A DNA stretch of 64,000 nt from Spirochaetia bacterium (GTDB taxonomy: Bacteria > Spirochaetota > Spirochaetia > CADAEX01). Positions within the stretch are counted from its first letter, which is position 1. The number at the start of each line of letters is the position of its first letter. The position numbers and the translations under genes are program-made. This document shows, piece after piece, positions 1-64,000 of this stretch. The notes under the pieces are model-generated. The model was not told the DNA's origin. It saw only the letters and a list, made by a program, of their open reading frames with translations, and ran no database searches. The stretch is from the NCBI GenBank assembly GCA_963662265.2, contig CAXXHA010000001.1, positions 192,001-256,000 of the forward strand. Reading direction: 5' to 3'.

Positions 1-659
1 ATTACCATATGCATTGACAGCCCTGAATTAAACACCCTTGCTTTTTCAAAGACAACCTGTCTAGGCATTTCCACCAGAACATACCCGGTATGAACTCCTG
101 ATTCATCATATATCCTGTCACCGACAACAATTATTGTCCTCCCTTCCCGGGAAGAGCCCATCTCCTGTGAATAGATGACAGGTCCCTGGGTCAGGTTGTC
201 AATTTCCCTGAATACTCCCCATTTATCAAGCAATCCCGGTTTATAACTCTCAGGAAAACTGGAGGTGGAGAAAATTCTGCTTCCATCCAGGTTTGTGATA
301 TGAATAACCGGTTTTATTTCTTCCGCAACCATGACTTCATACATGATTTCATAAATTTCATTGCTGTCAATCTTAAGTCCGCTTTCGGGATTCAGGGATT
401 CACTTATTTTCCGGCTGTTCTGAATATTGTCAATCATGATCTCATAAGCGGAAATCCTGCTGTTGATCCTTTCATGAAAAGTATTGATGCTAGTTACTGT
501 CTGTTCGTGAAGAGTTTTATTAAGAAAATTCAGAGAGAAGCCGTACATCAACCCCCCTATTATTATCAGGGGAAGAATACTGCACAGAATAAAGGATATG
601 AAAAGCCTCTTAAAAACAGAAATCCTGATCCGGTTCATGTTATCTATCCCTTTTTTCAT
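1..659 (-). CDS. Sensor histidine kinase (YesM-like), N-terminal part; runs off the left edge
   Basis: Manual translation, not in the ORF track: MKKGIDNMNRIRISVFKRLFISFILCSILPLIIIGGLMYGFSLNFL... TM helix followed by a periplasmic domain. Overlaps the stop of the upstream binding protein (alternative start 638). Kinase domain lies outside the window, so the call rests on N-terminal pattern and context. Confidence 0.6.
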   Translation of the reverse strand, partial: MKKGIDNMNRIRISVFKRLFISFILCSILPLIIIGGLMYGFSLNFLNKTLHEQTVTSINTFHERINSRISAYEIMIDNIQNSRKISESLNPESGLKIDSNEIYEIMYEVMVAEEIKPVIHITNLDGSRIFSTSSFPESYKPGLLDKWGVFREIDNLTQGPVIYSQEMGSSREGRTIIVVGDRIYDESGVHTGYVLVEMPRQVVFEKARVFNSGLSMHMV

Positions 660-1665
660 TAACAGAAGCCATTTGCCGCCATTTCTTAAGGATCATCTCC
701 TTCCTGTCAAATGTGGATAGATTTGAGGTATCAAAAATATTAAGAGCCGCCATTGAGGACAACCCTTTTGGAACTTTTACATCATCTCTTACAGACCTCA
801 GGTAAAAACGGTCAACCATATAGGTCTGAACCTTCCTGCTCAGTACAAATTCAATAAATATTCTTGCCGCTTCCTTGTTTTTTGCATCCTTCATAAGAGC
901 GATTGAATCATCTATCACAGGAGTGCCTTCTTTCAAGTATATAATTTCAATGTCCTTGCCCTGATGAATTAAATTGATTGCTGCTTCCTCCATTGTAATG
1001 CCGATTGCAAAATCGCCGTCTGCGACTCCGTCATAGACTTCAGATGATTTTGCAAGCATTTTACCCTCGACATTGTAAAGCAGTTTTGCGGCATTTTCCC
1101 AGTTATAATCCCCTTTCATATTCAGTTCCAGAAGAAAGGACAGGGCAATATAAGCAGACCCTGAACCTTCAGGATCTGCCAGGGCCAGACGCCCTTTCCA
1201 TCTGGGATGTAGCAGGTCGGACCAGCTGCGGCACACCTCATCCCTGGAAACAAGTTTCCTGTTGTAAATCAGGACTATTGGGAGCTGATTATAACCAAGA
1301 AGGTATTCCGCGCCGGGGTGAAGAGGTTCAAACAAGTCCCGGTATATGCCCAGATACTCCTTACCCCCGCCCCACATGATATCCATAAGATATTTATCAT
1401 CTTTTTCCTCAAGAGCACTCAGAAGATCCAGAGTACCTGCAGATGTATATTCAACCCGGATACCTGTACTTTCCTGAAACTCCTTGACAATGGGGATAAT
1501 CAGCCTTTCATTCAAAGGGCTGTATATTTTCAATGTGTGATCTTCAGGCTCCTTCTGCATCAGAAGATTCCATCCCCGCAGTTTTACTGATAATACTGAA
1601 ACAATTATCAGTAACAGCAGAAGAAAGAGAACTGCAAGTTTTTTTGTTGTTTTTCCGATCACCAT
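640..1665 (-). CDS. Extracellular solute-binding protein (Fe3+/phosphosugar ABC-type SBP family)
   Basis: ORF 640..1695; likely start 1665 after a GGAGG RBS. N-terminal hydrophobic anchor; SWSDLLHPRWKGRLALADPEGSGSA; AARIFIEFVLS. Confidence 0.8.
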   Translation of the reverse strand: MVIGKTTKKLAVLFLLLLLIIVSVLSVKLRGWNLLMQKEPEDHTLKIYSPLNERLIIPIVKEFQESTGIRVEYTSAGTLDLLSALEEKDDKYLMDIMWGGGKEYLGIYRDLFEPLHPGAEYLLGYNQLPIVLIYNRKLVSRDEVCRSWSDLLHPRWKGRLALADPEGSGSAYIALSFLLELNMKGDYNWENAAKLLYNVEGKMLAKSSEVYDGVADGDFAIGITMEEAAINLIHQGKDIEIIYLKEGTPVIDDSIALMKDAKNKEAARIFIEFVLSRKVQTYMVDRFYLRSVRDDVKVPKGLSSMAALNIFDTSNLSTFDRKEMILKKWRQMASVNEKRDR

Positions 1666-1745
1666 GTCTGAACAACCTCCGCAATCATCAGGCAATCAAA
1701 TTACTAATCCTGTCCTGATTATGGGTCCATTATACTAAGAAAAAA

Positions 1746-3032
1746 TCAGCTGAACAATCTCAGAGTGAACAGGGCAACAGACTCAGAGTATGTTACAAGT
1801 ATAAGCACTGCAAACAGAGCCAGGATAAATGGCCAGACTTCCTTGAAAAATTTTTCCAGCTGTATATCTACAATGGAACATACTGTAAACATCATGGATC
1901 CGAACGGGGGGGTCAGGCCGCCAATCATAATGTTGACTATAAAGATGATACCGAAATGCAGAGGATCAATTCCAAACATTTTTACAGCAGGCACCAGGAG
2001 AGGTGCAAGTATAACCAGGGCAGCACCGCCCTCGATAAACATCCCGATAAACAGCAGCATAACATTGATTACCATTAACAGGATAAAAGGACTGCCTGTC
2101 ATATTAACAAGGAATTCGGTAATCATCTGGGGAATTCTTTCCAGAGTCAGATAGTAGCCGAATACTTTAGCGCTGGCAATAATCGCCATAACAGCTCCTG
2201 TCCCTTTTACAGTATCCATGAGTATCAAAGGAATATGATGGGGCTTGAGCTCCTTGTAGACAAAGAATCCGACAGCTGCAGCAAATGCAACAGCAATCCC
2301 ACCGGCTTCTGTGGGGGTAAAAATACCGAAACGCATTCCCATAATAATGGCAAACGGAATAAACAGGGCCCAGATTGATTTGGAGAACTGCCTGAAAATT
2401 ACAGCAGGGGAAGCCATTGAATCACGGCTCGGCTGGTAGTTTCTCATAACAGAGATAACATGAACAGCAATCATCAGGGCAAGAGCCATTAATATACCAG
2501 GCATATATGCTGCAAGAAACATGCTTCCAACAGATACATTTGCAATAAGTGCATAAAGAATCAGGTTTGTTCCCGGAGGTATTACAGGGCTGATTGCTGA
2601 TGATGCTGCAGTTATAGCTCCTGAAAATTCTTTTGAGAAACCTTTCCTCTCCATTTCCGGTACAAGAATTTTTGACTGCATGGCTGCATCAGCATTTGCA
2701 GAACCTGATATACCGCCCATCATGGCGCTGAGAAGAACATTGACCTGTGCAAGTCCCCCTTTTGTATGTCCAACCAGGACATCTGAAAAATCCATCAGAG
2801 CCTTGCTTATGCCTGAATGGTTCATAACTGAACCAACCATAATAAAAAACGGGACAGCAAGATAAGGGAAAGATTCAACTGCTGTGACAAACTGCTGAAT
2901 CATCATCTCCATAGGCATGGATGTATTGATAAATATAAAATATGTCAGTGATGCTCCCATAAGAGCAAAAGCTATGGGGATGTTCAGAAAGAACAATGCA
3001 AACAGGACTATTACCGGTAACAGGACTTCCAT
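1746..3032 (-). CDS. dctM: TRAP transporter large permease
   Basis: 428 aa hydrophobic protein; GGISGSANADAA, PVIPPG, FTPTEAG, GGLTPPFG motifs. Confidence 0.93.
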   Translation of the reverse strand: MEVLLPVIVLFALFFLNIPIAFALMGASLTYFIFINTSMPMEMMIQQFVTAVESFPYLAVPFFIMVGSVMNHSGISKALMDFSDVLVGHTKGGLAQVNVLLSAMMGGISGSANADAAMQSKILVPEMERKGFSKEFSGAITAASSAISPVIPPGTNLILYALIANVSVGSMFLAAYMPGILMALALMIAVHVISVMRNYQPSRDSMASPAVIFRQFSKSIWALFIPFAIIMGMRFGIFTPTEAGGIAVAFAAAVGFFVYKELKPHHIPLILMDTVKGTGAVMAIIASAKVFGYYLTLERIPQMITEFLVNMTGSPFILLMVINVMLLFIGMFIEGGAALVILAPLLVPAVKMFGIDPLHFGIIFIVNIMIGGLTPPFGSMMFTVCSIVDIQLEKFFKEVWPFILALFAVLILVTYSESVALFTLRLFS

Positions 3033-3595
3033 TACTTAACCTCCTTTCCAGGGCTCATCATCTCAAGCTCTTCTTCCTGAAGCTTTTTTTCAAGATCATC
3101 TTCAATCTCAAACTTGACATCGCCGCCTGTAATTATCTTTCTGATACTCTGCGCCAGGAAATAAAGTGAATACACAGTAATCAGCGCAAAAGAAAAGACT
3201 ATGGAGCTGTATATAAACTTGTAGGAGACTTCCAGAGCTGCTGTTATTTTAGTTGAGTTCATTACATACTTGAAACTGAAAACAAACATTGTTCCTGCAA
3301 GAATAGATACAACAAATGATGTAATAAAGACAATAAACGGTCTTCCTTTCTCAGGAACCAGGTTGGTCAGCAATTCAACACCTATAAGTCCTCTGGTTTT
3401 ATATGCATTGGCAAGCCCGAGAAAGATGGTCCAGACAAAACAGCCGACAGCAATCTCTTCAGCCCAGTTAAATGTAAAGTTCAGAAAATATCTTGTAATT
3501 ACGTTCATAATGACAATTATTGTTGTAACAGTCAAAAAAACAGCACCTATGTACAACTCAAAATGAACGCCAAGTTTTCTAATGCTTTCTTTCAT
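3032..3595 (-). CDS. dctQ: TRAP transporter small permease
   Basis: 4 TM; NVITRYFLNFTFNWAEEIA; lies between dctP and dctM. Confidence 0.9.
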   Translation of the reverse strand: MKESIRKLGVHFELYIGAVFLTVTTIIVIMNVITRYFLNFTFNWAEEIAVGCFVWTIFLGLANAYKTRGLIGVELLTNLVPEKGRPFIVFITSFVVSILAGTMFVFSFKYVMNSTKITAALEVSYKFIYSSIVFSFALITVYSLYFLAQSIRKIITGGDVKFEIEDDLEKKLQEEELEMMSPGKEVK

Positions 3596-3680
3596 AGGAA
3601 TTTTCCTTCTGTTCTATCGCACGTAAAATTCACGTCCCCCCTGTGAGGAGAAGTGAACTAACGTGAATATCATATCAGCC

Positions 3681-4712
3681 CTATTGAGCTGCTTTAATCT
3701 TTTCAAGCTCAGACAGAATCCTGTCATAAATACCTGGAGTCCACTGGGGGAATTTTGTATAAACAGGAGCTGCTGCCTTAAGGAAAGCATCGCTGTTAAC
3801 TTTATTTACCTTAACACCTTCTGCTTTCAGAAGATCGATATACTCGCCTTCTGCTGAAAGAGTTGCATTTAAATTATCTTCTCTTCCCATTTCAAAAGCA
3901 TCAACAAGAATTGTTCTTTCCTCTTCTGTAAGCTTGTCCCACAGTTTTGTGGAAATAGTAACAGCAGAGACACCAAGAAGATGGTTTGTGAGAGAGTATT
4001 CTTTTACATTTTCATACTGCTTTGTACCGTAGTAAGTCATGATTGAACCTTCAACACCATTGATTACACCCTGCTGTAAAGCTGCATATGTATCGGGATA
4101 AGGCATTGCAACGGGATTTCCTCCCATAGCTTCAATCGTATATGTATAAAGCTGGCTGGTGGGTACTCTGATATTAAGTCCATCCATATCTGAAGGGTTA
4201 ATAATCGGCTTGTTAGTCATCATGCTTCTGAAACCGAAGACCCAGTCGAGAGACATGACTTTAACACCATATTCTTTTTCTATTTTCTGATTCAGTTCTT
4301 TTACAAGATCAGTCTGTGTCATTGCAAAATACTCATCAAAAGAGCTGTAAAGGAACGGCCCTGTAATAGCGTTATAATCAGGAACATAATCGCCGAGAAA
4401 ATTCACACCATCAACAAGAATCCAGTCAGAACCAGCTACAACCTGTTCCATACCATCCTTACCGATAGGCAGAACACCGCTTGTAAACAGCTGAAGTTCC
4501 AGAGATCCTCCGCTTTTTTCATTTACCTCTTCCACAACCTTTTTAAGTGAAATTGCAGTCTGTTCGTTATCAACGAATTTTGTACTGATTTTGATCACCT
4601 TTTTTTCAGCTTTTGCATCACCTTTTTCGCTTGATCCGCCTGCAAAAACTGCTGATGTAGAAAATACCAACAGAACACAAAGAATCAGAACCTGTGAAAA
4701 TATCTTTTTCAT
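3681..4712 (-). CDS. dctP: TRAP transporter substrate-binding protein
   Basis: Signal peptide; GFRSMM, DMDGLNIRVP, YAALQQGVINGVE. Confidence 0.92.
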   Translation of the reverse strand: MKKIFSQVLILCVLLVFSTSAVFAGGSSEKGDAKAEKKVIKISTKFVDNEQTAISLKKVVEEVNEKSGGSLELQLFTSGVLPIGKDGMEQVVAGSDWILVDGVNFLGDYVPDYNAITGPFLYSSFDEYFAMTQTDLVKELNQKIEKEYGVKVMSLDWVFGFRSMMTNKPIINPSDMDGLNIRVPTSQLYTYTIEAMGGNPVAMPYPDTYAALQQGVINGVEGSIMTYYGTKQYENVKEYSLTNHLLGVSAVTISTKLWDKLTEEERTILVDAFEMGREDNLNATLSAEGEYIDLLKAEGVKVNKVNSDAFLKAAAPVYTKFPQWTPGIYDRILSELEKIKAAQ

Positions 4713-4887
4713 TTCTTCCTCCTGGAAATAGAATATTCATCCAACATCTTCACTAACTTGCAAGAAAATTGGACGAATAAACTATATACCCTGAAAAAGA
4801 CAGAACAAACTGAATATACTATTATTTAGTTTAATATTATGAACTGGACTGGATTTGAGACGTTTTAATGCCGGAGAGGAAAAGAAT

Positions 4888-4929
4888 TTATTAATCCTTA
4901 ATAACTGTACAGGTATTAAGGATTAATAA
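4888..4929. terminator. 16-bp perfect inverted repeat downstream of dodecin
   Basis: TTATTAATCCTTAATA-N10-TATTAAGGATTAATAA. Confidence 0.55.
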
Positions 4930-4974
4930 TCATCAGGATTTAAAATGTAAATCTCTTAAATTATTCTGTTTTTA

Positions 4975-5190
4975 TTAATGATGTCCTTCAAATTTAAAAG
5001 ATATTTTAACTTTTGCACGGAACGCATCAATTTTTCCATCCTTGAGCTGCATATCAAGTTCGGATATTTCCGCAATTCTCAGATCCCTTAAAGTTTCAGC
5101 AGCTTTGGCAACAGCATTGGCTGCTGCTTTTTCCCATGAATCCGGGCTGGTTCCAACCAGTTCAATAATTTTATAAACAGAGTCAGGCAT
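4975..5190 (-). CDS. Dodecin (flavin-binding)
   Basis: SVYKIIELVGTSPDSWEKAA...FRAKVKISFK; 71 aa; GGAGG RBS. Confidence 0.92.
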   Translation of the reverse strand: MPDSVYKIIELVGTSPDSWEKAAANAVAKAAETLRDLRIAEISELDMQLKDGKIDAFRAKVKISFKFEGHH

Positions 5191-5445
5191 AGTTTCCTCC
5201 TGTTATTTATTAAATCAAATTCTAGTATAAATGATGCTTTTGTCAAATTTATGGTGCTTACTGCACAGTGCTGCTCTATTGCATCGCCCAGTCACCAGAT
5301 GCTGAATTACCTTGATTATTGATGAAAAACAATTCGGATTAAATTATTTTCACATAAACCAGTCTAATAAAACTACATTCCATTGCCATGTAGATTATAA
5401 TATTTTATAGATTTGATAATTTAAATATTAATAAGGAGTATAACC

Positions 5446-7077
5446 TTGAATAATACAGGGAAGGAAAAGCCGCTGTTTGATATACACCCGGCAGTGTTTT
5501 TTTCATCTGCAGCTATCATAATCGGATTTGTCGTTATTTCTATTATTTTCAACCAGATGATCGGCAATTTTTTCACATCTTTTTTAAGAACTATTACAGA
5601 AACCACAGGATGGTTTTTCACTTCAGCTGTCAATATTATTCTTGCATTTATATTATATCTCATGTTCAGTAAATACGGGGAAATACGGCTTGGAGGAGAT
5701 GATGCTGAACCTGATTTCTCCACATTAAGCTGGTTTGCCATGCTGTTTTCTGCAGGAATGGGAATTGGTCTTTTATTTTACGGTGTTGCTGAACCCATGT
5801 TTCATTATCTTTCACCCCCTTTCGGAGAGGGACGGACTATTGAATCGGCAAGACTCGCAATGGGTTTTACATTCATGCACTGGGGGCTTCATGCATGGTC
5901 TGTTTATGCACTTATTGCACTTGCTCTTGCATTTTTCAGCTTCAACAAGGGGCAGCCTTTATCAATCAGGTCTATTTTTTATCCTATTCTGGGGGAAAAG
6001 ATTCACGGTCTCTGGGGCAATATTATAGATATTCTTGCAACTGTTGCCACACTGTTCGGAGTCGCAACATCACTCGGGATTGGTGTCCAGCAGATAAACG
6101 CCGGATTTGCCCATCTTTTCGGAATTGAACAGAATCATACTGTTCAGCTTATCCTGATTGCAGTAATCACTGCTATTGCAACAATTTCCGTTGTAAGGGG
6201 GCTGGATGCAGGAATCAGAAAACTGTCGGAAATAAATATATGGCTTGCACTTTCATTACTTTTGTTTGTTTTCATATGCGGCCCTACCCTCTTCATACTC
6301 AACAGTTTTTTTGAAAACACCGGCTCTTACCTTCAGCTTTTCCCGAAAATTGCAACATGGAACGAAGCGCTGGAAAACACAGGATGGCAGAACAGCTGGA
6401 CAGTATTTTACTGGGCATGGTGGATTGCCTGGTCACCGTTTGTCGGAATGTTTATTGCAAGGGTAAGCAGGGGGCGAACAATAAGGGAATTCCTGATGGG
6501 AGTACTCTGCATACCGACAATAGTTACATTCTTATGGATGACAGTCTTCGGAGATTCAGCCCTTTATATTGAACTTTTCGGTGGGGGAGGAATTGCAGAT
6601 GCTGTTACTGAAAATGTACCTCTTTCTCTTTTCCTCCTTCTTGAGAGATTTCCTCTCTCCTATATATCATCAATTCTCGGGGTCCTTGTAGTTATAAGTT
6701 TTTTTGTCACATCTTCTGATTCAGGTTCCATGGTTATTGATATCATAACAGCAGGAGGGAATCCTGATCCGCCTATTCCCCAGAGACTGTTCTGGGCAAT
6801 ACTTGAAGGTGTTGTTGCAGGAGCACTGCTTTTGGGAGGAGGTCTTACCGCTCTACAGTCAGCTGTTGTTGCAACAGGGCTTCCCTTTGGAATTGTACTT
6901 ATTATACTCTGTTTCAGCCTGAAAAAAGGTCTTAATGAATATACAGGGGTACAGACATTCTCTGTCAAAAGAGCTGTAAAAATAAAGCCCCAGAAATTTC
7001 AGATAGAAAGTGCAGATGCACCATTTGTAGTATTTGAGAAGAAGAAAAAAAAGAAGGGGGGAAATAAAAATGTATAA
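5446..7077 (+). CDS. BCCT family betaine/choline/carnitine transporter
   Basis: SWFAMLFSAGMGIGL, HWGLHAW, WTVFYWAWWIAWSPFVGMFIARVSRGRTIREF signature. Confidence 0.95.
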   Translation: MNNTGKEKPLFDIHPAVFFSSAAIIIGFVVISIIFNQMIGNFFTSFLRTITETTGWFFTSAVNIILAFILYLMFSKYGEIRLGGDDAEPDFSTLSWFAMLFSAGMGIGLLFYGVAEPMFHYLSPPFGEGRTIESARLAMGFTFMHWGLHAWSVYALIALALAFFSFNKGQPLSIRSIFYPILGEKIHGLWGNIIDILATVATLFGVATSLGIGVQQINAGFAHLFGIEQNHTVQLILIAVITAIATISVVRGLDAGIRKLSEINIWLALSLLLFVFICGPTLFILNSFFENTGSYLQLFPKIATWNEALENTGWQNSWTVFYWAWWIAWSPFVGMFIARVSRGRTIREFLMGVLCIPTIVTFLWMTVFGDSALYIELFGGGGIADAVTENVPLSLFLLLERFPLSYISSILGVLVVISFFVTSSDSGSMVIDIITAGGNPDPPIPQRLFWAILEGVVAGALLLGGGLTALQSAVVATGLPFGIVLIILCFSLKKGLNEYTGVQTFSVKRAVKIKPQKFQIESADAPFVVFEKKKKKKGGNKNV

Positions 7078-7753
7078 AAACACGGCACTGAAGTTTTCTT
7101 CCGGTTGTTTTCTTCTGGTAAGAAAAAAAGGAGATTCTGTTGTATTCCTCGGTACTTCATTTTTAATACATGAAGAGGGATATCTCATTACAGCTGCTCA
7201 TCTTCTGGAAAATGATTATGACAACCTGATGGTTGTAAGGCCGCATGATTCTGAGGACTTTACACCTTTCAGTTTTGATACAGTATCAGCTATAGAAGTT
7301 GAAACATCAGAAGTTGACCCTGTTCACAATGCAGCACTTCTCAGGTTCAGGAAAAAGTTTTTTATAGAAACTCCTGATCATCTATCAGGGTCTGCCGAAT
7401 CCACAGTTATAGGAACATCTCTTCTCTGTTTCGGATTTCCATTCGGGCACCAGGACCTGCACAACCTGACTGCACAGGGTACAATGCTCAGCAGCAAAAT
7501 AGTATCAGACAACGGGACAAAACTGCTGCTTTTCGACAGCACTGTACATGAAGGGATGTCCGGGGGACCGCTTGTTAATGCAGATGACGGCAGGGTTATA
7601 GGTATAATAATCGGCAGATTTTCACCGCTTGAAGACGGGGGTGATTTTGTTAAAGGCAATGAGCATCCTGATTACCAGACAGGATTCAGTTATGCTGTCT
7701 CAATTGAATATGCCATAAGACTGCTAGAAAAATGCGGGCTTGAAGCTGTCTGA
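7070..7753 (+). CDS. Trypsin-like (S1) serine protease domain protein, no signal peptide
   Basis: GYLITAAH, GFPFG, EGMSGGPL. ATG at 7070 overlaps the BCCT stop. Confidence 0.8.
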   Translation: MYKNTALKFSSGCFLLVRKKGDSVVFLGTSFLIHEEGYLITAAHLLENDYDNLMVVRPHDSEDFTPFSFDTVSAIEVETSEVDPVHNAALLRFRKKFFIETPDHLSGSAESTVIGTSLLCFGFPFGHQDLHNLTAQGTMLSSKIVSDNGTKLLLFDSTVHEGMSGGPLVNADDGRVIGIIIGRFSPLEDGGDFVKGNEHPDYQTGFSYAVSIEYAIRLLEKCGLEAV

Positions 7754-7776
7754 TTTTCTTTTTAATTTTTAAAAAA

Positions 7777-7817
7777 TAAAAGAGCTGAAGCCAGTTATTC
7801 CGGATTCAGCTTTTTTA
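7777..7817 (+). terminator. Intrinsic terminator after BCCT-protease
   Basis: GAGCTGAA...TTCAGCTT followed by a T-run. Confidence 0.55.
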
Positions 7818-7922
7818 TTCAAACAAGCATTGCTCCTGTAATAGAGATTCCAGTTACTGCAATTTTTTCTACTGGAAAATCCTCTCGCGAAAACATGCAT
7901 GAGGGCTATAGTCAAAAGGCAT

Positions 7923-8381
7923 CTATTCTGCAGAGTAATCAATTACATTCATTCTCTGGTATCTGAATATTTCATCCTCTTTAAAAAAACGTCTGATTTC
8001 AAGGAGAGCTTCATCAGCTGTTGCAGATGCGTGGACAACATTGCATCTCACTGATATGGAAAAGTCGCCCCTTATTGTACCGGGGAGAGCCTCTCTCGGA
8101 TTTGTTGCCCCGGTCAGGGTCCTGACCCTTTTAACAATATCATACCCCTCCAGCGCCATTGCAATCAGGGGTGTAATCATCATTGAATCTTTGAGATCTG
8201 CAAAGAATGGTAAATCCCTGAGATGAGCATAGTGTTCATCGATAAGTTTCTCATTCATCTGGAGCATTTTAAGCCCGACAATCTTAATTCCCTTTCTTTC
8301 AAATCTGGTTATTATTTCTCCCACAAGTTCCCGCTGGACAGCACCGGGTTTTATGAGTATCAGGGTAGTTTCTTTCTGCAT
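7923..8381 (-). CDS. ndk: Nucleoside diphosphate kinase
   Basis: ETTLILIKP, GATNP, PGTIRGDF, NVVHAS (catalytic His). Start at 8381 after GGAGAGG. Confidence 0.95.
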   Translation of the reverse strand: MQKETTLILIKPGAVQRELVGEIITRFERKGIKIVGLKMLQMNEKLIDEHYAHLRDLPFFADLKDSMMITPLIAMALEGYDIVKRVRTLTGATNPREALPGTIRGDFSISVRCNVVHASATADEALLEIRRFFKEDEIFRYQRMNVIDYSAE

Positions 8382-8459
8382 AATACCTCTCCATACTGTT
8401 ACTGAAATATTATAACATTCCAATACAGTCTTACAAATCTGCAATGCCGTCGGATCCTG

Positions 8460-8699
8460 CTATTTATAATCATTTTCATCATAATATTCCGGGTACATTT
8501 TCTTTGCACATTCTTCACAGAGGCTGTGACTGAATTCCGCTTCTGAATGATCCCTAATATAGGCTTCCAGCTGATTCCAATACCCCTTGTCATCCCTGAT
8601 TTTTTTACAGTGGGAACATATAGGCAGTATACCTTTCAGAGTTTTAATTTCAGTTAAAGCATTCTGCAGTTCAATAATTGACTTTTCTCTCTGCTCCAC
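8460..8699 (-). CDS. Small coiled-coil plus Cys-rich domain protein (CxxCKKIRD...SHxxCxxC), possibly a fragment
   Basis: LKGILPICSHCKKIRDDKGYWNQLEAYI...FSHSLCEEC; this module is usually seen C-terminal to sensor or receiver domains. Confidence 0.6.
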   Translation of the reverse strand: MEQREKSIIELQNALTEIKTLKGILPICSHCKKIRDDKGYWNQLEAYIRDHSEAEFSHSLCEECAKKMYPEYYDENDYK

Positions 8700-8801
8700 C
8701 AGTTCATGCTCTTTTTTACGGCTCTGTTCAAAGTTATGTAGATTTATTCAGCGCTGTCTCATCCTGCAACAATATAATATCGACATCCCCCCCTGTTTAA
8801 T

Positions 8802-9005
8802 TTAAAAATCGATATACCCCTTATCCATAGCCAGTTCATATTCATCAGGGTAATCTGCAAGATCGTTTATTTTTACTTCATAATAATCATAATAATTAAA
8901 ATCAGGGTCATCTTCATATCTCTGATACTCACGTTCAACCTCTTTTTCAGATGCATAAACTCCCTTTAATTTCACACCATCAGTAAGAAACCACAGTCTT
9001 TTCAT
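8802..9005 (-). CDS. Hypothetical acidic protein, 67 aa
   Basis: AAGGAG RBS before the ATG; protein-like composition. Confidence 0.65.
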   Translation of the reverse strand: MKRLWFLTDGVKLKGVYASEKEVEREYQRYEDDPDFNYYDYYEVKINDLADYPDEYELAMDKGYIDF

Positions 9006-9361
9006 TGTTACGATCTCCTTGAAAACAGATAAAGAGGCTGCTGATTCTAATGTTCATAGATATTCGGGAGAGAGGATTGGAACCTATCCTAACCTCCTAC
9101 TTATACCTCAACTTAAAATCGCTGATTTTTCAGCCACTTTATCCAAAAAGATATAAGCAGACATTGTTAGCATATAGGTTCCTTTGTCTGCTGCAAAATA
9201 TAAATTCAATATATTCCTTTTCCGGAATTTGTCAATCAGAAAATAATATTTAATGTTCACATATTATAAAAATAATTTAATCAGAGTTTTCTCTTTTTTA
9301 ATATCAACTCTTTTATTTTCAGGGAAATATCAGAAACAATGAAGTCTGAACAAAGGTATTA

Positions 9362-10162
9362 TCATTCATATTTTATGCCCCATTTTTTGAATATCCTGTA
9401 AAATTTCCCATTATCTTTAATTATCATTATTCCCTTATCAAAATCATCAATATATCTTGATGATTTATTTGCAATATAGGAAACCAGGAACTCATACGAC
9501 GAATCAAAACGGGGCATTTTTTTAAACTCAGAGGTCAGCCTGTTCTCTTTCAGAATATAATCCCAGGTATTCTCATATCCTAAAAAACCGTCAACTCTTT
9601 TTGCCTTCAACATCAAAAATCCCTGTTCAATGGAATTAACATAATACTTGTTTACTGTATCAATTTTATTCCACTCATCGCCATAATTAAAGCCCCTGAT
9701 TGAGGCAATTGTTTTTCCTTTCAGGGATTCTAATCCCTCCCATTTAAAATTATCATCACTTCTCACGTACATGAGAAAATCTGAACTGATAATATGTTCT
9801 TTTGAGTAATAATATATTTTTTCTCTTTCAGAATTTTTGCCTGTGGGAAATAATACATCGCATAATCCTATTTCAAGCACATGCTTTGCCCTCTCCCATG
9901 GATAAATAGACAGATGAATTGTATAACCCATTGCATGGTAACTTTCCCTCACAATATCCCAGGTCAGTCCCTCAAACCCCTTAGCATCAGAACCGGCAGG
10001 TATTATCTGTGTGCTTTCAGCAGCCTCATCAGTCTTTATGCAGAAGGGGGGAAACCCTCCCAGAGTGACAAGTTTGACTACTTTCTCCTGGGTGAAAACA
10101 TCATGACTGAGAAGCAACAGAATAAGTAGAAGAAATATTCTCTTCATAATAATAACCTTCAT
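9362..10162 (-). CDS. Solo family-3 periplasmic substrate-binding protein
   Basis: Signal peptide; GFPPF, YPWERA, LKGKTIASIRGFNYG, MLKAKRVDG. Confidence 0.8.
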   Translation of the reverse strand: MKVIIMKRIFLLLILLLLSHDVFTQEKVVKLVTLGGFPPFCIKTDEAAESTQIIPAGSDAKGFEGLTWDIVRESYHAMGYTIHLSIYPWERAKHVLEIGLCDVLFPTGKNSEREKIYYYSKEHIISSDFLMYVRSDDNFKWEGLESLKGKTIASIRGFNYGDEWNKIDTVNKYYVNSIEQGFLMLKAKRVDGFLGYENTWDYILKENRLTSEFKKMPRFDSSYEFLVSYIANKSSRYIDDFDKGIMIIKDNGKFYRIFKKWGIKYE

Positions 10163-10383
10163 TGATAATTATAAATTTAAATACACTGCTTTATACTAAT
10201 TAGTATAATTGAGAAATTATCAATTTTGTATATTATAAGATTTTCAAGACACAAATTGTCATTTGAACTTATTTTTCAATAATTAATTTAAGCCGGTTTG
10301 ATCTGCCTGTAAGAGAGAACATCCACTGCAGTGCTTAACAATAGTATTGAAAATGCATTTATAAATACTATAATTATTATTAA

Positions 10384-11277
10384 ATGAACTGTAAAAATAT
10401 TTTATTAAAACCTCATATAAAAAATCTATTCTTCCTACTGCTACTTTTAAATATTTCAGTCAATAACATAATATCAGACACCCTTGTATACAGCAGAACC
10501 AGTGATACAGAACCATGGACCCCCTATATTAAAGAGCTCATTACAGAAGCCCTGAAGGCGCAGGAGCCTTTTCAGGATTACATTCTCAAACCGTCAAAAG
10601 AGATAATGGTACAGAAAAGAGCAATGGAAAGACTGAGAGCTGGAAATGAAATTAATATATTCTGGACAATGACATCACAGGAACGGGAACAAAATATTTT
10701 TGTTTTACGTATACCGCTTTTAAGGGGATGCCTCGGAAAACGGTTAATTGTAATCAGAAAAAATGATAAATGGAAATTCAATTCATTTAAGACACTTAAT
10801 GATTTTAAAAAAATATCTTTCGGACAGGGACATGACTGGCCTGATGCTGATATCCTTGAAAATGCAGGTCTGAAAGTAATAAGAAGTATTGCCTATATAC
10901 ATGAAAACCTGATGAAAATGCTTGATTCCGGCCGCTTTGACGCCCTGCCTCTCGGAATGATTGAAATATGGGAAGAAGTCGCAAAAAGGCCCCAGTTTGC
11001 CCTGATGGTTTCTCCCGATATAATTTTATCTTATAATGCACCTGTATTTATTTTTTTAAATCCGTCAGAAAAAGTGTTACAGGAAAAACTGGAAAAAGGA
11101 TTTGATAAAATCATAAAAAACGGAGTATTTGAAAAAATATTCAACAAGCATTATCAGGATATTATCCAGAAAGCGGATCTTCAGAATAAAATCATAATTA
11201 AAATTGAAAATCCCTATATGAGTGAAGAGTCGCGTAATGCAATGAATAATTACTCATCAATACTTATTATAAAGTAA
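10384..11277 (+). CDS. Solo periplasmic binding-fold protein (family 3-like)
   Basis: WTMTSQERE, RIPLLRGCLG, GQGHDWPDADIL, MLDSGRFDALP. Confidence 0.75.
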   Translation: MNCKNILLKPHIKNLFFLLLLLNISVNNIISDTLVYSRTSDTEPWTPYIKELITEALKAQEPFQDYILKPSKEIMVQKRAMERLRAGNEINIFWTMTSQEREQNIFVLRIPLLRGCLGKRLIVIRKNDKWKFNSFKTLNDFKKISFGQGHDWPDADILENAGLKVIRSIAYIHENLMKMLDSGRFDALPLGMIEIWEEVAKRPQFALMVSPDIILSYNAPVFIFLNPSEKVLQEKLEKGFDKIIKNGVFEKIFNKHYQDIIQKADLQNKIIIKIENPYMSEESRNAMNNYSSILIIK

Positions 11278-11448
11278 ACAAGTTAAAACTGAAAAAGACT
11301 GATATGCAGCCATATATATTCCTGCGGCAAAAACACTATCTATACAAACAATATTCAGCAATAAAATAATTTAATCTTCCTGAATAATGAGCTGTACATT
11401 AAATAGTTTATTACAAAATTACTTCTGAAACAAATTATCAGATTCTTT

Positions 11449-11853
11449 CTAAAAGGTTAATACAGAATTATGAGAAATGATTTTTTCGATTTTTAATTCG
11501 ATTTTATCTTCAGGAGCATAACACACTGTGATATTTTTTTCCTTTTCTCCTATGAGTGCAGTTCCAAGGGGTGATAAAATTGATATTCTTGATCCGTCCT
11601 GTGATGTTTGCGAGGGGAAAACAACTGTAACCATTTCGGTTTTACCGGTTTTTATATTTTTAAAAATTACAGTTGAATTAATCCGAACAACATCAGTCAG
11701 TGATTCACAGTCATCAACAACCTGGGCATTTCCAAGTTCTTCAGCAAGCTGCCTTAAATTTTTGGATTTCAGTCTGTTGGATTTTTTATATACGCTGATT
11801 ATATGAACCAGTTTTTTATAATCATCTTCGGTCAGTTTTATAATTTTACCCAT
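11449..11853 (-). CDS. GreA/GreB family factor, Rnk-like
   Basis: ISILSPLGTALIG with a shortened N-terminal coiled coil. Confidence 0.8.
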   Translation of the reverse strand: MGKIIKLTEDDYKKLVHIISVYKKSNRLKSKNLRQLAEELGNAQVVDDCESLTDVVRINSTVIFKNIKTGKTEMVTVVFPSQTSQDGSRISILSPLGTALIGEKEKNITVCYAPEDKIELKIEKIISHNSVLTF

Positions 11854-11946
11854 AATTACAGCTTTGCCTCCTCATGATGATACTGTAATATAGGCGTAAT
11901 AAAACTGCAGAACAACCGGAAAAAAACAGAAATATTTTCTACATGT

Positions 11947-12762
11947 TTAGTACATGTTCCTCAGATACATTATCAGATTTATATTTTTTCCGTTTATACC
12001 AAGCTTTTTCCGTATTGTATTTCTATGCCGTTCAACAGTCTGGGGAGCAATATTAAGCAGCATTGCTATTTCTTTTGTAGAAGTACCGTTTTTTATCAGT
12101 GTACAGATTTCAACTTCCCTCGGAGTTAGTCGTTCAAAGACACCCTTGAGATTACTTTTTAACGAACCTGACAGGGATTCCAGCTGGAGTTTAATCTGAT
12201 TAATAAGGCCAGTCTGTCTGGGAGAAAGAAAGGAATTTTCAAGTTCACATATCAGAGGAAAAATCTGTGTTTCTGCAATATTTTTTATCGAGTTTATATA
12301 TTCTTCCCTGTCCTGATCAATCTGAAAAAGGATTTCTTTAAGAGCTGAATTCTTGGTTTTAAGCTCTTCTGTTTTTTCTTCAAGCTTTTTATAATAGTTT
12401 TCCTTCAGCAGCGCATTTGATAAAAGTGAAGCGGCAGAGATAACCAGCTTTTTCTCCCGTTCAACAAATTCTGAAGGAGGATCATACCATATACATATTT
12501 TAATAGTCTCATAATTATCTATAACGGATTCCGCGCAGAAAGCACCGGAACAAGGGTTTTCCCTGCCATAGAGACATTCACCATTTCCGGACAATATACT
12601 TACATTTGATATTTCCGGATAAGTCATGGCCCTTGCAAGAGAATCAGCAAATTCTGCAAGCAGTTTTCTGTCATCTGGCCTTCCACTTACAAGCAATGCT
12701 GCTATTTCATAGAGACAATCAAGTTCCTTTTTCCTTTCTATCAAGTCATCATAGATGTTCAT
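11947..12762 (-). CDS. LuxR-type HTH transcriptional regulator with N-terminal GAF-like region
   Basis: LTPREVEICTLIKNGTSTKEIAMLLNIAPQTVERHRNTIRKKL; N-terminal ERKKELDCLYEI. Confidence 0.85.
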   Translation of the reverse strand: MNIYDDLIERKKELDCLYEIAALLVSGRPDDRKLLAEFADSLARAMTYPEISNVSILSGNGECLYGRENPCSGAFCAESVIDNYETIKICIWYDPPSEFVEREKKLVISAASLLSNALLKENYYKKLEEKTEELKTKNSALKEILFQIDQDREEYINSIKNIAETQIFPLICELENSFLSPRQTGLINQIKLQLESLSGSLKSNLKGVFERLTPREVEICTLIKNGTSTKEIAMLLNIAPQTVERHRNTIRKKLGINGKNINLIMYLRNMY

Positions 12763-13079
12763 ATGATCATAGTATTACAGATTTTTGCAAATAAATCATC
12801 CTCATATAAGAGGTGTATTATCAGATATAACTTCTGTTTTTTAACTTTTTATACCAAAACAGGGCGGAAATTACATATTGACTTTCCCCATGCAATGTAC
12901 TATATATATAATATAAGGTATATATGATTTTTATAAGTATAATACTTATTAAAAGATATAACTAAATTTTATTGTAAATATGTAGGGATTTATCAGGCAA
13001 ATGCATGAGTAAATCCTGTATGTAATTGTTCATTGATTACAAAATCGTTACAAAATTTATTTTACAAGGAGATTAATCG

Positions 13080-13319
13080 ATGAAGAAAAACACAATTATA
13101 TCTATTTACACTATAGCAACAAGAATTGCTTTACCATCAATAATCCTGCTGCTCGTATCATTCTATTTCATGGCAATAAACGAATATAAACCAGTATTTG
13201 CTCAGCTTATATTGATTGTCAGTATAATTGAAGCTGTTTTAATATTCATCCTGGAAAAATTACGCAGCTCATTTATAAAGGAAATAAAAATAGCAGAATG
13301 GGTTGAATTAAACTACTGA
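13080..13319 (+). CDS. Small two-TM hypothetical protein
   Basis: AAGGAG RBS; two hydrophobic segments; followed by a terminator. Confidence 0.6.
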   Translation: MKKNTIISIYTIATRIALPSIILLLVSFYFMAINEYKPVFAQLILIVSIIEAVLIFILEKLRSSFIKEIKIAEWVELNY

Positions 13320-13335
13320 TTCTATCCGGTAAAAC

Positions 13336-13382
13336 TAAGAGTATGAACATTATAAATATGATCTATAATGTTCATACTCTTA
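13336..13382. terminator. 19-bp perfect inverted repeat between convergent genes
   Basis: TAAGAGTATGAACATTATA-N9-TATAATGTTCATACTCTTA. Confidence 0.6.
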
Positions 13383-13497
13383 AAAAACAGTTTTTATATT
13401 GTTTAATGTATTTAAAGCTGAAACTCTAAAAAAGAGACGAAAGAGTGGAGGCGGTAAATAAACTGAAATATATGGATCTTAATCTATAACATGTTTT

Positions 13498-14307
13498 TTA
13501 CCTTTTCAAATAAAAATCAATAATATCATCAATTTTATCCCTGTTCCTGTTAAGAGAATTCTGAAACTCTTTTATTATTTCATCAGGTATATTTTTATTA
13601 AATCCAAAATAAGCTTCAGTTTCTTTTAATACATAAACCATTTCAAAATCATCAGCACTGTAACCGGCATTTACTGCATCTTCATAAAATGATATTTCAA
13701 ACGAACCTGCAAGATCAATTCTCCCCGCTTTCAGTTTTCTTAAATTATGGATATTTTTACTTGAACTTTCCTTTCTTCCTTTAAAGCCTTTTTGAATTAT
13801 AATTTCTTCAACAATATCCTTATTGATTGTTCCGATTATGTAGGAATTTAAATCATCAAAATTTTTAATCACAATGGAACGGCTTTTCAGTGCAAATACA
13901 CCAAACCTCAGCTTTGCAAACGGGCCGACCCATTTACAAATATTCTCTCTTTCCGATGTCCTTACAATTCCAATTAATACTGATTTTTCATCATTTTCAA
14001 GATTGTTTAAAGCACGTGCCCATGGATAGATCTTTATCTGCTGGTCAGGAATTCCAAGATCTTCCCAGATCAATCTTAATATATCTACAGATATTCCCTT
14101 TGTTAAACCTTTTTCTTCAAAAATGAATGGCTTATTGTCATTACCCATATAGTTTAAATCATTCAGCAATTCCTCTGAGTTACTGAATAGAACTGGATAT
14201 AAAAAAAAGATCAGAAAAAGAAACATATAAAAATAGCAGCAGTGCCGATTTTTCAACTTATTTCTCCAATTCAAACTGTTTATAATAATTATTATACTAT
14301 TCAGCAC
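13498..14307 (-). CDS. Solo family-3 periplasmic substrate-binding protein
   Basis: GISVDIL, YPWARA, RTSERE, KWVGP, KLKAGRIDL. True start is probably downstream of 14307. Confidence 0.8.
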   Translation of the reverse strand: MLNSIIIIINSLNWRNKLKNRHCCYFYMFLFLIFFLYPVLFSNSEELLNDLNYMGNDNKPFIFEEKGLTKGISVDILRLIWEDLGIPDQQIKIYPWARALNNLENDEKSVLIGIVRTSERENICKWVGPFAKLRFGVFALKSRSIVIKNFDDLNSYIIGTINKDIVEEIIIQKGFKGRKESSSKNIHNLRKLKAGRIDLAGSFEISFYEDAVNAGYSADDFEMVYVLKETEAYFGFNKNIPDEIIKEFQNSLNRNRDKIDDIIDFYLKR

Positions 14308-14440
14308 AATAAAAACAAACAGCAGATGCTTTTTTTATGATGGACAAGTTAAACAGACAAAAAAAGAATAATTTTCATTTGTCTGAAATCAGGCAATAGA
14401 TTATTTCCGCATAAACTGACATAATACAGGCAATAAAATA

Positions 14441-14516
14441 CAATTAACATATATGTCCGGGGAAACGGCCTGGATGTTTCTACCCTGCACCAGATTCTGC
14501 AGGACTATGATAATTG
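14441..14516 (+). ncRNA. Purine riboswitch aptamer, guanine/hypoxanthine type (C74)
   Basis: P1 CAATTA-A-CATA/TATG-A-TAATTG; P2 GTCCGGG-GAAACGG-CCTGGAT; J2/3 GTTTCTAC; P3 CCTGCA-CCAGATTC-TGCAGG; J3/1 A-C (C at 14505). Lies upstream of a purine permease. Confidence 0.9.
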
Positions 14517-14625
14517 AACCTGATCAATCTCATTATCAGTTTCTATAATTCAAGATTCCATACACCAAAGAACCCGGAACTATAAGTTCATTGTATTTTT
14601 AATTTTTTTACACCAAGGAGTTTCT

Positions 14626-15915
14626 GTGTTAGAAAGAATCTTTAAGTTATCAGAAAGAAACACTGATATAAAAACAGAAGTAGTTGCAGGGATAACTACT
14701 TTCATGACAATGGCCTATATTTTAATTCTCCAGCCTCTTTTCATGTCCAAGGCAGGTATGGATTTCGGCGCGGTTACAGTTGTAACAATTCTGCTTACTT
14801 CTGTATTTACATTATTCATGGCTTTTTATACAAACCTGCCGTTTGCACTTGCACCTGCAATGGGAAGTAATGCGTTCCTCGCCTTTACACTTGTACTCGG
14901 CGGCATTGTCTCCTGGCAGACTGCTATAGGAATGGTATTTATTTCAGGAACAGCATTCCTGCTTCTTACGGTTCTCGGATTGAGAGAAGTTATTGTAAAG
15001 ATGATTCCCAAAAGCCTTAAGCTTGCAATAGGAGCACTTGTAGGTTTCTTTATTGTTCTCCTTGGTTTCAAGAGTGCAGGCTTCATGTCTTTCACAGACA
15101 GGGGTTTTTCTATAGGTGATCTGGGAACACCGAATGCAGTTCTTGCCCTTATTGGTATTGCTATCGTAGTTGTTCTCATGGCAAACAGGATTAAAGGCGC
15201 ACTGCTCATAAGCATCATAATAACAACAATTGTGGGTATACCTATGGGGATTACAAAAGTACCTGAAAGTTTTGTTACCCTCCCCCCTTCCATAGCTCCG
15301 ATAGCTTTTAAACTTGATATTGCCGGCGCACTGAAATGGTCTCTATTCCCCTTCATTTTTACTTTTTTTGTCGGTGATTTCTTTTCCACACTGGGAACAC
15401 TTCTCGGAGTTTCTGCAAAGGCCAGGCTTCTTGATGAAAAAGGAAATCTCCCGAATATAAATAAACCGTTTTTAGTTGATGCTGTAGCAACTGTTGTAGG
15501 GGCGCTTATGGGATCATCAGTTATAACAACTTATATTGAATCTGCTGCCGGCGTAGAGGAAGGGGGAAGAACAGGCCTTACAGGTGTTGTAACTGCAACC
15601 TGCTTTCTCCTGACACTGTTCCTGACTCCGGTCGCTGCAATGATTCCAGGTGTTGCAACTGCTCCTGCACTGATTATTATCGGCCTTTTCATGATGTCAG
15701 GCCTAAAAGATATCAACTTTGCTGATTTTTCAGAATCATTTCCTCCGTTTGCTGCTATACTATTCACAACATATACTGCAAGCATATCAAACGGTATCAG
15801 TGTTGGTATACTCTCATATGCATTTATAAAACTTGTTACAGGTAAATTCAGGGAAGTCCACTGGGGGCTTTACCTCCTGTGTGTTCCGCTTGTTTACTAT
15901 TTTATAATTCTGTAA
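14626..15915 (+). CDS. NCS2 family purine permease (AzgA/PbuG-like)
   Basis: EVVAGITTFMTMAYI, LAPAMGSNAF, TTYIESAAGVEEGGRTGLT. Confidence 0.93.
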   Translation: MLERIFKLSERNTDIKTEVVAGITTFMTMAYILILQPLFMSKAGMDFGAVTVVTILLTSVFTLFMAFYTNLPFALAPAMGSNAFLAFTLVLGGIVSWQTAIGMVFISGTAFLLLTVLGLREVIVKMIPKSLKLAIGALVGFFIVLLGFKSAGFMSFTDRGFSIGDLGTPNAVLALIGIAIVVVLMANRIKGALLISIIITTIVGIPMGITKVPESFVTLPPSIAPIAFKLDIAGALKWSLFPFIFTFFVGDFFSTLGTLLGVSAKARLLDEKGNLPNINKPFLVDAVATVVGALMGSSVITTYIESAAGVEEGGRTGLTGVVTATCFLLTLFLTPVAAMIPGVATAPALIIIGLFMMSGLKDINFADFSESFPPFAAILFTTYTASISNGISVGILSYAFIKLVTGKFREVHWGLYLLCVPLVYYFIIL

Positions 15916-15936
15916 TATTTCAGCTTCAAACTTCAT

Positions 15937-16000
15937 AAGCTGCCCTACGCCGGATAAATTTCATATTCTTCTTAGCATCAGGCTGTACGGCAGCTTTTTT
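15937..16000 (+). terminator. Intercistronic stem-loop with T-tract
   Basis: AAGCTGCC...GGCAGCTT followed by TTTT. Confidence 0.45.
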
Positions 16001-16054
16001 CACAGAAAAATAAAAACGATTTATAAAATTAAAAATCAGTTACAGGAGATAACT

Positions 16055-17842
16055 ATGAAAATACTACCAGCTAACAAGGAAAAACTCATTGATGCTGCAA
16101 TCGGAAAAATACCATGCGATTTAGTTATAACCAATGCAAAAATTGTAAATGTCATAACAGGGGAAATATACAGCGGAAGCATAGGGATATATGACAAACA
16201 TATTGCTCATATACATTGCGATCCTGATAACCTGAAAAGAGAAGAAAAGAAACTGGAAGCAGGGAAATATTATGATGCAGGGGGGGAATACATTATTCCG
16301 GGATTGATAGATGCCCATGTGCATATAGAAAGTTCCATGCTGACTCCCCGCCATTTTGCCGAGGCAGTTATTCCCCACGGGACAACAACTGTAGTGACCG
16401 ATCCTCATGAAATTGCCAATGTCTGCGGAATTAACGGAGTCAGGTATATGCATGAAAGCAGCAAAGACCTTCCAATGCGGCAGTTTATCCTTGCCCCTTC
16501 ATGTGTACCTGCAGTGCCCGGAAGGAAAATGCGGGAGCTGAATTCTTTGCTGATGACATGAAGGAAATGCTTGAAATGGAGCGGGGTCACAGGACTTGCA
16601 GAAGTAATGGATTTTCAGGGTGTGATAAACAATGACAGGCGAATGGTTGATATTCTCAGGGTTTTCGAGGACAGGGATCTTTTCATGCAGGGACACCTCC
16701 CGCATGTAAGCGGAAGAGATCTTTCAGCTTATGCTGCCGCAGGTCCTAACAGCGATCATGAAAGCAGGACAGGCCAGGAAGCAAGAGATAAAATGCGGGC
16801 AGGAATATTTGTCGATGCAAGGGAAAGTTCCATAAGTAAAAATGTCTCCGATATAGTCAATAATATAAAGGATTTCAGGTATCTGGATTTCCTGACCCTG
16901 TGTACAGATGACAGGGAACCTGAGGATATACTTAAGAAAGGGCATATGAATGATGTTGTCAGGACAGCAATAGAAGCAGGCCTTAATCCTGTTGATGCAA
17001 TCAGGAGCGCTACTCTGAACACAGCAAGGGAACTGGGAATAAAGAATATGGGAGCTATTGCCCCCGGCTTTATTGCAGATCTTGTTCAGTGTAAATCGCT
17101 GGAAGACCTGAAACCTTCAGCAGTTTTTTTTTGAAGGGAAACTTGTTGCTGAAAACAACATGTTAGTAGAAAGGATTGAAGAAAAGAAATATGAAATTGA
17201 AGATAGCAATACTATCTTTGTCGAAAAACTGAAGAAGGAAGATTTCAGGATAAAGGCACCGGTGAAAACGGGGAGATTGAGACAACAATAATTTCATATA
17301 TTGACCATGTAGTTTCTGTTACTAATTTTGAAACTGTAAAACTTCCAGTCATAAACGGATACCTTGATATATCACAGCACAGGGACCTTAATTATGCGAT
17401 TGTAATCAACAGGCATAAAAACCATGAAACAAAAGCCCTGGCAATTGTCAGGAATTTCGGAACATCCCGAGGAGCGGTGGGAAGTACTGTTTCCCATGAC
17501 AGCCACAATATGACAATTGTCTATGATAATCCTGAAAATGCATATCTTGTTTATCAGGATCTTGTTGAAATGAAGGGGGGCATGAGCTGTGCCGTGGATA
17601 AAAAAACAGAGGCAAATCTCCAGCTTTCTGTGGCAGGACTGCTCTCAACAAAACCATGCAGAGAACTGGCCAAAGAAGCAGGCCTTATGAAAAAGGCATT
17701 GAGGGAGCTTGGACTTACAGAAATTTCAAACCCCCTTCTGAGGATTGTTACACTTGCACTCCCAGTAATTCCATCTGCAAAAATGTCAGACCTCGGGATG
17801 GTAGATGTACTGAAACAGGAAATAATTCCGTTGTTTAAATAA
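16055..17842 (+). CDS. ade: Adenine deaminase, split by four homopolymer frameshifts
   Basis: PGLIDAHVHIESSMLTP, DPHEIANV, GLAEVMDF, SDHE, LCTDD, STVSHDSHN. Indels near 16522, 16583, 17128 and 17267. Confidence 0.9.
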
Positions 17843-17944
17843 TTAAAAATAATCAGACCTGCAATAAAGATACAGAATATATATCCCAAAATAAACAGGA
17901 GGGATCACAGTTTTTCCTGCAATCTCTCCTGTTTATCTCATCTG

Positions 17945-20086
17945 TTAATTGTTATTTGATATGTCTGCAACTGTTTTATTCATACTCTTTTTTGTATATT
18001 TTATAAAATCCGGAAGTGATAATGGAGGTGAATACAGGTACCCCTGATATTTTGAACATCCTATATTCTTCAGTATATTTTTCTGCTCTTCGTTTTCCAC
18101 ATATTCAGCAATTACATCAAAATCAAGAGATTTCCCGAGATCAACAATTGATTTAATAATATCAAGGCTTCTTTCATTCGTCATAAGCTTTCTGACAAGA
18201 GATCCGTCAAGCTTCACATAATCGAATTTATTACTCTGAAGATACACAAGCGATGTGTGCCCGGTACTGAAGTCATCAATTGCCAGTTTTATTTTATTGT
18301 CACGCAGGATGGCAAAAGCTTCTGAAAGATGCCCCTGGTCCTTCAGCTCACATTCTTCTGTCAGTTCTATCCCGAAAGTATTATCAATAATATTTCTTTC
18401 CTTTACTTTTCCTATAATTCTTTTTATAAGATCAAGATTGTTTAACTGTGCGGAATCTATATTTATTGAAATACTGATTCTTTTCCCGAATTCACTGTTT
18501 ATTAAACTTGTATCATTTATAGCTTTTTCAATAATGCAATCTGTAAGACTAGAAAAGCTTTCATCCTCTTTTGCAATCTCAAGAACAAGGGGAGGAAAAA
18601 TATATTCCAGATTCAGATATTTCCAGCGGAGAAGTGCTTCTGCTGCCACAATCTGTCCGGAATTATCATGCTGCGGCTGGTAGAATAATTCAATTTCCTT
18701 TTTCTCAATTGATTTTCGCAGTTCAAAGGCAAGCTCTTTGGCTGCTTTTGACAGGTAATCATTCCGGCTGAACAACGCAGGACTGCACCCCTTGTCAAGA
18801 GTTATTTTAACATGATCCGACATCTCTTTAACAAGATGGGCTGTTTTAATACCATGTAACCTGTTACCGAGAATTATGAAGGGAGCATAAATAAAGATCC
18901 CGACAGTAATTATAAAAACCTGAAGAAGAAGTCCCCGTATTGAACCGGTAGCAATAAATCCGCTGAAAAATACAGGTGTAGTCCAGGCTACGCTTCGAAC
19001 AACAGCTGGAACAAGACCGCTGATAACAGCAACATATGAAACAGAAAAAGAAACAAGAGGAGTAAGTATAAACGGGATAAACATAAGCGGATTAAGGACA
19101 ATTGGAAGTCCGAAAACCAGTATCTCATTAATATTGAAAAGGACAGGGATAAGAGCACATTTCCCCAGAGATTTCTGTACCTTGAGTTTCGAGAATAAAA
19201 AAATAGATATTATTAAACATATGGATGTACCGCATCCGCCCATCAGAACAAACACATCAAAAAAAGTCTTGATAATAACTTCGCCATGAATATCATTAAA
19301 TACTGTGAGATTAACTGTTTCAAAAGCATTGCTTCCATGGATTCCGAAAAACCATAAAAGAGATTGCATAAACAGGATCAGAAGACCGCTCCAGACAGAT
19401 CTTCCCAGTTTTTCAAACGGAGCTACAAAAAGCTTTGCTATAATTTCATTTAAACCAGCAACATCAAAAACAGCTTTTATCAACAGCGAGGTAACGGCAA
19501 ATATGGAAATTGTCAGCATCATTGGAAGAAGTGTTCTCAAAGCTGTTCTGTAGTCAATATCAATACTGAACTCAGTAAAATCAAAAAAAGCAGAAGTCTT
19601 TCTGAACAGGAACAGGAATAACCTGGCCGACAGAACAGAGCAGACAAGGGCACTGAAAATACTCTGAACATTCAAACCTGTTAACAGTATTACCTGCTGA
19701 CTGGCATTATTATTCATAATCTCAGGTTTAATACCAAGGATTGAAATATATGATGCTATGGCAACAATACAGGACAGGATATTCAGTATCCCTGTTTGCT
19801 GAATAATATTTGATGAATATTTATATGTAACAGTAATCAGCAGGAATACCGAGGCAAGACCGAATGTTGATTCATATAAAAGGTTCAGAAACATTGACAG
19901 TCTTCCATTCCAGAAAGTATTTATAAAATCCTGGAAAGATGGAACAGGAAAGTTTAATATCATGAGAGCTATTGCACCGGTCATGAAAACCGGCATCATC
20001 ATAATGAATCCCTGCCTTATACTTACAAGGACAGTGCTTTGCTCAAGCTTGAGAAAACAATTATAGATAATGTTATTATTTTTCAT
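17945..20086 (-). CDS. PTS EIIC (cellobiose/lactose-type) fused to an EAL phosphodiesterase
   Basis: LWFFGIHG, FNINEILVFGLPIVLNP (EIIC); AEALLRW, DDFSTGHTSL, KLD, IAEYVE, QGY (EAL). Confidence 0.9.
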   Translation of the reverse strand: MKNNNIIYNCFLKLEQSTVLVSIRQGFIMMMPVFMTGAIALMILNFPVPSFQDFINTFWNGRLSMFLNLLYESTFGLASVFLLITVTYKYSSNIIQQTGILNILSCIVAIASYISILGIKPEIMNNNASQQVILLTGLNVQSIFSALVCSVLSARLFLFLFRKTSAFFDFTEFSIDIDYRTALRTLLPMMLTISIFAVTSLLIKAVFDVAGLNEIIAKLFVAPFEKLGRSVWSGLLILFMQSLLWFFGIHGSNAFETVNLTVFNDIHGEVIIKTFFDVFVLMGGCGTSICLIISIFLFSKLKVQKSLGKCALIPVLFNINEILVFGLPIVLNPLMFIPFILTPLVSFSVSYVAVISGLVPAVVRSVAWTTPVFFSGFIATGSIRGLLLQVFIITVGIFIYAPFIILGNRLHGIKTAHLVKEMSDHVKITLDKGCSPALFSRNDYLSKAAKELAFELRKSIEKKEIELFYQPQHDNSGQIVAAEALLRWKYLNLEYIFPPLVLEIAKEDESFSSLTDCIIEKAINDTSLINSEFGKRISISINIDSAQLNNLDLIKRIIGKVKERNIIDNTFGIELTEECELKDQGHLSEAFAILRDNKIKLAIDDFSTGHTSLVYLQSNKFDYVKLDGSLVRKLMTNERSLDIIKSIVDLGKSLDFDVIAEYVENEEQKNILKNIGCSKYQGYLYSPPLSLPDFIKYTKKSMNKTVADISNNN

Positions 20087-20149
20087 AAAAAGCTCCCGTT
20101 GTAATACTGAATAAATATTAAAAGCTGGTTCAAGATAAAATATATAAAA

Positions 20150-21383
20150 TTACCTGAGAAGCTTTAGCAATGCCTTAAGAAGAACCTGGCATCCTTTTTC
20201 TATATCTTTTTTCCTTGTATATTCCTCTTTACAGTGACTCCTGCCGTCTACTGAAGGGACAAATATCATACCAACAGGGATTTGCCTGGCCATAATTCCG
20301 CAGTCATGGTTTGAGCCGCTGACCATAACCTTATAATCAATCCCCTCCTCCTGTGCAGATTTCCTTACTGCTTCAACAATTTCCTCTGAGAGAGGAACCC
20401 CGTCAGCTTCTGTGAGTTTTACGATAGAACAGGAGAATCCTTCATCCTCATACTGCGCAAGCCGTCCCTTTATAACTTCAAGTATTTTACTCTGAATTTC
20501 TTTATTATTACTCCGTAAATCAAGTGTGAATTTCACAGATTCAGGAATTATGTTAGGCATGTTGGGAACACATAATAATCTTGCCGATGTTGCAACTGTT
20601 GTTTCATCCCCATATTTTCTGACAATTCCCGGAAGATCAGAAATTATTTTAGCCGATGCAACCATGGGATCTGTCCGGTGTTCCATGGCTGATGCTCCAC
20701 CATGGTTTGAAACACCTTTTATTTCTATCTCGAACCACTCAAGCTGTACAATTGCCTCAACAACCCCTACCGGTATTTTCCACCGGTCAAGGCGAGCTCC
20801 CTGTTCAATATGAAGTTCTATCAGTCCCTTGATTCTCGCAGGATCAATAATATCATTATGAACATTGTCTGGATTAAGTCCGAATGCTTTCAGCCTGTCA
20901 TACATGGACATGCCGCTGCTGTCTTTTTTTTCCTTCAGATCTTCGAGAGTGCATAATCCGGTAATTGCCTTGCTGCCGACAAGATTATATTTAAAAGTTA
21001 CACCTTCCTCTTCTGAAAAGATTATTATTTCATACGGGTTTGTTATTTCCAGACTGTTTTCAACAATAGTCTGGGGCGACTTCAAGAGCACAAACAACAC
21101 CGAGGACTCCATCGTAGTTTCCGCCGTTAACAACAGTATCAATATGGGAGCCGCACATGACTACTGGAAGGTCATTATCTCTGCCTGCAAGCCATCCCCG
21201 GATATTGCCGACAGAATCAACTGTAACAGTCATCCCCAGCTCCGTCATCTTTTCGGTCAGATAATCTCTCACTCCCCTGTCTTCATCTGTAAATGAAAAC
21301 CTGGAACATCCATTTCCAGGTGTAGTATTATATTCAGCTATTTTTTCAAGATGATTGATTACTCTGTTTATGTTGATTTTCAT
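20150..21383 (-). CDS. M20 Zn-dependent amidohydrolase (allantoate/N-carbamoyl-amino-acid type), one frameshift
   Basis: GSHIDTV..GGNYDGVLGV, EEEG, ELHIEQG, NHGG, SGSNHD, GRSH. Extra base in the run at 21073-21076. Confidence 0.85.
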
Positions 21384-21581
21384 TCCGGCTCCTGCAAGTA
21401 TTCAACTAATGTATAATTTATAATCAAACAATAACATATGATTCAGTAAATAGCATCAACTGTTTTACAGAAAGCAGAGGAATAGTTATTTTATAATTTC
21501 TTTGAAATAAATTTTAAAAAAATAATTTTTTTGTAATTAAATCCTTTGACTTTTTCCGGGACTAAAAGTTAAATATATATT

Positions 21582-23132
21582 GTGTTAGATAAAAGCGAAA
21601 AACTTAATAATAATGATTTTGAAAACTATATAAATGTATTTTCCCGCCCCCTCGTTACCTATGCTGAATATGCACTGACAGAAAATGATATCAGCAATGT
21701 CTTTAATACAATATTTCTGGGAAAATCACACTCTGTTTCATCGAGGCTGGAAGAAGTTCTGGATCATTACAATGCATTGAATAATATTCACTGGAGATCA
21801 TTCAGGGAGTATACAGCTGCAATTAAACTTTTTACAAATGCAGCATATATAACTCTGCATCTGAAGTCAGCATCTCCGAAGTATTTTTTATTAAACGGAA
21901 TTGATGTTTTTCTGAATGATACAGAAAAAGTCCTGGAAGTTTTTTATTCTGCACTGAAAAGCAGTTTTGATGATTTTATCAAATACTATAAAGATGCCGG
22001 TCTTGAACAGGGTAAAGAAACTGATCGTCAGTTTTCCTTTTTAATAACTCCTCCGCCCGGTATACTGGAAGCCAATGTTGTAAAAAGGCATATAAATACC
22101 CCTGAAGAAGTAATAGTAAACCTGGCTACATCATATTTAAATCTAGCAAGTGAAAGCAATATTCTCAATGATATTAAAAAAAACAGAAATAACAATCTTG
22201 AAAAACTGATCCCTGAAGTGATAAGCGAAAACAGAATCAGAATCCTGGAAACAAAATATCACAATCTTCAAAGCAAGTATGATACTTATATTGCCAATTC
22301 AGATATCGAAAATATAGATAAAGATCTGAAGATGATAAGGGGCCATGTTTCAATTGTTTATCATCTTCTGGAAGCATCCACCGACCTGATTCATTTTTAT
22401 GAAAGGCATATGATGAAACTGTCCGGGCTGAGTTCCAAATATTATACATCTCCTGTAAGCAGTAAAGAAATTCTCGAAATACTTATTGACTATTTCCTGA
22501 ATTACGCGAACCAGTTTCTGACATCAGGGGTAACTCTCTGCCGGGAAGTAATAAGGAAATATGCGGAAGAAGGTTCAATTACAGTACAGGTTCCGGAATA
22601 CAGGGGATTTCATGTCAGGCCTTCTACCCTGGTTGCCAAGATTATCCAGCATTACGGAAGTGAAGTTTATCTGGTCATGGATAACGAGAAGTATGATGCA
22701 GCCCACCCGATGGAACTGTTCTGTGTAAATGAAAAAATTAATGCAGAAAAAAGAAGAAATCTTTCCCAGGTAATCTGCAAACTCAACTCAATATCAGATC
22801 CTGAATGTGCTCATAATTTTGAAAGAGGGCTTAGAAATATTTTTTACGAACTTCTTGAGGAGAATAAAATAATCAACTACTCTCCGGAATTCGCTCTTCC
22901 TGATTTCAAGCCTGTTGATGAGGAAACACTTGGCGAATTTGCAAACAGGGTTATTGCCTTTCTGCTGGCCCAGGGGAAAATTGATTTGAAAACTGATCTG
23001 ACTGTCACATTCAAAGGAGATAAAAGAGTCCTTGCAGACCTGGAGCTTCTTGCGAAAAACGGTTACGGAGAGGACTGTTACGGCAACAACATCGTCCTTC
23101 CAAAAGAACTTTCATATATCAGAAGATCATAA
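21582..23132 (+). CDS. Large HPr-domain protein (about 330-aa N-terminal extension plus an interrupted HPr fold)
   Basis: GFHVRPSTLVAKIIQHYGSEV corresponds to the HPr His15 motif; C-terminal VTFKGDKRVLADL. Confidence 0.8.
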   Translation: MLDKSEKLNNNDFENYINVFSRPLVTYAEYALTENDISNVFNTIFLGKSHSVSSRLEEVLDHYNALNNIHWRSFREYTAAIKLFTNAAYITLHLKSASPKYFLLNGIDVFLNDTEKVLEVFYSALKSSFDDFIKYYKDAGLEQGKETDRQFSFLITPPPGILEANVVKRHINTPEEVIVNLATSYLNLASESNILNDIKKNRNNNLEKLIPEVISENRIRILETKYHNLQSKYDTYIANSDIENIDKDLKMIRGHVSIVYHLLEASTDLIHFYERHMMKLSGLSSKYYTSPVSSKEILEILIDYFLNYANQFLTSGVTLCREVIRKYAEEGSITVQVPEYRGFHVRPSTLVAKIIQHYGSEVYLVMDNEKYDAAHPMELFCVNEKINAEKRRNLSQVICKLNSISDPECAHNFERGLRNIFYELLEENKIINYSPEFALPDFKPVDEETLGEFANRVIAFLLAQGKIDLKTDLTVTFKGDKRVLADLELLAKNGYGEDCYGNNIVLPKELSYIRRS

Positions 23133-23214
23133 ATCCTCACAATATTATTTCAATCAGCCGCCCTGTTTTAAACATGGATATGGATAAGGAATTGCATCAC
23201 AGAAAATAATTCTG

Positions 23215-24279
23215 TCAGTCCTGATATTTTTCATGAATGTCTTCAAATAATCCGATATTATCCACCATTATCTGAGCTATAACAGGATCAAATGAAGTTC
23301 CGGAGGATTCTTTTAATATCCCGCAGGTCTCTTCTCTTGAAAATGGGGGTTTATAGACCCTCTTTGACCTCAGGGCATCATATACATCTGCGCATGACAT
23401 AATCCTGGCCTCAACAGGTATGTCTTCCCCTGAGATTTTCATCGGATAACCTGTACCGTCCCATTTTTCATGATGATACAGGCAAATCCTCTTTGCCATT
23501 CTGAAAAGATCTGTATCGCACTGTTCAAGGACCTTGTCAAAAGCACCGGCACCTGCTGTTGTATGAGTCTTCATTATCTCATATTCATCCGGAGTAAGCT
23601 TTCCCGGTTTGAGAAGAATCTTGTCAGGAACAGCTATTTTCCCGACATCGTGGAGAGGAGAAACATGATAAATACTTTCAATAAAACTGTGGGAAATAAT
23701 GCTTCTGAATTTAGGGTGACGGGAAAGCATATCTGCAAGAGTTACACAGTATCTTCTTGTCCGCTCAAGGTGTGCCCCTGTTTCAGGATCCCTGGAATCT
23801 GTAAGATCAGCTATGGCAAACATAAGAGCCCTGTAGGCTCCCAGAAGTTCATCAGATGTTTTCTGGGTCATTGCGGAAAACCGTCTGGTCATAAATTTCG
23901 CAACCTGCTGAGCAAATAACGGGTCCTGATCAAGAAGGATATCGAAGCTTCCGCTGTCAAGCTGAAGACATTCAGTCTTTTCAAGAGCTTTCACAGTTGC
24001 AGATCTTGTTTCTTCTGTCAGAAGAGCCATTTCACCGAATACTTCTGGCGATTCCATTCTGCTGAGTTCCCTTTCGCCCCAGCCGATATCCCTCAAAACA
24101 GCAACTTTACCGCTGAGAATAACAAACATACTGTCACCGGCATCACCTTCCCTGCATATTATATGTCCTTCATTAAAAGTTACTTTCCTGAAATGTCGGC
24201 TTATCAGTTCAATTGAATCTTTTTTAACATGTGAGAACAAATCGCTTTTTTCAAGGACAGTATTTAAGTCAATATCCAT
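23215..24279 (-). CDS. cNMP-binding domain plus HD-GYP phosphodiesterase
   Basis: FGEMALL..RSATV; HDVGK; HHEKWDGTGYP. Start 24279 after AAGGAG. Confidence 0.9.
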   Translation of the reverse strand: MDIDLNTVLEKSDLFSHVKKDSIELISRHFRKVTFNEGHIICREGDAGDSMFVILSGKVAVLRDIGWGERELSRMESPEVFGEMALLTEETRSATVKALEKTECLQLDSGSFDILLDQDPLFAQQVAKFMTRRFSAMTQKTSDELLGAYRALMFAIADLTDSRDPETGAHLERTRRYCVTLADMLSRHPKFRSIISHSFIESIYHVSPLHDVGKIAVPDKILLKPGKLTPDEYEIMKTHTTAGAGAFDKVLEQCDTDLFRMAKRICLYHHEKWDGTGYPMKISGEDIPVEARIMSCADVYDALRSKRVYKPPFSREETCGILKESSGTSFDPVIAQIMVDNIGLFEDIHEKYQD

Positions 24280-24433
24280 TTTGCAATTCTCCTTTACGGA
24301 ATCATAATTAGTATAGTACATAACATTGCTTAAAACAGAAAAATAATATCAGGAGATGTTAAAATATTTTTAATACAGAACTTTTTATGTTGAAAATTGC
24401 TTTATCCGGTTGGGAAAAGTATATCAGAATTTA

Positions 24434-25108
24434 TCATCTGACCAGTTTATATATATACTGGGGGCGGCCAACATGTCCCCTTATTATACGCGATTCAACA
24501 ATTCCCTCCTGGGACAGAAACCGCATATAATTCCGGAGAGCGACTTTACTCATATCAATATTTTCCAGAAGCTGATCTACGGTAAAATCATCTTCCATTT
24601 TTTCAAGTACTTCCAGAATACTGTTCAGAGTAAGCTGATTTATACCTTTCGGAAGCATATTGTTGAACGACGAATCATTTGAGCTGTTTATAATTTTATC
24701 TATTTCATACTGGTTGACTGATCTTTTTTTGCTTAAAAAATTATACCGCATTTTATAGTTCTGCATGGTGCAGAAGAATCTTTCATAACTGAACGGTTTC
24801 ACAATATAATCCACAGCTCCGTATTTTAGCGCATTTCTTACAGCATCTGTTTCGTTCAAAGCTGTAACAAATATTATATCTGTATAATTCTGCCTGTTTC
24901 TTAATGTTTCAACAAAGGTCAGCCCATCCATGACCGGCATGATAATATCAACAAGAATAAGGTCAACAGATGCTGTTTCAAGAAAATCCAGAGCCTCGGC
25001 ACCATTTCCGCATTCACCGATTACAGAGAATCCCTCTATCTTGTTATAAAAAGCCTTAATTACATTAATAGCGGTTAAATTGTCTTCGACTAATAGAACA
25101 TTTATCAT
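24434..25108 (-). CDS. CitB/DctR-type response regulator
   Basis: VLLVED, LVDIIMP, VTA, YIVKPF; KGINQLTL; GHVGRP winged helix. Confidence 0.88.
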   Translation of the reverse strand: MINVLLVEDNLTAINVIKAFYNKIEGFSVIGECGNGAEALDFLETASVDLILVDIIMPVMDGLTFVETLRNRQNYTDIIFVTALNETDAVRNALKYGAVDYIVKPFSYERFFCTMQNYKMRYNFLSKKRSVNQYEIDKIINSSNDSSFNNMLPKGINQLTLNSILEVLEKMEDDFTVDQLLENIDMSKVALRNYMRFLSQEGIVESRIIRGHVGRPQYIYKLVR

Positions 25109-25128
25109 AAATTAACTTTATTGAATTA

Positions 25129-25974
25129 CTACATTTTCTTAAGAAGATTTTCAAGAGTTTTCTGTGTAGAAAGCAGCGCGTTGGATACAGAATATGTATC
25201 TTTAAGAAAATCAAGGGCATTTGTCATTTCATTGAGTCCTTCTTCAATTGCAAGTGACTGCTCTTTAACAGATGAATTGATTGATGTGAGATTACTTCCC
25301 ACAGTTCGACCTATTTCCGAGTTATTGTCAAAAACATCCTGGAATTTTTCCATATCCTTTTTCAGTGAATTGAATATTTTGACAAAGCCTTTCATCTGGT
25401 TGTTTATACCGTCAATGACAAGACTGAAATTCTTTATTGTACCGGATATCTCCTGTGCAAAAGTACCTGTCATTTCTGAAAGTTTTTTCACTTCCTGGGC
25501 AATCACCCTGAATCCGGCCCCTTCATTTCCTATTCTTGCAGCTTCAATAGAAGCGTTTATTGACAGAATATTTGTAAGCTCTGCAACTTCTTCTATCTTT
25601 GAAGTAATATCAAAAACATCTGTAGAATCCTTTTTAAGGCTTTCAAATTTCTTATCAATTTCCGAAACTCTTTCATCAGCGCTTTTAAGCTCCTCAACCC
25701 TTTCAGAAACAGTCTCCTTCATGGAAAATGTGTTTTCAAGGTATGAATCCATAGAACTGTTTATTTTTTCAGTAAAATCAACAGTGCTGTTGCTTGTTGC
25801 TCTTATCTCCTCAAATGCAGCAACTATAGATTCTATGGACTTCTGAGAATTGGCAATACTCTCCTCAATAATTTTCAGTGAACTCTGGTTTATTGAAGAC
25901 TGGACTACAGCCTGGTTAAATCCACCTGATAATTTCCTGATAGCTGTTTCATAATATTTATTTTGGTTTTCCAT
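25129..25974 (-). CDS. Soluble (TM-less) methyl-accepting chemotaxis protein
   Basis: TNILSINASIEAARIGNEGAGFRVIAQEVKKL; no TM segment. Confidence 0.88.
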   Translation of the reverse strand: MENQNKYYETAIRKLSGGFNQAVVQSSINQSSLKIIEESIANSQKSIESIVAAFEEIRATSNSTVDFTEKINSSMDSYLENTFSMKETVSERVEELKSADERVSEIDKKFESLKKDSTDVFDITSKIEEVAELTNILSINASIEAARIGNEGAGFRVIAQEVKKLSEMTGTFAQEISGTIKNFSLVIDGINNQMKGFVKIFNSLKKDMEKFQDVFDNNSEIGRTVGSNLTSINSSVKEQSLAIEEGLNEMTNALDFLKDTYSVSNALLSTQKTLENLLKKM

Positions 25975-25988
25975 ATCATTTTTTCCTG

Positions 25989-26768
25989 TTACCTGTATAT
26001 CTCATCGATAATATCCATTCCGCACTTTAAACCGGAAAACCAGCTCAGGAATTTCTCGACATTCTCACCCCTGAAAATTGAACCATGCTGAGGAGCTATC
26101 ATATCAGTATTTAATGCTCTCACATGGCTGGCCCAGAGCCGTGCGGCTTTTTCAGACCCCATATAGCGGCGGTGGAACGCTTCTATCAGAGGTATATGTT
26201 TTTCAAAATCTTCAACAACAAGGTATTCGAAATTACTGTCAAAAACAGCAGCACCGATGTCACCGGAAAAAAGGATTCCTGATGCTGTATCGAAAAATGA
26301 ATAACATCCTGCTGAATGAAGAAAATGGGCAGGAACAAATCTCACAGCAGAACCTGAAGAGAGAGGTACTTCAGGCATTTTCTTTTCAATAGGCTTGATT
26401 CTTTTATAATCTACAATGCCGAAATGAGGCAGGAATCTGATCCACAATTCAGAAATATATATATCAGCGTCTGTTATCCCCATCCATAAAGCTATACCGG
26501 ATGATACATCCGGGTCCTGATGAGAATATAAAACAGTTGTGATATCATTAAGATCAATATATCTGCTTACGACTGCAACGACACGTGCAAACAGGTGTAC
26601 ACCGCCCGGATCCAGAAGGATACCCTTTCCATTATTTATAATAAGATACTGGTTGGCCTGAATTATTCCTTTTTCCTCTTCGGAATCAATTCCCAGCCAT
26701 ATCACCTTGTGCGTATCTGAACTATAAAGCAGTTTTCCTTCCCGGTCCTTTTCAGTCAGCATTTTCAA
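25989..26768 (-). CDS. Metallo-beta-lactamase-fold di-iron protein, ODP-like
   Basis: LLDPGG, SHQDPD, PAHFLHS, LFSGDIG, IAPQHG; directly upstream of a soluble MCP. Confidence 0.82.
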   Translation of the reverse strand: MKMLTEKDREGKLLYSSDTHKVIWLGIDSEEEKGIIQANQYLIINNGKGILLDPGGVHLFARVVAVVSRYIDLNDITTVLYSHQDPDVSSGIALWMGITDADIYISELWIRFLPHFGIVDYKRIKPIEKKMPEVPLSSGSAVRFVPAHFLHSAGCYSFFDTASGILFSGDIGAAVFDSNFEYLVVEDFEKHIPLIEAFHRRYMGSEKAARLWASHVRALNTDMIAPQHGSIFRGENVEKFLSWFSGLKCGMDIIDEIYR

Positions 26769-26946
26769 TCTCCCTTTTCAAGCAATATATAATATATAGT
26801 AATTTATTAGCAGAGAATAAGAAAGAAAATTTATAATATTTTTTACATCAGCATTAATTAACACAGAGGGAATCAGATTTTATCTGACAATAGCATGAGA
26901 AGAAAAAGTTTTTATTCAACACCTGATATGAGGATGAAAAAGCCCG

Positions 26947-26967
26947 ATTTCCTGAAACAGGAAATCA
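26947..26967. terminator. Hairpin downstream of the MCP gene
   Basis: GATTTCCTG-AAA-CAGGAAATC. Confidence 0.5.
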
Positions 26968-27025
26968 GGTATAATTATATTTTATATGAAACAACAGGGA
27001 ACAGGAATTTTCAATACTTACAAGT

Positions 27026-29026
27026 TCAGAATTCCCTGTAAGAATCATATGAGTCATTATTGTCCTTTAAAACAATATTGTCATGAATAACAGAAGTTTT
27101 CACACGCTGCTTATGGGATACTTTACTATCAGGATGTTTTTCTTCAGAACGGTTTCCCTTAATATGTTTCCTGCTTTTACCCGGGAATTTAATAATCCGC
27201 TGCTTATAAACCTTTCCCCTGTTATCTGAAGATGAATAATCACTGCTGCCCAGTTTGAAAAACCGCATAGACTCCTGCATCCGCGCTGCCTGGCTGGCAA
27301 GTTCCTCTGCCATTGCTGCAGACTCTTCCGAAGCAGCGGCATTCTGCTGAATTACGCGGTCAAGCTGCAGAATCGCATCATTTATCTGAAGTATTCCCGA
27401 ATGCTGCTCTTCGCTTGAAGAGCTTATTTCATGAACAAGTTCTGAAGTTCTTATAATATCAGGTATTATCTTTTCTATTGTAGATCCTGCCTTGTCAGCA
27501 ATTTCAAGGCTGGCTGTTGCAAGATCATTGATTTCGCCTGATGCCTTCTGGCTGTTTTCAGCAAGTTTTCTTACTTCGCTTGCCACAACAGCAAACCCCT
27601 TACCCTGCTCACCGGCACGGGCAGCCTCTATAGCTGCATTGAGAGCAAGCAGATTTGTATTACGAGAAATCTGCTCGACAAGATTTATCTTTTCCGCAAT
27701 TTTCTTCATCGCTTCGACAGTCTGTCTAACAGCTTCTCCGCCTGATGCAGCTTCATCAGAGGATTTTCTTGCTATATCCCTGGTCTGCATTGCGCTTGCC
27801 GCGCTCTGTTTGACATTGGCGCTCATCTGTTCCATCGATGAAGATATTTCCTCGCCTGAAGATGCCTGTTCTGTCGCACCCTGGGACATTTTCTGGGCTG
27901 AACTGCTCAGCTGGTCAGAGCCTGAAGCAACATTCTGTGATGCTGCCATTATATCCATTACAATACTCTTGAGATGTTCCTTCATATTATTCAGTGCATT
28001 TGCAAGATCCCCCACTTCATCCTTCTTCCTCAAAAAAGAAGCTTCAGATGATACTGAAAGATCACCTTCAGATACAGCTCCTGCAAATTTAACTGCAAGC
28101 TTCAGAGGTCTCACAACTGACCGGACAATGAAAAAAACAACAAGTGAAATCAGTGCAATACATAATATTGTAATTATAATACTGATTCTTGCGATCTTCC
28201 TGACACCGGAATATACATCTGCATCATTCGCAGTAATGACAATTGTCCATTTATGCCTGTTGCCTGTCCTGAACCCTGCAGCTTTCCTGACTCCGTTGAA
28301 TATATATCTTGTGTACCCGTTTTTTTCATTCATTATATATTTTCCGAAATCATACCCTGCAAAATTCTCTGAAAGTATTTTTGATTTGTCGGGATGTGAT
28401 ATAACATCTCCATCATTATCAATTACATATGCATAACCGTTTTTACCGACTTTAACAGGATCTATAAAAGTTCCATTGAAATCACTGATATCAATTGTTG
28501 CTCCGAATACCCCGCTGATGCTTCCTCCTGAAAAAACAGGTGTTGCAATTACAATTACAGGTTTTCCGCTTGCCTTGCTGATAATAGCATCCGAAAAGCA
28601 TGTATCACCTTTTTTAGCCTTGCTACAGTACTCCCTGTCTGAAACATTTATTGCACCGACAGCTGATTCAACATTTGATGCAATAAGATCCCCTTCAGTA
28701 TCTGTAATAAAAAGCATTTCAAACTGCGGAGCCCTGGAGATAATTTCAGAAAGTTTTCTGTTCGCATTGCTGAATCTGTCAGGATTATTTCCGGAAAAAA
28801 GAGTACTGAAATCGCTGTCCCCGGAAAGGAGAACAACCTCTCTTTCTGCTGCCAGAAAATATTCATCCATACTGATAATAAGGGAATCAGCAATACTGAA
28901 TATTTCGCTTTCTGTTTTCTGTTCAATCTCTGTCTTTGAAAAATTATAAAGTACAGATGACAGAGATATCATACCTGTAAGAATTGTTAAAATTACAGGC
29001 AATAAAAATTTACTTTGTAATTTCAT
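27026..29026 (-). CDS. Membrane methyl-accepting chemotaxis protein (dCache, HAMP)
   Basis: 2 TM; dCache (GYAYVID..SHPD); [34 protein letters not shown]. Confidence 0.93.
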
Positions 29027-29576
29027 GATACCTCCCCCAGAAAAACATATATCAAACCAGGTGCACAGAAAATCGACCGGGTATATTTTTCAGGATATTC
29101 AGATTTAGTGAAAGATAATGAGAAACCTGATGAATATATAAATCAATTATTGAAAAGAAAATCAGAAGTGAAATATTGTACCGGGTTAAAATAAAAAACA
29201 ACCGAAAATTATATACATTAAACCGGTTCTCTAAAAACAGGAGAGGCTTACACCTTTTACAAAAAAAAGAATTTTTTCTTTCTGAAAATAGTTTACATTT
29301 AATAATCATTTTTCCAATATTTTACTCTTTTTTCTTTATACCATTACTGAAAATTAACTTTTATAATCATGAGGTCCCTTGCAGGATCATAAATGATTTA
29401 AATAATAAAACTGCTATTAATGTTAGTTTGGACGTTTGATGAATGCAAGATTTTTTGAATATTTTTATATCTTTTTTTAAACATTTTCATGTAAAACGTA
29501 CATAAATAAATAAGGGTTATTAACTTCTTTTTAAAATGAATTTTTATAATTCAAAAAGACAATAGATAATTTTAAT

Positions 29577-30656
29577 TTATAAATTCTTTGCCCTTATTTC
29601 CTTAAACTTATCTTCAACAGAAATAAAACATTCCACAATTTCTGGATCAAATGAGCTTCCCGCGGACTGTGTAATTATTTCAACCGCTTCTTTATGATCA
29701 AATGCAATCTTGTAGGACCTTTCGCTGACAAGTGCATCGTAAACATCACACAGTGAAACAATTCTTCCGGACAAAGGTATTCTTTCCCCTTTCAGACCGT
29801 TAGGATATCCTGTTCCGTCCCATTTCTCATGATGTGTAAGTGCGATTTCCCTCCCCATGGCAAGAAAATCCTTCTTTCCCTTATGAGCTATCAGAGCTTC
29901 AGATGCTATAATTGTATGCTGCTTTATTACCTCATATTCACCAGATGTAAGCGAACCGTTTTTATTTATTATTACATCAGATATTCCAATTTTTCCTATA
30001 TCATGGAGAACCGAAGAAATAGCCATATCCTCGATATAATCATCTGTGAGCCGTCTGTCCCTTTCAAAAAATCTCTCTTTATATTCTGCAGCAAGAATTC
30101 TTGTGTACTGCTCAACCCTTTCAAGATGCTTTCCGGTAGTTGAGTCTCTTAATTCAACCAGCTTTGCCAGATGATAAATTGTATTCCTGCTGTCCACTTT
30201 TATTTCCTTTATTAAATTAAACAATGTTTCTATATAGTATTCCCGGTTTTCGAGAGCTGTAATTACTTCAGACTTGTCTGAAATAATTACAATATAAGAC
30301 TGCTTGTCTAATCCCGGAATAGTAATAATTTTATATTCAAAGTATTTTTCATGAGGAAGATTATTTGAATCTACAACTACAGTTTTAATGGCATTTACTA
30401 CAACATCCTTTTTGGGATTCAGATATTCTGTTAAATGAACTCCGTTGTCTGTATCAAATACATCATTTATATTCAGAACTTCATTCTGGTTGGGATCTAT
30501 ATTGAAAATTCTGATAAATGCCGGATTATATGAAATGACATTTCCTGACTGATCGACTTCAATCACTGCATTCATGCTGGATTCAATAATTGCTTCCATT
30601 TTGCCGCATGCTAGACAAAGTTTTTCGATTGTTGAAAGGACCTGAATTATATCCAT
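29577..30656 (-). CDS. PAS plus HD-GYP phosphodiesterase
   Basis: PAS start IIESSMNAVIEVD..NPAF; HDIGK; HHEKWDGTGYP. Confidence 0.88.
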   Translation of the reverse strand: MDIIQVLSTIEKLCLACGKMEAIIESSMNAVIEVDQSGNVISYNPAFIRIFNIDPNQNEVLNINDVFDTDNGVHLTEYLNPKKDVVVNAIKTVVVDSNNLPHEKYFEYKIITIPGLDKQSYIVIISDKSEVITALENREYYIETLFNLIKEIKVDSRNTIYHLAKLVELRDSTTGKHLERVEQYTRILAAEYKERFFERDRRLTDDYIEDMAISSVLHDIGKIGISDVIINKNGSLTSGEYEVIKQHTIIASEALIAHKGKKDFLAMGREIALTHHEKWDGTGYPNGLKGERIPLSGRIVSLCDVYDALVSERSYKIAFDHKEAVEIITQSAGSSFDPEIVECFISVEDKFKEIRAKNL

Positions 30657-30921
30657 TTTTCACTCCACATACAATAATTGAAAATTGCGATTATTATACC
30701 ACATAACTAAAAAGAATCTATTCGATTAATATCAGCAGATAATTACATATATCATACACAGCATAGTAATTATAGTTTATCAGAGAACTGTTTTCACTAA
30801 AACATCTTAATATTGTTACTTTTTTTGTAGAATCCTGCTTAAATTATTGACAAAGTCACACCACCTCTATATAGTATTTTTCTTATATAGCATAATTCAC
30901 TATACATGGAGGATTCCCTTA

Positions 30922-32421
30922 ATGGTAATCAATATTAAAACAGCATCAGAAAAACCCCGTTTCAACATAAAAGCAAACAGGGCTTTTACCATAATACGTA
31001 AATATTCATTCTTCTTTACACTGCTTGTAGCGGTCGGAGGACAGTTTGAACCGAAGATAGGACTTCTGGTAATACCTGTTATTATAGGGCTTATTCTGTT
31101 CTCTTTTTTCAAGGGCAGATTCTGGTGCGGAAATATATGCGCCCATGGAAGTCTTTTCGATTCACTTCTTCTTCCTTTCAGCAGAAACAGCAGCATCCCG
31201 GGCTTTTTCAAATGGAAAATAGTATCAATACTGTTTTTATCATGGTTTTTATCATGGTTTTCATTCAGACTGATATCCCGTTTCATACGGATTGCAGGGC
31301 TCTACGGAACACTTGCATTCTGGGATAAAATAGGTTTTGTTTTTGTAAGCAGTTATGTAATGGTTACTCTGCTTGGAGGAATTTTGGGACTGTTCATAAG
31401 TCCCAGAACATGGTGTAATTTCTGCCCCATGGGTGTCATGCAGAAAGCATCATATTTTCTGGGGAAAAAAATCAATGTGACAAAAATCACTGATGAGAAA
31501 ATAACAGTTTCTGATAAAGACCAGTGCCACAAGTGCGGAAAATGCGCAAGGGTATGTCCGATGCAGCTTGTACCATATGAAAATTTCTCCGGTTCAAACC
31601 AGTTCGATAATATAAACTGTCTCAAGTGTTCAACATGTGTAGCCCACTGCCCGGCACAGATACTTACACTTGCAAATGAGACAACTTCAGAATTCATGAT
31701 GAAGAACATAAACAGGGAAGCAGGGAAAAACAGGAAGAGATTTGAAACTGTACTGCTTAGAATCAGATCACTGAAAGAAGATGTCAGAGAATTTATTTTC
31801 CAGCTGGATGACAGAGATATCAAGTTCCGATCCGGCCAGTTCATACTTGTAAAAATTAAAGACAATCCTGAAATGTTCCGGGCTTTTTCAGTTTCCTTCT
31901 TTGATGAGGTAAACAGCAGAATAGGTGTAACTGTCAAGAAGGTTCCGGGCGGATATGGTACAGATATTCTTTTCAGGGATTTCTCAGAAGGGATGAATGT
32001 TGTTCTTGAAGGACCTGTAGGCGATGAGCTTGTTGTTGACAGCAGCACAAACAAGGCTCTTTTTGTCGGAGGAGGAATTGGAATAACACCTTTCCTGCCT
32101 ATGGTGAAAGATGCTGTGGAGAAAGAGAATATAAAAGAGGTGAAACTCATTTACGGAGTTAACAGGGAAGATGAACTTATTTACCGGGAGGAATTCGAAA
32201 AGCTTGAAAAAGAAAATGATAAATTCGAATTCATCAAAGTTGCAGCATTTGATGACAAATGGAACGGTGAAAAAGGTTTTGTCACAGGACCAATGGACAG
32301 ACTTAATCTTGATGAATATAAAATCTATATGTGCGGCCCCAAACCGATGATAAATGCTTCACTGGATAAACTGGACAAGCTTGGTATAGATAAAGACAGA
32401 ATATACTACGAAAGCGCATAA
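30922..32421 (+). CDS. Membrane polyferredoxin (NapH/FixG-like) fused to an FNR-like FAD/NAD(P) reductase
   Basis: GRFWCGNICAHG, RTWCNFCPMG, two CxxCxxCxxxCP; RAFS, GPVG, GGGIGITPF, YMCGP. GGAGG RBS before 30922. Confidence 0.85.
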   Translation: MVINIKTASEKPRFNIKANRAFTIIRKYSFFFTLLVAVGGQFEPKIGLLVIPVIIGLILFSFFKGRFWCGNICAHGSLFDSLLLPFSRNSSIPGFFKWKIVSILFLSWFLSWFSFRLISRFIRIAGLYGTLAFWDKIGFVFVSSYVMVTLLGGILGLFISPRTWCNFCPMGVMQKASYFLGKKINVTKITDEKITVSDKDQCHKCGKCARVCPMQLVPYENFSGSNQFDNINCLKCSTCVAHCPAQILTLANETTSEFMMKNINREAGKNRKRFETVLLRIRSLKEDVREFIFQLDDRDIKFRSGQFILVKIKDNPEMFRAFSVSFFDEVNSRIGVTVKKVPGGYGTDILFRDFSEGMNVVLEGPVGDELVVDSSTNKALFVGGGIGITPFLPMVKDAVEKENIKEVKLIYGVNREDELIYREEFEKLEKENDKFEFIKVAAFDDKWNGEKGFVTGPMDRLNLDEYKIYMCGPKPMINASLDKLDKLGIDKDRIYYESA

Positions 32422-32450
32422 TAAAAACTTTTCTTCTTTCCATATTTTCC

Positions 32451-32477
32451 GGCTGCTCTTATTAAGGGCAGCCTTTT
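32451..32477 (+). terminator. Intrinsic terminator
   Basis: GGCTGCTCTT-ATT-AAGGGCAGCC followed by TTTT. Confidence 0.6.
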
Positions 32478-32595
32478 ATAATGGTCTAATAAACCATAAT
32501 TTTCCGGTATAATACTTACAGACTGAACCATCTAAAGAAGTGTTTTTAAATCACAAATCATTTATTACATTGATCTTGATAATATTCTGAAATGA

Positions 32596-33030
32596 TTAAT
32601 TAAAAGTTTTTCCATTCCTGAAAAAGGAAATATCATGTCCGATAAAAATGACAGGATTTTTCCCCTCAGCAATTACAATGAATACCGGGCTTTCCGGACT
32701 ACTGTTAATCTTGAGGAATTTTTCAAGCATTTCCAGGATACTGCCTGGATTATAACCGCAGCTGATACCTGCATTTTCAGCCTCTTTAAAAAGTTCCAGT
32801 ATTGAATATTCTGTATCTGAAAATTCATTTAGCTCTGTCATGCGGTAAATAAATGATTTTCCCAGAAGCTGCTCAAGAACGAGTTCTTCTGTTTCCGAGG
32901 AGATCAGTCTGTCATTAACTGATGAATATCTGTACTTCATATTTATATGTATTTTCAGAACATGATTCAGCCGGATCAGCCTTAAAAAATATATGGCCTT
33001 AATCCGGCAACCTGATATATATAATATCAA
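32596..33030 (-). CDS. Hypothetical protein (start uncertain, possibly 32940)
   Basis: ORF with no recognisable motif. Confidence 0.4.
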   Translation of the reverse strand: MILYISGCRIKAIYFLRLIRLNHVLKIHINMKYRYSSVNDRLISSETEELVLEQLLGKSFIYRMTELNEFSDTEYSILELFKEAENAGISCGYNPGSILEMLEKFLKINSSPESPVFIVIAEGKNPVIFIGHDISFFRNGKTFN

Positions 33031-33083
33031 CTCTACCGGTTATTGATCTTTTTTACCCATAAATAAATTACTGAAAACATAAC

Positions 33084-33109
33084 CAGGGGAGAGATTATCT
33101 CTCCCCCTG
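33084..33109 (-). terminator. Terminator of the 5'-nucleotidase gene
   Basis: CAGGGGAGAGA-TTA-TCTCTCCCCCTG. Confidence 0.6.
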
Positions 33110-33118
33110 ATAATAAAA

Positions 33119-34726
33119 CTATTTAAGAGTAATTCGTCCCTCTGTAACCGGAGCTATTTTTCCGCCGAGAGATATAATATATTCAATAAACGCATCTCTC
33201 TGCATCAGTGAACTATCATAAAAATCAACCCGATCCTTGAAAACAGAATACCCGTCGCCGCCTGCTGCAAGATATGAGTTTGTTGCAATTCTGTATTCCT
33301 TTGAAGGGTCAACAGCCTTGCCGTTTATCTTGAGATCTGAAATCGTACCGGCAGCTGTATCAATCACGAATGACACACCTTTTGATACCTGAGGCATTGC
33401 GCCGTGTGTGACTGTTTCAGGTGTTCTTTCAAACAGCTTGATAACATCTGAACCCTTGAGAGTTACAAGAGCAACTGAATTATCAAAAGGGAGAACTTCA
33501 TAGATTGTCTGCTTCTTTATTTCCCCCTCGGGAATATCTGTTCTGATTCCCCCTCCGTTCTGGAACGCAAAATCAGCTTTCAGATTCTGATTATTACAGA
33601 ACCAGAGCATTGAATCTGATACTATATTTCCAATTGCTGTTTCCATGTTACGTGTTTCAGCATTCAGGAAAGGAGCAGAGGCCTCTCCAATGGTTTCACT
33701 CAATACAGCATCCACCTTATCAACATAGGGTTTCAGAAGAGCGGCAAGATCTTTATCTTCCGGAATTTCCTTATCAATGAAATGATATACACTGCTTCCA
33801 TCCGCAAGTTTTTCCCTTTTCTTCACATTGACAGGTACAAGATCAAAATCAAGACCAGTTACTTCACCATTTTTAAATTTAAGTAAAACTTTTCCCATAT
33901 AAAGGCCCCATTCACTTGCCTGTACAATGGGAACCTCTTTACCTGATTCATTATTTTTTATCATTACAGGTTCTTTCATTTTGGTATGGGTATGTCCGTC
34001 AATTATCATTGCAATCCCGGGCACCTGTGAAGCAAGACGTTTTGATCCCTCTTCTGCACTGTCATAAAGTCCCATATGAACCAGTGCTATTACAATATCA
34101 GCTTTTTCCTTAAGTTCAGGAACAAGCTCATTTGCAACTTCAACTTCATCTTTAAAAACATAACCTTTGATATTTTCAGGATTTCCTGTTTCAGCAGTTC
34201 CTGAATCCAGAAGGCCGAGCAGCGCCACCTTGAAAGCCCCGTATTCCTTGATTATATAGGGTTCAACATTATCGATATAGCTTCCGTCCTCTTTTACAAC
34301 ATTTGCGCAGAGCCATGGAAATTCTGATAAAGCAATCTGAGACTGCATATCTTTCGCACTTGGATCAAATTCATGGTTACCCATTGCAAGGGCATCATAG
34401 CCTATATAATTCATGCCGATTATATCCGGTTCAGCCTTGAAAAAATTTGATTCGGGACGGCCAGTATTAAAGTCCCCTGCGCTCAGCACAAGTACATTTT
34501 CATTACCAGATTTTATCTCTTTCACAAGTGTTGCCTGTGCAGGAAGTCCCCCCTGACCGGGAGCGGGGTAATTGTAAAAAGCCACAGGATGCCCGTGATG
34601 GTCATTTGTATGAAGTACAACAAGACTGTGCTCAACATCAGGCTGGGCAATGGGAGAATGGCTGCATGATATAAGAGTCAGCAGCACTACCGAAATGATC
34701 AGAAATAAACGCAGTGTTTTTTTCAT
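33119..34726 (-). CDS. 5'-nucleotidase / UDP-sugar hydrolase lipoprotein (UshA-like, intact)
   Basis: Lipobox LISC; LHTNDHHG, AGDFNTG, GNHEFD, HMG, DGHTH; NGGGIR, LPFDN, GGDGY. Confidence 0.93.
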   Translation of the reverse strand: MKKTLRLFLIISVVLLTLISCSHSPIAQPDVEHSLVVLHTNDHHGHPVAFYNYPAPGQGGLPAQATLVKEIKSGNENVLVLSAGDFNTGRPESNFFKAEPDIIGMNYIGYDALAMGNHEFDPSAKDMQSQIALSEFPWLCANVVKEDGSYIDNVEPYIIKEYGAFKVALLGLLDSGTAETGNPENIKGYVFKDEVEVANELVPELKEKADIVIALVHMGLYDSAEEGSKRLASQVPGIAMIIDGHTHTKMKEPVMIKNNESGKEVPIVQASEWGLYMGKVLLKFKNGEVTGLDFDLVPVNVKKREKLADGSSVYHFIDKEIPEDKDLAALLKPYVDKVDAVLSETIGEASAPFLNAETRNMETAIGNIVSDSMLWFCNNQNLKADFAFQNGGGIRTDIPEGEIKKQTIYEVLPFDNSVALVTLKGSDVIKLFERTPETVTHGAMPQVSKGVSFVIDTAAGTISDLKINGKAVDPSKEYRIATNSYLAAGGDGYSVFKDRVDFYDSSLMQRDAFIEYIISLGGKIAPVTEGRITLK

Positions 34727-35294
34727 AGAAATCTCTCCTTTTTGATTTTTAATTATATAATTGCAAAAATTAAATAATCTTCTTTTAAATTACAGTTATC
34801 AGGATCAGGTAAATATATATTATAGCTTCTTTCCTCTGATTTGGCCAATAAAGAAAAAAAATATTCAGGGGAGATTTGTTATTAGAGACTAATCAAATAT
34901 CAGAATAAAGGGGATTTATTGAGTAAGGAAAATCAAATGGGGAAAGTGTTAAGGAGATGCATGAAAGTTAATATCTGATTACAAGCAGGACTCTGGAGGC
35001 CATAACAGTCAATTACTTTAAGACTTACACGGATAGTTGATCCATTATTTGAATTTCCAGAAATGCTGTCTTCAAATGATACGAAGCTCAAGATCAGAGA
35101 GAAAACTGAATAAACATTTCTATAACTAAGTGTATTTCTCTTTACAATTTTAAATCTTTTTATTAACAGAATTACCAGTCATAACAATTTACAACTTATT
35201 TAGTATATAATGATATTTTATCTCTAAAGTAAAAAGGCTGCCTTTATTAAAAGACAGCCTTGATAACAGCTATATATACTAATTAAAACATGGC

Positions 35295-35973
35295 TTAATC
35301 CATAAAAGTCCAGACAGCACCGGATATTGTACCTCCTGTATAAGTATATGTTGAACCATCAGATGTTTTGCTTATAACCTTGTTCCATCCCTGGGAAAGA
35401 GAGACATTATCAAAAGTATAAGTTAGACTTCCATCTACTGCTGTTCCGCTTATAACTGTATTTTCAGAAGCATAGATATATTCATACCACAAAGCATAAG
35501 TTCCGGTATATTCAAATTCCTTCACCTGTTCATTATTTGTATCCCGGATTTCAGCAGAATACACATTTGCACCGGAGACAGAAGAGTTAAATCCCCAATC
35601 TCCCGCAGTTACCAGATCTGTTGAAGGGGGAGCTCCTGCATAACTGAAGGTAAAAGAATCATCAGCATCATTACCATCACTGTCGGAATCCAATTCCGCA
35701 CCATCATTTGTTCCACCTGTAGTATTATCAATATCATATGGAGCTGTTGCTGTGGTTGCATCATCTGATGTTGTTCCATTTTCCCATGTAGGAGGAGTTG
35801 TATTCGGTGGAGAATTAAATGTCTTTGTTATTGTGCCGGAAAGACTAAGAGTATTTCCAAGTGAAATTGCCTGTAGTAGTATCATCACTGCTGCTTCCCG
35901 AGTCCTCACAAGATGTAAAAGCAAAAAACATAATAACTGTTAAAATCAAAAAAATTAAATTAATCTTTCTCAT
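35295..35973 (-). CDS. Acidic Thr/Asp-rich lipoprotein, one frameshift
   Basis: Manual translation: MRKINLIFLILTVIMFFAFTSC-EDSGSSSDD (lipobox FTSC). An extra base near 35865 shifts into ORF 35295..35924. Confidence 0.7.
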
Positions 35974-36144
35974 TGGTTTATCCTTTTATCTGTTTTTAAT
36001 AAATCCATACTGAATTTACAATTAAAAGAATAAGCCTATCTAAAGAATCTGTCGTCTCAATATGCATAATGAGACTTTTATGCAATAAGTTACTGCAGGA
36101 TTATCAGTTTAAATTACAGGAACGGGAATTATTCCCTGACATTA

Positions 36145-37260
36145 TTACTGCAGGGTGTTTCTGCCCTTAATGCTGTTAACAAATTCAGATGGTGTAATCC
36201 CCATTTCTTCCTTGAATACCCTGTTGAAAGTGCTTTTTGAAGGGAACCCTGCATCAAAAGCTATATCAATAATCGGATGGAATTTCTGAACATCACTGTT
36301 AATTTGGTCTATGAAATATTCAAGCCTTTTTCTGTTAAGATAAGTTCTAAAACTTACACCGCAGCATCGATTCACTGCAAAAGAGAGGCGGTTAGGATGC
36401 ACCTCAAATTCAGAAGCAAGATCCCTTATAACAAGATCTGGATTATGAAAAACACCCTCTGTAAACCTAGCACTTACCATATCAAGAAGGTTTTTACACT
36501 CAATTTCGGAACAGAGGGGCTCTGTTTTCCCGGAAGTTTTTGGATATTCAAAAGCAGATATTTCCGGGGCAATCAGAAGAAAAAAAGATATAACGTAAAT
36601 AAGAACTGCCATAGACGTTGTAAGTATAAAAAACGGAAGGACAATTCCGCCTGCAAGATCCTGTGTAACAGAAGGGGGAAGCGCAACATAGGCAAATGCG
36701 GCAAGAACTCCTGACGGAATAATGATAAGCAGCCTGGCACAGAGTTTTTTGGAGCCGGACAGTTTTTCCGATTTCACACCGAATGCAGTTCTTCCAGACA
36801 TAACAATATATACAATATTCAAAATAACTTTTAATCCGTTTCTGACAGGAAGCCACAGCGGAGGATTCCCGGTAAACACATCTGTAATGAAATTCTGATA
36901 TTCAGATGCAGACATAGATATGAGAGTAAATACAAGAGCAGATAATTCCAGAAAGTAAGGTATAAAATGAATAAAGAGAGGCTTAGGCGTTTTCAATCTG
37001 TCGCTTCCAAGTTCTCTTATATACCACCACAAAAGCGGGCCGAAAAGAAACGGAAGCGGTGCTGTCATAGGGTATATCCAGGGCAATTTCAGAAGAATAT
37101 CTAGATTCCATGTTGGTATTGTTGCAAGGCGCACAGAAAAAACAATCAGAAGCAGAGCCAGCGGCATTATTTTTCCATGTCTGAATCTGAAGAGAATCGA
37201 TAGGAGTATTATAAATCCCTGAATCGCGCCCAGAGAAGCTATTAATATCAAAGCCTGCAT
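36145..37260 (-). CDS. Membrane-embedded AraC family regulator
   Basis: About 7 TM; GPLLWWY; C-terminal IIDIAFDAGFPSKSTFNRVFK. Confidence 0.88.
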   Translation of the reverse strand: MQALILIASLGAIQGFIILLSILFRFRHGKIMPLALLLIVFSVRLATIPTWNLDILLKLPWIYPMTAPLPFLFGPLLWWYIRELGSDRLKTPKPLFIHFIPYFLELSALVFTLISMSASEYQNFITDVFTGNPPLWLPVRNGLKVILNIVYIVMSGRTAFGVKSEKLSGSKKLCARLLIIIPSGVLAAFAYVALPPSVTQDLAGGIVLPFFILTTSMAVLIYVISFFLLIAPEISAFEYPKTSGKTEPLCSEIECKNLLDMVSARFTEGVFHNPDLVIRDLASEFEVHPNRLSFAVNRCCGVSFRTYLNRKRLEYFIDQINSDVQKFHPIIDIAFDAGFPSKSTFNRVFKEEMGITPSEFVNSIKGRNTLQ

Positions 37261-37376
37261 CGGTTTATTATAATCCGGGTTTTAATATTTATTAAGGGAA
37301 GATTTTAATAATTTCTGAAAGTTCTCCGGAGAAACAGGATCAGCAAAGCGAAATAAACAGGAATCAGGGTACTGAA

Positions 37377-38643
37377 CTACCTGAACACAACCCTGTTTCT
37401 CCCTTCCTGTTTTGCCTTGTACAGGAAATCATCAGCCTGTTTTATGATTTCAGATGCTGTTTCACCGTTATATTCTGATACACCGGCGCTTATTGTAACT
37501 GAGAAATTTTCACTTCTGAAAACAAGCTGTTCAATTTTTTTTCTGAAAGATTCAGCATCTTCTACAGCATCCTCTAGTCCCCTGTTTTTAAGAATAACAA
37601 GAAATTCCTCACCGCCGTACCTGCCGCACACAGACTCAGGACCGAATTCTGCCTTTAAAAGCTCTGCAATACTTAAAAGAACTCTGTCCCCTGTCTGATG
37701 TCCGTAGTTATCATTTACTGATTTAAAATAATCAATATCCAGAAGTATTACAGAGAATGGAATTTTAACTTTTTTAGTTTTTTCTGCAAGCTCATAAACC
37801 TTATCACAAATATACTTATGGTTATAAATGTTTGTAAGGCTGTCAGTTACAGCCATTTTTTTCAATTTCCTTGTAGAGAAAATATGATCTTGCATTTGCC
37901 TTGAGACGGGCCATGAGAATGGCATTGTCAAAAGGCTTGCTTATATAATCATCTGCCCCATGCATTATAGCATGCGACACAATCTTGAAATTGGAGACAC
38001 CTGACACAACAATAATTACACAGTTTTTGTTTCTCTGCCTCAGTTTCATTATTATTTCTTCACCTGTATAACGGGGAAGTACCATATCGACAAAATAGAA
38101 TGTGTAATTATCAGCATTTTTCAAAAACTCATCAGGATCAGAATAATAGGAAACATTTTCAATTTTATTCAGCTTGAATATACTGCTGATAACACTGAGC
38201 TCAAGCCTGCTGTCATCAAGTACTGCTATTCTTTCCTTCTGTATTTTTTTAAGAAGAGTATCCTGCCTGAGTATTGTATCAAAATAATTTTCAAGACGTT
38301 CGACAGTCATATCTTTCTTCAGAATATAATCCACTATCCCCAGAGAAAACAACCTGGTTCTGAGTTCCAGAGATTCTGTTGAAGTAAGTATAATTACAGG
38401 AATAGATGAGTATTCTGAACTGTTCAGTCTTACTATGAAATCCTCACCAGTCCCGTCCTTTAGCTGGTTACCGGTAATAATTATATCTATATCATTTTTC
38501 TCTAAAATATCAAAAGCTTCTGATATTTTTTCTACCGGTATGTATTCAAATCCCCTGGGTTCAATTATCATTTTCACATATGATTTGAATAATCTGCCGG
38601 ATTCAAGCTGTAATACTTTTCCCAAACCAGTACACCTTTCCAA
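37377..38643 (-). CDS. REC-REC-GGDEF diguanylate cyclase, one frameshift
   Basis: First REC lacks the phosphoacceptor Asp; second has DD/D/S/K; TDSLT, DIDYFKSVND, RYGGEEF. Extra A in the run at about 37856-37862. Confidence 0.85.
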
Positions 38644-38769
38644 TTATTTTAAGATATAATACAACACTGTTATATTTTTTGCCACTTGTAAGCAATCCAA
38701 TATTTAAATAATCCTTTATTCCTGTTTTTTTATATATATTCGAACTTCATCAGGACTGACTGCAACATA

Positions 38770-38797
38770 AATCAGCCGGAATAAAATCCGGCTGATT
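38770..38797 (-). terminator. Terminator hairpin
   Basis: AATCAGCCGGA-N6-TCCGGCTGATT. Confidence 0.6.
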
Positions 38798-38807
38798 ATT
38801 TAATTTT

Positions 38808-41699
38808 TTAAAAAACAGCAAGAACAGTTGTCTTGTATTTATCTTCATCAAAATTATAAAGCGTTCTGATTTTAATTACGCTCCTGACAGGTGTCGACAT
38901 CCAGCTCAGTTCAAAATTGAAACCGCATCCGACTGAATAGAGGTAATCAGAATCTCTTTCCCCTGTTTCAAATGTTATATCGTTGAACAGGTTAAGGTAT
39001 ATTCTTGAAAGATACGCAAAACTGCTGAACGGGATATCAGGATAAAAGAGAGGCAGAACATAATCTGCTGATCCGTAGAATGCAGAGTTGTAAAGTTTAA
39101 GATCATATCCTCTTGATACTGCAATATCTGACGGAGGAAAAACAGAACTATCATTAAGGTTCTTATACCAGGATCCATTGAACTTCAAACCATGGTTTTC
39201 AAAAAGCCCGGGAACATAAACTGATGCATCCGACTTGACAAGAGAATAAATATCAGATGTTGCTGAATCAATATAACTCTGCCTGAGCTGGATACCGAGC
39301 TCAGGATAAAGATCCTGCAGAGCCATATCTTTAAGCACGGAATAATAAACTGAATAAATAACAGGTATTTCAAACCCGTTCCTGTTTACACCGGTACTGC
39401 TTTCACTTTTCCAGTCTGAATAATCTGTAAACTCTGCAGTGGCAGAGAATGAAAGATGTCTTTCATAAAATGATGAGGAAAAATTGAACGGAATTTGCAA
39501 GCCAAGTATAGCAGTATTCTCCCTCCATGATTCCTCATATTCCGTATCATCTGAAAGCTCTGTTGTAACAGTTGTGTTTTTCAGCCTGTAGCCTGCTTTT
39601 ATGAGTGGAAAAAATCCTCCGTATTCCAGAAGTGTCTGAAAATTATAGTTTTCCTCTTCAAAACTGTATGAGCCTGACAGGGATAATGAAAGATCATTGA
39701 ATATATCGTTTGATTTAAGATTTATGCCCATACTGTCATCTTCAGAGTCATATATCAGTCCCCAGGAATGAAAGTTAAGGAGATTGAGTCCTCTTGAGTA
39801 TTCTGATTCATTATACTTCTTCTGAGGAATATTTTTTTCTGCAAGCAGAGGTTCATTCCCGCCCGGAAGCAGTCCCTTCATATCAACATTTCTGAAAAAA
39901 GAAGGGGTTTTAATGTTTTCATCAGAACCAGGTTTTTCAATTCTATCGGTACCTGAAAAAAAGTTTTCGGAAGAGTTTTGACCGGCATTATTCAGCCCGG
40001 TTACAGCTATTTTCCACCCGCCGGAAGTGTAGTCTGCAAATATAACAGAACTGTCCTCTTTTATTAAATATCTGCCTGAAGCAAACCTGCTGTCAGTTAT
40101 TCTTCGCTCAGACATAGTATCTGTATCAAGAGTATAAACCGCATCTATCCCGTTTTCAGGGGAAACATAATAAAGTGTATTATCTCTCAAATACGGATAT
40201 TTAATATTTATCCAGCTGAAATCCTTTAAAAGAATCTTTTCACCGGTTACAGCATCTGCTTTAAATACAGCAATTCCTCTGCTTCCTGATGCTGTATAAA
40301 CAACTGATTTTCCGTCTTCAGTAAACCTTGGAAAGGTTATTACATAGTTTTCACTGTTTTCAAGAGAGGAAATAAGCTGACCCTTTTCTGCAGAGATTAT
40401 TCTGATTATATGTTTCCTGTCAGGCGCCACTTCAACCGCAGCAATCTTTTTTCCGTCAGGACTTAGATCAGGTGAATAATAATATCCTTTCGAAGTCAGT
40501 TTTCTCCTGTTTCTGAAATCTGAATCAGCTGTAAATATATCTGAATATATTCTGTTGCCCCACCTGATATCACTTACAGCTTCGCTCCATACAAAGGACT
40601 TGTTTTTATAGCTGTAGGCTGAAGAGCTGTAGGGAACTTCTGATATTTTCTCTTCGCTGCCGTCAGGGCTGATCCTGTATATTGTGGTTATATTATCAAG
40701 AGATAATTTTACTGCAATTATATCATCGCCATCACAGCCGAGAGGTTCATATGAGTTGAAACCTTTATCAGCTCCAGTAATATAGCTGTACACGGAAAAA
40801 CCTCTCTCAGCCTCCTGTTTTTCCCATTCAGATTTATAATATTCCATTGCTTCTTCATGGATCTCTGCAACCCTTTTTCCTGTAACTTTTTTCACGGAAC
40901 TGTTGAAACGGAGAGGGATAAATGAAAGCTTTGCAGTTCTTTTGAGTATTTCATTCATCGCCTCTGTTCCGTACTTCATCTTTATATAAGTCACAAGAAG
41001 ATATCCGTGATTATAATGGTTAGGATAATAATCACCATATGAATTATTCAGAGCACTGTAATAACTGTATTTCTTATTGGAAAGGAGAATAGACTTGATC
41101 TCTTTTTCAAAATCAGGAAGCCTGCCTCTTCCCCCCTCTGTTAAGAGGGTTTCTGTAAGAACAGCATCGCCTTCAAAATACCACCCGGGGACTGAAAGGT
41201 GTATAAATACAGATCTCCCCCCCTCTCCGGTGAAGATCCCGATCAGTTTATTGAATCCTGAATTAAGCTTATCTATCTGTGCCATATGGTATGTTTCATG
41301 CGATGTAAGCAGTTTGTACCATTCAGTTGTTCCTGCGAAAGCTCCCTGGGGAGGAACAGAATAAAACTCTGACTTTTCCGGCGCTGATGCAACATAACCG
41401 TTGGGAAGGGCATAGGTGTTATTGAGAACAATTGTCCACTTTGACATTTCTGTATCAAGAATACCTTCAAGCACATTATTTTCATATTCAAGCATATTCA
41501 GTATTCTCTCAGCATCATTTCTAAGCTCAGCAGGATATATAATTTTAAAATTTTCTGTTTCTATTTTTTTCCAGTCAATTCCCGGCGGGAACTGGACAGT
41601 GTCAATTCCGAATTCATACTGGTCAGTATCTGAAAATCCGGGTTCTGAATATAAAACTGCTGAACACAGCAGCAGCAGGATAATATATATATTCTTCAT
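38808..41699 (-). CDS. Exported/outer-membrane protein: HExxH metallopeptidase-like domain, TolB-like propeller, C-terminal barrel-like region
   Basis: Signal peptide; SHETYH, WYFEGDA; SPDGKKIA repeats; amphipathic strands with a terminal Phe. AGGAG RBS. Confidence 0.7.
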   Translation of the reverse strand: MKNIYIILLLLCSAVLYSEPGFSDTDQYEFGIDTVQFPPGIDWKKIETENFKIIYPAELRNDAERILNMLEYENNVLEGILDTEMSKWTIVLNNTYALPNGYVASAPEKSEFYSVPPQGAFAGTTEWYKLLTSHETYHMAQIDKLNSGFNKLIGIFTGEGGRSVFIHLSVPGWYFEGDAVLTETLLTEGGRGRLPDFEKEIKSILLSNKKYSYYSALNNSYGDYYPNHYNHGYLLVTYIKMKYGTEAMNEILKRTAKLSFIPLRFNSSVKKVTGKRVAEIHEEAMEYYKSEWEKQEAERGFSVYSYITGADKGFNSYEPLGCDGDDIIAVKLSLDNITTIYRISPDGSEEKISEVPYSSSAYSYKNKSFVWSEAVSDIRWGNRIYSDIFTADSDFRNRRKLTSKGYYYSPDLSPDGKKIAAVEVAPDRKHIIRIISAEKGQLISSLENSENYVITFPRFTEDGKSVVYTASGSRGIAVFKADAVTGEKILLKDFSWINIKYPYLRDNTLYYVSPENGIDAVYTLDTDTMSERRITDSRFASGRYLIKEDSSVIFADYTSGGWKIAVTGLNNAGQNSSENFFSGTDRIEKPGSDENIKTPSFFRNVDMKGLLPGGNEPLLAEKNIPQKKYNESEYSRGLNLLNFHSWGLIYDSEDDSMGINLKSNDIFNDLSLSLSGSYSFEEENYNFQTLLEYGGFFPLIKAGYRLKNTTVTTELSDDTEYEESWRENTAILGLQIPFNFSSSFYERHLSFSATAEFTDYSDWKSESSTGVNRNGFEIPVIYSVYYSVLKDMALQDLYPELGIQLRQSYIDSATSDIYSLVKSDASVYVPGLFENHGLKFNGSWYKNLNDSSVFPPSDIAVSRGYDLKLYNSAFYGSADYVLPLFYPDIPFSSFAYLSRIYLNLFNDITFETGERDSDYLYSVGCGFNFELSWMSTPVRSVIKIRTLYNFDEDKYKTTVLAVF

Positions 41700-41740
41700 C
41701 AATATTTCACTCCTATGATAAATATACAGGTTCTTTTGCA

Positions 41741-41893
41741 GGAAAAAAACTGCTTTCAGACAGTTAATATGAAGATTACTCAATTCTGGATATTGCTTTT
41801 GAAGTAGGTTTCAGTTCAAAATCCTCGTTCAACAGTATTTTCAAAAACAGAATCGGGCAGACACCTTCTGAATTCAGAAAAAAATATCAATAA
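41741..41893 (+). pseudogene. Relic of an AraC-type HTH C-terminus
   Basis: GKKLLSDS*YEDYSILDIAFEVGFSSKSSFNSIFKNRIGQTPSEFRKKYQ*; internal TAA at 41765; no start codon. Confidence 0.8.
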
Positions 41894-42003
41894 GCAGTCT
41901 ATAAAAAAGGAGAGAACTGTTTCCCGCATGCTTTGACAAATAAACATCTTTATTAATTATTACTTTAATTGCAAAATACCAGCTTTAAAATATAATTATA
42001 GAC

Positions 42004-43509
42004 ATGAAAACTATTTTTCCCGGAACATTGCGGCCTGTAATTCTGAAAGCATTACTTTTTCTTATTTTCATAGTTTACGCACACACTGACCCTGTAAATA
42101 TAAAAATACTCTATGTATCAAATCTGCCTGATATTGAGACAGGGGAAAACAGGGGGGGACTTGCGGAACTCGGGACTCTTGTAAAACAATACAGGAACTC
42201 TGATGACAATTTCATATTTCTTCACGGGGGAGACTCTCTTGCCCCAAGCATAATGTCATCATTTGATTACGGAACTCACATGATTGATATATTAAACAGC
42301 ATCCTCCCTGAAGTAATGGCTGTTGATGAAAGGGAATTTGCCTATTCAGAAGATCAATTAATTCTGAGAATCAGTGAAGCGGGATTTCCAATAATTTCAT
42401 CAAATACTACAGATACTATTACAAATAAACCGCTTGAGGGGATGGAAAGGCATAAAATATTCTCAGTCGGAAGTTATAAAATAGGAGTTTTCTCCATTCT
42501 CGCAGCAGAAGTCAGGGAAAGTTACCTGGCAAAAAGGATTTTTGTTAACAGCAACCCTGCTTTTATCGAACAGGAAGCAAGGATGCTAAGGGAAAAGGGG
42601 GCAGATATCATTATACTGCTTACCGGAGAGAACATAACAAATACAGAAAAACTGTTGAATGAAGGGCTGGTTGATATAATCTTAAAATCAGAAACAGAAA
42701 ATGACAGGATAATTCCGCTGGAAAAGGGATTTTTCGCCCAACACGGGTCATCAGACGGGAATTCCCTGCTGCTCAATATTGAAGTTGAAAAAAAAGGGGA
42801 TGTAACAGAGGTAGATACAACAGGCACCTTCGTACTGCTCAACACATGTGGTCCTGACAGGGAAATTCAGGAGAAAATCGACTATTATCTCGGAACGCTG
42901 AATAAAATAATGAGTGCTGTTTCCGGAACAACTTCATTACCCCTCAATACGAAGAGGGATAAAGTAAGAACAGAAGAAAATGCATTCGGAAATTTTGTTG
43001 CCGATTCAATGAGAGACTATTACAATACAGATATTGCAGTCATCAATGGAGGCTCAATAAGAGGCAACAGGTATTACAATCCGGGAACTGACTTTACAAG
43101 AAAAATAATACAGGGAGAACTGCCGTTTTACAATAAAGTCATTCCTGTATATGTCTCAGGCAGGCAAATCCTTCAGATGCTTGAACACGGATTAAGCAGA
43201 ATTGAAGAGATTAACGGAGGCTTTCTCCAGGTCTCAGGAATGAAAGTAAAATACAGTCCTGATGCGGAAAAAGGTAACAGGGTAATTTCTGTGACTATAG
43301 GTGGAAAACTGCTCGAACAGAAAAAAGCATATACTCTTTCAGTTTTGGATTACATGAAAAAGGGCGGAGACGGATTTAACATGCTTAAAAGCGCAGAAGT
43401 TATTGAGAATATGAAAGAGCCTCTAAACAGCTGGGAAGTGCTGAGACTTTACATCGAGAAAAAACAGATTATTGGACCTGTTATAGAAGGGCGGCTGAAA
43501 AGAAAATGA
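42004..43509 (+). CDS. Exported 5'-nucleotidase homolog with a degenerate active site
   Basis: Signal peptide. YVSNLPD / GGD / DEREF / KSETE replace HTNDHHG / GD / GNHEF / GHTH. C-domain keeps RDKVR, NGGSIRG, LPFYN, QVSG, GGDGF. Confidence 0.85.
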   Translation: MKTIFPGTLRPVILKALLFLIFIVYAHTDPVNIKILYVSNLPDIETGENRGGLAELGTLVKQYRNSDDNFIFLHGGDSLAPSIMSSFDYGTHMIDILNSILPEVMAVDEREFAYSEDQLILRISEAGFPIISSNTTDTITNKPLEGMERHKIFSVGSYKIGVFSILAAEVRESYLAKRIFVNSNPAFIEQEARMLREKGADIIILLTGENITNTEKLLNEGLVDIILKSETENDRIIPLEKGFFAQHGSSDGNSLLLNIEVEKKGDVTEVDTTGTFVLLNTCGPDREIQEKIDYYLGTLNKIMSAVSGTTSLPLNTKRDKVRTEENAFGNFVADSMRDYYNTDIAVINGGSIRGNRYYNPGTDFTRKIIQGELPFYNKVIPVYVSGRQILQMLEHGLSRIEEINGGFLQVSGMKVKYSPDAEKGNRVISVTIGGKLLEQKKAYTLSVLDYMKKGGDGFNMLKSAEVIENMKEPLNSWEVLRLYIEKKQIIGPVIEGRLKRK

Positions 43510-45158
43510 AATTATCCGGGAATAAATCAGGCAAAATAAAAAAACGGAGCATAGCCGGTCCTATTACCCTGAGCCAGTCAGTAATAATATTCATGATGAT
43601 GCTGGTAATGGGATTATCACTTTTCTTCTTTATAAATATCAGGATTTCATTTCTGAATTTTTCTGAACAGACTATCCACGGAATCAAAAACAGCTCAGAC
43701 CTGAACAATGAAGTAAAACAGCTTCTTATAGATACAGAGAGGCTGATGGCCTCAGATTCAAATCCCGAGAGAAGACTTGCATATGAGGATATTCTAAGGT
43801 CAACTGAAATAATCAAAGAAATACAGGAAAGGAAAAAATTCAACGACAGGAATGTAAGGAACCACATAGAAATTATTACTGACACACTGAATGAACTCAA
43901 CTCACTTGTGGAAGAAAAAATCAAATATAATAATCTTGCACTAGAAAAAATGTATGATCTCATGCTGTTTCTTGAAAAATACCAGGATCTTGAAAGAAAA
44001 AAAGAAAGAGCTGTTTTTAATGCAAATACATTCAGAAACACAATTTCCTGGTACTTCAAGATATCCGGTATAACAAGACAGGCCGGTGCAGTTTTCCAGA
44101 TGAATATTTTTTATGATATCAACAAGACTGAAAAACAGATAATATCGGATCTGGCAGAAATGGAAAAACAGCTGTATGATTTTCCAGACTCTTCAAGGCA
44201 TTTTTATGAATCTGATTTAGAAAATCTAAAAAAAATTATTCTGGGAGAAACAGGGTTATTAAACCTTGTTAAGGAAAAAACAAAAATTTCACTCAAGACA
44301 ACAGGAAGGGGAAACTTCACAAGAACACTGCTGAATGATTTCATCTACATAAGTTCAAATATTTTCAACCGTGTAATTGAATATACTGAAATTCAGACAG
44401 CAAGACTCACAAACCTGATAAACAGCTTCTTTGATTTTTTTCTTATACTTCTTATTGCCACCCTGATGATTTCCATAGGCATGGTCCTTTATGTGAGGAA
44501 AAAACTGACAAAGAGGCTGCTGCGCCTTAACGGTGAAATTCTTGAAAAAGTTGCAGGCTTTGACATAGGGATAACTGTTGAGGGGAATGATGAATTATCT
44601 GACATGGCAAAAAGTTTTCTTTTCTATGAAAACGAAGTAAAACTGAGAGAAGAGGAGCTGAACAAAATAGCTTCCCAGGATTTCCTCACAGAAATAAGCA
44701 ACAGAAGACATTTTATTGAACTGGCTGAAAAGGAAATTGCAAGAGGGAGAAGATACAGCTTCCCGGTAATTCTGCTGATGCTGGATATTGATTATTTCAA
44801 AAAAGTCAACGACACATACGGACACTATTCAGGAGATGTTGTACTTAAAGAATTTACAAATCTCTGTAAAAGCATTATAAGGGAAAATGATATTTTCGGC
44901 AGGCTTGGCGGTGAGGAATTTGCAATAATACTTCCTGAAACAGATCTTGACGGGGGAATAAAACTTGCAGAGCGTCTTAGAACAGCAGTAGAGGAAAGCA
45001 GCTGGACAATAGATGATGAAGTTATAAAAATCACGGTAAGTATCGGGGCAGCAGAATGCAGCTGCAGCAGTGATACTGCGCTCGAAGTTGTATTGAAAAA
45101 AGCAGACAGCGCCTTGTACAGGGCGAAAGATGAGGGGAGAAACAGGACCTGTTATTAA
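43506..45158 (+). CDS. Membrane diguanylate cyclase (periplasmic helical domain, HAMP, GGDEF)
   Basis: 2 TM; HAMP GNDELSDMA; DIDYFKKVND; RxxD I-site REND; GGEEF. ATGA overlap with the upstream gene. Confidence 0.92.
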   Translation: MKLSGNKSGKIKKRSIAGPITLSQSVIIFMMMLVMGLSLFFFINIRISFLNFSEQTIHGIKNSSDLNNEVKQLLIDTERLMASDSNPERRLAYEDILRSTEIIKEIQERKKFNDRNVRNHIEIITDTLNELNSLVEEKIKYNNLALEKMYDLMLFLEKYQDLERKKERAVFNANTFRNTISWYFKISGITRQAGAVFQMNIFYDINKTEKQIISDLAEMEKQLYDFPDSSRHFYESDLENLKKIILGETGLLNLVKEKTKISLKTTGRGNFTRTLLNDFIYISSNIFNRVIEYTEIQTARLTNLINSFFDFFLILLIATLMISIGMVLYVRKKLTKRLLRLNGEILEKVAGFDIGITVEGNDELSDMAKSFLFYENEVKLREEELNKIASQDFLTEISNRRHFIELAEKEIARGRRYSFPVILLMLDIDYFKKVNDTYGHYSGDVVLKEFTNLCKSIIRENDIFGRLGGEEFAIILPETDLDGGIKLAERLRTAVEESSWTIDDEVIKITVSIGAAECSCSSDTALEVVLKKADSALYRAKDEGRNRTCY

Positions 45159-45422
45159 TCAACTACACCTCTGGCGCTCATACCAGCCGGTTTTACGCCT
45201 GTTCCAGCTGGTACGGGCCAGATACGGGCTTTTTTACAAGCAGCGGGGTATTTTTAAACCAGCGAGAAGAGTAGCTACCTTTACACGAAAAATCCCAAGA
45301 AAGTGAAGATAAGAAGGCAGGCCTTATTACCCCGACCTGCGAATAAACAGAAAAAACTCAATGCTTAACAGTCTGCCTAGTAAAATTATATGTATTTTAA
45401 CAATCACTGCCTGCAATCAGTT

Positions 45423-46324
45423 TCAGGATCCAGCTTTCAGCGTGAGCTTTTCCTTTTCCCTCAGAAACCCGACAAATCCTGCAGAAATAACAGAAAGGCT
45501 TATTATATTAACAGGCCTGAACTGATCCCCGAGAATAACAACACCCATTACCATTGAAAATACAGGGACAAAGTTGATGAAAAAATTAGTCCTGGAAACA
45601 CCTATTTTCTGGATAGAATCCTGCTGAAGAGTGTATCCGAGAAATGTGGAAAAAATCCCCATAAACAGATATACGCCCCCATATATTAGCAGAATAGGAA
45701 AACGGAGATATACCATTAACAAGAATAAACGGAAGAAGAAAAAGCGAAGCACCTGAAAGGGTGTAGAAAGTTGAAACAACTGATGATATTCCGCAGCCAT
45801 GTTTTCTGATTAAGAGAGAATAAACAACCCATATAACCATGGCAGCTGTCATCAGAAAAGTACCTGTACTGAATCCACCTGAAAAAAGAAGAGCAAAATC
45901 CCACTTCACAATAATTGTCAGAACCCCGAGAAATGCGGTCAAAAGAAAAAAACAGCCCCTTTCTGTTCATCGGCTCTGAAAAAATAAGAAAACCAAGCAA
46001 CGCGGAAAGCAGGGGATTGAGAGTATTTATCGAGCTTGATTCAAGTACATCAATTGTGAGTAGAGCGGCAAAAAACAGAAGATGATATCCCACCATTCCG
46101 AAAATACCTATAAGCATTATGACTAAAGCTTTACGAAGCGGCAGGCGGAAAGAGGTTTTCTTTATCTCTCCGTATATGAAAAGACAGACAACTGCGACTG
46201 CAAAGCGGTAGAAACTCATCTCAACCCCGCTTACAACAGCCCCTCCGATCTTGCCTGCAATAAAAGCACCGGCCCAACAGAGCGCTGCAATAGTCATATA
46301 AATATAAGATCTGTTCATCTTCAC
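45423..46324 (-). CDS. DMT/EamA family transporter, two frameshifts
   Basis: CWAGAFIAGK, FYRFA, GYHLLFF, FINFVPVF spread over three frames. Indels near 45950 and 45678. Confidence 0.85.
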
Positions 46325-46518
46325 TCTCCGGGTAAATTATACCGTGTAATCTGTTTTGTTTAAACAAGCGGAAAGATTAAATAATACAGAGAAATAACTT
46401 AACAGGTCGATTTCAGTTTTGGAATTATTGAATATTGAATCATTCTGTCATTTTCCGGCAGATTTCCAACATCAAATAAATCCATCCCCTGCTGCCTGAT
46501 TTTATATCATTTCACAGG

Positions 46519-47229
46519 TTAGAATTCATATATGCTGTTTCCAGGTGTAAGAAGCGCAGTCTCGGTCTCTGCAGAGCAGTATTTCTCAAGAAGAGCTGCA
46601 ACCATATCCCGCGCTTGTAACGCCCTTTTCTCACTCTCCCCGCCGATTGCATCAATATTCATTATTATACTTTCAGTATTCTCACCTATCTTTGTCCTGT
46701 CCCCGTTTCTCCAGTTCCATCTCCTGCACATTACATCTTTACTCTCTTCAATGAAATAAATAACTTCACCAGATTCAGGATTCTCACTCCTATCCGGCAT
46801 ACCAAGGGGAATAAAATTTTCAGAACCGTCTGAAACACCAAGCTTGAATGTGGATGAAGGGGCAATAATATCATCCCCCCCTACCGGCAGGATATTCTGA
46901 ATTGAAACTATATTCATGACAGCTACTACAGAATTTATAAAGGGAATCTCGGTTTTCTTCTTCTGAATCCTTTTTATCAGCGCAATATGTGCAGGAGGGA
47001 ATTTATTGGGATTTGAATTAAATTCTCTGTGTGCATCTTTCCAGTCTGTTATGCGGTGATCATTTTCAAGATCGACAGGATTATCAAAGCGCTCTGAAAG
47101 AGTATCTTTAAGCATCTCATACAGCCCTGTATCATCAGCCCTGTTCTTCATATTTCTCGCAATTACAATACCTCTTCTGAAAGAGGGATATTTTTCAAAT
47201 ATTCCATCTTCTATCAGTATTCTGCCCAT
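46519..47229 (-). CDS. Standalone B3/4 domain protein (PheRS-beta editing-like)
   Basis: NPNKFPPAH.AL.KR, INSVVAVMN.VS, P.GGDD, GEVIY, MCRRWNWR. GGAGG RBS. Confidence 0.85.
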   Translation of the reverse strand: MGRILIEDGIFEKYPSFRRGIVIARNMKNRADDTGLYEMLKDTLSERFDNPVDLENDHRITDWKDAHREFNSNPNKFPPAHIALIKRIQKKKTEIPFINSVVAVMNIVSIQNILPVGGDDIIAPSSTFKLGVSDGSENFIPLGMPDRSENPESGEVIYFIEESKDVMCRRWNWRNGDRTKIGENTESIIMNIDAIGGESEKRALQARDMVAALLEKYCSAETETALLTPGNSIYEF

Positions 47230-47321
47230 AGTTTCCTCCATTTACCTGACTGCTTATTCCTGAGGCAGCAGGCTGATTCCAGCTGTTTTACCAATAATTG
47301 TATGGAACAGCCTATATATGC

Positions 47322-47352
47322 ATGATAAACTATCCAGTAACTGGAAGGTCAA
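47322..47352 (-). promoter_or_regulatory. MerR-type promoter/operator with 19-bp spacer
   Basis: Minus strand TTGACC-N19-TATCAT with perfect dyad TCCAGT-N-ACTGGA (47333-47345) in the spacer. Confidence 0.85.
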
Positions 47353-47402
47353 GTTTTTTCCCATTACAGGGGTCAACTTTTTCCAGCTGGTAAAATTATT
47401 TC

Positions 47403-48227
47403 ATGGATAAATTATTCTTCACAATCGGTGAAATATCAAAACTCTATAACATCCCCTCCAAAACACTGCGCTACTATGATTCAATAGGTCTTTTCAAACC
47501 ATCCAGAATAAACCCGGAAAACAATTACAGGTATTACTCAGTAGAGCAGTTTGAAATGCTGAATTCGATAAAATACCTGCGGCATATGGGATTTTCCATA
47601 GATGATATAAAAAAACACATAAAAACAAGGGATTCAGGCTCATTCAGAGACAAGCTGCTTGAATACAGGAAAATAAATGAAGCGGAAATTGAGAGACTTA
47701 AGACTGTGACTGAATCTCTCAATGAGAGAATTGCTGAACTTGATAATGTACTGAATAATGCTGATTTCGGAAAAGTGGAACTTGAAAGATTTCCTGAAAG
47801 AAAAATTCTCCGCCTCAAAGAGAATTACTCCGACATATCAGGGCTTGAGCTTAATCTCAGAAAACTTGAAAACAGCGCAGGAATTGATCCCTCGATTATT
47901 ATCGGGCGTGTCGGGGTTACGGTGAGCAGGGAGAACCTTGAGAAAGGGATTTACAGCATATATAACTCGATATTTATCATACAGGACAGCGGAACGGAAA
48001 ACCGATATACAGAAATTCTCCCCCCGGGGGATTATGCATCAGTATCTGTAAACTGCGGAGATCACAGCAGCTCACCTGTTTATTACAGGAAGATATTCAG
48101 TTTTCTGGAAAAGAACAATTACAGGATATGCGGCGATGCTTCTGAAAGGGTTGTCATTGATTCTTTTATTTCTTCGGCTGAATCTGAACATCTTACAGTT
48201 ATTGAAATACCTGTAAGCAAACTGTAA
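47403..48227 (+). CDS. MerR family regulator with GyrI-like effector domain (BmrR-like)
   Basis: FTIGEISKL..TLRYYDSIGLFKP..NNYRYYS; C-terminal LPPGDYA...IEIPV. Confidence 0.92.
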   Translation: MDKLFFTIGEISKLYNIPSKTLRYYDSIGLFKPSRINPENNYRYYSVEQFEMLNSIKYLRHMGFSIDDIKKHIKTRDSGSFRDKLLEYRKINEAEIERLKTVTESLNERIAELDNVLNNADFGKVELERFPERKILRLKENYSDISGLELNLRKLENSAGIDPSIIIGRVGVTVSRENLEKGIYSIYNSIFIIQDSGTENRYTEILPPGDYASVSVNCGDHSSSPVYYRKIFSFLEKNNYRICGDASERVVIDSFISSAESEHLTVIEIPVSKL

Positions 48228-48284
48228 ATATGGCCACAATCCTGCCATATTGCAGCAGTTTATACATAATAATCCTTGTGAAAT

Positions 48285-48998
48285 ATGGACATTCGGTATA
48301 ATGGGCTGTATTTTAAAATAGTGGAACTCGATATTATCAATCTTGGAAGAAGAGACTATAAATCAGTACTCAGGTATCAGGAGATAATGCTTGAAAAAAG
48401 GCAGAACGGAATAATAAATGATACGCTGATACTGGTGGAACATAATCCTGTCATAACAATCGGCAAGAGGGGAATTGAAAGCAATATTACAGTTTCCAGA
48501 GATCTCCTGGATGAGAAAGGGATAAAGATATATGAAATCTCCCGGGGTGGCGATGTAACATATCACGGCCCGGGGCAGGTTGTAGGATATCCGATAATTG
48601 ATTTAAAAAAAATGGGAATCGGAATAAAGGAATATGTTCTCAGGATAGAAGAAATATTCATACAAATGCTTAATAAAGAGTTCAGCATAGCTGCAGAAAG
48701 GGAAGAGGGAAAATACACCGGAATCTGGATTGGGAACAGTAAAATTACAGCGATAGGAATAGCTGTAAAAAAATGGGTGACAATGCATGGTTTTGCATTC
48801 AATGTCAGCACCAATCTTGATCATTTCAAATGGATTGTACCATGCGGAATTACAGACAGGGAAGTAACCTCTCTCGACATACAGACTGGAAAAACCAACG
48901 ACTTTGAACAGATGAAGAAGATGACTGCCGGTTATTTTGCAGATATATTCGGTTATAAAAATGTTAATGAAAAAGAAGTTGTCCTTGAGGAGTACTGA
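48285..48998 (+). CDS. lipB: Octanoyltransferase
   Basis: [43 protein letters not shown]. Confidence 0.95.
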
Positions 48999-49864
48999 TG
49001 AGAGAAAGAAAGCCTGAATGGCTTAAAATAAGAGTAAGCAGCAGTTCAAATATTTCTGATGTAAAAGAGATGCTGTCAAGGCTTTCACTGCATACAGTCT
49101 GCGAAGAGGCAAACTGCCCGAACCAGATGGAATGTTTCAGTAAAAGAACAGCAACATTCATGATTATGGGAAGAACATGTACAAGAAACTGCAGATTCTG
49201 CAATGTGGAAAACAACCTGCCTGTCCCTCTTGATAAAAACGAGCCGGATCATATTTCCGAGGCTGTAAAGGAACTCAAACTCAGGCATGTTGTAATTACA
49301 TCTGTAACCCGGGATGATCTTCCTGACGGAGGAGCTGCCCATTTTGCAGAAACAATCAGGGCAGTAAAAAAAGCCTGTAAAAATGTAATTGTCGAAGTGC
49401 TTATTCCCGACTTCAGGGGGGACAGCAGAGCACTTTCGGAAGTAATTGAGGCAGGTCCTGAGATAATAAACCACAATGTCGAAACAGTCCCAGGGCTTTA
49501 CAAAGAGGTAAGACCCCAGGCTGATTATATCCAGTCTCTCAATGTGATAAGGGGAATCAGGGAAAAAGGGAATAATATCTTTTCAAAATCGGGAATAATG
49601 GTAGGTCTCGGGGAGAAACAGGAAGAGGTACTCTCTCTCTTCAGGGACCTGAGAAATGCTGAATGTGATATTCTGACTGTCGGGCAGTATCTTGCCCCCT
49701 CTTCAAAACACTACCCTGTAAAAGAATATATACACCCTGATCATTTCAGGTTTTATGAAGAGGAAGCATTGAAAATGGGATTCAAAAGCGTGGCATCCGG
49801 ACCTTTTGTAAGAAGTTCCTACAATGCTGCCGAAGTTCTTGAGAATGCACTCAGGAAAAAATAA
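48998..49864 (+). CDS. lipA: Lipoyl synthase
   Basis: [24 protein letters not shown]. Confidence 0.97.
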
Positions 49865-49924
49865 GCTAAATATCAAAGACGGATTTTATTGTAGCGAAAA
49901 TTATCCTTGCAAATAAAATTATAT

Positions 49925-52471
49925 TTACAGGGCATTATCCAGCCATTCTTCATAGTCAAATTCTGAAGAGAGTTTCTTGAGTTTCTCAATATCAAGAGGA
50001 GGACTCAAAATATATCCCTGGATCTCCCGGCACTTCTGGCTCACCAGGTAATCCAGCTGCTTTTTTGATTCTACGCCTTCCGCAACAACTTTAAGCTCAA
50101 GAATATCCGCCATTGATATTATAAGCTTTACAACTTCAGTATCATTTTTAAGGTCAGGTATATTATGTGTAAAAGCCTTGTCGATTTTCAGAATATCAAG
50201 GGGTAGATCTTTTAAATATGAAAGAGAAGAGAACCCTGTACCGAAGTCATCCATGGCAATTCTGATCCTGCTTTCCCTGAGTTTGCCCAGAACAGAATAG
50301 ACTTCTTCAAGGTGGTTTACAGCAACGCTTTCTGTTATTTCAAGTTCAAGCATTTCAGGATCAAATGATGTTTCTTCAAGAACCTTCAAAACCATGCTGT
50401 CCAGTTCTGATGAAAACTGTATACCGGAAAGATTTACCGCAGCCTTCAGCTTGTATCCAAGCTGACTGCTCAAGGCCCCTATATCAGAGCAGGTCTGTTT
50501 AAGAACAAATTCCCCTATAGGGATTATAATGCCTGTTTCCTCTGCAATTGAAATAAACTCATCAGGGGGAATCAGGATATCGTTGTAGAGTTTCCATCTT
50601 ACAAGAGCTTCAACACCTGAGATTCTTTTCCTGTCAAGATCCAGTTTAGGCTGATAGAAAACACAGATTTCATCTCTTTTAAGAGCCCCCCGGATAAGAT
50701 TTTCATACTCAATTTTTTTCTGTACAGAAAGGTCCATGTCATCCCTGTAACAGGAAATCCTCCCCCTTCCCTCTTTTTTCCCTGCATTTATTGCAATATC
50801 TGCCTTTTTATACAGCTCCCATGGATCTGTTGTATTATCCGGAAATACTGCCACACCCAGGGAAACAGAAACATGAATACGCAATTCGCTGTCAATTTCG
50901 ATAGGCCTGTCAAAAAGGGATAATATTTCTGAAGGGAGAACAGCCTCTGCCTCATTCCTGTCCTTCACCGGGGAGATGACTGCAAATTCATCGCCCCCCA
51001 GGCGGGCAAGGCAGCTGTTTTCAGGCAGGTTGATTTTAAGCTGATGCGCCACAGCTTTAAGCATTTTATCACCCTGATTATGACCGTATGCATCGTTGAT
51101 ATTCCTGAAATTATCTATATCTATCAGAACCATTGAAAGACAGCTTTTATTCCTGTCTGCGCTGACAACTTCTTCGGAAATTCTCTCTGAGAAATGATGC
51201 CTGCTGGAAAGACCGGTCAGCATATCATGGTTTGCCTGGTACTGGAGCTGTTCTTCATAAATATGCCTCATTGTATCATCAGCAAGAATACTTGCAAAAT
51301 TTGAAATTTGCCCGTTTTTATCACGGATAGACACTATTGAAGTCGACTGAATATACTGCTCACCGCTTTTTCTTTTATTTACAATCTCACCCTTCCAGTA
51401 ACCTTCTTCAAGAAGAGATTTCCAGAGCTCTTTGTAGAAATCATTGTCATGGACCCCGGACTGAAGCAGTGATGGATTCCTGCCAAGCACCTCTTTTGCG
51501 GAATACCCGGTTATCCTTGTAAATCCCGGATTTGTCTGAAGTATCAGCCCGCTGGAATCTGTAATCATTATCCCTTCAGCGCTGTTTGCTACTATTTTAT
51601 TTGAAAATTCAAGATCTTTTGTCCTTTTAAATATTTCAGCTTTCAGATACCTGTTAATTGAATACATGATCAGAACAGCAACTGAAAAAAACAGAATCAC
51701 AGATATGAAAATTATATATAATTTCCTGTTTATTTTTTCTGACTGATACATCCAGCTGTTGAGAAGTTTATAATAATATGAGTCTTTATCCTCTTTAAGC
51801 TCTCTGACACGTTCCATAATACGGTCAAGCTTCTCTTCAAAACCTGATCCCCTGGCAGTAACAGCATATCCGGGCAGTGGATTAAAGACTGTGGAAGTCG
51901 GTTTTACCCCTTCAACCCCGGCAAGAGATGCATTGTAAATAACCCCGGCATAAACCTCTCCTGTTCTTACACCGTTAAGTACATCACTGAAAGTGAGGTA
52001 TTCCTTTATTGAATAAATAATTCCGAGACTGGAGGCAAATTTCTTGAAATTTCTGCCGTTTATATCATTTGCAATAATACCTATTTTTCTGCCGTTCAAC
52101 TGGTTTATTTCAGAGTAATCAGTATCAGATGCAACAAAGAGCTGGCCCCATCCTGAAATAACAGGAGTATCTGGAAAGTAGAAGAGTTTTTCGCGCTCCG
52201 GATTTTTAATAAGAGCGGCAAACAGCTGTATATCCCCGGATATCATTTTAGGATATAGCCGTGAAAAGCTGGCAATTTCATACCTGTATGAAATACCCAG
52301 TTCATCCATTATCCTGCTGAACAGCTCAACAAAGAAACCTGCAGGTTTTCCATTCTCATCAATAAAAGATGTGGGTCTTGCATCAGGTACCATCCCGAAC
52401 ACAATTTCATCTGAATAAAGAGTATTTGATACTGTCAGTAGCAAGATTGCAAACAATAATTTCTTAAGCAT
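49925..52471 (-). CDS. SBP3-TM-PAS-GGDEF-EAL protein
   Basis: Periplasmic family-3 domain; PAS (G.WKGEI.NKRKSG); GGDEF; EAL, DDFGTGFSSL. Confidence 0.92.
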   Translation of the reverse strand: MLKKLLFAILLLTVSNTLYSDEIVFGMVPDARPTSFIDENGKPAGFFVELFSRIMDELGISYRYEIASFSRLYPKMISGDIQLFAALIKNPEREKLFYFPDTPVISGWGQLFVASDTDYSEINQLNGRKIGIIANDINGRNFKKFASSLGIIYSIKEYLTFSDVLNGVRTGEVYAGVIYNASLAGVEGVKPTSTVFNPLPGYAVTARGSGFEEKLDRIMERVRELKEDKDSYYYKLLNSWMYQSEKINRKLYIIFISVILFFSVAVLIMYSINRYLKAEIFKRTKDLEFSNKIVANSAEGIMITDSSGLILQTNPGFTRITGYSAKEVLGRNPSLLQSGVHDNDFYKELWKSLLEEGYWKGEIVNKRKSGEQYIQSTSIVSIRDKNGQISNFASILADDTMRHIYEEQLQYQANHDMLTGLSSRHHFSERISEEVVSADRNKSCLSMVLIDIDNFRNINDAYGHNQGDKMLKAVAHQLKINLPENSCLARLGGDEFAVISPVKDRNEAEAVLPSEILSLFDRPIEIDSELRIHVSVSLGVAVFPDNTTDPWELYKKADIAINAGKKEGRGRISCYRDDMDLSVQKKIEYENLIRGALKRDEICVFYQPKLDLDRKRISGVEALVRWKLYNDILIPPDEFISIAEETGIIIPIGEFVLKQTCSDIGALSSQLGYKLKAAVNLSGIQFSSELDSMVLKVLEETSFDPEMLELEITESVAVNHLEEVYSVLGKLRESRIRIAMDDFGTGFSSLSYLKDLPLDILKIDKAFTHNIPDLKNDTEVVKLIISMADILELKVVAEGVESKKQLDYLVSQKCREIQGYILSPPLDIEKLKKLSSEFDYEEWLDNAL

Positions 52472-52642
52472 TATATTTCTCTAAAAATCAGCTATATAAT
52501 AATCATATAATATACCGGCCAATTTACCAGTAAATTTAATAATCAAATTTAACATCACATAATAATCTTTATTGTTCAACATATTCAGCTGACAGTTTTA
52601 ATCTATTTGAAATAACCAGGCCAATCTGCTACTATATTTACA

Positions 52643-53353
52643 ATGAAACAAATGACAGGGAAATATTCCAAAGGCAAAGAAACATACAGCAGAATATTTA
52701 CAGCAGCAAAGAAATATTTTTATACACAGGGTTATAAGGAAACTACATTCAGACAACTTTCTGCAGAAACAGGAATTCATCTCGGTCAGTTTACATACTA
52801 TTTTAAAACAAAAGATGATCTTGCAGGTTTAATTTACAGCGAGATCAGGCAGAATACATATAATATTTTCAAGGATAAATATGGAGAATATATTGATCCC
52901 AAAAAAAGTATTGTTTTGAATTTAGCTTTTGATATGCTTCTTCTGACCAACAATAAAAAATACGGCAGTTTTTTTTATGAATTTTCAAAAGGCAATATCT
53001 ATAAAAAATATCACAGTAACCTGATTGAAGACTCATTAAGGTTTTATCCATCGCCAGACAAAACCCTTTATGAAGAACCCAAGCACAAGCTCCATTTGAA
53101 CATGGTAGCAATTCCCGGGATCAAACCTTCCCTGGTTCATGAAACACTTGATAATAAATATGAAATTCCGGAAATTGAAATTTGTAAATACTATGTTGAT
53201 CTGTTTCTCGGTTTGCTTGGAGAAAAAGAAAGTACTATTAAATCTCTTTTTGATTTTGCATACAGGGAATATTCAAATTTAAATTTATCTATCGGGAAAT
53301 CATTCAAACTCAACTTTGATAAGGAATATGCAAAAAGCTACAGAGAAGAATAA
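52643..53353 (+). CDS. TetR/AcrR family regulator
   Basis: IFTAAKKYFYTQGYKETTFRQLSAETGIHLGQFTYYFKTKDDL. Confidence 0.88.
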   Translation: MKQMTGKYSKGKETYSRIFTAAKKYFYTQGYKETTFRQLSAETGIHLGQFTYYFKTKDDLAGLIYSEIRQNTYNIFKDKYGEYIDPKKSIVLNLAFDMLLLTNNKKYGSFFYEFSKGNIYKKYHSNLIEDSLRFYPSPDKTLYEEPKHKLHLNMVAIPGIKPSLVHETLDNKYEIPEIEICKYYVDLFLGLLGEKESTIKSLFDFAYREYSNLNLSIGKSFKLNFDKEYAKSYREE

Positions 53354-53402
53354 TTTTTTTCTCTGTAGCTTATGTTTTTTTAAAATGATTGAGGAAGTTA
53401 TT

Positions 53403-54485
53403 TTATCTGGAACAAACAGTTTTCAAAGCATTTATCAGGCGTCTGTTTTCTTCTTCAGTTCCTATAGTTACACGCAGGAAAGTCTCTTTCTGGGGTCTTA
53501 TAATAACACCAAGTTTCTGAAGGTCAGTAAAAACTTTCTGTGGATCCCTCTTCACATCTACAAAAATAAAATTAGATTCTGATTCAGGATAATAAAACCC
53601 CATTTCGTCAAATGCATCACAAAGCATTTTTTTTCCTTTCCTGTTTTCGTTATAGCACATATCAAGAAAATCAGTATCATCAAGCGCAGCAAGAGCTGCT
53701 GCCTGAGCCTGCCTTGAAACACTGAACGGATTACGAACCTTGGAAAGTTCTTTGATTATTTTTTCATGAGCAAAAATGTATCCGACTCTCAGAGAACACA
53801 ATCCGTATATTTTGGAAAAAGTTCTCATAACAACCAGGTTTTCATATTTCTCAATAAGTTTATGACTGTCCCTGAGGTGATCATCTGAAGTCACATATTC
53901 TGTATAAGCTTCATCATATGCAATAATCACATTGTCAGGTACCTTATCAAAAAACTCCAGCAGCTCTTTTTCTTTCAGATGCGTTCCTGTGGGGTTATTC
54001 GGATTACATATCCAGACAATTTTTGTTTTTTCATTTATAGCATCAGCCATTGCATCAAGATCATGTACCCAGTTTTTCATGGGAACAAAAACAGGTTTAC
54101 CACCTATTATCTTAGTCCTTGCAGCATATGGAGTAAATGTAGTATCTGCAAGTATTACTTCCTCGCCGTAATCAACAAATGCTGTGGGAAGCAAAAGAAG
54201 TATTTCACTTAAACCGCTGGCAACCATGATATTTGCCGCATTCATGTCATACACTGATGCAAGTTTTTCGCGCAATGCGGTTATTCCCGGATCAGGATAA
54301 ATCTGGATTTCATCCATCATGTTTTTTACAGCCTGCTTTGCCTTGGGAGAAGAACCGAATGCATTTTCATTTGACGCAAGTTTTATAACGTCAGTTATGC
54401 CATACTCTCTCATTACTGCTTCAACAGGTTTTCCAGGTACATAGCCCTGTACTGATTCCATCACTTTTCTAGGTTTCACATTCAT
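53403..54485 (-). CDS. HisC-family PLP aminotransferase (histidinol-phosphate/aromatic type)
   Basis: KLASNEN, CNPNNPTG, DEAY, RTFSKIYGL..LRVGY. Not in a his operon. Confidence 0.88.
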   Translation of the reverse strand: MNVKPRKVMESVQGYVPGKPVEAVMREYGITDVIKLASNENAFGSSPKAKQAVKNMMDEIQIYPDPGITALREKLASVYDMNAANIMVASGLSEILLLLPTAFVDYGEEVILADTTFTPYAARTKIIGGKPVFVPMKNWVHDLDAMADAINEKTKIVWICNPNNPTGTHLKEKELLEFFDKVPDNVIIAYDEAYTEYVTSDDHLRDSHKLIEKYENLVVMRTFSKIYGLCSLRVGYIFAHEKIIKELSKVRNPFSVSRQAQAAALAALDDTDFLDMCYNENRKGKKMLCDAFDEMGFYYPESESNFIFVDVKRDPQKVFTDLQKLGVIIRPQKETFLRVTIGTEEENRRLINALKTVCSR

Positions 54486-54646
54486 TGTATTCTCCGTATG
54501 TATTATTAAAAACAGCTCTGTAAAACAGAGCCGTTAATTTATGGGCACCTCTAATTTTTCCTTAGAGGTATGCCCACAAGGCACCTGTCCCCGAAGGGGG
54601 GAATCTATAAGAAAAACCATGTTTCCAGTGATTCCCTTACAAGCTT

Positions 54647-56050
54647 TTATTCATTTACCTTTGAAACAGCTGATTCTTCGACTTTGTTTTTATTATTAAA
54701 ATAAGTACTGACAGCAAAGAAAGCTATCATGCTGCCTGCCATCGGGAAAAGCATTCTTTCCGGCCATGCATATAAACCAGTCATATCAACAAGAGCCATA
54801 ATAGCGCCTATTATAACAGCACCGATTGCTCCCTGCTTATTTCCGCCTTTCCATATTATTCCTCCGATAATCGGTGTAAAAATACAACCGGCCTGAAGCG
54901 GTGAAATCCAGAACATCACTCCGATAATACCGGAGATTTTCAAGGCAATAACAACTCCGAAAACAGCGCCGAGAACAGTTGCAACTTTTGAAATTGTCAG
55001 AGTATATTTCAGATCATCAAATTCCTTTTCAGGATGGAAAACTTTATGATAAAGATCATGCGCAAACATACCGCCAAGAGATGTCATCAGGGAATCTGAT
55101 GTAGACATAATTGCAGACAGCACTGCTGCAAGAAATATATACCCGGCCCATTTGGGAAGTGTAACATTTATTATTTTTGCAACAACTTCTTTTCCCGGAA
55201 CTCCCGGAAAAAGAGATGCTCCGATTCCCGACATAAGCCCGACAAGAATAGACAGACCAATCAGAATACAGCCGGCGACGATACAGCTTTTAACAGCATC
55301 ACCTGAACTTTTGGTTGACTGCCATTTCATGAAATATTCATAAGCGAAAATTGATCCCACTACAGAAGGTACTACTGCATAAAGAAAATCATGAACTGAT
55401 TCCGGCTGGGGGAAAAACGGCTGGCTTAAAAGAGCTGAAGCTGTAACACCGCTTTCCATACCTGTAATTTTTAATCCGAGAAAAACAATGATAGGAATAA
55501 ATATCATGCATACAACAAGCTGTATAAAGTCATTCAACATGACTCCCCACATGCCCGCCATATAGGTGTAAACAATAACTACGACAGCTCCAAGAATAAC
55601 AGCAACATTATAAGATATCCCAACAACTGTTGCCAGAGCAGCAAAAGCCATAAACTGAATAGCTATAATAGCAATTGTTCCTGTAATATACACAATAGCA
55701 TGATAAGCTCTCAGGAATTTCGAATATCCGTATCGGTATTCGATGTAATCCGGGGGAGTAATTCCATTTGTGATACTTCTGAATTTGCCGGCAACAAATG
55801 CAGAAATAAAACAAGCGATACCCAGACCGATACCGGCATACATACCGGGCCAGACACCTTTTTCAACACCCCATTCAATACCACCTACAAAGCAGCCCCC
55901 TCCGAAGTGTGTAGCAGCAATGGTAAATGCTACAATAATAAGAGGCATACTTCTTCCTGCAACAAAAAAATCAGTTGCAGTTTTAACTTTTTTAGAAACC
56001 ATATAACCAATTGTTATATAGACTGCACAAAAAACCAACAAAACAATCAT
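54647..56050 (-). CDS. Sodium:solute symporter (SSS family)
   Basis: DFFVAGR, YTYMAGMWGV..NDFIQ, AAVLSAIMSTSDS. Confidence 0.9.
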   Translation of the reverse strand: MIVLLVFCAVYITIGYMVSKKVKTATDFFVAGRSMPLIIVAFTIAATHFGGGCFVGGIEWGVEKGVWPGMYAGIGLGIACFISAFVAGKFRSITNGITPPDYIEYRYGYSKFLRAYHAIVYITGTIAIIAIQFMAFAALATVVGISYNVAVILGAVVVIVYTYMAGMWGVMLNDFIQLVVCMIFIPIIVFLGLKITGMESGVTASALLSQPFFPQPESVHDFLYAVVPSVVGSIFAYEYFMKWQSTKSSGDAVKSCIVAGCILIGLSILVGLMSGIGASLFPGVPGKEVVAKIINVTLPKWAGYIFLAAVLSAIMSTSDSLMTSLGGMFAHDLYHKVFHPEKEFDDLKYTLTISKVATVLGAVFGVVIALKISGIIGVMFWISPLQAGCIFTPIIGGIIWKGGNKQGAIGAVIIGAIMALVDMTGLYAWPERMLFPMAGSMIAFFAVSTYFNNKNKVEESAVSKVNE

Positions 56051-56130
56051 TAATATTCCTCCTAAAAATATTACTAATTAAATCTCAAAAAATTAAATAA
56101 AATCCTCCTTTTAAAAAGTATTCAGCTCAG

Positions 56131-58230
56131 TTACCTGTTTTCTATCACTAACGCGTCTACGATACGGACACCCTTACCTTTCCCGTAAACAAAAACAGGA
56201 TTCAGATCAATTTCCCTGACCAGATCCTTGTTTTCAGAAGCGAAAGAAGCAAGGTCCACAATAAGGTCACACAACGCATCAACATCATGCTCACTTCCTC
56301 CTCTGTAACCTGAAAGAAGCTTGAATGCTTTTAATTCACTGATCATACTGAGTGCTTCTTTTTTACTGACAGGTGCAGGATAAAGAGAAATATCTTTGAA
56401 GACTTCAACAAATACACCCCCCATACCTACAAGAACAACCGGTCCGAAAGTCTGGTCATTTTTAATACCGACAATCATTTCAGTTCCCGGCTCAAGCATT
56501 TCCTGAACAAGCACTCCATTCAGGACAGCTGACGGATTATATTCTCTGCAGCTGGAAATAATCTGATCAAAGGCTTCTTCTCCCTCATCAGAATTCATGA
56601 TATTAAGCCTGACGCCTCCGGCATCTGTCTTATGAAGAATATCTGCTGAATTGATTTTCATGACATATGGCGCTTTCAGCCGGGACATTGCTTCTCTGGC
56701 TTCTTCTCTGGAATTAACAACAATATACTCAGGCACAGTTACACCATGCTTTGAAATCAGATTTTTACTGTCAGCTTCTGAAAGGGGTTTTGAACCTGAT
56801 GCGTTTTTTTCGGGAACAGCAATTTCAAGCGTTCTGCTTTCATGGTCATATTCAGAATATTCCGCAAGATAACTTATGCATGAATATCCGGACTGGCCGC
56901 CCGAAACAAGAGGTATACCTGCATTTTCAAGCTTCAGGCGGAGTTCTTTGTTTCTTGAAGCTTCATATGACGGTACGGCAAATATAGGGAACATGTCTTT
57001 TTCCCCGGCAGCATCTATTAATGCATCTGTAAAGTCATGCATTCTCGGGCTTGCGTTCCCTTCAATATTTGTACCAAGCACAACTGCAGAAATGTTTTCA
57101 TCCCTGCGGGCAGCCTTAATAATTCCAGCTATCGCTTCCTTGTTTCTGAACAAGTCTGTTGTTGCATCAAGAGGATTCTGGGCAGTAGCAAATCCCGGCA
57201 GATATTTTTCCATTTCAGATACTGTTTCATTCCTGAAATCAGGAAGATCAATACCGTAATACTCACAAAGATCTGCACAGATTGCATTTTCCCCTCCTGA
57301 AAGGTTTATACCGCAGAAAGAATTGCTCTTCGGATAATTGCCTTTCAGTACACTGAACATCTGGGCTGTAGTCATGAATTCCTCAAGATCCCTTACACGG
57401 ATAACTCCGTACTTTTTAAACACTGCTTCAAAGGATGAATCTGAACCTGCAAGATTACCTGTATGGGAAGCTGTTGCAGCAGCACCTTTAGCAGACTTGC
57501 CTGTTTTCAGGACTATGACAGGCTTTCTCTTCCTTGCTGCTGTTTTCAGGGAATCGGCAAATTTCCTGCCGTCTTTTACACCTTCAATATATAGAGCGAT
57601 TACTTTCGTATTATCATCATTCACAAGAAAATCAAGATACTCTTCAAACTTGACAATATTGCCGTTTCCTGAAGATATGCAGTAGGAAACATTCATGTAG
57701 TCTCTCATCATGATATGCTGAGCAATAAATCCGCTCTGTGCCACAATTCCGATTCCTGTCGGCCTTGTGTTCATGTCAATGTTTAAAGTGAGACCCCATA
57801 AGTTTATTTTATCAACATTATTCAATATTCCGGCACAGTTAGGTCCCAGAAGAGCAATGCCGTATTCTTCACAAATTTCAGACATTACCTTTTCAAGAGC
57901 CAGACCTTCATCTGAATGTTCTTCTGCAAAACCGCTTGCATATACTATTGCAGCCTTTACACCTTTTTCTCCGGCCTGCTTCAAAATAGGAACAACAGCA
58001 GGTTTCGGAGTACATATAATAACACAGTCAATTGTGTCTTCGATTTCATCAATTGACTTGAAGCATTTCCGTCCGTTTAAAGTATCACGGGCAGGATGAA
58101 CATAATAAACCCTGTCAGCCACAGAACTTGCAGCAGTACCAACTGCTGCAGCGCATCCGAAACTTCCGGGCCTGTCAGTAACACCTACTACAGCCACGCT
58201 TTCCGGTTTTATAAGCTTTTTTATATTCAT
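56131..58230 (-). CDS. ADP-forming acyl-CoA synthetase (acetate-CoA ligase family, fused alpha-beta)
   Basis: LGPNC, AQSG, SHTGNL (phospho-His), HKTDAGGV ATP-grasp, EIDLNP. Confidence 0.92.
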   Translation of the reverse strand: MNIKKLIKPESVAVVGVTDRPGSFGCAAAVGTAASSVADRVYYVHPARDTLNGRKCFKSIDEIEDTIDCVIICTPKPAVVPILKQAGEKGVKAAIVYASGFAEEHSDEGLALEKVMSEICEEYGIALLGPNCAGILNNVDKINLWGLTLNIDMNTRPTGIGIVAQSGFIAQHIMMRDYMNVSYCISSGNGNIVKFEEYLDFLVNDDNTKVIALYIEGVKDGRKFADSLKTAARKRKPVIVLKTGKSAKGAAATASHTGNLAGSDSSFEAVFKKYGVIRVRDLEEFMTTAQMFSVLKGNYPKSNSFCGINLSGGENAICADLCEYYGIDLPDFRNETVSEMEKYLPGFATAQNPLDATTDLFRNKEAIAGIIKAARRDENISAVVLGTNIEGNASPRMHDFTDALIDAAGEKDMFPIFAVPSYEASRNKELRLKLENAGIPLVSGGQSGYSCISYLAEYSEYDHESRTLEIAVPEKNASGSKPLSEADSKNLISKHGVTVPEYIVVNSREEAREAMSRLKAPYVMKINSADILHKTDAGGVRLNIMNSDEGEEAFDQIISSCREYNPSAVLNGVLVQEMLEPGTEMIVGIKNDQTFGPVVLVGMGGVFVEVFKDISLYPAPVSKKEALSMISELKAFKLLSGYRGGSEHDVDALCDLIVDLASFASENKDLVREIDLNPVFVYGKGKGVRIVDALVIENR

Positions 58231-58775
58231 TTTTCTTCCCTCTGGATGTCATACCCTGACTCAAATGCAGCAGTATTCAGTTCGTTGAATTTTTCCTTGC
58301 CCTTATCCTTAAAAAATCTGTTCATGGATAAAAGAGCCTGTTCTCTGGTAAAAAGCTCACAATTCCTGATAAGCGCTCCTATAGCAACAAGGTTTGCACC
58401 TTTTGGATTATTAACCTTCCCTGCAAGGGTAATACACGGGACTTTAACAATATTCACATTGTCAGGGTACTGCTGCTGATCTGCGACAATATCACTGTTG
58501 ACAATTATATAACCACCCTCTTTGACAAGAGCTCCATACGCATCGACAGAAGGACTGTTCATTGCAACAAGAATATCTATTTCTTCCATATTGGGACTGC
58601 CGATTATTGAATCGCTGAATTTAACAACACTGTGCGCTGTTCCGCCCCTCATTGTAGGCCCGTATGCAGGCATCCATGTCACTTCTTTATCTGAATCGAC
58701 TGCCATCTGGGAAACAACCAGACCTGCTGTTAAAACCCCCTGTCCGCCAAAACCTGAAAAAACCAGTTCTTTCAT
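58227..58775 (-). CDS. 2-oxoacid:ferredoxin oxidoreductase gamma subunit
   Basis: FSGFGGQGVL, PAYGPTMRGG. Confidence 0.9.
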   Translation of the reverse strand: MKELVFSGFGGQGVLTAGLVVSQMAVDSDKEVTWMPAYGPTMRGGTAHSVVKFSDSIIGSPNMEEIDILVAMNSPSVDAYGALVKEGGYIIVNSDIVADQQQYPDNVNIVKVPCITLAGKVNNPKGANLVAIGALIRNCELFTREQALLSMNRFFKDKGKEKFNELNTAAFESGYDIQREEK

Positions 58776-58776
58776 T

Positions 58777-59520
58777 TTATTCCCCCTTCCTGGATTTAAA
58801 CTCGCCTGTCGGATAATGAGGCAGCATATTTTTCTCAACCCAGTCCAATGACTCAATTGGGGGAATTCCCCAGTTTGTAGGGCATGGCGCGAGGAATTCA
58901 ACTATAGAATACCCTTCTCCGTTCAACTGTGCTTCCAGAGCATTCTTGATATATTTTCTTGTCTTATTGATTTCCTTTGCATTATGAACCGCTCCCCTTG
59001 CTGCATATGCAACATTGAACTGGGAGGAAATAATCTCAACAAGTTTTATAGGATCTCCGGTCACCGAACAATCACGCCCTTTAACTGATGTCTTGGTCTT
59101 CATACCCGGCAGTGTTGTCCAGGACATCTGCCCGCCTGTCATGCCGAATAATGCATTATTAATCACAAATGCAGTAATCTTTTCATTTCTGTAGGCAGCA
59201 TTCAGAGTTTCAGCTATACCTATAACAGCTGCATCGCCGTCACCCTGGTATGTCATTACAACAGATTCAGGAGATACTCTTTTCATTCCTGTAGCCATAG
59301 CTGCAGGTCTTCCATGGGCGCACTGCATCTTATCCCCTTTAAAGAAATGATGAAGATTGCAGCTGCATCCAACACCAAGGCTGAACATGAAATTGTCCAG
59401 TTGCCCGAGCTCTTCCAGAACTTCAGCAATAAGCCGTGTTACTATTCCGTGTCCACAGCCGGTGCAGAACGGATGATGTGTTTCCCCCCAGATTGCAGGA
59501 GCTTTTTTTACCTTAGCCAT
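58777..59520 (-). CDS. 2-oxoacid:ferredoxin oxidoreductase beta (TPP-binding) subunit
   Basis: FCTGCGHG, HGR, QGDGD..NN..GMTGGQ, CPTNW. Confidence 0.92.
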   Translation of the reverse strand: MAKVKKAPAIWGETHHPFCTGCGHGIVTRLIAEVLEELGQLDNFMFSLGVGCSCNLHHFFKGDKMQCAHGRPAAMATGMKRVSPESVVMTYQGDGDAAVIGIAETLNAAYRNEKITAFVINNALFGMTGGQMSWTTLPGMKTKTSVKGRDCSVTGDPIKLVEIISSQFNVAYAARGAVHNAKEINKTRKYIKNALEAQLNGEGYSIVEFLAPCPTNWGIPPIESLDWVEKNMLPHYPTGEFKSRKGE

Positions 59521-59521
59521 A

Positions 59522-60583
59522 TTAGAAGACCTCCTTGATATTTCCATCTTTCGCAGCATAATATTTTTCAACAACTTTTTTCACAGAAGGCAATGTTCTC
59601 CCTGCCGCATAACTGTAAACAGGCATTGATTTCTCCTTAAAAACAGCTTTGGCAGTCAAAGCCACATCTTCAACCATCTGCCCCAGGTCATTTGATTCAA
59701 CAGATATCAGACCCTTTACACCGGGACCAAGCTGTTCAAAAGCCTTTACAGGAAAAGGCCACAGTGTAACAGGCCTTATTAAACCTGCTTTCTCCCCTTT
59801 TTCCCGCAGTTTTCCAACTGCATCTCTACAGACCCTGCTCGGCAGCCCGAAAGAAACAAAAATATATTCAGCATCTTCTGTCATATAGCTTTCCCACCGC
59901 TGCTCATTCTTCTGCATTATTTCTCTTTTTTTTCTGACAGTTTCAGTCATCTCCATCTGTGAACCGAAACCATGATCTCTTGTTCCTGTTCCGTCAAATC
60001 TCCAGTCAGGAAGCTTTTCCGCTTTTTTATAATCAGGCATTATGCATGGTTCCATCATCTGCCCGAGGGCTGCTTCTGATAATATTAAAACAGCATTTCT
60101 GTATTTTTCAGCTATATCAAAAGATTCATACATCAGATCCACAAGCTCCTGAACTGATGAAGGAGCAAGAACTATGGTATTATAATCTCCATTTCCCCCG
60201 CCGCGGGTTTCTCTCCAGTAATCGCACTGTGATGTATCAAGCGATCCCAGTCCTGTCCCCCATCTCTGGACATTAAGCATTACATAGGGAAGACTGTATC
60301 TTGCAGCATATGAAATCCCCTCCTGCTTGAGCGCCATTCCGGGACCTGATGAAGAAGTCATAGCCCTTCGACCGCAGACTGCAGCACCAATAACCATGTT
60401 TATTGCTGATATTTCATTTTCAGCCTGAACAAATGATCTTCCCTCCTGCGGCATTCTGTATGAAAAATGCTCAAGAACTTCAGTTTGCGGGGTAATCGGA
60501 TATCCTCCATAAAAATCAAGCCCGGCCCTTACTGCTGCTTCCGCAACAGCAATATTTCCTTTCATCATTTTTTTTGTACTCAT
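59522..60583 (-). CDS. 2-oxoacid:ferredoxin oxidoreductase alpha subunit (VOR-like)
   Basis: GYPITPQTE, QAENEI, TSSSGPG, RPVTLWPFP. Confidence 0.92.
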   Translation of the reverse strand: MSTKKMMKGNIAVAEAAVRAGLDFYGGYPITPQTEVLEHFSYRMPQEGRSFVQAENEISAINMVIGAAVCGRRAMTSSSGPGMALKQEGISYAARYSLPYVMLNVQRWGTGLGSLDTSQCDYWRETRGGGNGDYNTIVLAPSSVQELVDLMYESFDIAEKYRNAVLILSEAALGQMMEPCIMPDYKKAEKLPDWRFDGTGTRDHGFGSQMEMTETVRKKREIMQKNEQRWESYMTEDAEYIFVSFGLPSRVCRDAVGKLREKGEKAGLIRPVTLWPFPVKAFEQLGPGVKGLISVESNDLGQMVEDVALTAKAVFKEKSMPVYSYAAGRTLPSVKKVVEKYYAAKDGNIKEVF

Positions 60584-60596
60584 TAAAGCCTCTCCT

Positions 60597-60797
60597 CTAC
60601 TCATCAATACTGAAAACACCGTCAGGGCAAACAGTGTAGCAAATACCGCATAGTATGCAGGGTTCCTTATTTACCTGAATATAATTATATCCGCTCTTAT
60701 TAAAATCACTTGTCATTGATATTGCTTTTTTTGGACATGAAACAATACAAAAACTGCACCCTTTGCATCTTTCTTTATCTACAAAAAGATTTCCCAT
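60597..60797 (-). CDS. 2[4Fe-4S] ferredoxin (delta subunit)
   Basis: CKGCSFCIVSCP, CILCGICYTVCP. Confidence 0.92.
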   Translation of the reverse strand: MGNLFVDKERCKGCSFCIVSCPKKAISMTSDFNKSGYNYIQVNKEPCILCGICYTVCPDGVFSIDE

Positions 60798-60848
60798 TTT
60801 CCTAACAACCTCCTAGCTGATCACATACCTTAAAGGTAAAATATATAA

Positions 60849-61000
60849 ATACACGCATTATTTCATATTATCCTGCAACCGACTAAATTATATACATGTA
60901 CTATTTTAATTGTCAACATTTTTTTATACACGTACTATTTTTAATATTATTTGACACAGAATCATAATCATGCTATCTTACTTTAGTACACGTACTATAT
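60849..61000. promoter_or_regulatory. Divergent sigma70 promoters overlapped by four copies of a (A/G)TACACGTACTATTT operator
   Basis: Minus strand TTGACA(60911-16)-N18-TATAAT(60887-92); plus strand TTGACA(60951-56)-N17-TATCTT with extended TG. Motif copies at 60849, 60892, 60926, 60986. Confidence 0.75.
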
Positions 61001-61044
61001 TCATATTTCCATGCACCATATTTAAGAAAAGGGAGTTTTACTTA

Positions 61045-62340
61045 ATGACATATCAAGTTGAAAAAAGCCTGAAAAAAGCACTCAGCTACAGATGGATCAT
61101 ATATATCCTTCCGGCGAGTGTCTTTTTCTTTGCTTTTCTGCATAAACTTGCTCCAAGTGTAATAAGGAACGAGTTGATGGAATCCTTCGGTCTGACATCA
61201 ACAGGATTTGCAAACTTAAGTGCAATGTTTTTCTATGCATATATGCTTATGCAGATACCGGCGGGAATTCTTGCTGATACACTTGGAGCAAAAAAGACTA
61301 TTATTGCAAGCTGCATTGTTACTGCTGCCGGGTTAATTCTTCTGGGATCAGCAACAACAATTCCGGTTGCAATGATATCAAGGCTTATAATGGGTCTCGG
61401 GACATCTGTGGTTTTTATATCTGTTCTCAAAATACAGACGCAGTGGTTCAGGGAAGATGAATTCGGCACAATGACAGGTATCAGCGCCTCTATCGGGAAT
61501 TTCGGAGGGGCAGTATCCCAGGCGCCCCTTGCGGCAGTTGTTGCTTTATTAACATGGAGGGCAACATTTATATGGATGGGTATTATTACACTTGCACTTG
61601 CAGTACTGGTATTTATCTTTGTGGAAAATAAGCCTGAAGATAAAGGTTTTCCGGCAATATCAAATTCTGCTTCCCGGAAAAAAGCAGCATCTTTCAGTGA
61701 TATTCTAAACGCTTTAATGAATATTATAAAAAATTTTCACAGCTGGCCGATGTTTTTTATAACAATATGCCTTGGAGGCAGCGGTTTTACACTGAACCTG
61801 TGGGGCGTAAGCTATATTATGGATGTTTACAACTACACAAGTATACAGGCTGGTAAAATTACGCTTCTGCTCGCCATAGGTACCGGTACTGGAGCAATCC
61901 TTTTCGGATTTATTTCAGACAAAATCAAAAGCAGAAAAATACCGTATTTAATATGCGGATCACTGGTGCTTCTTTTATGGGTGGTTCTCCTTGTATTTTA
62001 TAAAGCAAAACCCCCAATAGCCTTTCTTACAGCATGGTTTTTCTTTATAGGTTTTTTCAATGCAACAGCAACACTTGCATGGTCAACTGGAAAAGAGGTA
62101 AATGATCCGAAATATTCAGGTATGGCGACATCTTTTATCAGTTTCGGAACATTCCTGGGGGCAGCTGTTATTCCTGTAGTTGCAGGTATGGTGATTGACA
62201 AATATTCAATGCTGGAAAATGCTGTGGATATTTACAGAAAAGCTTTTTCCATGAATATCACGCTCAGTTTAATCGCATTTATCCTGATTCTTTTTGTAAA
62301 AGAAACAAACTGCAGAAATATTTATAAAACATCCGAATAA
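61045..62340 (+). CDS. MFS transporter
   Basis: About 12 TM; GILADTLGAK, GFISDKIKSRK. Start 61045 after GGGAG. Confidence 0.9.
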   Translation: MTYQVEKSLKKALSYRWIIYILPASVFFFAFLHKLAPSVIRNELMESFGLTSTGFANLSAMFFYAYMLMQIPAGILADTLGAKKTIIASCIVTAAGLILLGSATTIPVAMISRLIMGLGTSVVFISVLKIQTQWFREDEFGTMTGISASIGNFGGAVSQAPLAAVVALLTWRATFIWMGIITLALAVLVFIFVENKPEDKGFPAISNSASRKKAASFSDILNALMNIIKNFHSWPMFFITICLGGSGFTLNLWGVSYIMDVYNYTSIQAGKITLLLAIGTGTGAILFGFISDKIKSRKIPYLICGSLVLLLWVVLLVFYKAKPPIAFLTAWFFFIGFFNATATLAWSTGKEVNDPKYSGMATSFISFGTFLGAAVIPVVAGMVIDKYSMLENAVDIYRKAFSMNITLSLIAFILILFVKETNCRNIYKTSE

Positions 62341-62420
62341 CTCAGGCAGTGTAGAACACTCATGATATTCATAAACAGGACAAAATAACTGCCTTGATAA
62401 TTTTGTTGTCATATATAGAA

Positions 62421-62444
62421 AAGGGACTCCCTGTGGAGTCCCTT
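62421..62444. terminator. Terminator between convergent genes
   Basis: AAGGGACTCC-CTGT-GGAGTCCCTT. Confidence 0.65.
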
Positions 62445-62478
62445 AAACTTTTTAACATATATCCTTAATCTAGAAAAT

Positions 62479-64000
62479 TTATGGAAGATTCTTTTTTATC
62501 TCTGCAAGGACCTCATCCGTATCTGTCTTGTAGAGAGTTTTGTTTCCTATCCTTACAGTCGGTCCCCTGTCGCATGTTTCCCTGCAGAATGATGCCTGTA
62601 CAGAGACTTTTCCGCTGAAACTGCTTTCAGCTTCTTTAATCACACTTGATAATATTGCCTGGGATCCCCTGAGGAAGCATCCTGTACCGACACATACTTT
62701 GACTTCAAGAGGATTTTTGACATCTGTTTTTACAAGACTGTATTCAGCAGTCTGTATCCTTTTTCTGCTTTCAAATGAAGTATGAAGAAGGCTGTGAGCC
62801 TCACTGCTTCCTGCCTTGCCGCCAAGATATCTGGTATAAACAGGGTCAATGAAAGGGTTCTGAGCTGTATTTTTTACAGGTTCCCGCCTGTCAATTCCGT
62901 CAAGAGCACTTGAACGCTTCAGCCTCATCTTTCCTTCAGGATCAACCGGCTGGCCTGCCCCTCCGACACATCCGCCTGGACATGCCATTACTTCAATAAT
63001 ATCATATTCACAGCTGCCATCTATGACAGATCTTGCTACCTTATCCGCATTTTTAAGTCCCTGGACTGTGCAGACTCTAACAGTCTCCCCATTCAGCAAT
63101 ATGTTCATGACTGAAATACCGGGATTGTCTTCAGGGTGTTCACAGCTTAAATCCTGACTGGAGATATCTTCACCTGATTTTGCAACAGTATACCTGATCA
63201 CAGCTTCTGCAACTCCCCCGGATCTGCCGAATATGCTTCCGGCTCCTGAACTTGAAGACATTGGGAGATCCATTGATGACGGTTCAACTTCATCAAACAG
63301 AATACCAGCCTGCATAATCATTTTTCCGAGTTCCTGTGTTGTAAGGACATTATCAACAAGTTGATTTCCATCAACAGAAAGCTCTTTACGGTCTTTTTCA
63401 AATTTTTTCGCAGTACACGGCATCACAGATACCATTTTTATCTTCCTGCCATCTACAGCCTCCTCATCTGCAAGGATTTTCCTTCCTATACTTGCTGTCA
63501 TTGACTGCGGAGACATACATGAAGAGAGGTGGTTAAGAAGTTCAGGATATGACTGCTCTGCAAATTTCACCCAGCCTGGACAGCATGATGTAAAAAGAGG
63601 CAGCCTGCTTTCATTTTTTCTTTCCAGAAACTCATTTGATTCTTCAATTACAGTGAGGTCAGCACCGAAAGCTGTGCTGTACACCCTGTCAAACCCCAGA
63701 GCTTTCAATGAGGCAACTATCCGCCCTGTTACATCCTGACCAGTCAGGTTAAACATCTCACCGAGAGCTGTGCGGACAGCCGGAGCTATCTGGACGGCAG
63801 TGAATGTATTTTCATCTTCAATAAGACTCCATACTGCATCAACCTCGGAACGGGGAACAATAGCGCCTGTGGGACAGACAGCAGCACACTGGCCGCAGTT
63901 AACACAGTCCACTTCTGAAAGACTCTTATTGAATGCAGGTGTTACCTTTACTTCCTCGCCTCTGTAGGCAAAATCTATAGCTCCGATTCCCTGTATTTCC
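62479..64000 (-). CDS. hydA: [FeFe]-hydrogenase catalytic subunit with C-terminal thioredoxin-like [2Fe-2S] domain; 5' end outside the window
   Basis: H-cluster motifs TSCCPGW, MPCTAKKFE, EVMACPGGCVGGAGQP; CVGTGC...C..CDRGP. Frame is open to the right edge. Confidence 0.93.
   Translation of the reverse strand, partial: EIQGIGAIDFAYRGEEVKVTPAFNKSLSEVDCVNCGQCAAVCPTGAIVPRSEVDAVWSLIEDENTFTAVQIAPAVRTALGEMFNLTGQDVTGRIVASLKALGFDRVYSTAFGADLTVIEESNEFLERKNESRLPLFTSCCPGWVKFAEQSYPELLNHLSSCMSPQSMTASIGRKILADEEAVDGRKIKMVSVMPCTAKKFEKDRKELSVDGNQLVDNVLTTQELGKMIMQAGILFDEVEPSSMDLPMSSSSGAGSIFGRSGGVAEAVIRYTVAKSGEDISSQDLSCEHPEDNPGISVMNILLNGETVRVCTVQGLKNADKVARSVIDGSCEYDIIEVMACPGGCVGGAGQPVDPEGKMRLKRSSALDGIDRREPVKNTAQNPFIDPVYTRYLGGKAGSSEAHSLLHTSFESRKRIQTAEYSLVKTDVKNPLEVKVCVGTGCFLRGSQAILSSVIKEAESSFSGKVSVQASFCRETCDRGPTVRIGNKTLYKTDTDEVLAEIKKNLP

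Follow-up and report, generated by a model that had tools for sequence, protein, structure and literature searches.

Introduction

The hybrid histidine kinase TorS needs a binding-protein partner, the periplasmic TMAO-binding protein TorT, and the sensor accessory proteins tabulated in the part of a review that we draw on are classical solute-binding proteins (PMC8050422). The same part of that review covers NspS-MbaA and ScrB-ScrC, in which a periplasmic binding protein is co-encoded with a membrane c-di-GMP enzyme, as well as HptA-HptS and PstS-CtpL, in which a phosphate-bearing ligand is sensed via an accessory protein (PMC8050422). Purine compounds are also sensed outside the cytoplasm by dCache sensors of the McpH family, which feed cyclases, kinases and phosphatases; in the sections of the source used here, the dCache domain binds bases and nucleosides directly, with neither an accessory protein nor a pseudoenzyme (PMC12358799).

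Here, we describe a two-gene locus in a 64,000-nucleotide stretch of Spirochaetia DNA (the window) that encodes a degenerate 5'-nucleotidase, the 42004 protein, and a membrane diguanylate cyclase (Table 1). It resembles TorT-TorS in its sensor fold, in detectable sequence kinship, in the layout of two transmembrane (TM) segments plus HAMP and, going by the same part of the review and by locus L206, in the accessory periplasmic protein gene that adjoins the sensor gene (PMC8050422). Unlike TorT, a Peripla_BP_1 solute-binding protein, the accessory protein here is a 5'-nucleotidase-fold pseudoenzyme; the two genes are co-oriented and overlapping, and the output is mostly GGDEF (GGDEF at the window locus), with no hybrid-kinase output to TorR here. 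NspS-MbaA and ScrB-ScrC differ in their SBP_bac_8 or SBP_bac_3 proteins, dCache-like sensor domains, GGDEF-EAL outputs and polyamine or S-signal ligands, and HptA-HptS and PstS-CtpL use classical solute-binding proteins for hexose phosphate and inorganic phosphate; the HBM domain of CtpL is related in fold to our sensor domain (PMC8050422, in the part used). The 42004 protein shares the hinged two-domain fold and C-domain nucleotide contacts of UshA and CD73, but its dimetal ligands and His-Asp dyad are lost, and intact relatives never lay beside a sensor in the loci examined. Searches of an open-access library gave no description of a pseudo-5'-nucleotidase/sensor pairing.

Table 1. Features of the locus and of the comparator gene, in window positions
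Feature	Position	Strand	Details
Pseudo-5'-nucleotidase (42004 protein)	42004..43509	+	501 aa, UshA/CD73 two-domain fold; proposed periplasmic co-receptor
Probable Sec signal peptide	42004..42087	+	residues 1-28, hydrophobic core 8-26; inferred from hydropathy only
Degenerate metallophosphoesterase domain of 42004 protein	42091..42870	+	alignment to CD73 metal-site positions
Predicted docking face for sensor	42262..42390	+	residues 87-103, 121-129; complex model
5_nucleotid_C domain, nucleotide pocket intact	42928..43389	+	Pfam, CD73 contact residues
Membrane diguanylate cyclase	43506..45158	+	550 aa; TM1, TorS-fold periplasmic domain, TM2, HAMP-like linker, GGDEF
Periplasmic double four-helix-bundle sensor domain, TorS fold	43641..44429	+	cyclase residues 46-308
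Family motif GRGNFxRxLxxD	44280..44339	+	cyclase residues 259-278; centre of predicted interface, sensor side
TM2 (312-330) and HAMP-like linker	44439..44651	+	cyclase
GGDEF domain	44670..45146	+	GGEEF active site, RxxD inhibitory site
Intact UshA-like 5'-nucleotidase (33119 gene)	33119..34726	-	535 aa; comparator only

Results

The 42004 protein has lost the metal site and kept the nucleotide pocket

The sequence-only reading had described a full-length, exported pseudoenzyme whose gene overlaps that of a cyclase, and the frameshift-free open reading frame for 501 amino acids and the ATGA overlap (43506-43509) of the upstream stop with the cyclase start were both confirmed. Other genes in the window are frameshifted, and an AraC remnant lies directly upstream of the 42004 gene. 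A promoter and terminator scan gave 11 promoter-like sites against 10.4 expected, and two candidates at 41933-41996 were not above chance. Export is suggested by the N-terminal hydrophobic stretch at residues 8-26.

The dimetal ligand motifs of active UshA/CD73 5'-nucleotidases are DxH, GD, GNHE, H and GHxH. In the 42004 protein, the corresponding stretches are present as had been quoted (YVSNLPD 37-43, GD 76-77, DEREF 108-112, LLTGE 205-209 and KSETE 228-232), GD alone remaining of these motifs, as are those of the C-domain (RDKVR 318-322, NGGSIRG 348-354, LPFYN 373-377 and GGDGF 454-458). Pfam matched 5_nucleotid_C (E 4e-36) and found no Metallophos match at E<=0.01, whereas the 33119 protein matches both; the NCBIfam UshA score of the 42004 protein is 98.6 against a cut-off of 600. 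Its metallophosphoesterase N-domain is recognised by its features, and the AlphaFold2 model (pLDDT 95) shows both domains of the 5'-nucleotidase fold in full, with a TM-score of 0.89 to closed CD73 and of 0.86-0.89 across closed UshA/CD73 forms.

CD73 residues D36/H38/N117/H118/D121/H220/H243 correspond to N40/P42/E109/R110/A113/G208/E230, N117, H118 and H243 being metal-site/catalytic residues (PMC7508162). The His-Asp dyad (H118/D121) is thus replaced by R110/A113, and D77 (CD73 D85) is the only metal-site residue kept. Judged by these losses, the protein is unable to build a dimetal centre and would be catalytically inactive. By contrast, the CD73 pocket residues R354, N390, G392, R395, F417, F500 and D506 have the counterparts R322, N348, G350, R353, F375, Y450 and D456.

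The degenerate proteins form one clade under purifying selection

The 42004 protein belongs to a single clade of UshA/CD73-fold proteins spanning five phyla/classes of mostly marine and sediment bacteria. Across 53 aligned clade rows, the catalytic His position holds no His (0/53) and mostly Arg (43/53; R/S/K/G/Q occur), and the dyad Asp is likewise absent (0/53). The N117 position is Lys in 30 and Glu in 13 rows (K/E/H/N/Q/R in all), the D85 position is D in 21, G in 16 and A in 9, and the H220 and H243 positions vary freely; in 32 intact sister sequences, the metal-site residues are fixed. Overall identity within the clade is 30-45%, yet the R354/N390/G392/R395/D506 equivalents are kept in 53/53 rows and both stacking positions (F417 and F500) are aromatic. 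Many members carry further basic residues (R376 in 37/53, R406 in 33/53). The window protein deviates from most of the clade, with Glu rather than Lys at the N117 position and with Y376 and G406 in place of the two further family arginines.

In two clade proteins, the same chain also carries SBP_bac_3 repeats and a PAS-SpoIIE output, and these SpoIIE fusions keep the pocket residues as well. A word-based search for longer fused homologs found four proteins, all with an intact Metallophos match. Only one pocket change was seen, to K at the R395 position; it occurs in copy G464, where the output domain of the sensor has been lost.

In trees (FastTree; IQ-TREE LG+G4 on 36 rows), the degenerate copies form one clade, so that motif loss and sensor linkage arose once; because of this single origin, the linkage counts below represent one event with long retention, not independent events. 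The 33119 protein falls outside the clade. It had been taken for an intact paralog of the 42004 protein, and it is intact, but at 24% identity it is no close relative; a local duplication of the 33119 gene as the origin was rejected on this identity and on the separate tree branches. Neutral evolution, named beforehand as a ground for refutation, is contradicted by dN/dS values of 0.04-0.27 in both domains (12 unsaturated pairs of 13), which points to purifying selection; between the 42004 gene and its 79% ortholog, dN/dS is 0.13.

The cyclase carries a TorS-fold sensor domain

Of the downstream architecture proposed from sequence (two TM segments around a periplasmic domain, HAMP, GGEEF and RxxD), the two hydrophobic segments, GGEEF and RxxD (RENDIFGRLGGEEF) were borne out, and HAMP was not detected by Pfam in the window cyclase, being weak in 13 of 24 orthologs (best E 3e-5). 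The window cyclase has the GG[DE]EF active site, the DxDxFKxxNDxxGH motif and the RxxD I-site. GGEEF is also found in 59/59 family sensors with a GG[DE]EF match, and RxxD in 54 of these 59.

A profile of the sensor domain returned only coiled-coil noise from PDB sequences, and a fold search was therefore needed. TorS was the top match (Foldseek E 5e-6, TM 0.70; VIA Z 17.9, rmsd 3.1, 231 aligned), and the HBM domain of McpS-malate also matched (VIA Z 15.4). The profile reaches true TorS proteins at E ~1e-9 to 1e-11; the Pfam TorS_sensor_domain cut-off is not reached, the best E being 4e-4 in 7 of 37 sensors, with none for the window cyclase.

The degenerate gene is linked to the sensor gene across the family

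We found that a 2-TM sensor gene follows 46/46 degenerate genome loci and 0/32 intact sister genes, as expected had motif loss and an adjacent signalling gene gone together. These sensors share one periplasmic domain and have a GGDEF or histidine kinase output, the latter replacing the cyclase in 16/46 loci; hybrid histidine kinase loci often carry a REC-GGDEF gene behind. Among metagenome loci, the sensor lies next to 39/41 degenerate copies versus 0/19 intact ones, and the two exceptions (L118 and L119) still keep the pocket. Linkage also holds among 351 evenly sampled gammaproteobacterial genomes, where a 2-TM sensor-type gene is next in 16/16 copies and the pseudoenzyme lies upstream of 14/14 strong sensor matches. 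Divergence of the two proteins is correlated (Mantel r 0.68, 0/999 permutations). Scanning 113 neighbours of 30 loci revealed no third conserved gene, so the surrounding genes do not point to a ligand; no tor genes were among them. One of the 30 loci has an MFS/nucleoside-symporter-like gene.

Complex prediction supports docking of the pair

The pseudoenzyme and the sensor domain, folded 1:1 with custom alignments and thus outside the calibration of the prediction tool, gave an ipSAE of 0.67 (best of three controls 0.01), the ipSAE mark being one that 116/157 solved pairs and 2/215 mismatched pairs reach. Runs have at least 39% of contacts in common, with partner pLDDT of at least 87. Together with the TorS fold of the partner domain, this strengthens the TorT/TorS analogy drawn from sequence. 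In the model, the pseudoenzyme docks through D88, H92, D95, N98 and E125-A-x-F-P129, and contacts also involve residues 474-482 and hinge helix 295-306. Conservation at the predicted interface columns exceeds that of random sets (30 and 139 of 10,000), although this may be partly structural, since much of the docking face, including D88, G90 and H92, is common to intact sister enzymes. Inter-protein mutual information over 53 pairs gave no usable signal (mean z 0.49).

Discussion

The pseudoenzyme very probably partners the sensor encoded next to it, and we consider it reasonably likely that it is a TorT-like co-receptor sensing a periplasmic nucleotide or nucleoside. With the metal site lost, the pocket kept and the gene almost always ahead of a sensor predicted to dock, the locus probably represents an undescribed bacterial route by which extracellular nucleotides are detected and the c-di-GMP level is changed. 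The two genes would form a self-contained sensing cassette working like TorT-TorS. The upstream protein, presumably exported and modelled as a hinged two-domain 5'-nucleotidase, retains the base- and ribose-binding clamp of the C-domain as well as the two arginines that bind phosphate, and in most members Lys and Arg in place of the metal-ligand Asn and catalytic His would hold a 5'-phosphate uncleaved. This tips the balance slightly towards a nucleotide (NMP, NDP, NAD-like or nucleotide sugar) as the ligand, over a bare nucleoside; the phosphate-clamp argument is weaker for the window protein because of its Glu at the N117 position and its Y376 and G406. Docking on the TorS-fold domain is predicted via outer N-domain helices, the hinge helix and one C-domain helix, and because it spans both domains and the hinge, ligand-driven closure could be relayed via TM2 and the HAMP-like linker as far as the output, which is the GGEEF diguanylate cyclase at the window locus and a hybrid histidine kinase elsewhere.

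It is unlikely that the 42004 protein is still an enzyme of altered or slow chemistry, with one hard metal or none, that generates or destroys the signal read by the sensor or itself signals through slow turnover. Carboxylates do lie near the old site in the window protein (D77, E109, E230 and E232), conservation extends over both domains, and the model adopts a closed, catalytic-like form; however, enzymes fix their catalytic residues, as is seen in the 32 intact sisters, whereas no replacement set is conserved at the D85, N117, H118, H220 and H243 positions in 53 rows, and a closed AlphaFold form is no evidence of state. YfiR offers an analogy for another arrangement, which we regard as quite unlikely, in which the protein is a ligand-independent stabiliser or repressor and the sensor itself detects, for example, envelope stress or a small acid in its helical bundle. 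The complex prediction and strict linkage fit such a subunit equally well, and direct binding of organic acids is known from HBM domains of similar fold (McpS-malate), but the invariance of five polar residues and two stacking aromatics in the pocket, SpoIIE fusions included, would go unexplained, and the only pocket change sits in the copy with an output-less sensor.

A receptor for some other ligand, whether a cyclic dinucleotide, an oligonucleotide or DNA/RNA end, or a non-nucleotide phospho- or sulfo-compound, is very unlikely: the pocket reproduces the CD73 mononucleotide contacts residue for residue, and SoxB, which has the same fold, matches far more weakly (E 4e-12 versus 1e-55 to 1e-60). 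Loss of the metal site could nevertheless have enlarged the cleft, many members carry added basic residues, and related enzymes are reported to act on cyclic dinucleotides (PMC4905662, PMC13229355). That the gene is decaying as a pseudogene, or lies next to the cyclase gene by chance, as the frameshifted genes elsewhere in the window and the adjacent AraC remnant might suggest, is extremely improbable and is refuted by the full-length reading frame, the constraint relative to the 79% ortholog, the family-wide linkage in both directions and the correlated divergence.

Returning to the co-receptor reading, a broader form of it, which we hold tentatively and rate a little short of even, is that of a receptor dedicated to intact nucleotides outside the cell (AMP/ADP/ATP, NAD, nucleotide sugars), with lysed cells, hosts or digested DNA as examples of their source. 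A nucleotidase would have been turned into a non-hydrolysing clamp, with Lys/Arg standing in for the metal ions, and diguanylate cyclases, histidine kinases and SpoIIE phosphatases would be its interchangeable outputs. This would be a bacterial parallel to purinergic danger sensing and would add a new fold to the sensor-coupled binding proteins. Such a clamp might also find use as a scaffold for biosensors. By its residues, the degenerate clade appears wrongly labelled 'bifunctional metallophosphatase/5'-nucleotidase' in databases, and a candidate ligand class can now be named for an unannotated TorS-like domain. If the reading is true, an enzyme fold has become a receptor in an evolutionary step that is still visible, with an intact sister clade, one loss event and several output swaps, and bacteria would sense phosphorylated nucleotides outside the cell in a manner tied to biofilm signalling.

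A degenerate 5'-nucleotidase with an invariant ligand pocket

Both open reading frames of the pseudoenzyme-sensor pair, their ATGA overlap, and all the motifs that the sequence-only reading had described for them are present in the window. That reading also noted loss of nearly all metallophosphoesterase residues, and Pfam agrees: the 42004 protein matches 5_nucleotid_C but has no Metallophos match at E ≤ 0.01, whereas the intact nucleotidase at 33119 has both. Against the NCBIfam nucleotidase models, every score was far under cut-off (UshA 98.6 versus 600). The AlphaFold2 model comprises the entire two-domain fold (pLDDT 95, pTM 0.90) and matches CD73 structures at TM 0.86–0.89 for closed forms and about 0.58 for open forms.

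According to the text available from PMC7508162, CD73 contacts the phosphonate through N117, H118, and R395 and contacts ribose through R354, R395, and D506, with F417 and F500 stacking on the base. Aligning the 42004 protein to CD73 chain 6hxw_A (numbering converted by hand count, offset 26), we found that the pocket residues R322, N348, R353, F375, Y450, and D456 are retained and that E109, R110, and A113 replace N117, H118, and D121. The remaining CD73 metal ligands we take to be D36, H38, D85, H220, and H243. Across the 53 rows of an alignment built from paired loci, the equivalents of R354, N390, G392, R395, and D506 are invariant, and the stacking positions are F/Y in 52/53 rows (F417) and Y/F in 53/53 (F500). 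The catalytic set is lost: the catalytic His position holds His in 0/53 rows and Arg in 43/53, D121 and H38 are likewise conserved in none, and Asp occurs at D36 in 4 and at D85 in 21. The H220 and H243 columns are less surely aligned, with His in five rows at the neighboring column 209 and in five at column 230. Because Arg replaces the catalytic His, and Lys replaces Asn in most members (N117 position: Lys 30, Glu 13, Asn 3 of 53), a phosphorylated ligand is favored, a preference that would be less clear in the window's subgroup, where Glu occupies the N117 position.

A single clade under selection

Of 8,000 candidates scored in a word-based search, 130 were homologs; roughly 50 of these are 30–96% identical, and nearly all of that group lack a Metallophos annotation; a full HMMER search returned more (best 150 of 10,476). 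In both the FastTree (96 rows) and IQ-TREE LG+G4 (36 rows) phylogenies, a branch with support of 100 sets the degenerate proteins apart, and closest to them are alphaproteobacterial nucleotidases with an intact catalytic set. The 33119 protein, previously called a paralog, is 24% identical and falls outside the degenerate clade and intact sisters alike. In the intact sisters (L016–L083), motif I reads DxD rather than DxH and motif V reads GG[HD]DH; this altered metal site may point to a different range of substrates.

Record titles of the genome-scan loci place the clade in Spirochaetota, Thermodesulfobacteriota, Deferribacterota, and Alpha- and Gammaproteobacteria, with a patchy distribution (1/251 Spirochaetota genomes; 16/351 genomes of one gammaproteobacterial order). 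Neutral evolution, which the sequence-only reading had named as counting against it, was not seen: of 13 pairs, one was saturated and the other 12 gave dN/dS of 0.04–0.27 for the N-domain and 0.04–0.19 for the C-domain, with 0.13 for the window's gene against its 79% ortholog. Values for degenerate copies resemble those of intact controls.

Three clade members are single-chain fusions, P0135 and P0195 with SBP_bac_3 repeats, PAS, and SpoIIE, and P0167 with SBP_bac_3. They carry two or three SBP_bac_3 domains, with a TM-PAS-SpoIIE phosphatase in P0135 and P0195, and in all three the pseudoenzyme is an in-chain sensory domain with no TorS-like domain.

Two-way linkage of pseudoenzyme and sensor

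Among the best 79 of 427 confirmed loci of a genome scan (46 degenerate, 32 intact, 1 without an N-domain), motif loss co-occurs with an adjacent signaling gene, as the proposal implied, in 46/46 degenerate versus 0/32 intact loci. By Pfam, the gene after the degenerate copy encodes a GGDEF protein in 27/46 and a histidine kinase in 16/46; in the remaining three loci the sensor runs off the contig end (L007), is a GGDEF sensor with a frameshift (L055), or is intact but lay outside the ORF filter (L080). All 46 next genes share a TM-periplasmic-TM layout and homologous periplasmic domains, most weakly in L018 and L023. In the same 79 loci, neither GGDEF nor HisKA was found in the next ORF of the 31 intact genes that have one, nor a GGDEF gene anywhere in the 32 intact loci. 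A metagenome scan was kept apart from sensor-profile building (best 80 of 304 confirmed loci: 48 degenerate, 24 intact, 8 without an N-domain); where at least 500 nt lay downstream, a sensor stood beside 39/41 degenerate copies (38 flagged, L090 by inspection) and 0/19 intact ones. Two metagenomic copies, L118 (locus inspected) and L119, are orphans with no adjacent sensor.

In the other direction, all 14 strong sensor matches (E < 1e-40) in 351 evenly drawn genomes of one gammaproteobacterial order have a pseudoenzyme upstream, as do 3/3 strong sensor places in 301 Thermodesulfobacteriota genomes. The 16 pseudoenzymes of the gammaproteobacterial sample precede the 14 strong sensors, one divergent 2-TM GGEEF protein, and one truncated, output-less sensor. 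Weaker genome matches of the sensor profile (E 1e-6 to 1e-11) include true TorS, one adjoining TorT, and kinases whose best score is PgtB, under the PgtB cut-off; no nucleotidase lay upstream in the 16 examined of 21.

Because the degenerate clade arose once, the linkage counts are not independent events; they show retention of the pair through output changes, of which there were at least three on the tree. A GGDEF gene lies directly behind the kinase in 6/16 kinase loci (REC-GGDEF confirmed for three), and no conserved third gene occurs among 113 neighbors of 30 loci.

A TorS-like sensor domain and a predicted complex

The periplasmic domain of the sensor (model pLDDT 91) has a TorS fold. TorS is its best structural match (Foldseek E 5e-6, TM 0.70), and in VIA-align TorS (Z 17.9, rmsd 3.1, 231 residues aligned) ranked level with E. 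coli TorS, with McpZ (15.9) and McpS (15.4) behind. A TorS cluster is second in the Atlas listing for the window's domain, at 0.96, and Pfam TorS_sensor_domain matches 7/37 family members weakly and the window's sensor not at all. The cyclase motifs are intact as first read, with GGEEF in 59/59 sensors that have a GG[DE]EF match and RxxD in 54/59; the HAMP assigned alongside them went undetected in the window's sensor and was weakly detected in 13/24 orthologs.

Modeling of the proposed pair as a 1:1 complex supports a predicted interaction, with ipSAE 0.67 (0.65–0.68) versus 0.01 for the best of three controls. The ipSAE mark was reached by 116/157 solved and 2/215 mismatched pairs; with the in-house alignments used here, these figures apply only approximately. 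At least 39% of contacts are common to runs, and partner pLDDT is at least 87. The predicted interface joins the most conserved sensor motif, GRGNFxRxLxxD (259–278), to partner residues 87–103, 121–129, 474–482, and the hinge helix 295–306; conservation in its columns exceeds that of random sets (139 and 30 of 10,000), although D88, G90, and H92 do not vary in the intact sister enzymes either. Covariation between the proteins was uninformative. We know of no solved nucleotidase-TorS complex, and none appeared in structure-search results for either model.

Features of the window and of related loci
Feature	Location	Strand	Observation
Pseudoenzyme gene	42004–43509	+	501 aa
Sensor gene	43506–45158	+	550 aa
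Intact nucleotidase gene	33119–34726	−	535 aa
AraC-type helix-turn-helix remnant	41777–41894	+	33 aa, directly upstream of pair, stop before remnant; 61% identical to end of AraC gene
AraC gene	36145–37260		
REC-REC-GGDEF gene	37377–38643	−	apparent single frameshift near 37860–37880; intact, 415 aa, in relative L005
EamA transporter gene	45423–46324	−	spread across three reading frames by two shifts; unbroken (299 aa) in L005
PTS EIIC and EAL phosphodiesterase	17945–20086	−	domains within one ORF
HD-domain regulators	23215; 29577		
SBP-PAS-GGDEF-EAL protein	49925		
Two MCPs			
Exported protein	38808–41783	−	991 aa; sole match weak PD40
Orphan pseudoenzymes	L118:4944–6413; L119; L107		flanked by genes for a topoisomerase IV subunit and transaldolase; pocket preserved, no adjacent sensor
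Truncated cassette	L223 (G464:C66) 612–2991	−	sensor stops after TM2, no output domain; sole change seen at R395 position
Second cassette copy	L205 (G002:C1) 2325–5575		within one genome; sensor frameshifted
TorS-like sensor kinase	L207:2747–6248		SBP_bac_3 protein gene ahead

With the EIIC-EAL ORF, the two HD-domain regulators, the SBP-PAS-GGDEF-EAL protein, and the two MCPs, c-di-GMP and chemosensory genes are plentiful in the window. The AraC remnant suggests a rearrangement or insertion scar, and by eye the 38808–41783 protein seems to combine a peptidase-like domain with a beta-propeller and a C-terminal barrel. The arrangement at L207 may mean that the TorS-like fold pairs with several unrelated binding proteins.

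Interpretation

We regard the nucleotidase-sensor pairing as real: the 42004 protein is very probably the partner of the downstream sensor, and a role as nucleotide or nucleoside co-receptor is probable. The pair would work like TorT-TorS and NspS-MbaA but belongs to neither system, and its pseudoenzyme is not among the active 5'-nucleotidases. The sensor partners tabulated in PMC8050422 are solute-binding protein families, and its available text contains neither "nucleotidase" nor "nucleoside"; purines are sensed directly by dCache sensors, according to the accessible part of PMC12358799. As far as its available text goes, PMC13700151 concerns a different, HD-domain pseudo-phosphodiesterase and not this pair, nor is the pair described in the portion available of an HD-GYP preprint. 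Within the open-access literature searched, we found no description of such a pair.

That the 42004 protein is an altered enzyme is unlikely. A ligand-free accessory subunit would share the predicted interface, and the invariant pocket makes it a rather improbable reading. We are very doubtful of a receptor for another ligand class. Decay of the gene is scarcely credible given the dN/dS values.

For the nucleotide co-receptor reading, the pseudoenzyme would be exported and catalytically inactive and would bind nucleotide in its pocket. Its predicted docking on the sensor spans N-domain, hinge, and C-domain, closure of the hinge would be the signal, and the output of the sensor would be control of c-di-GMP.
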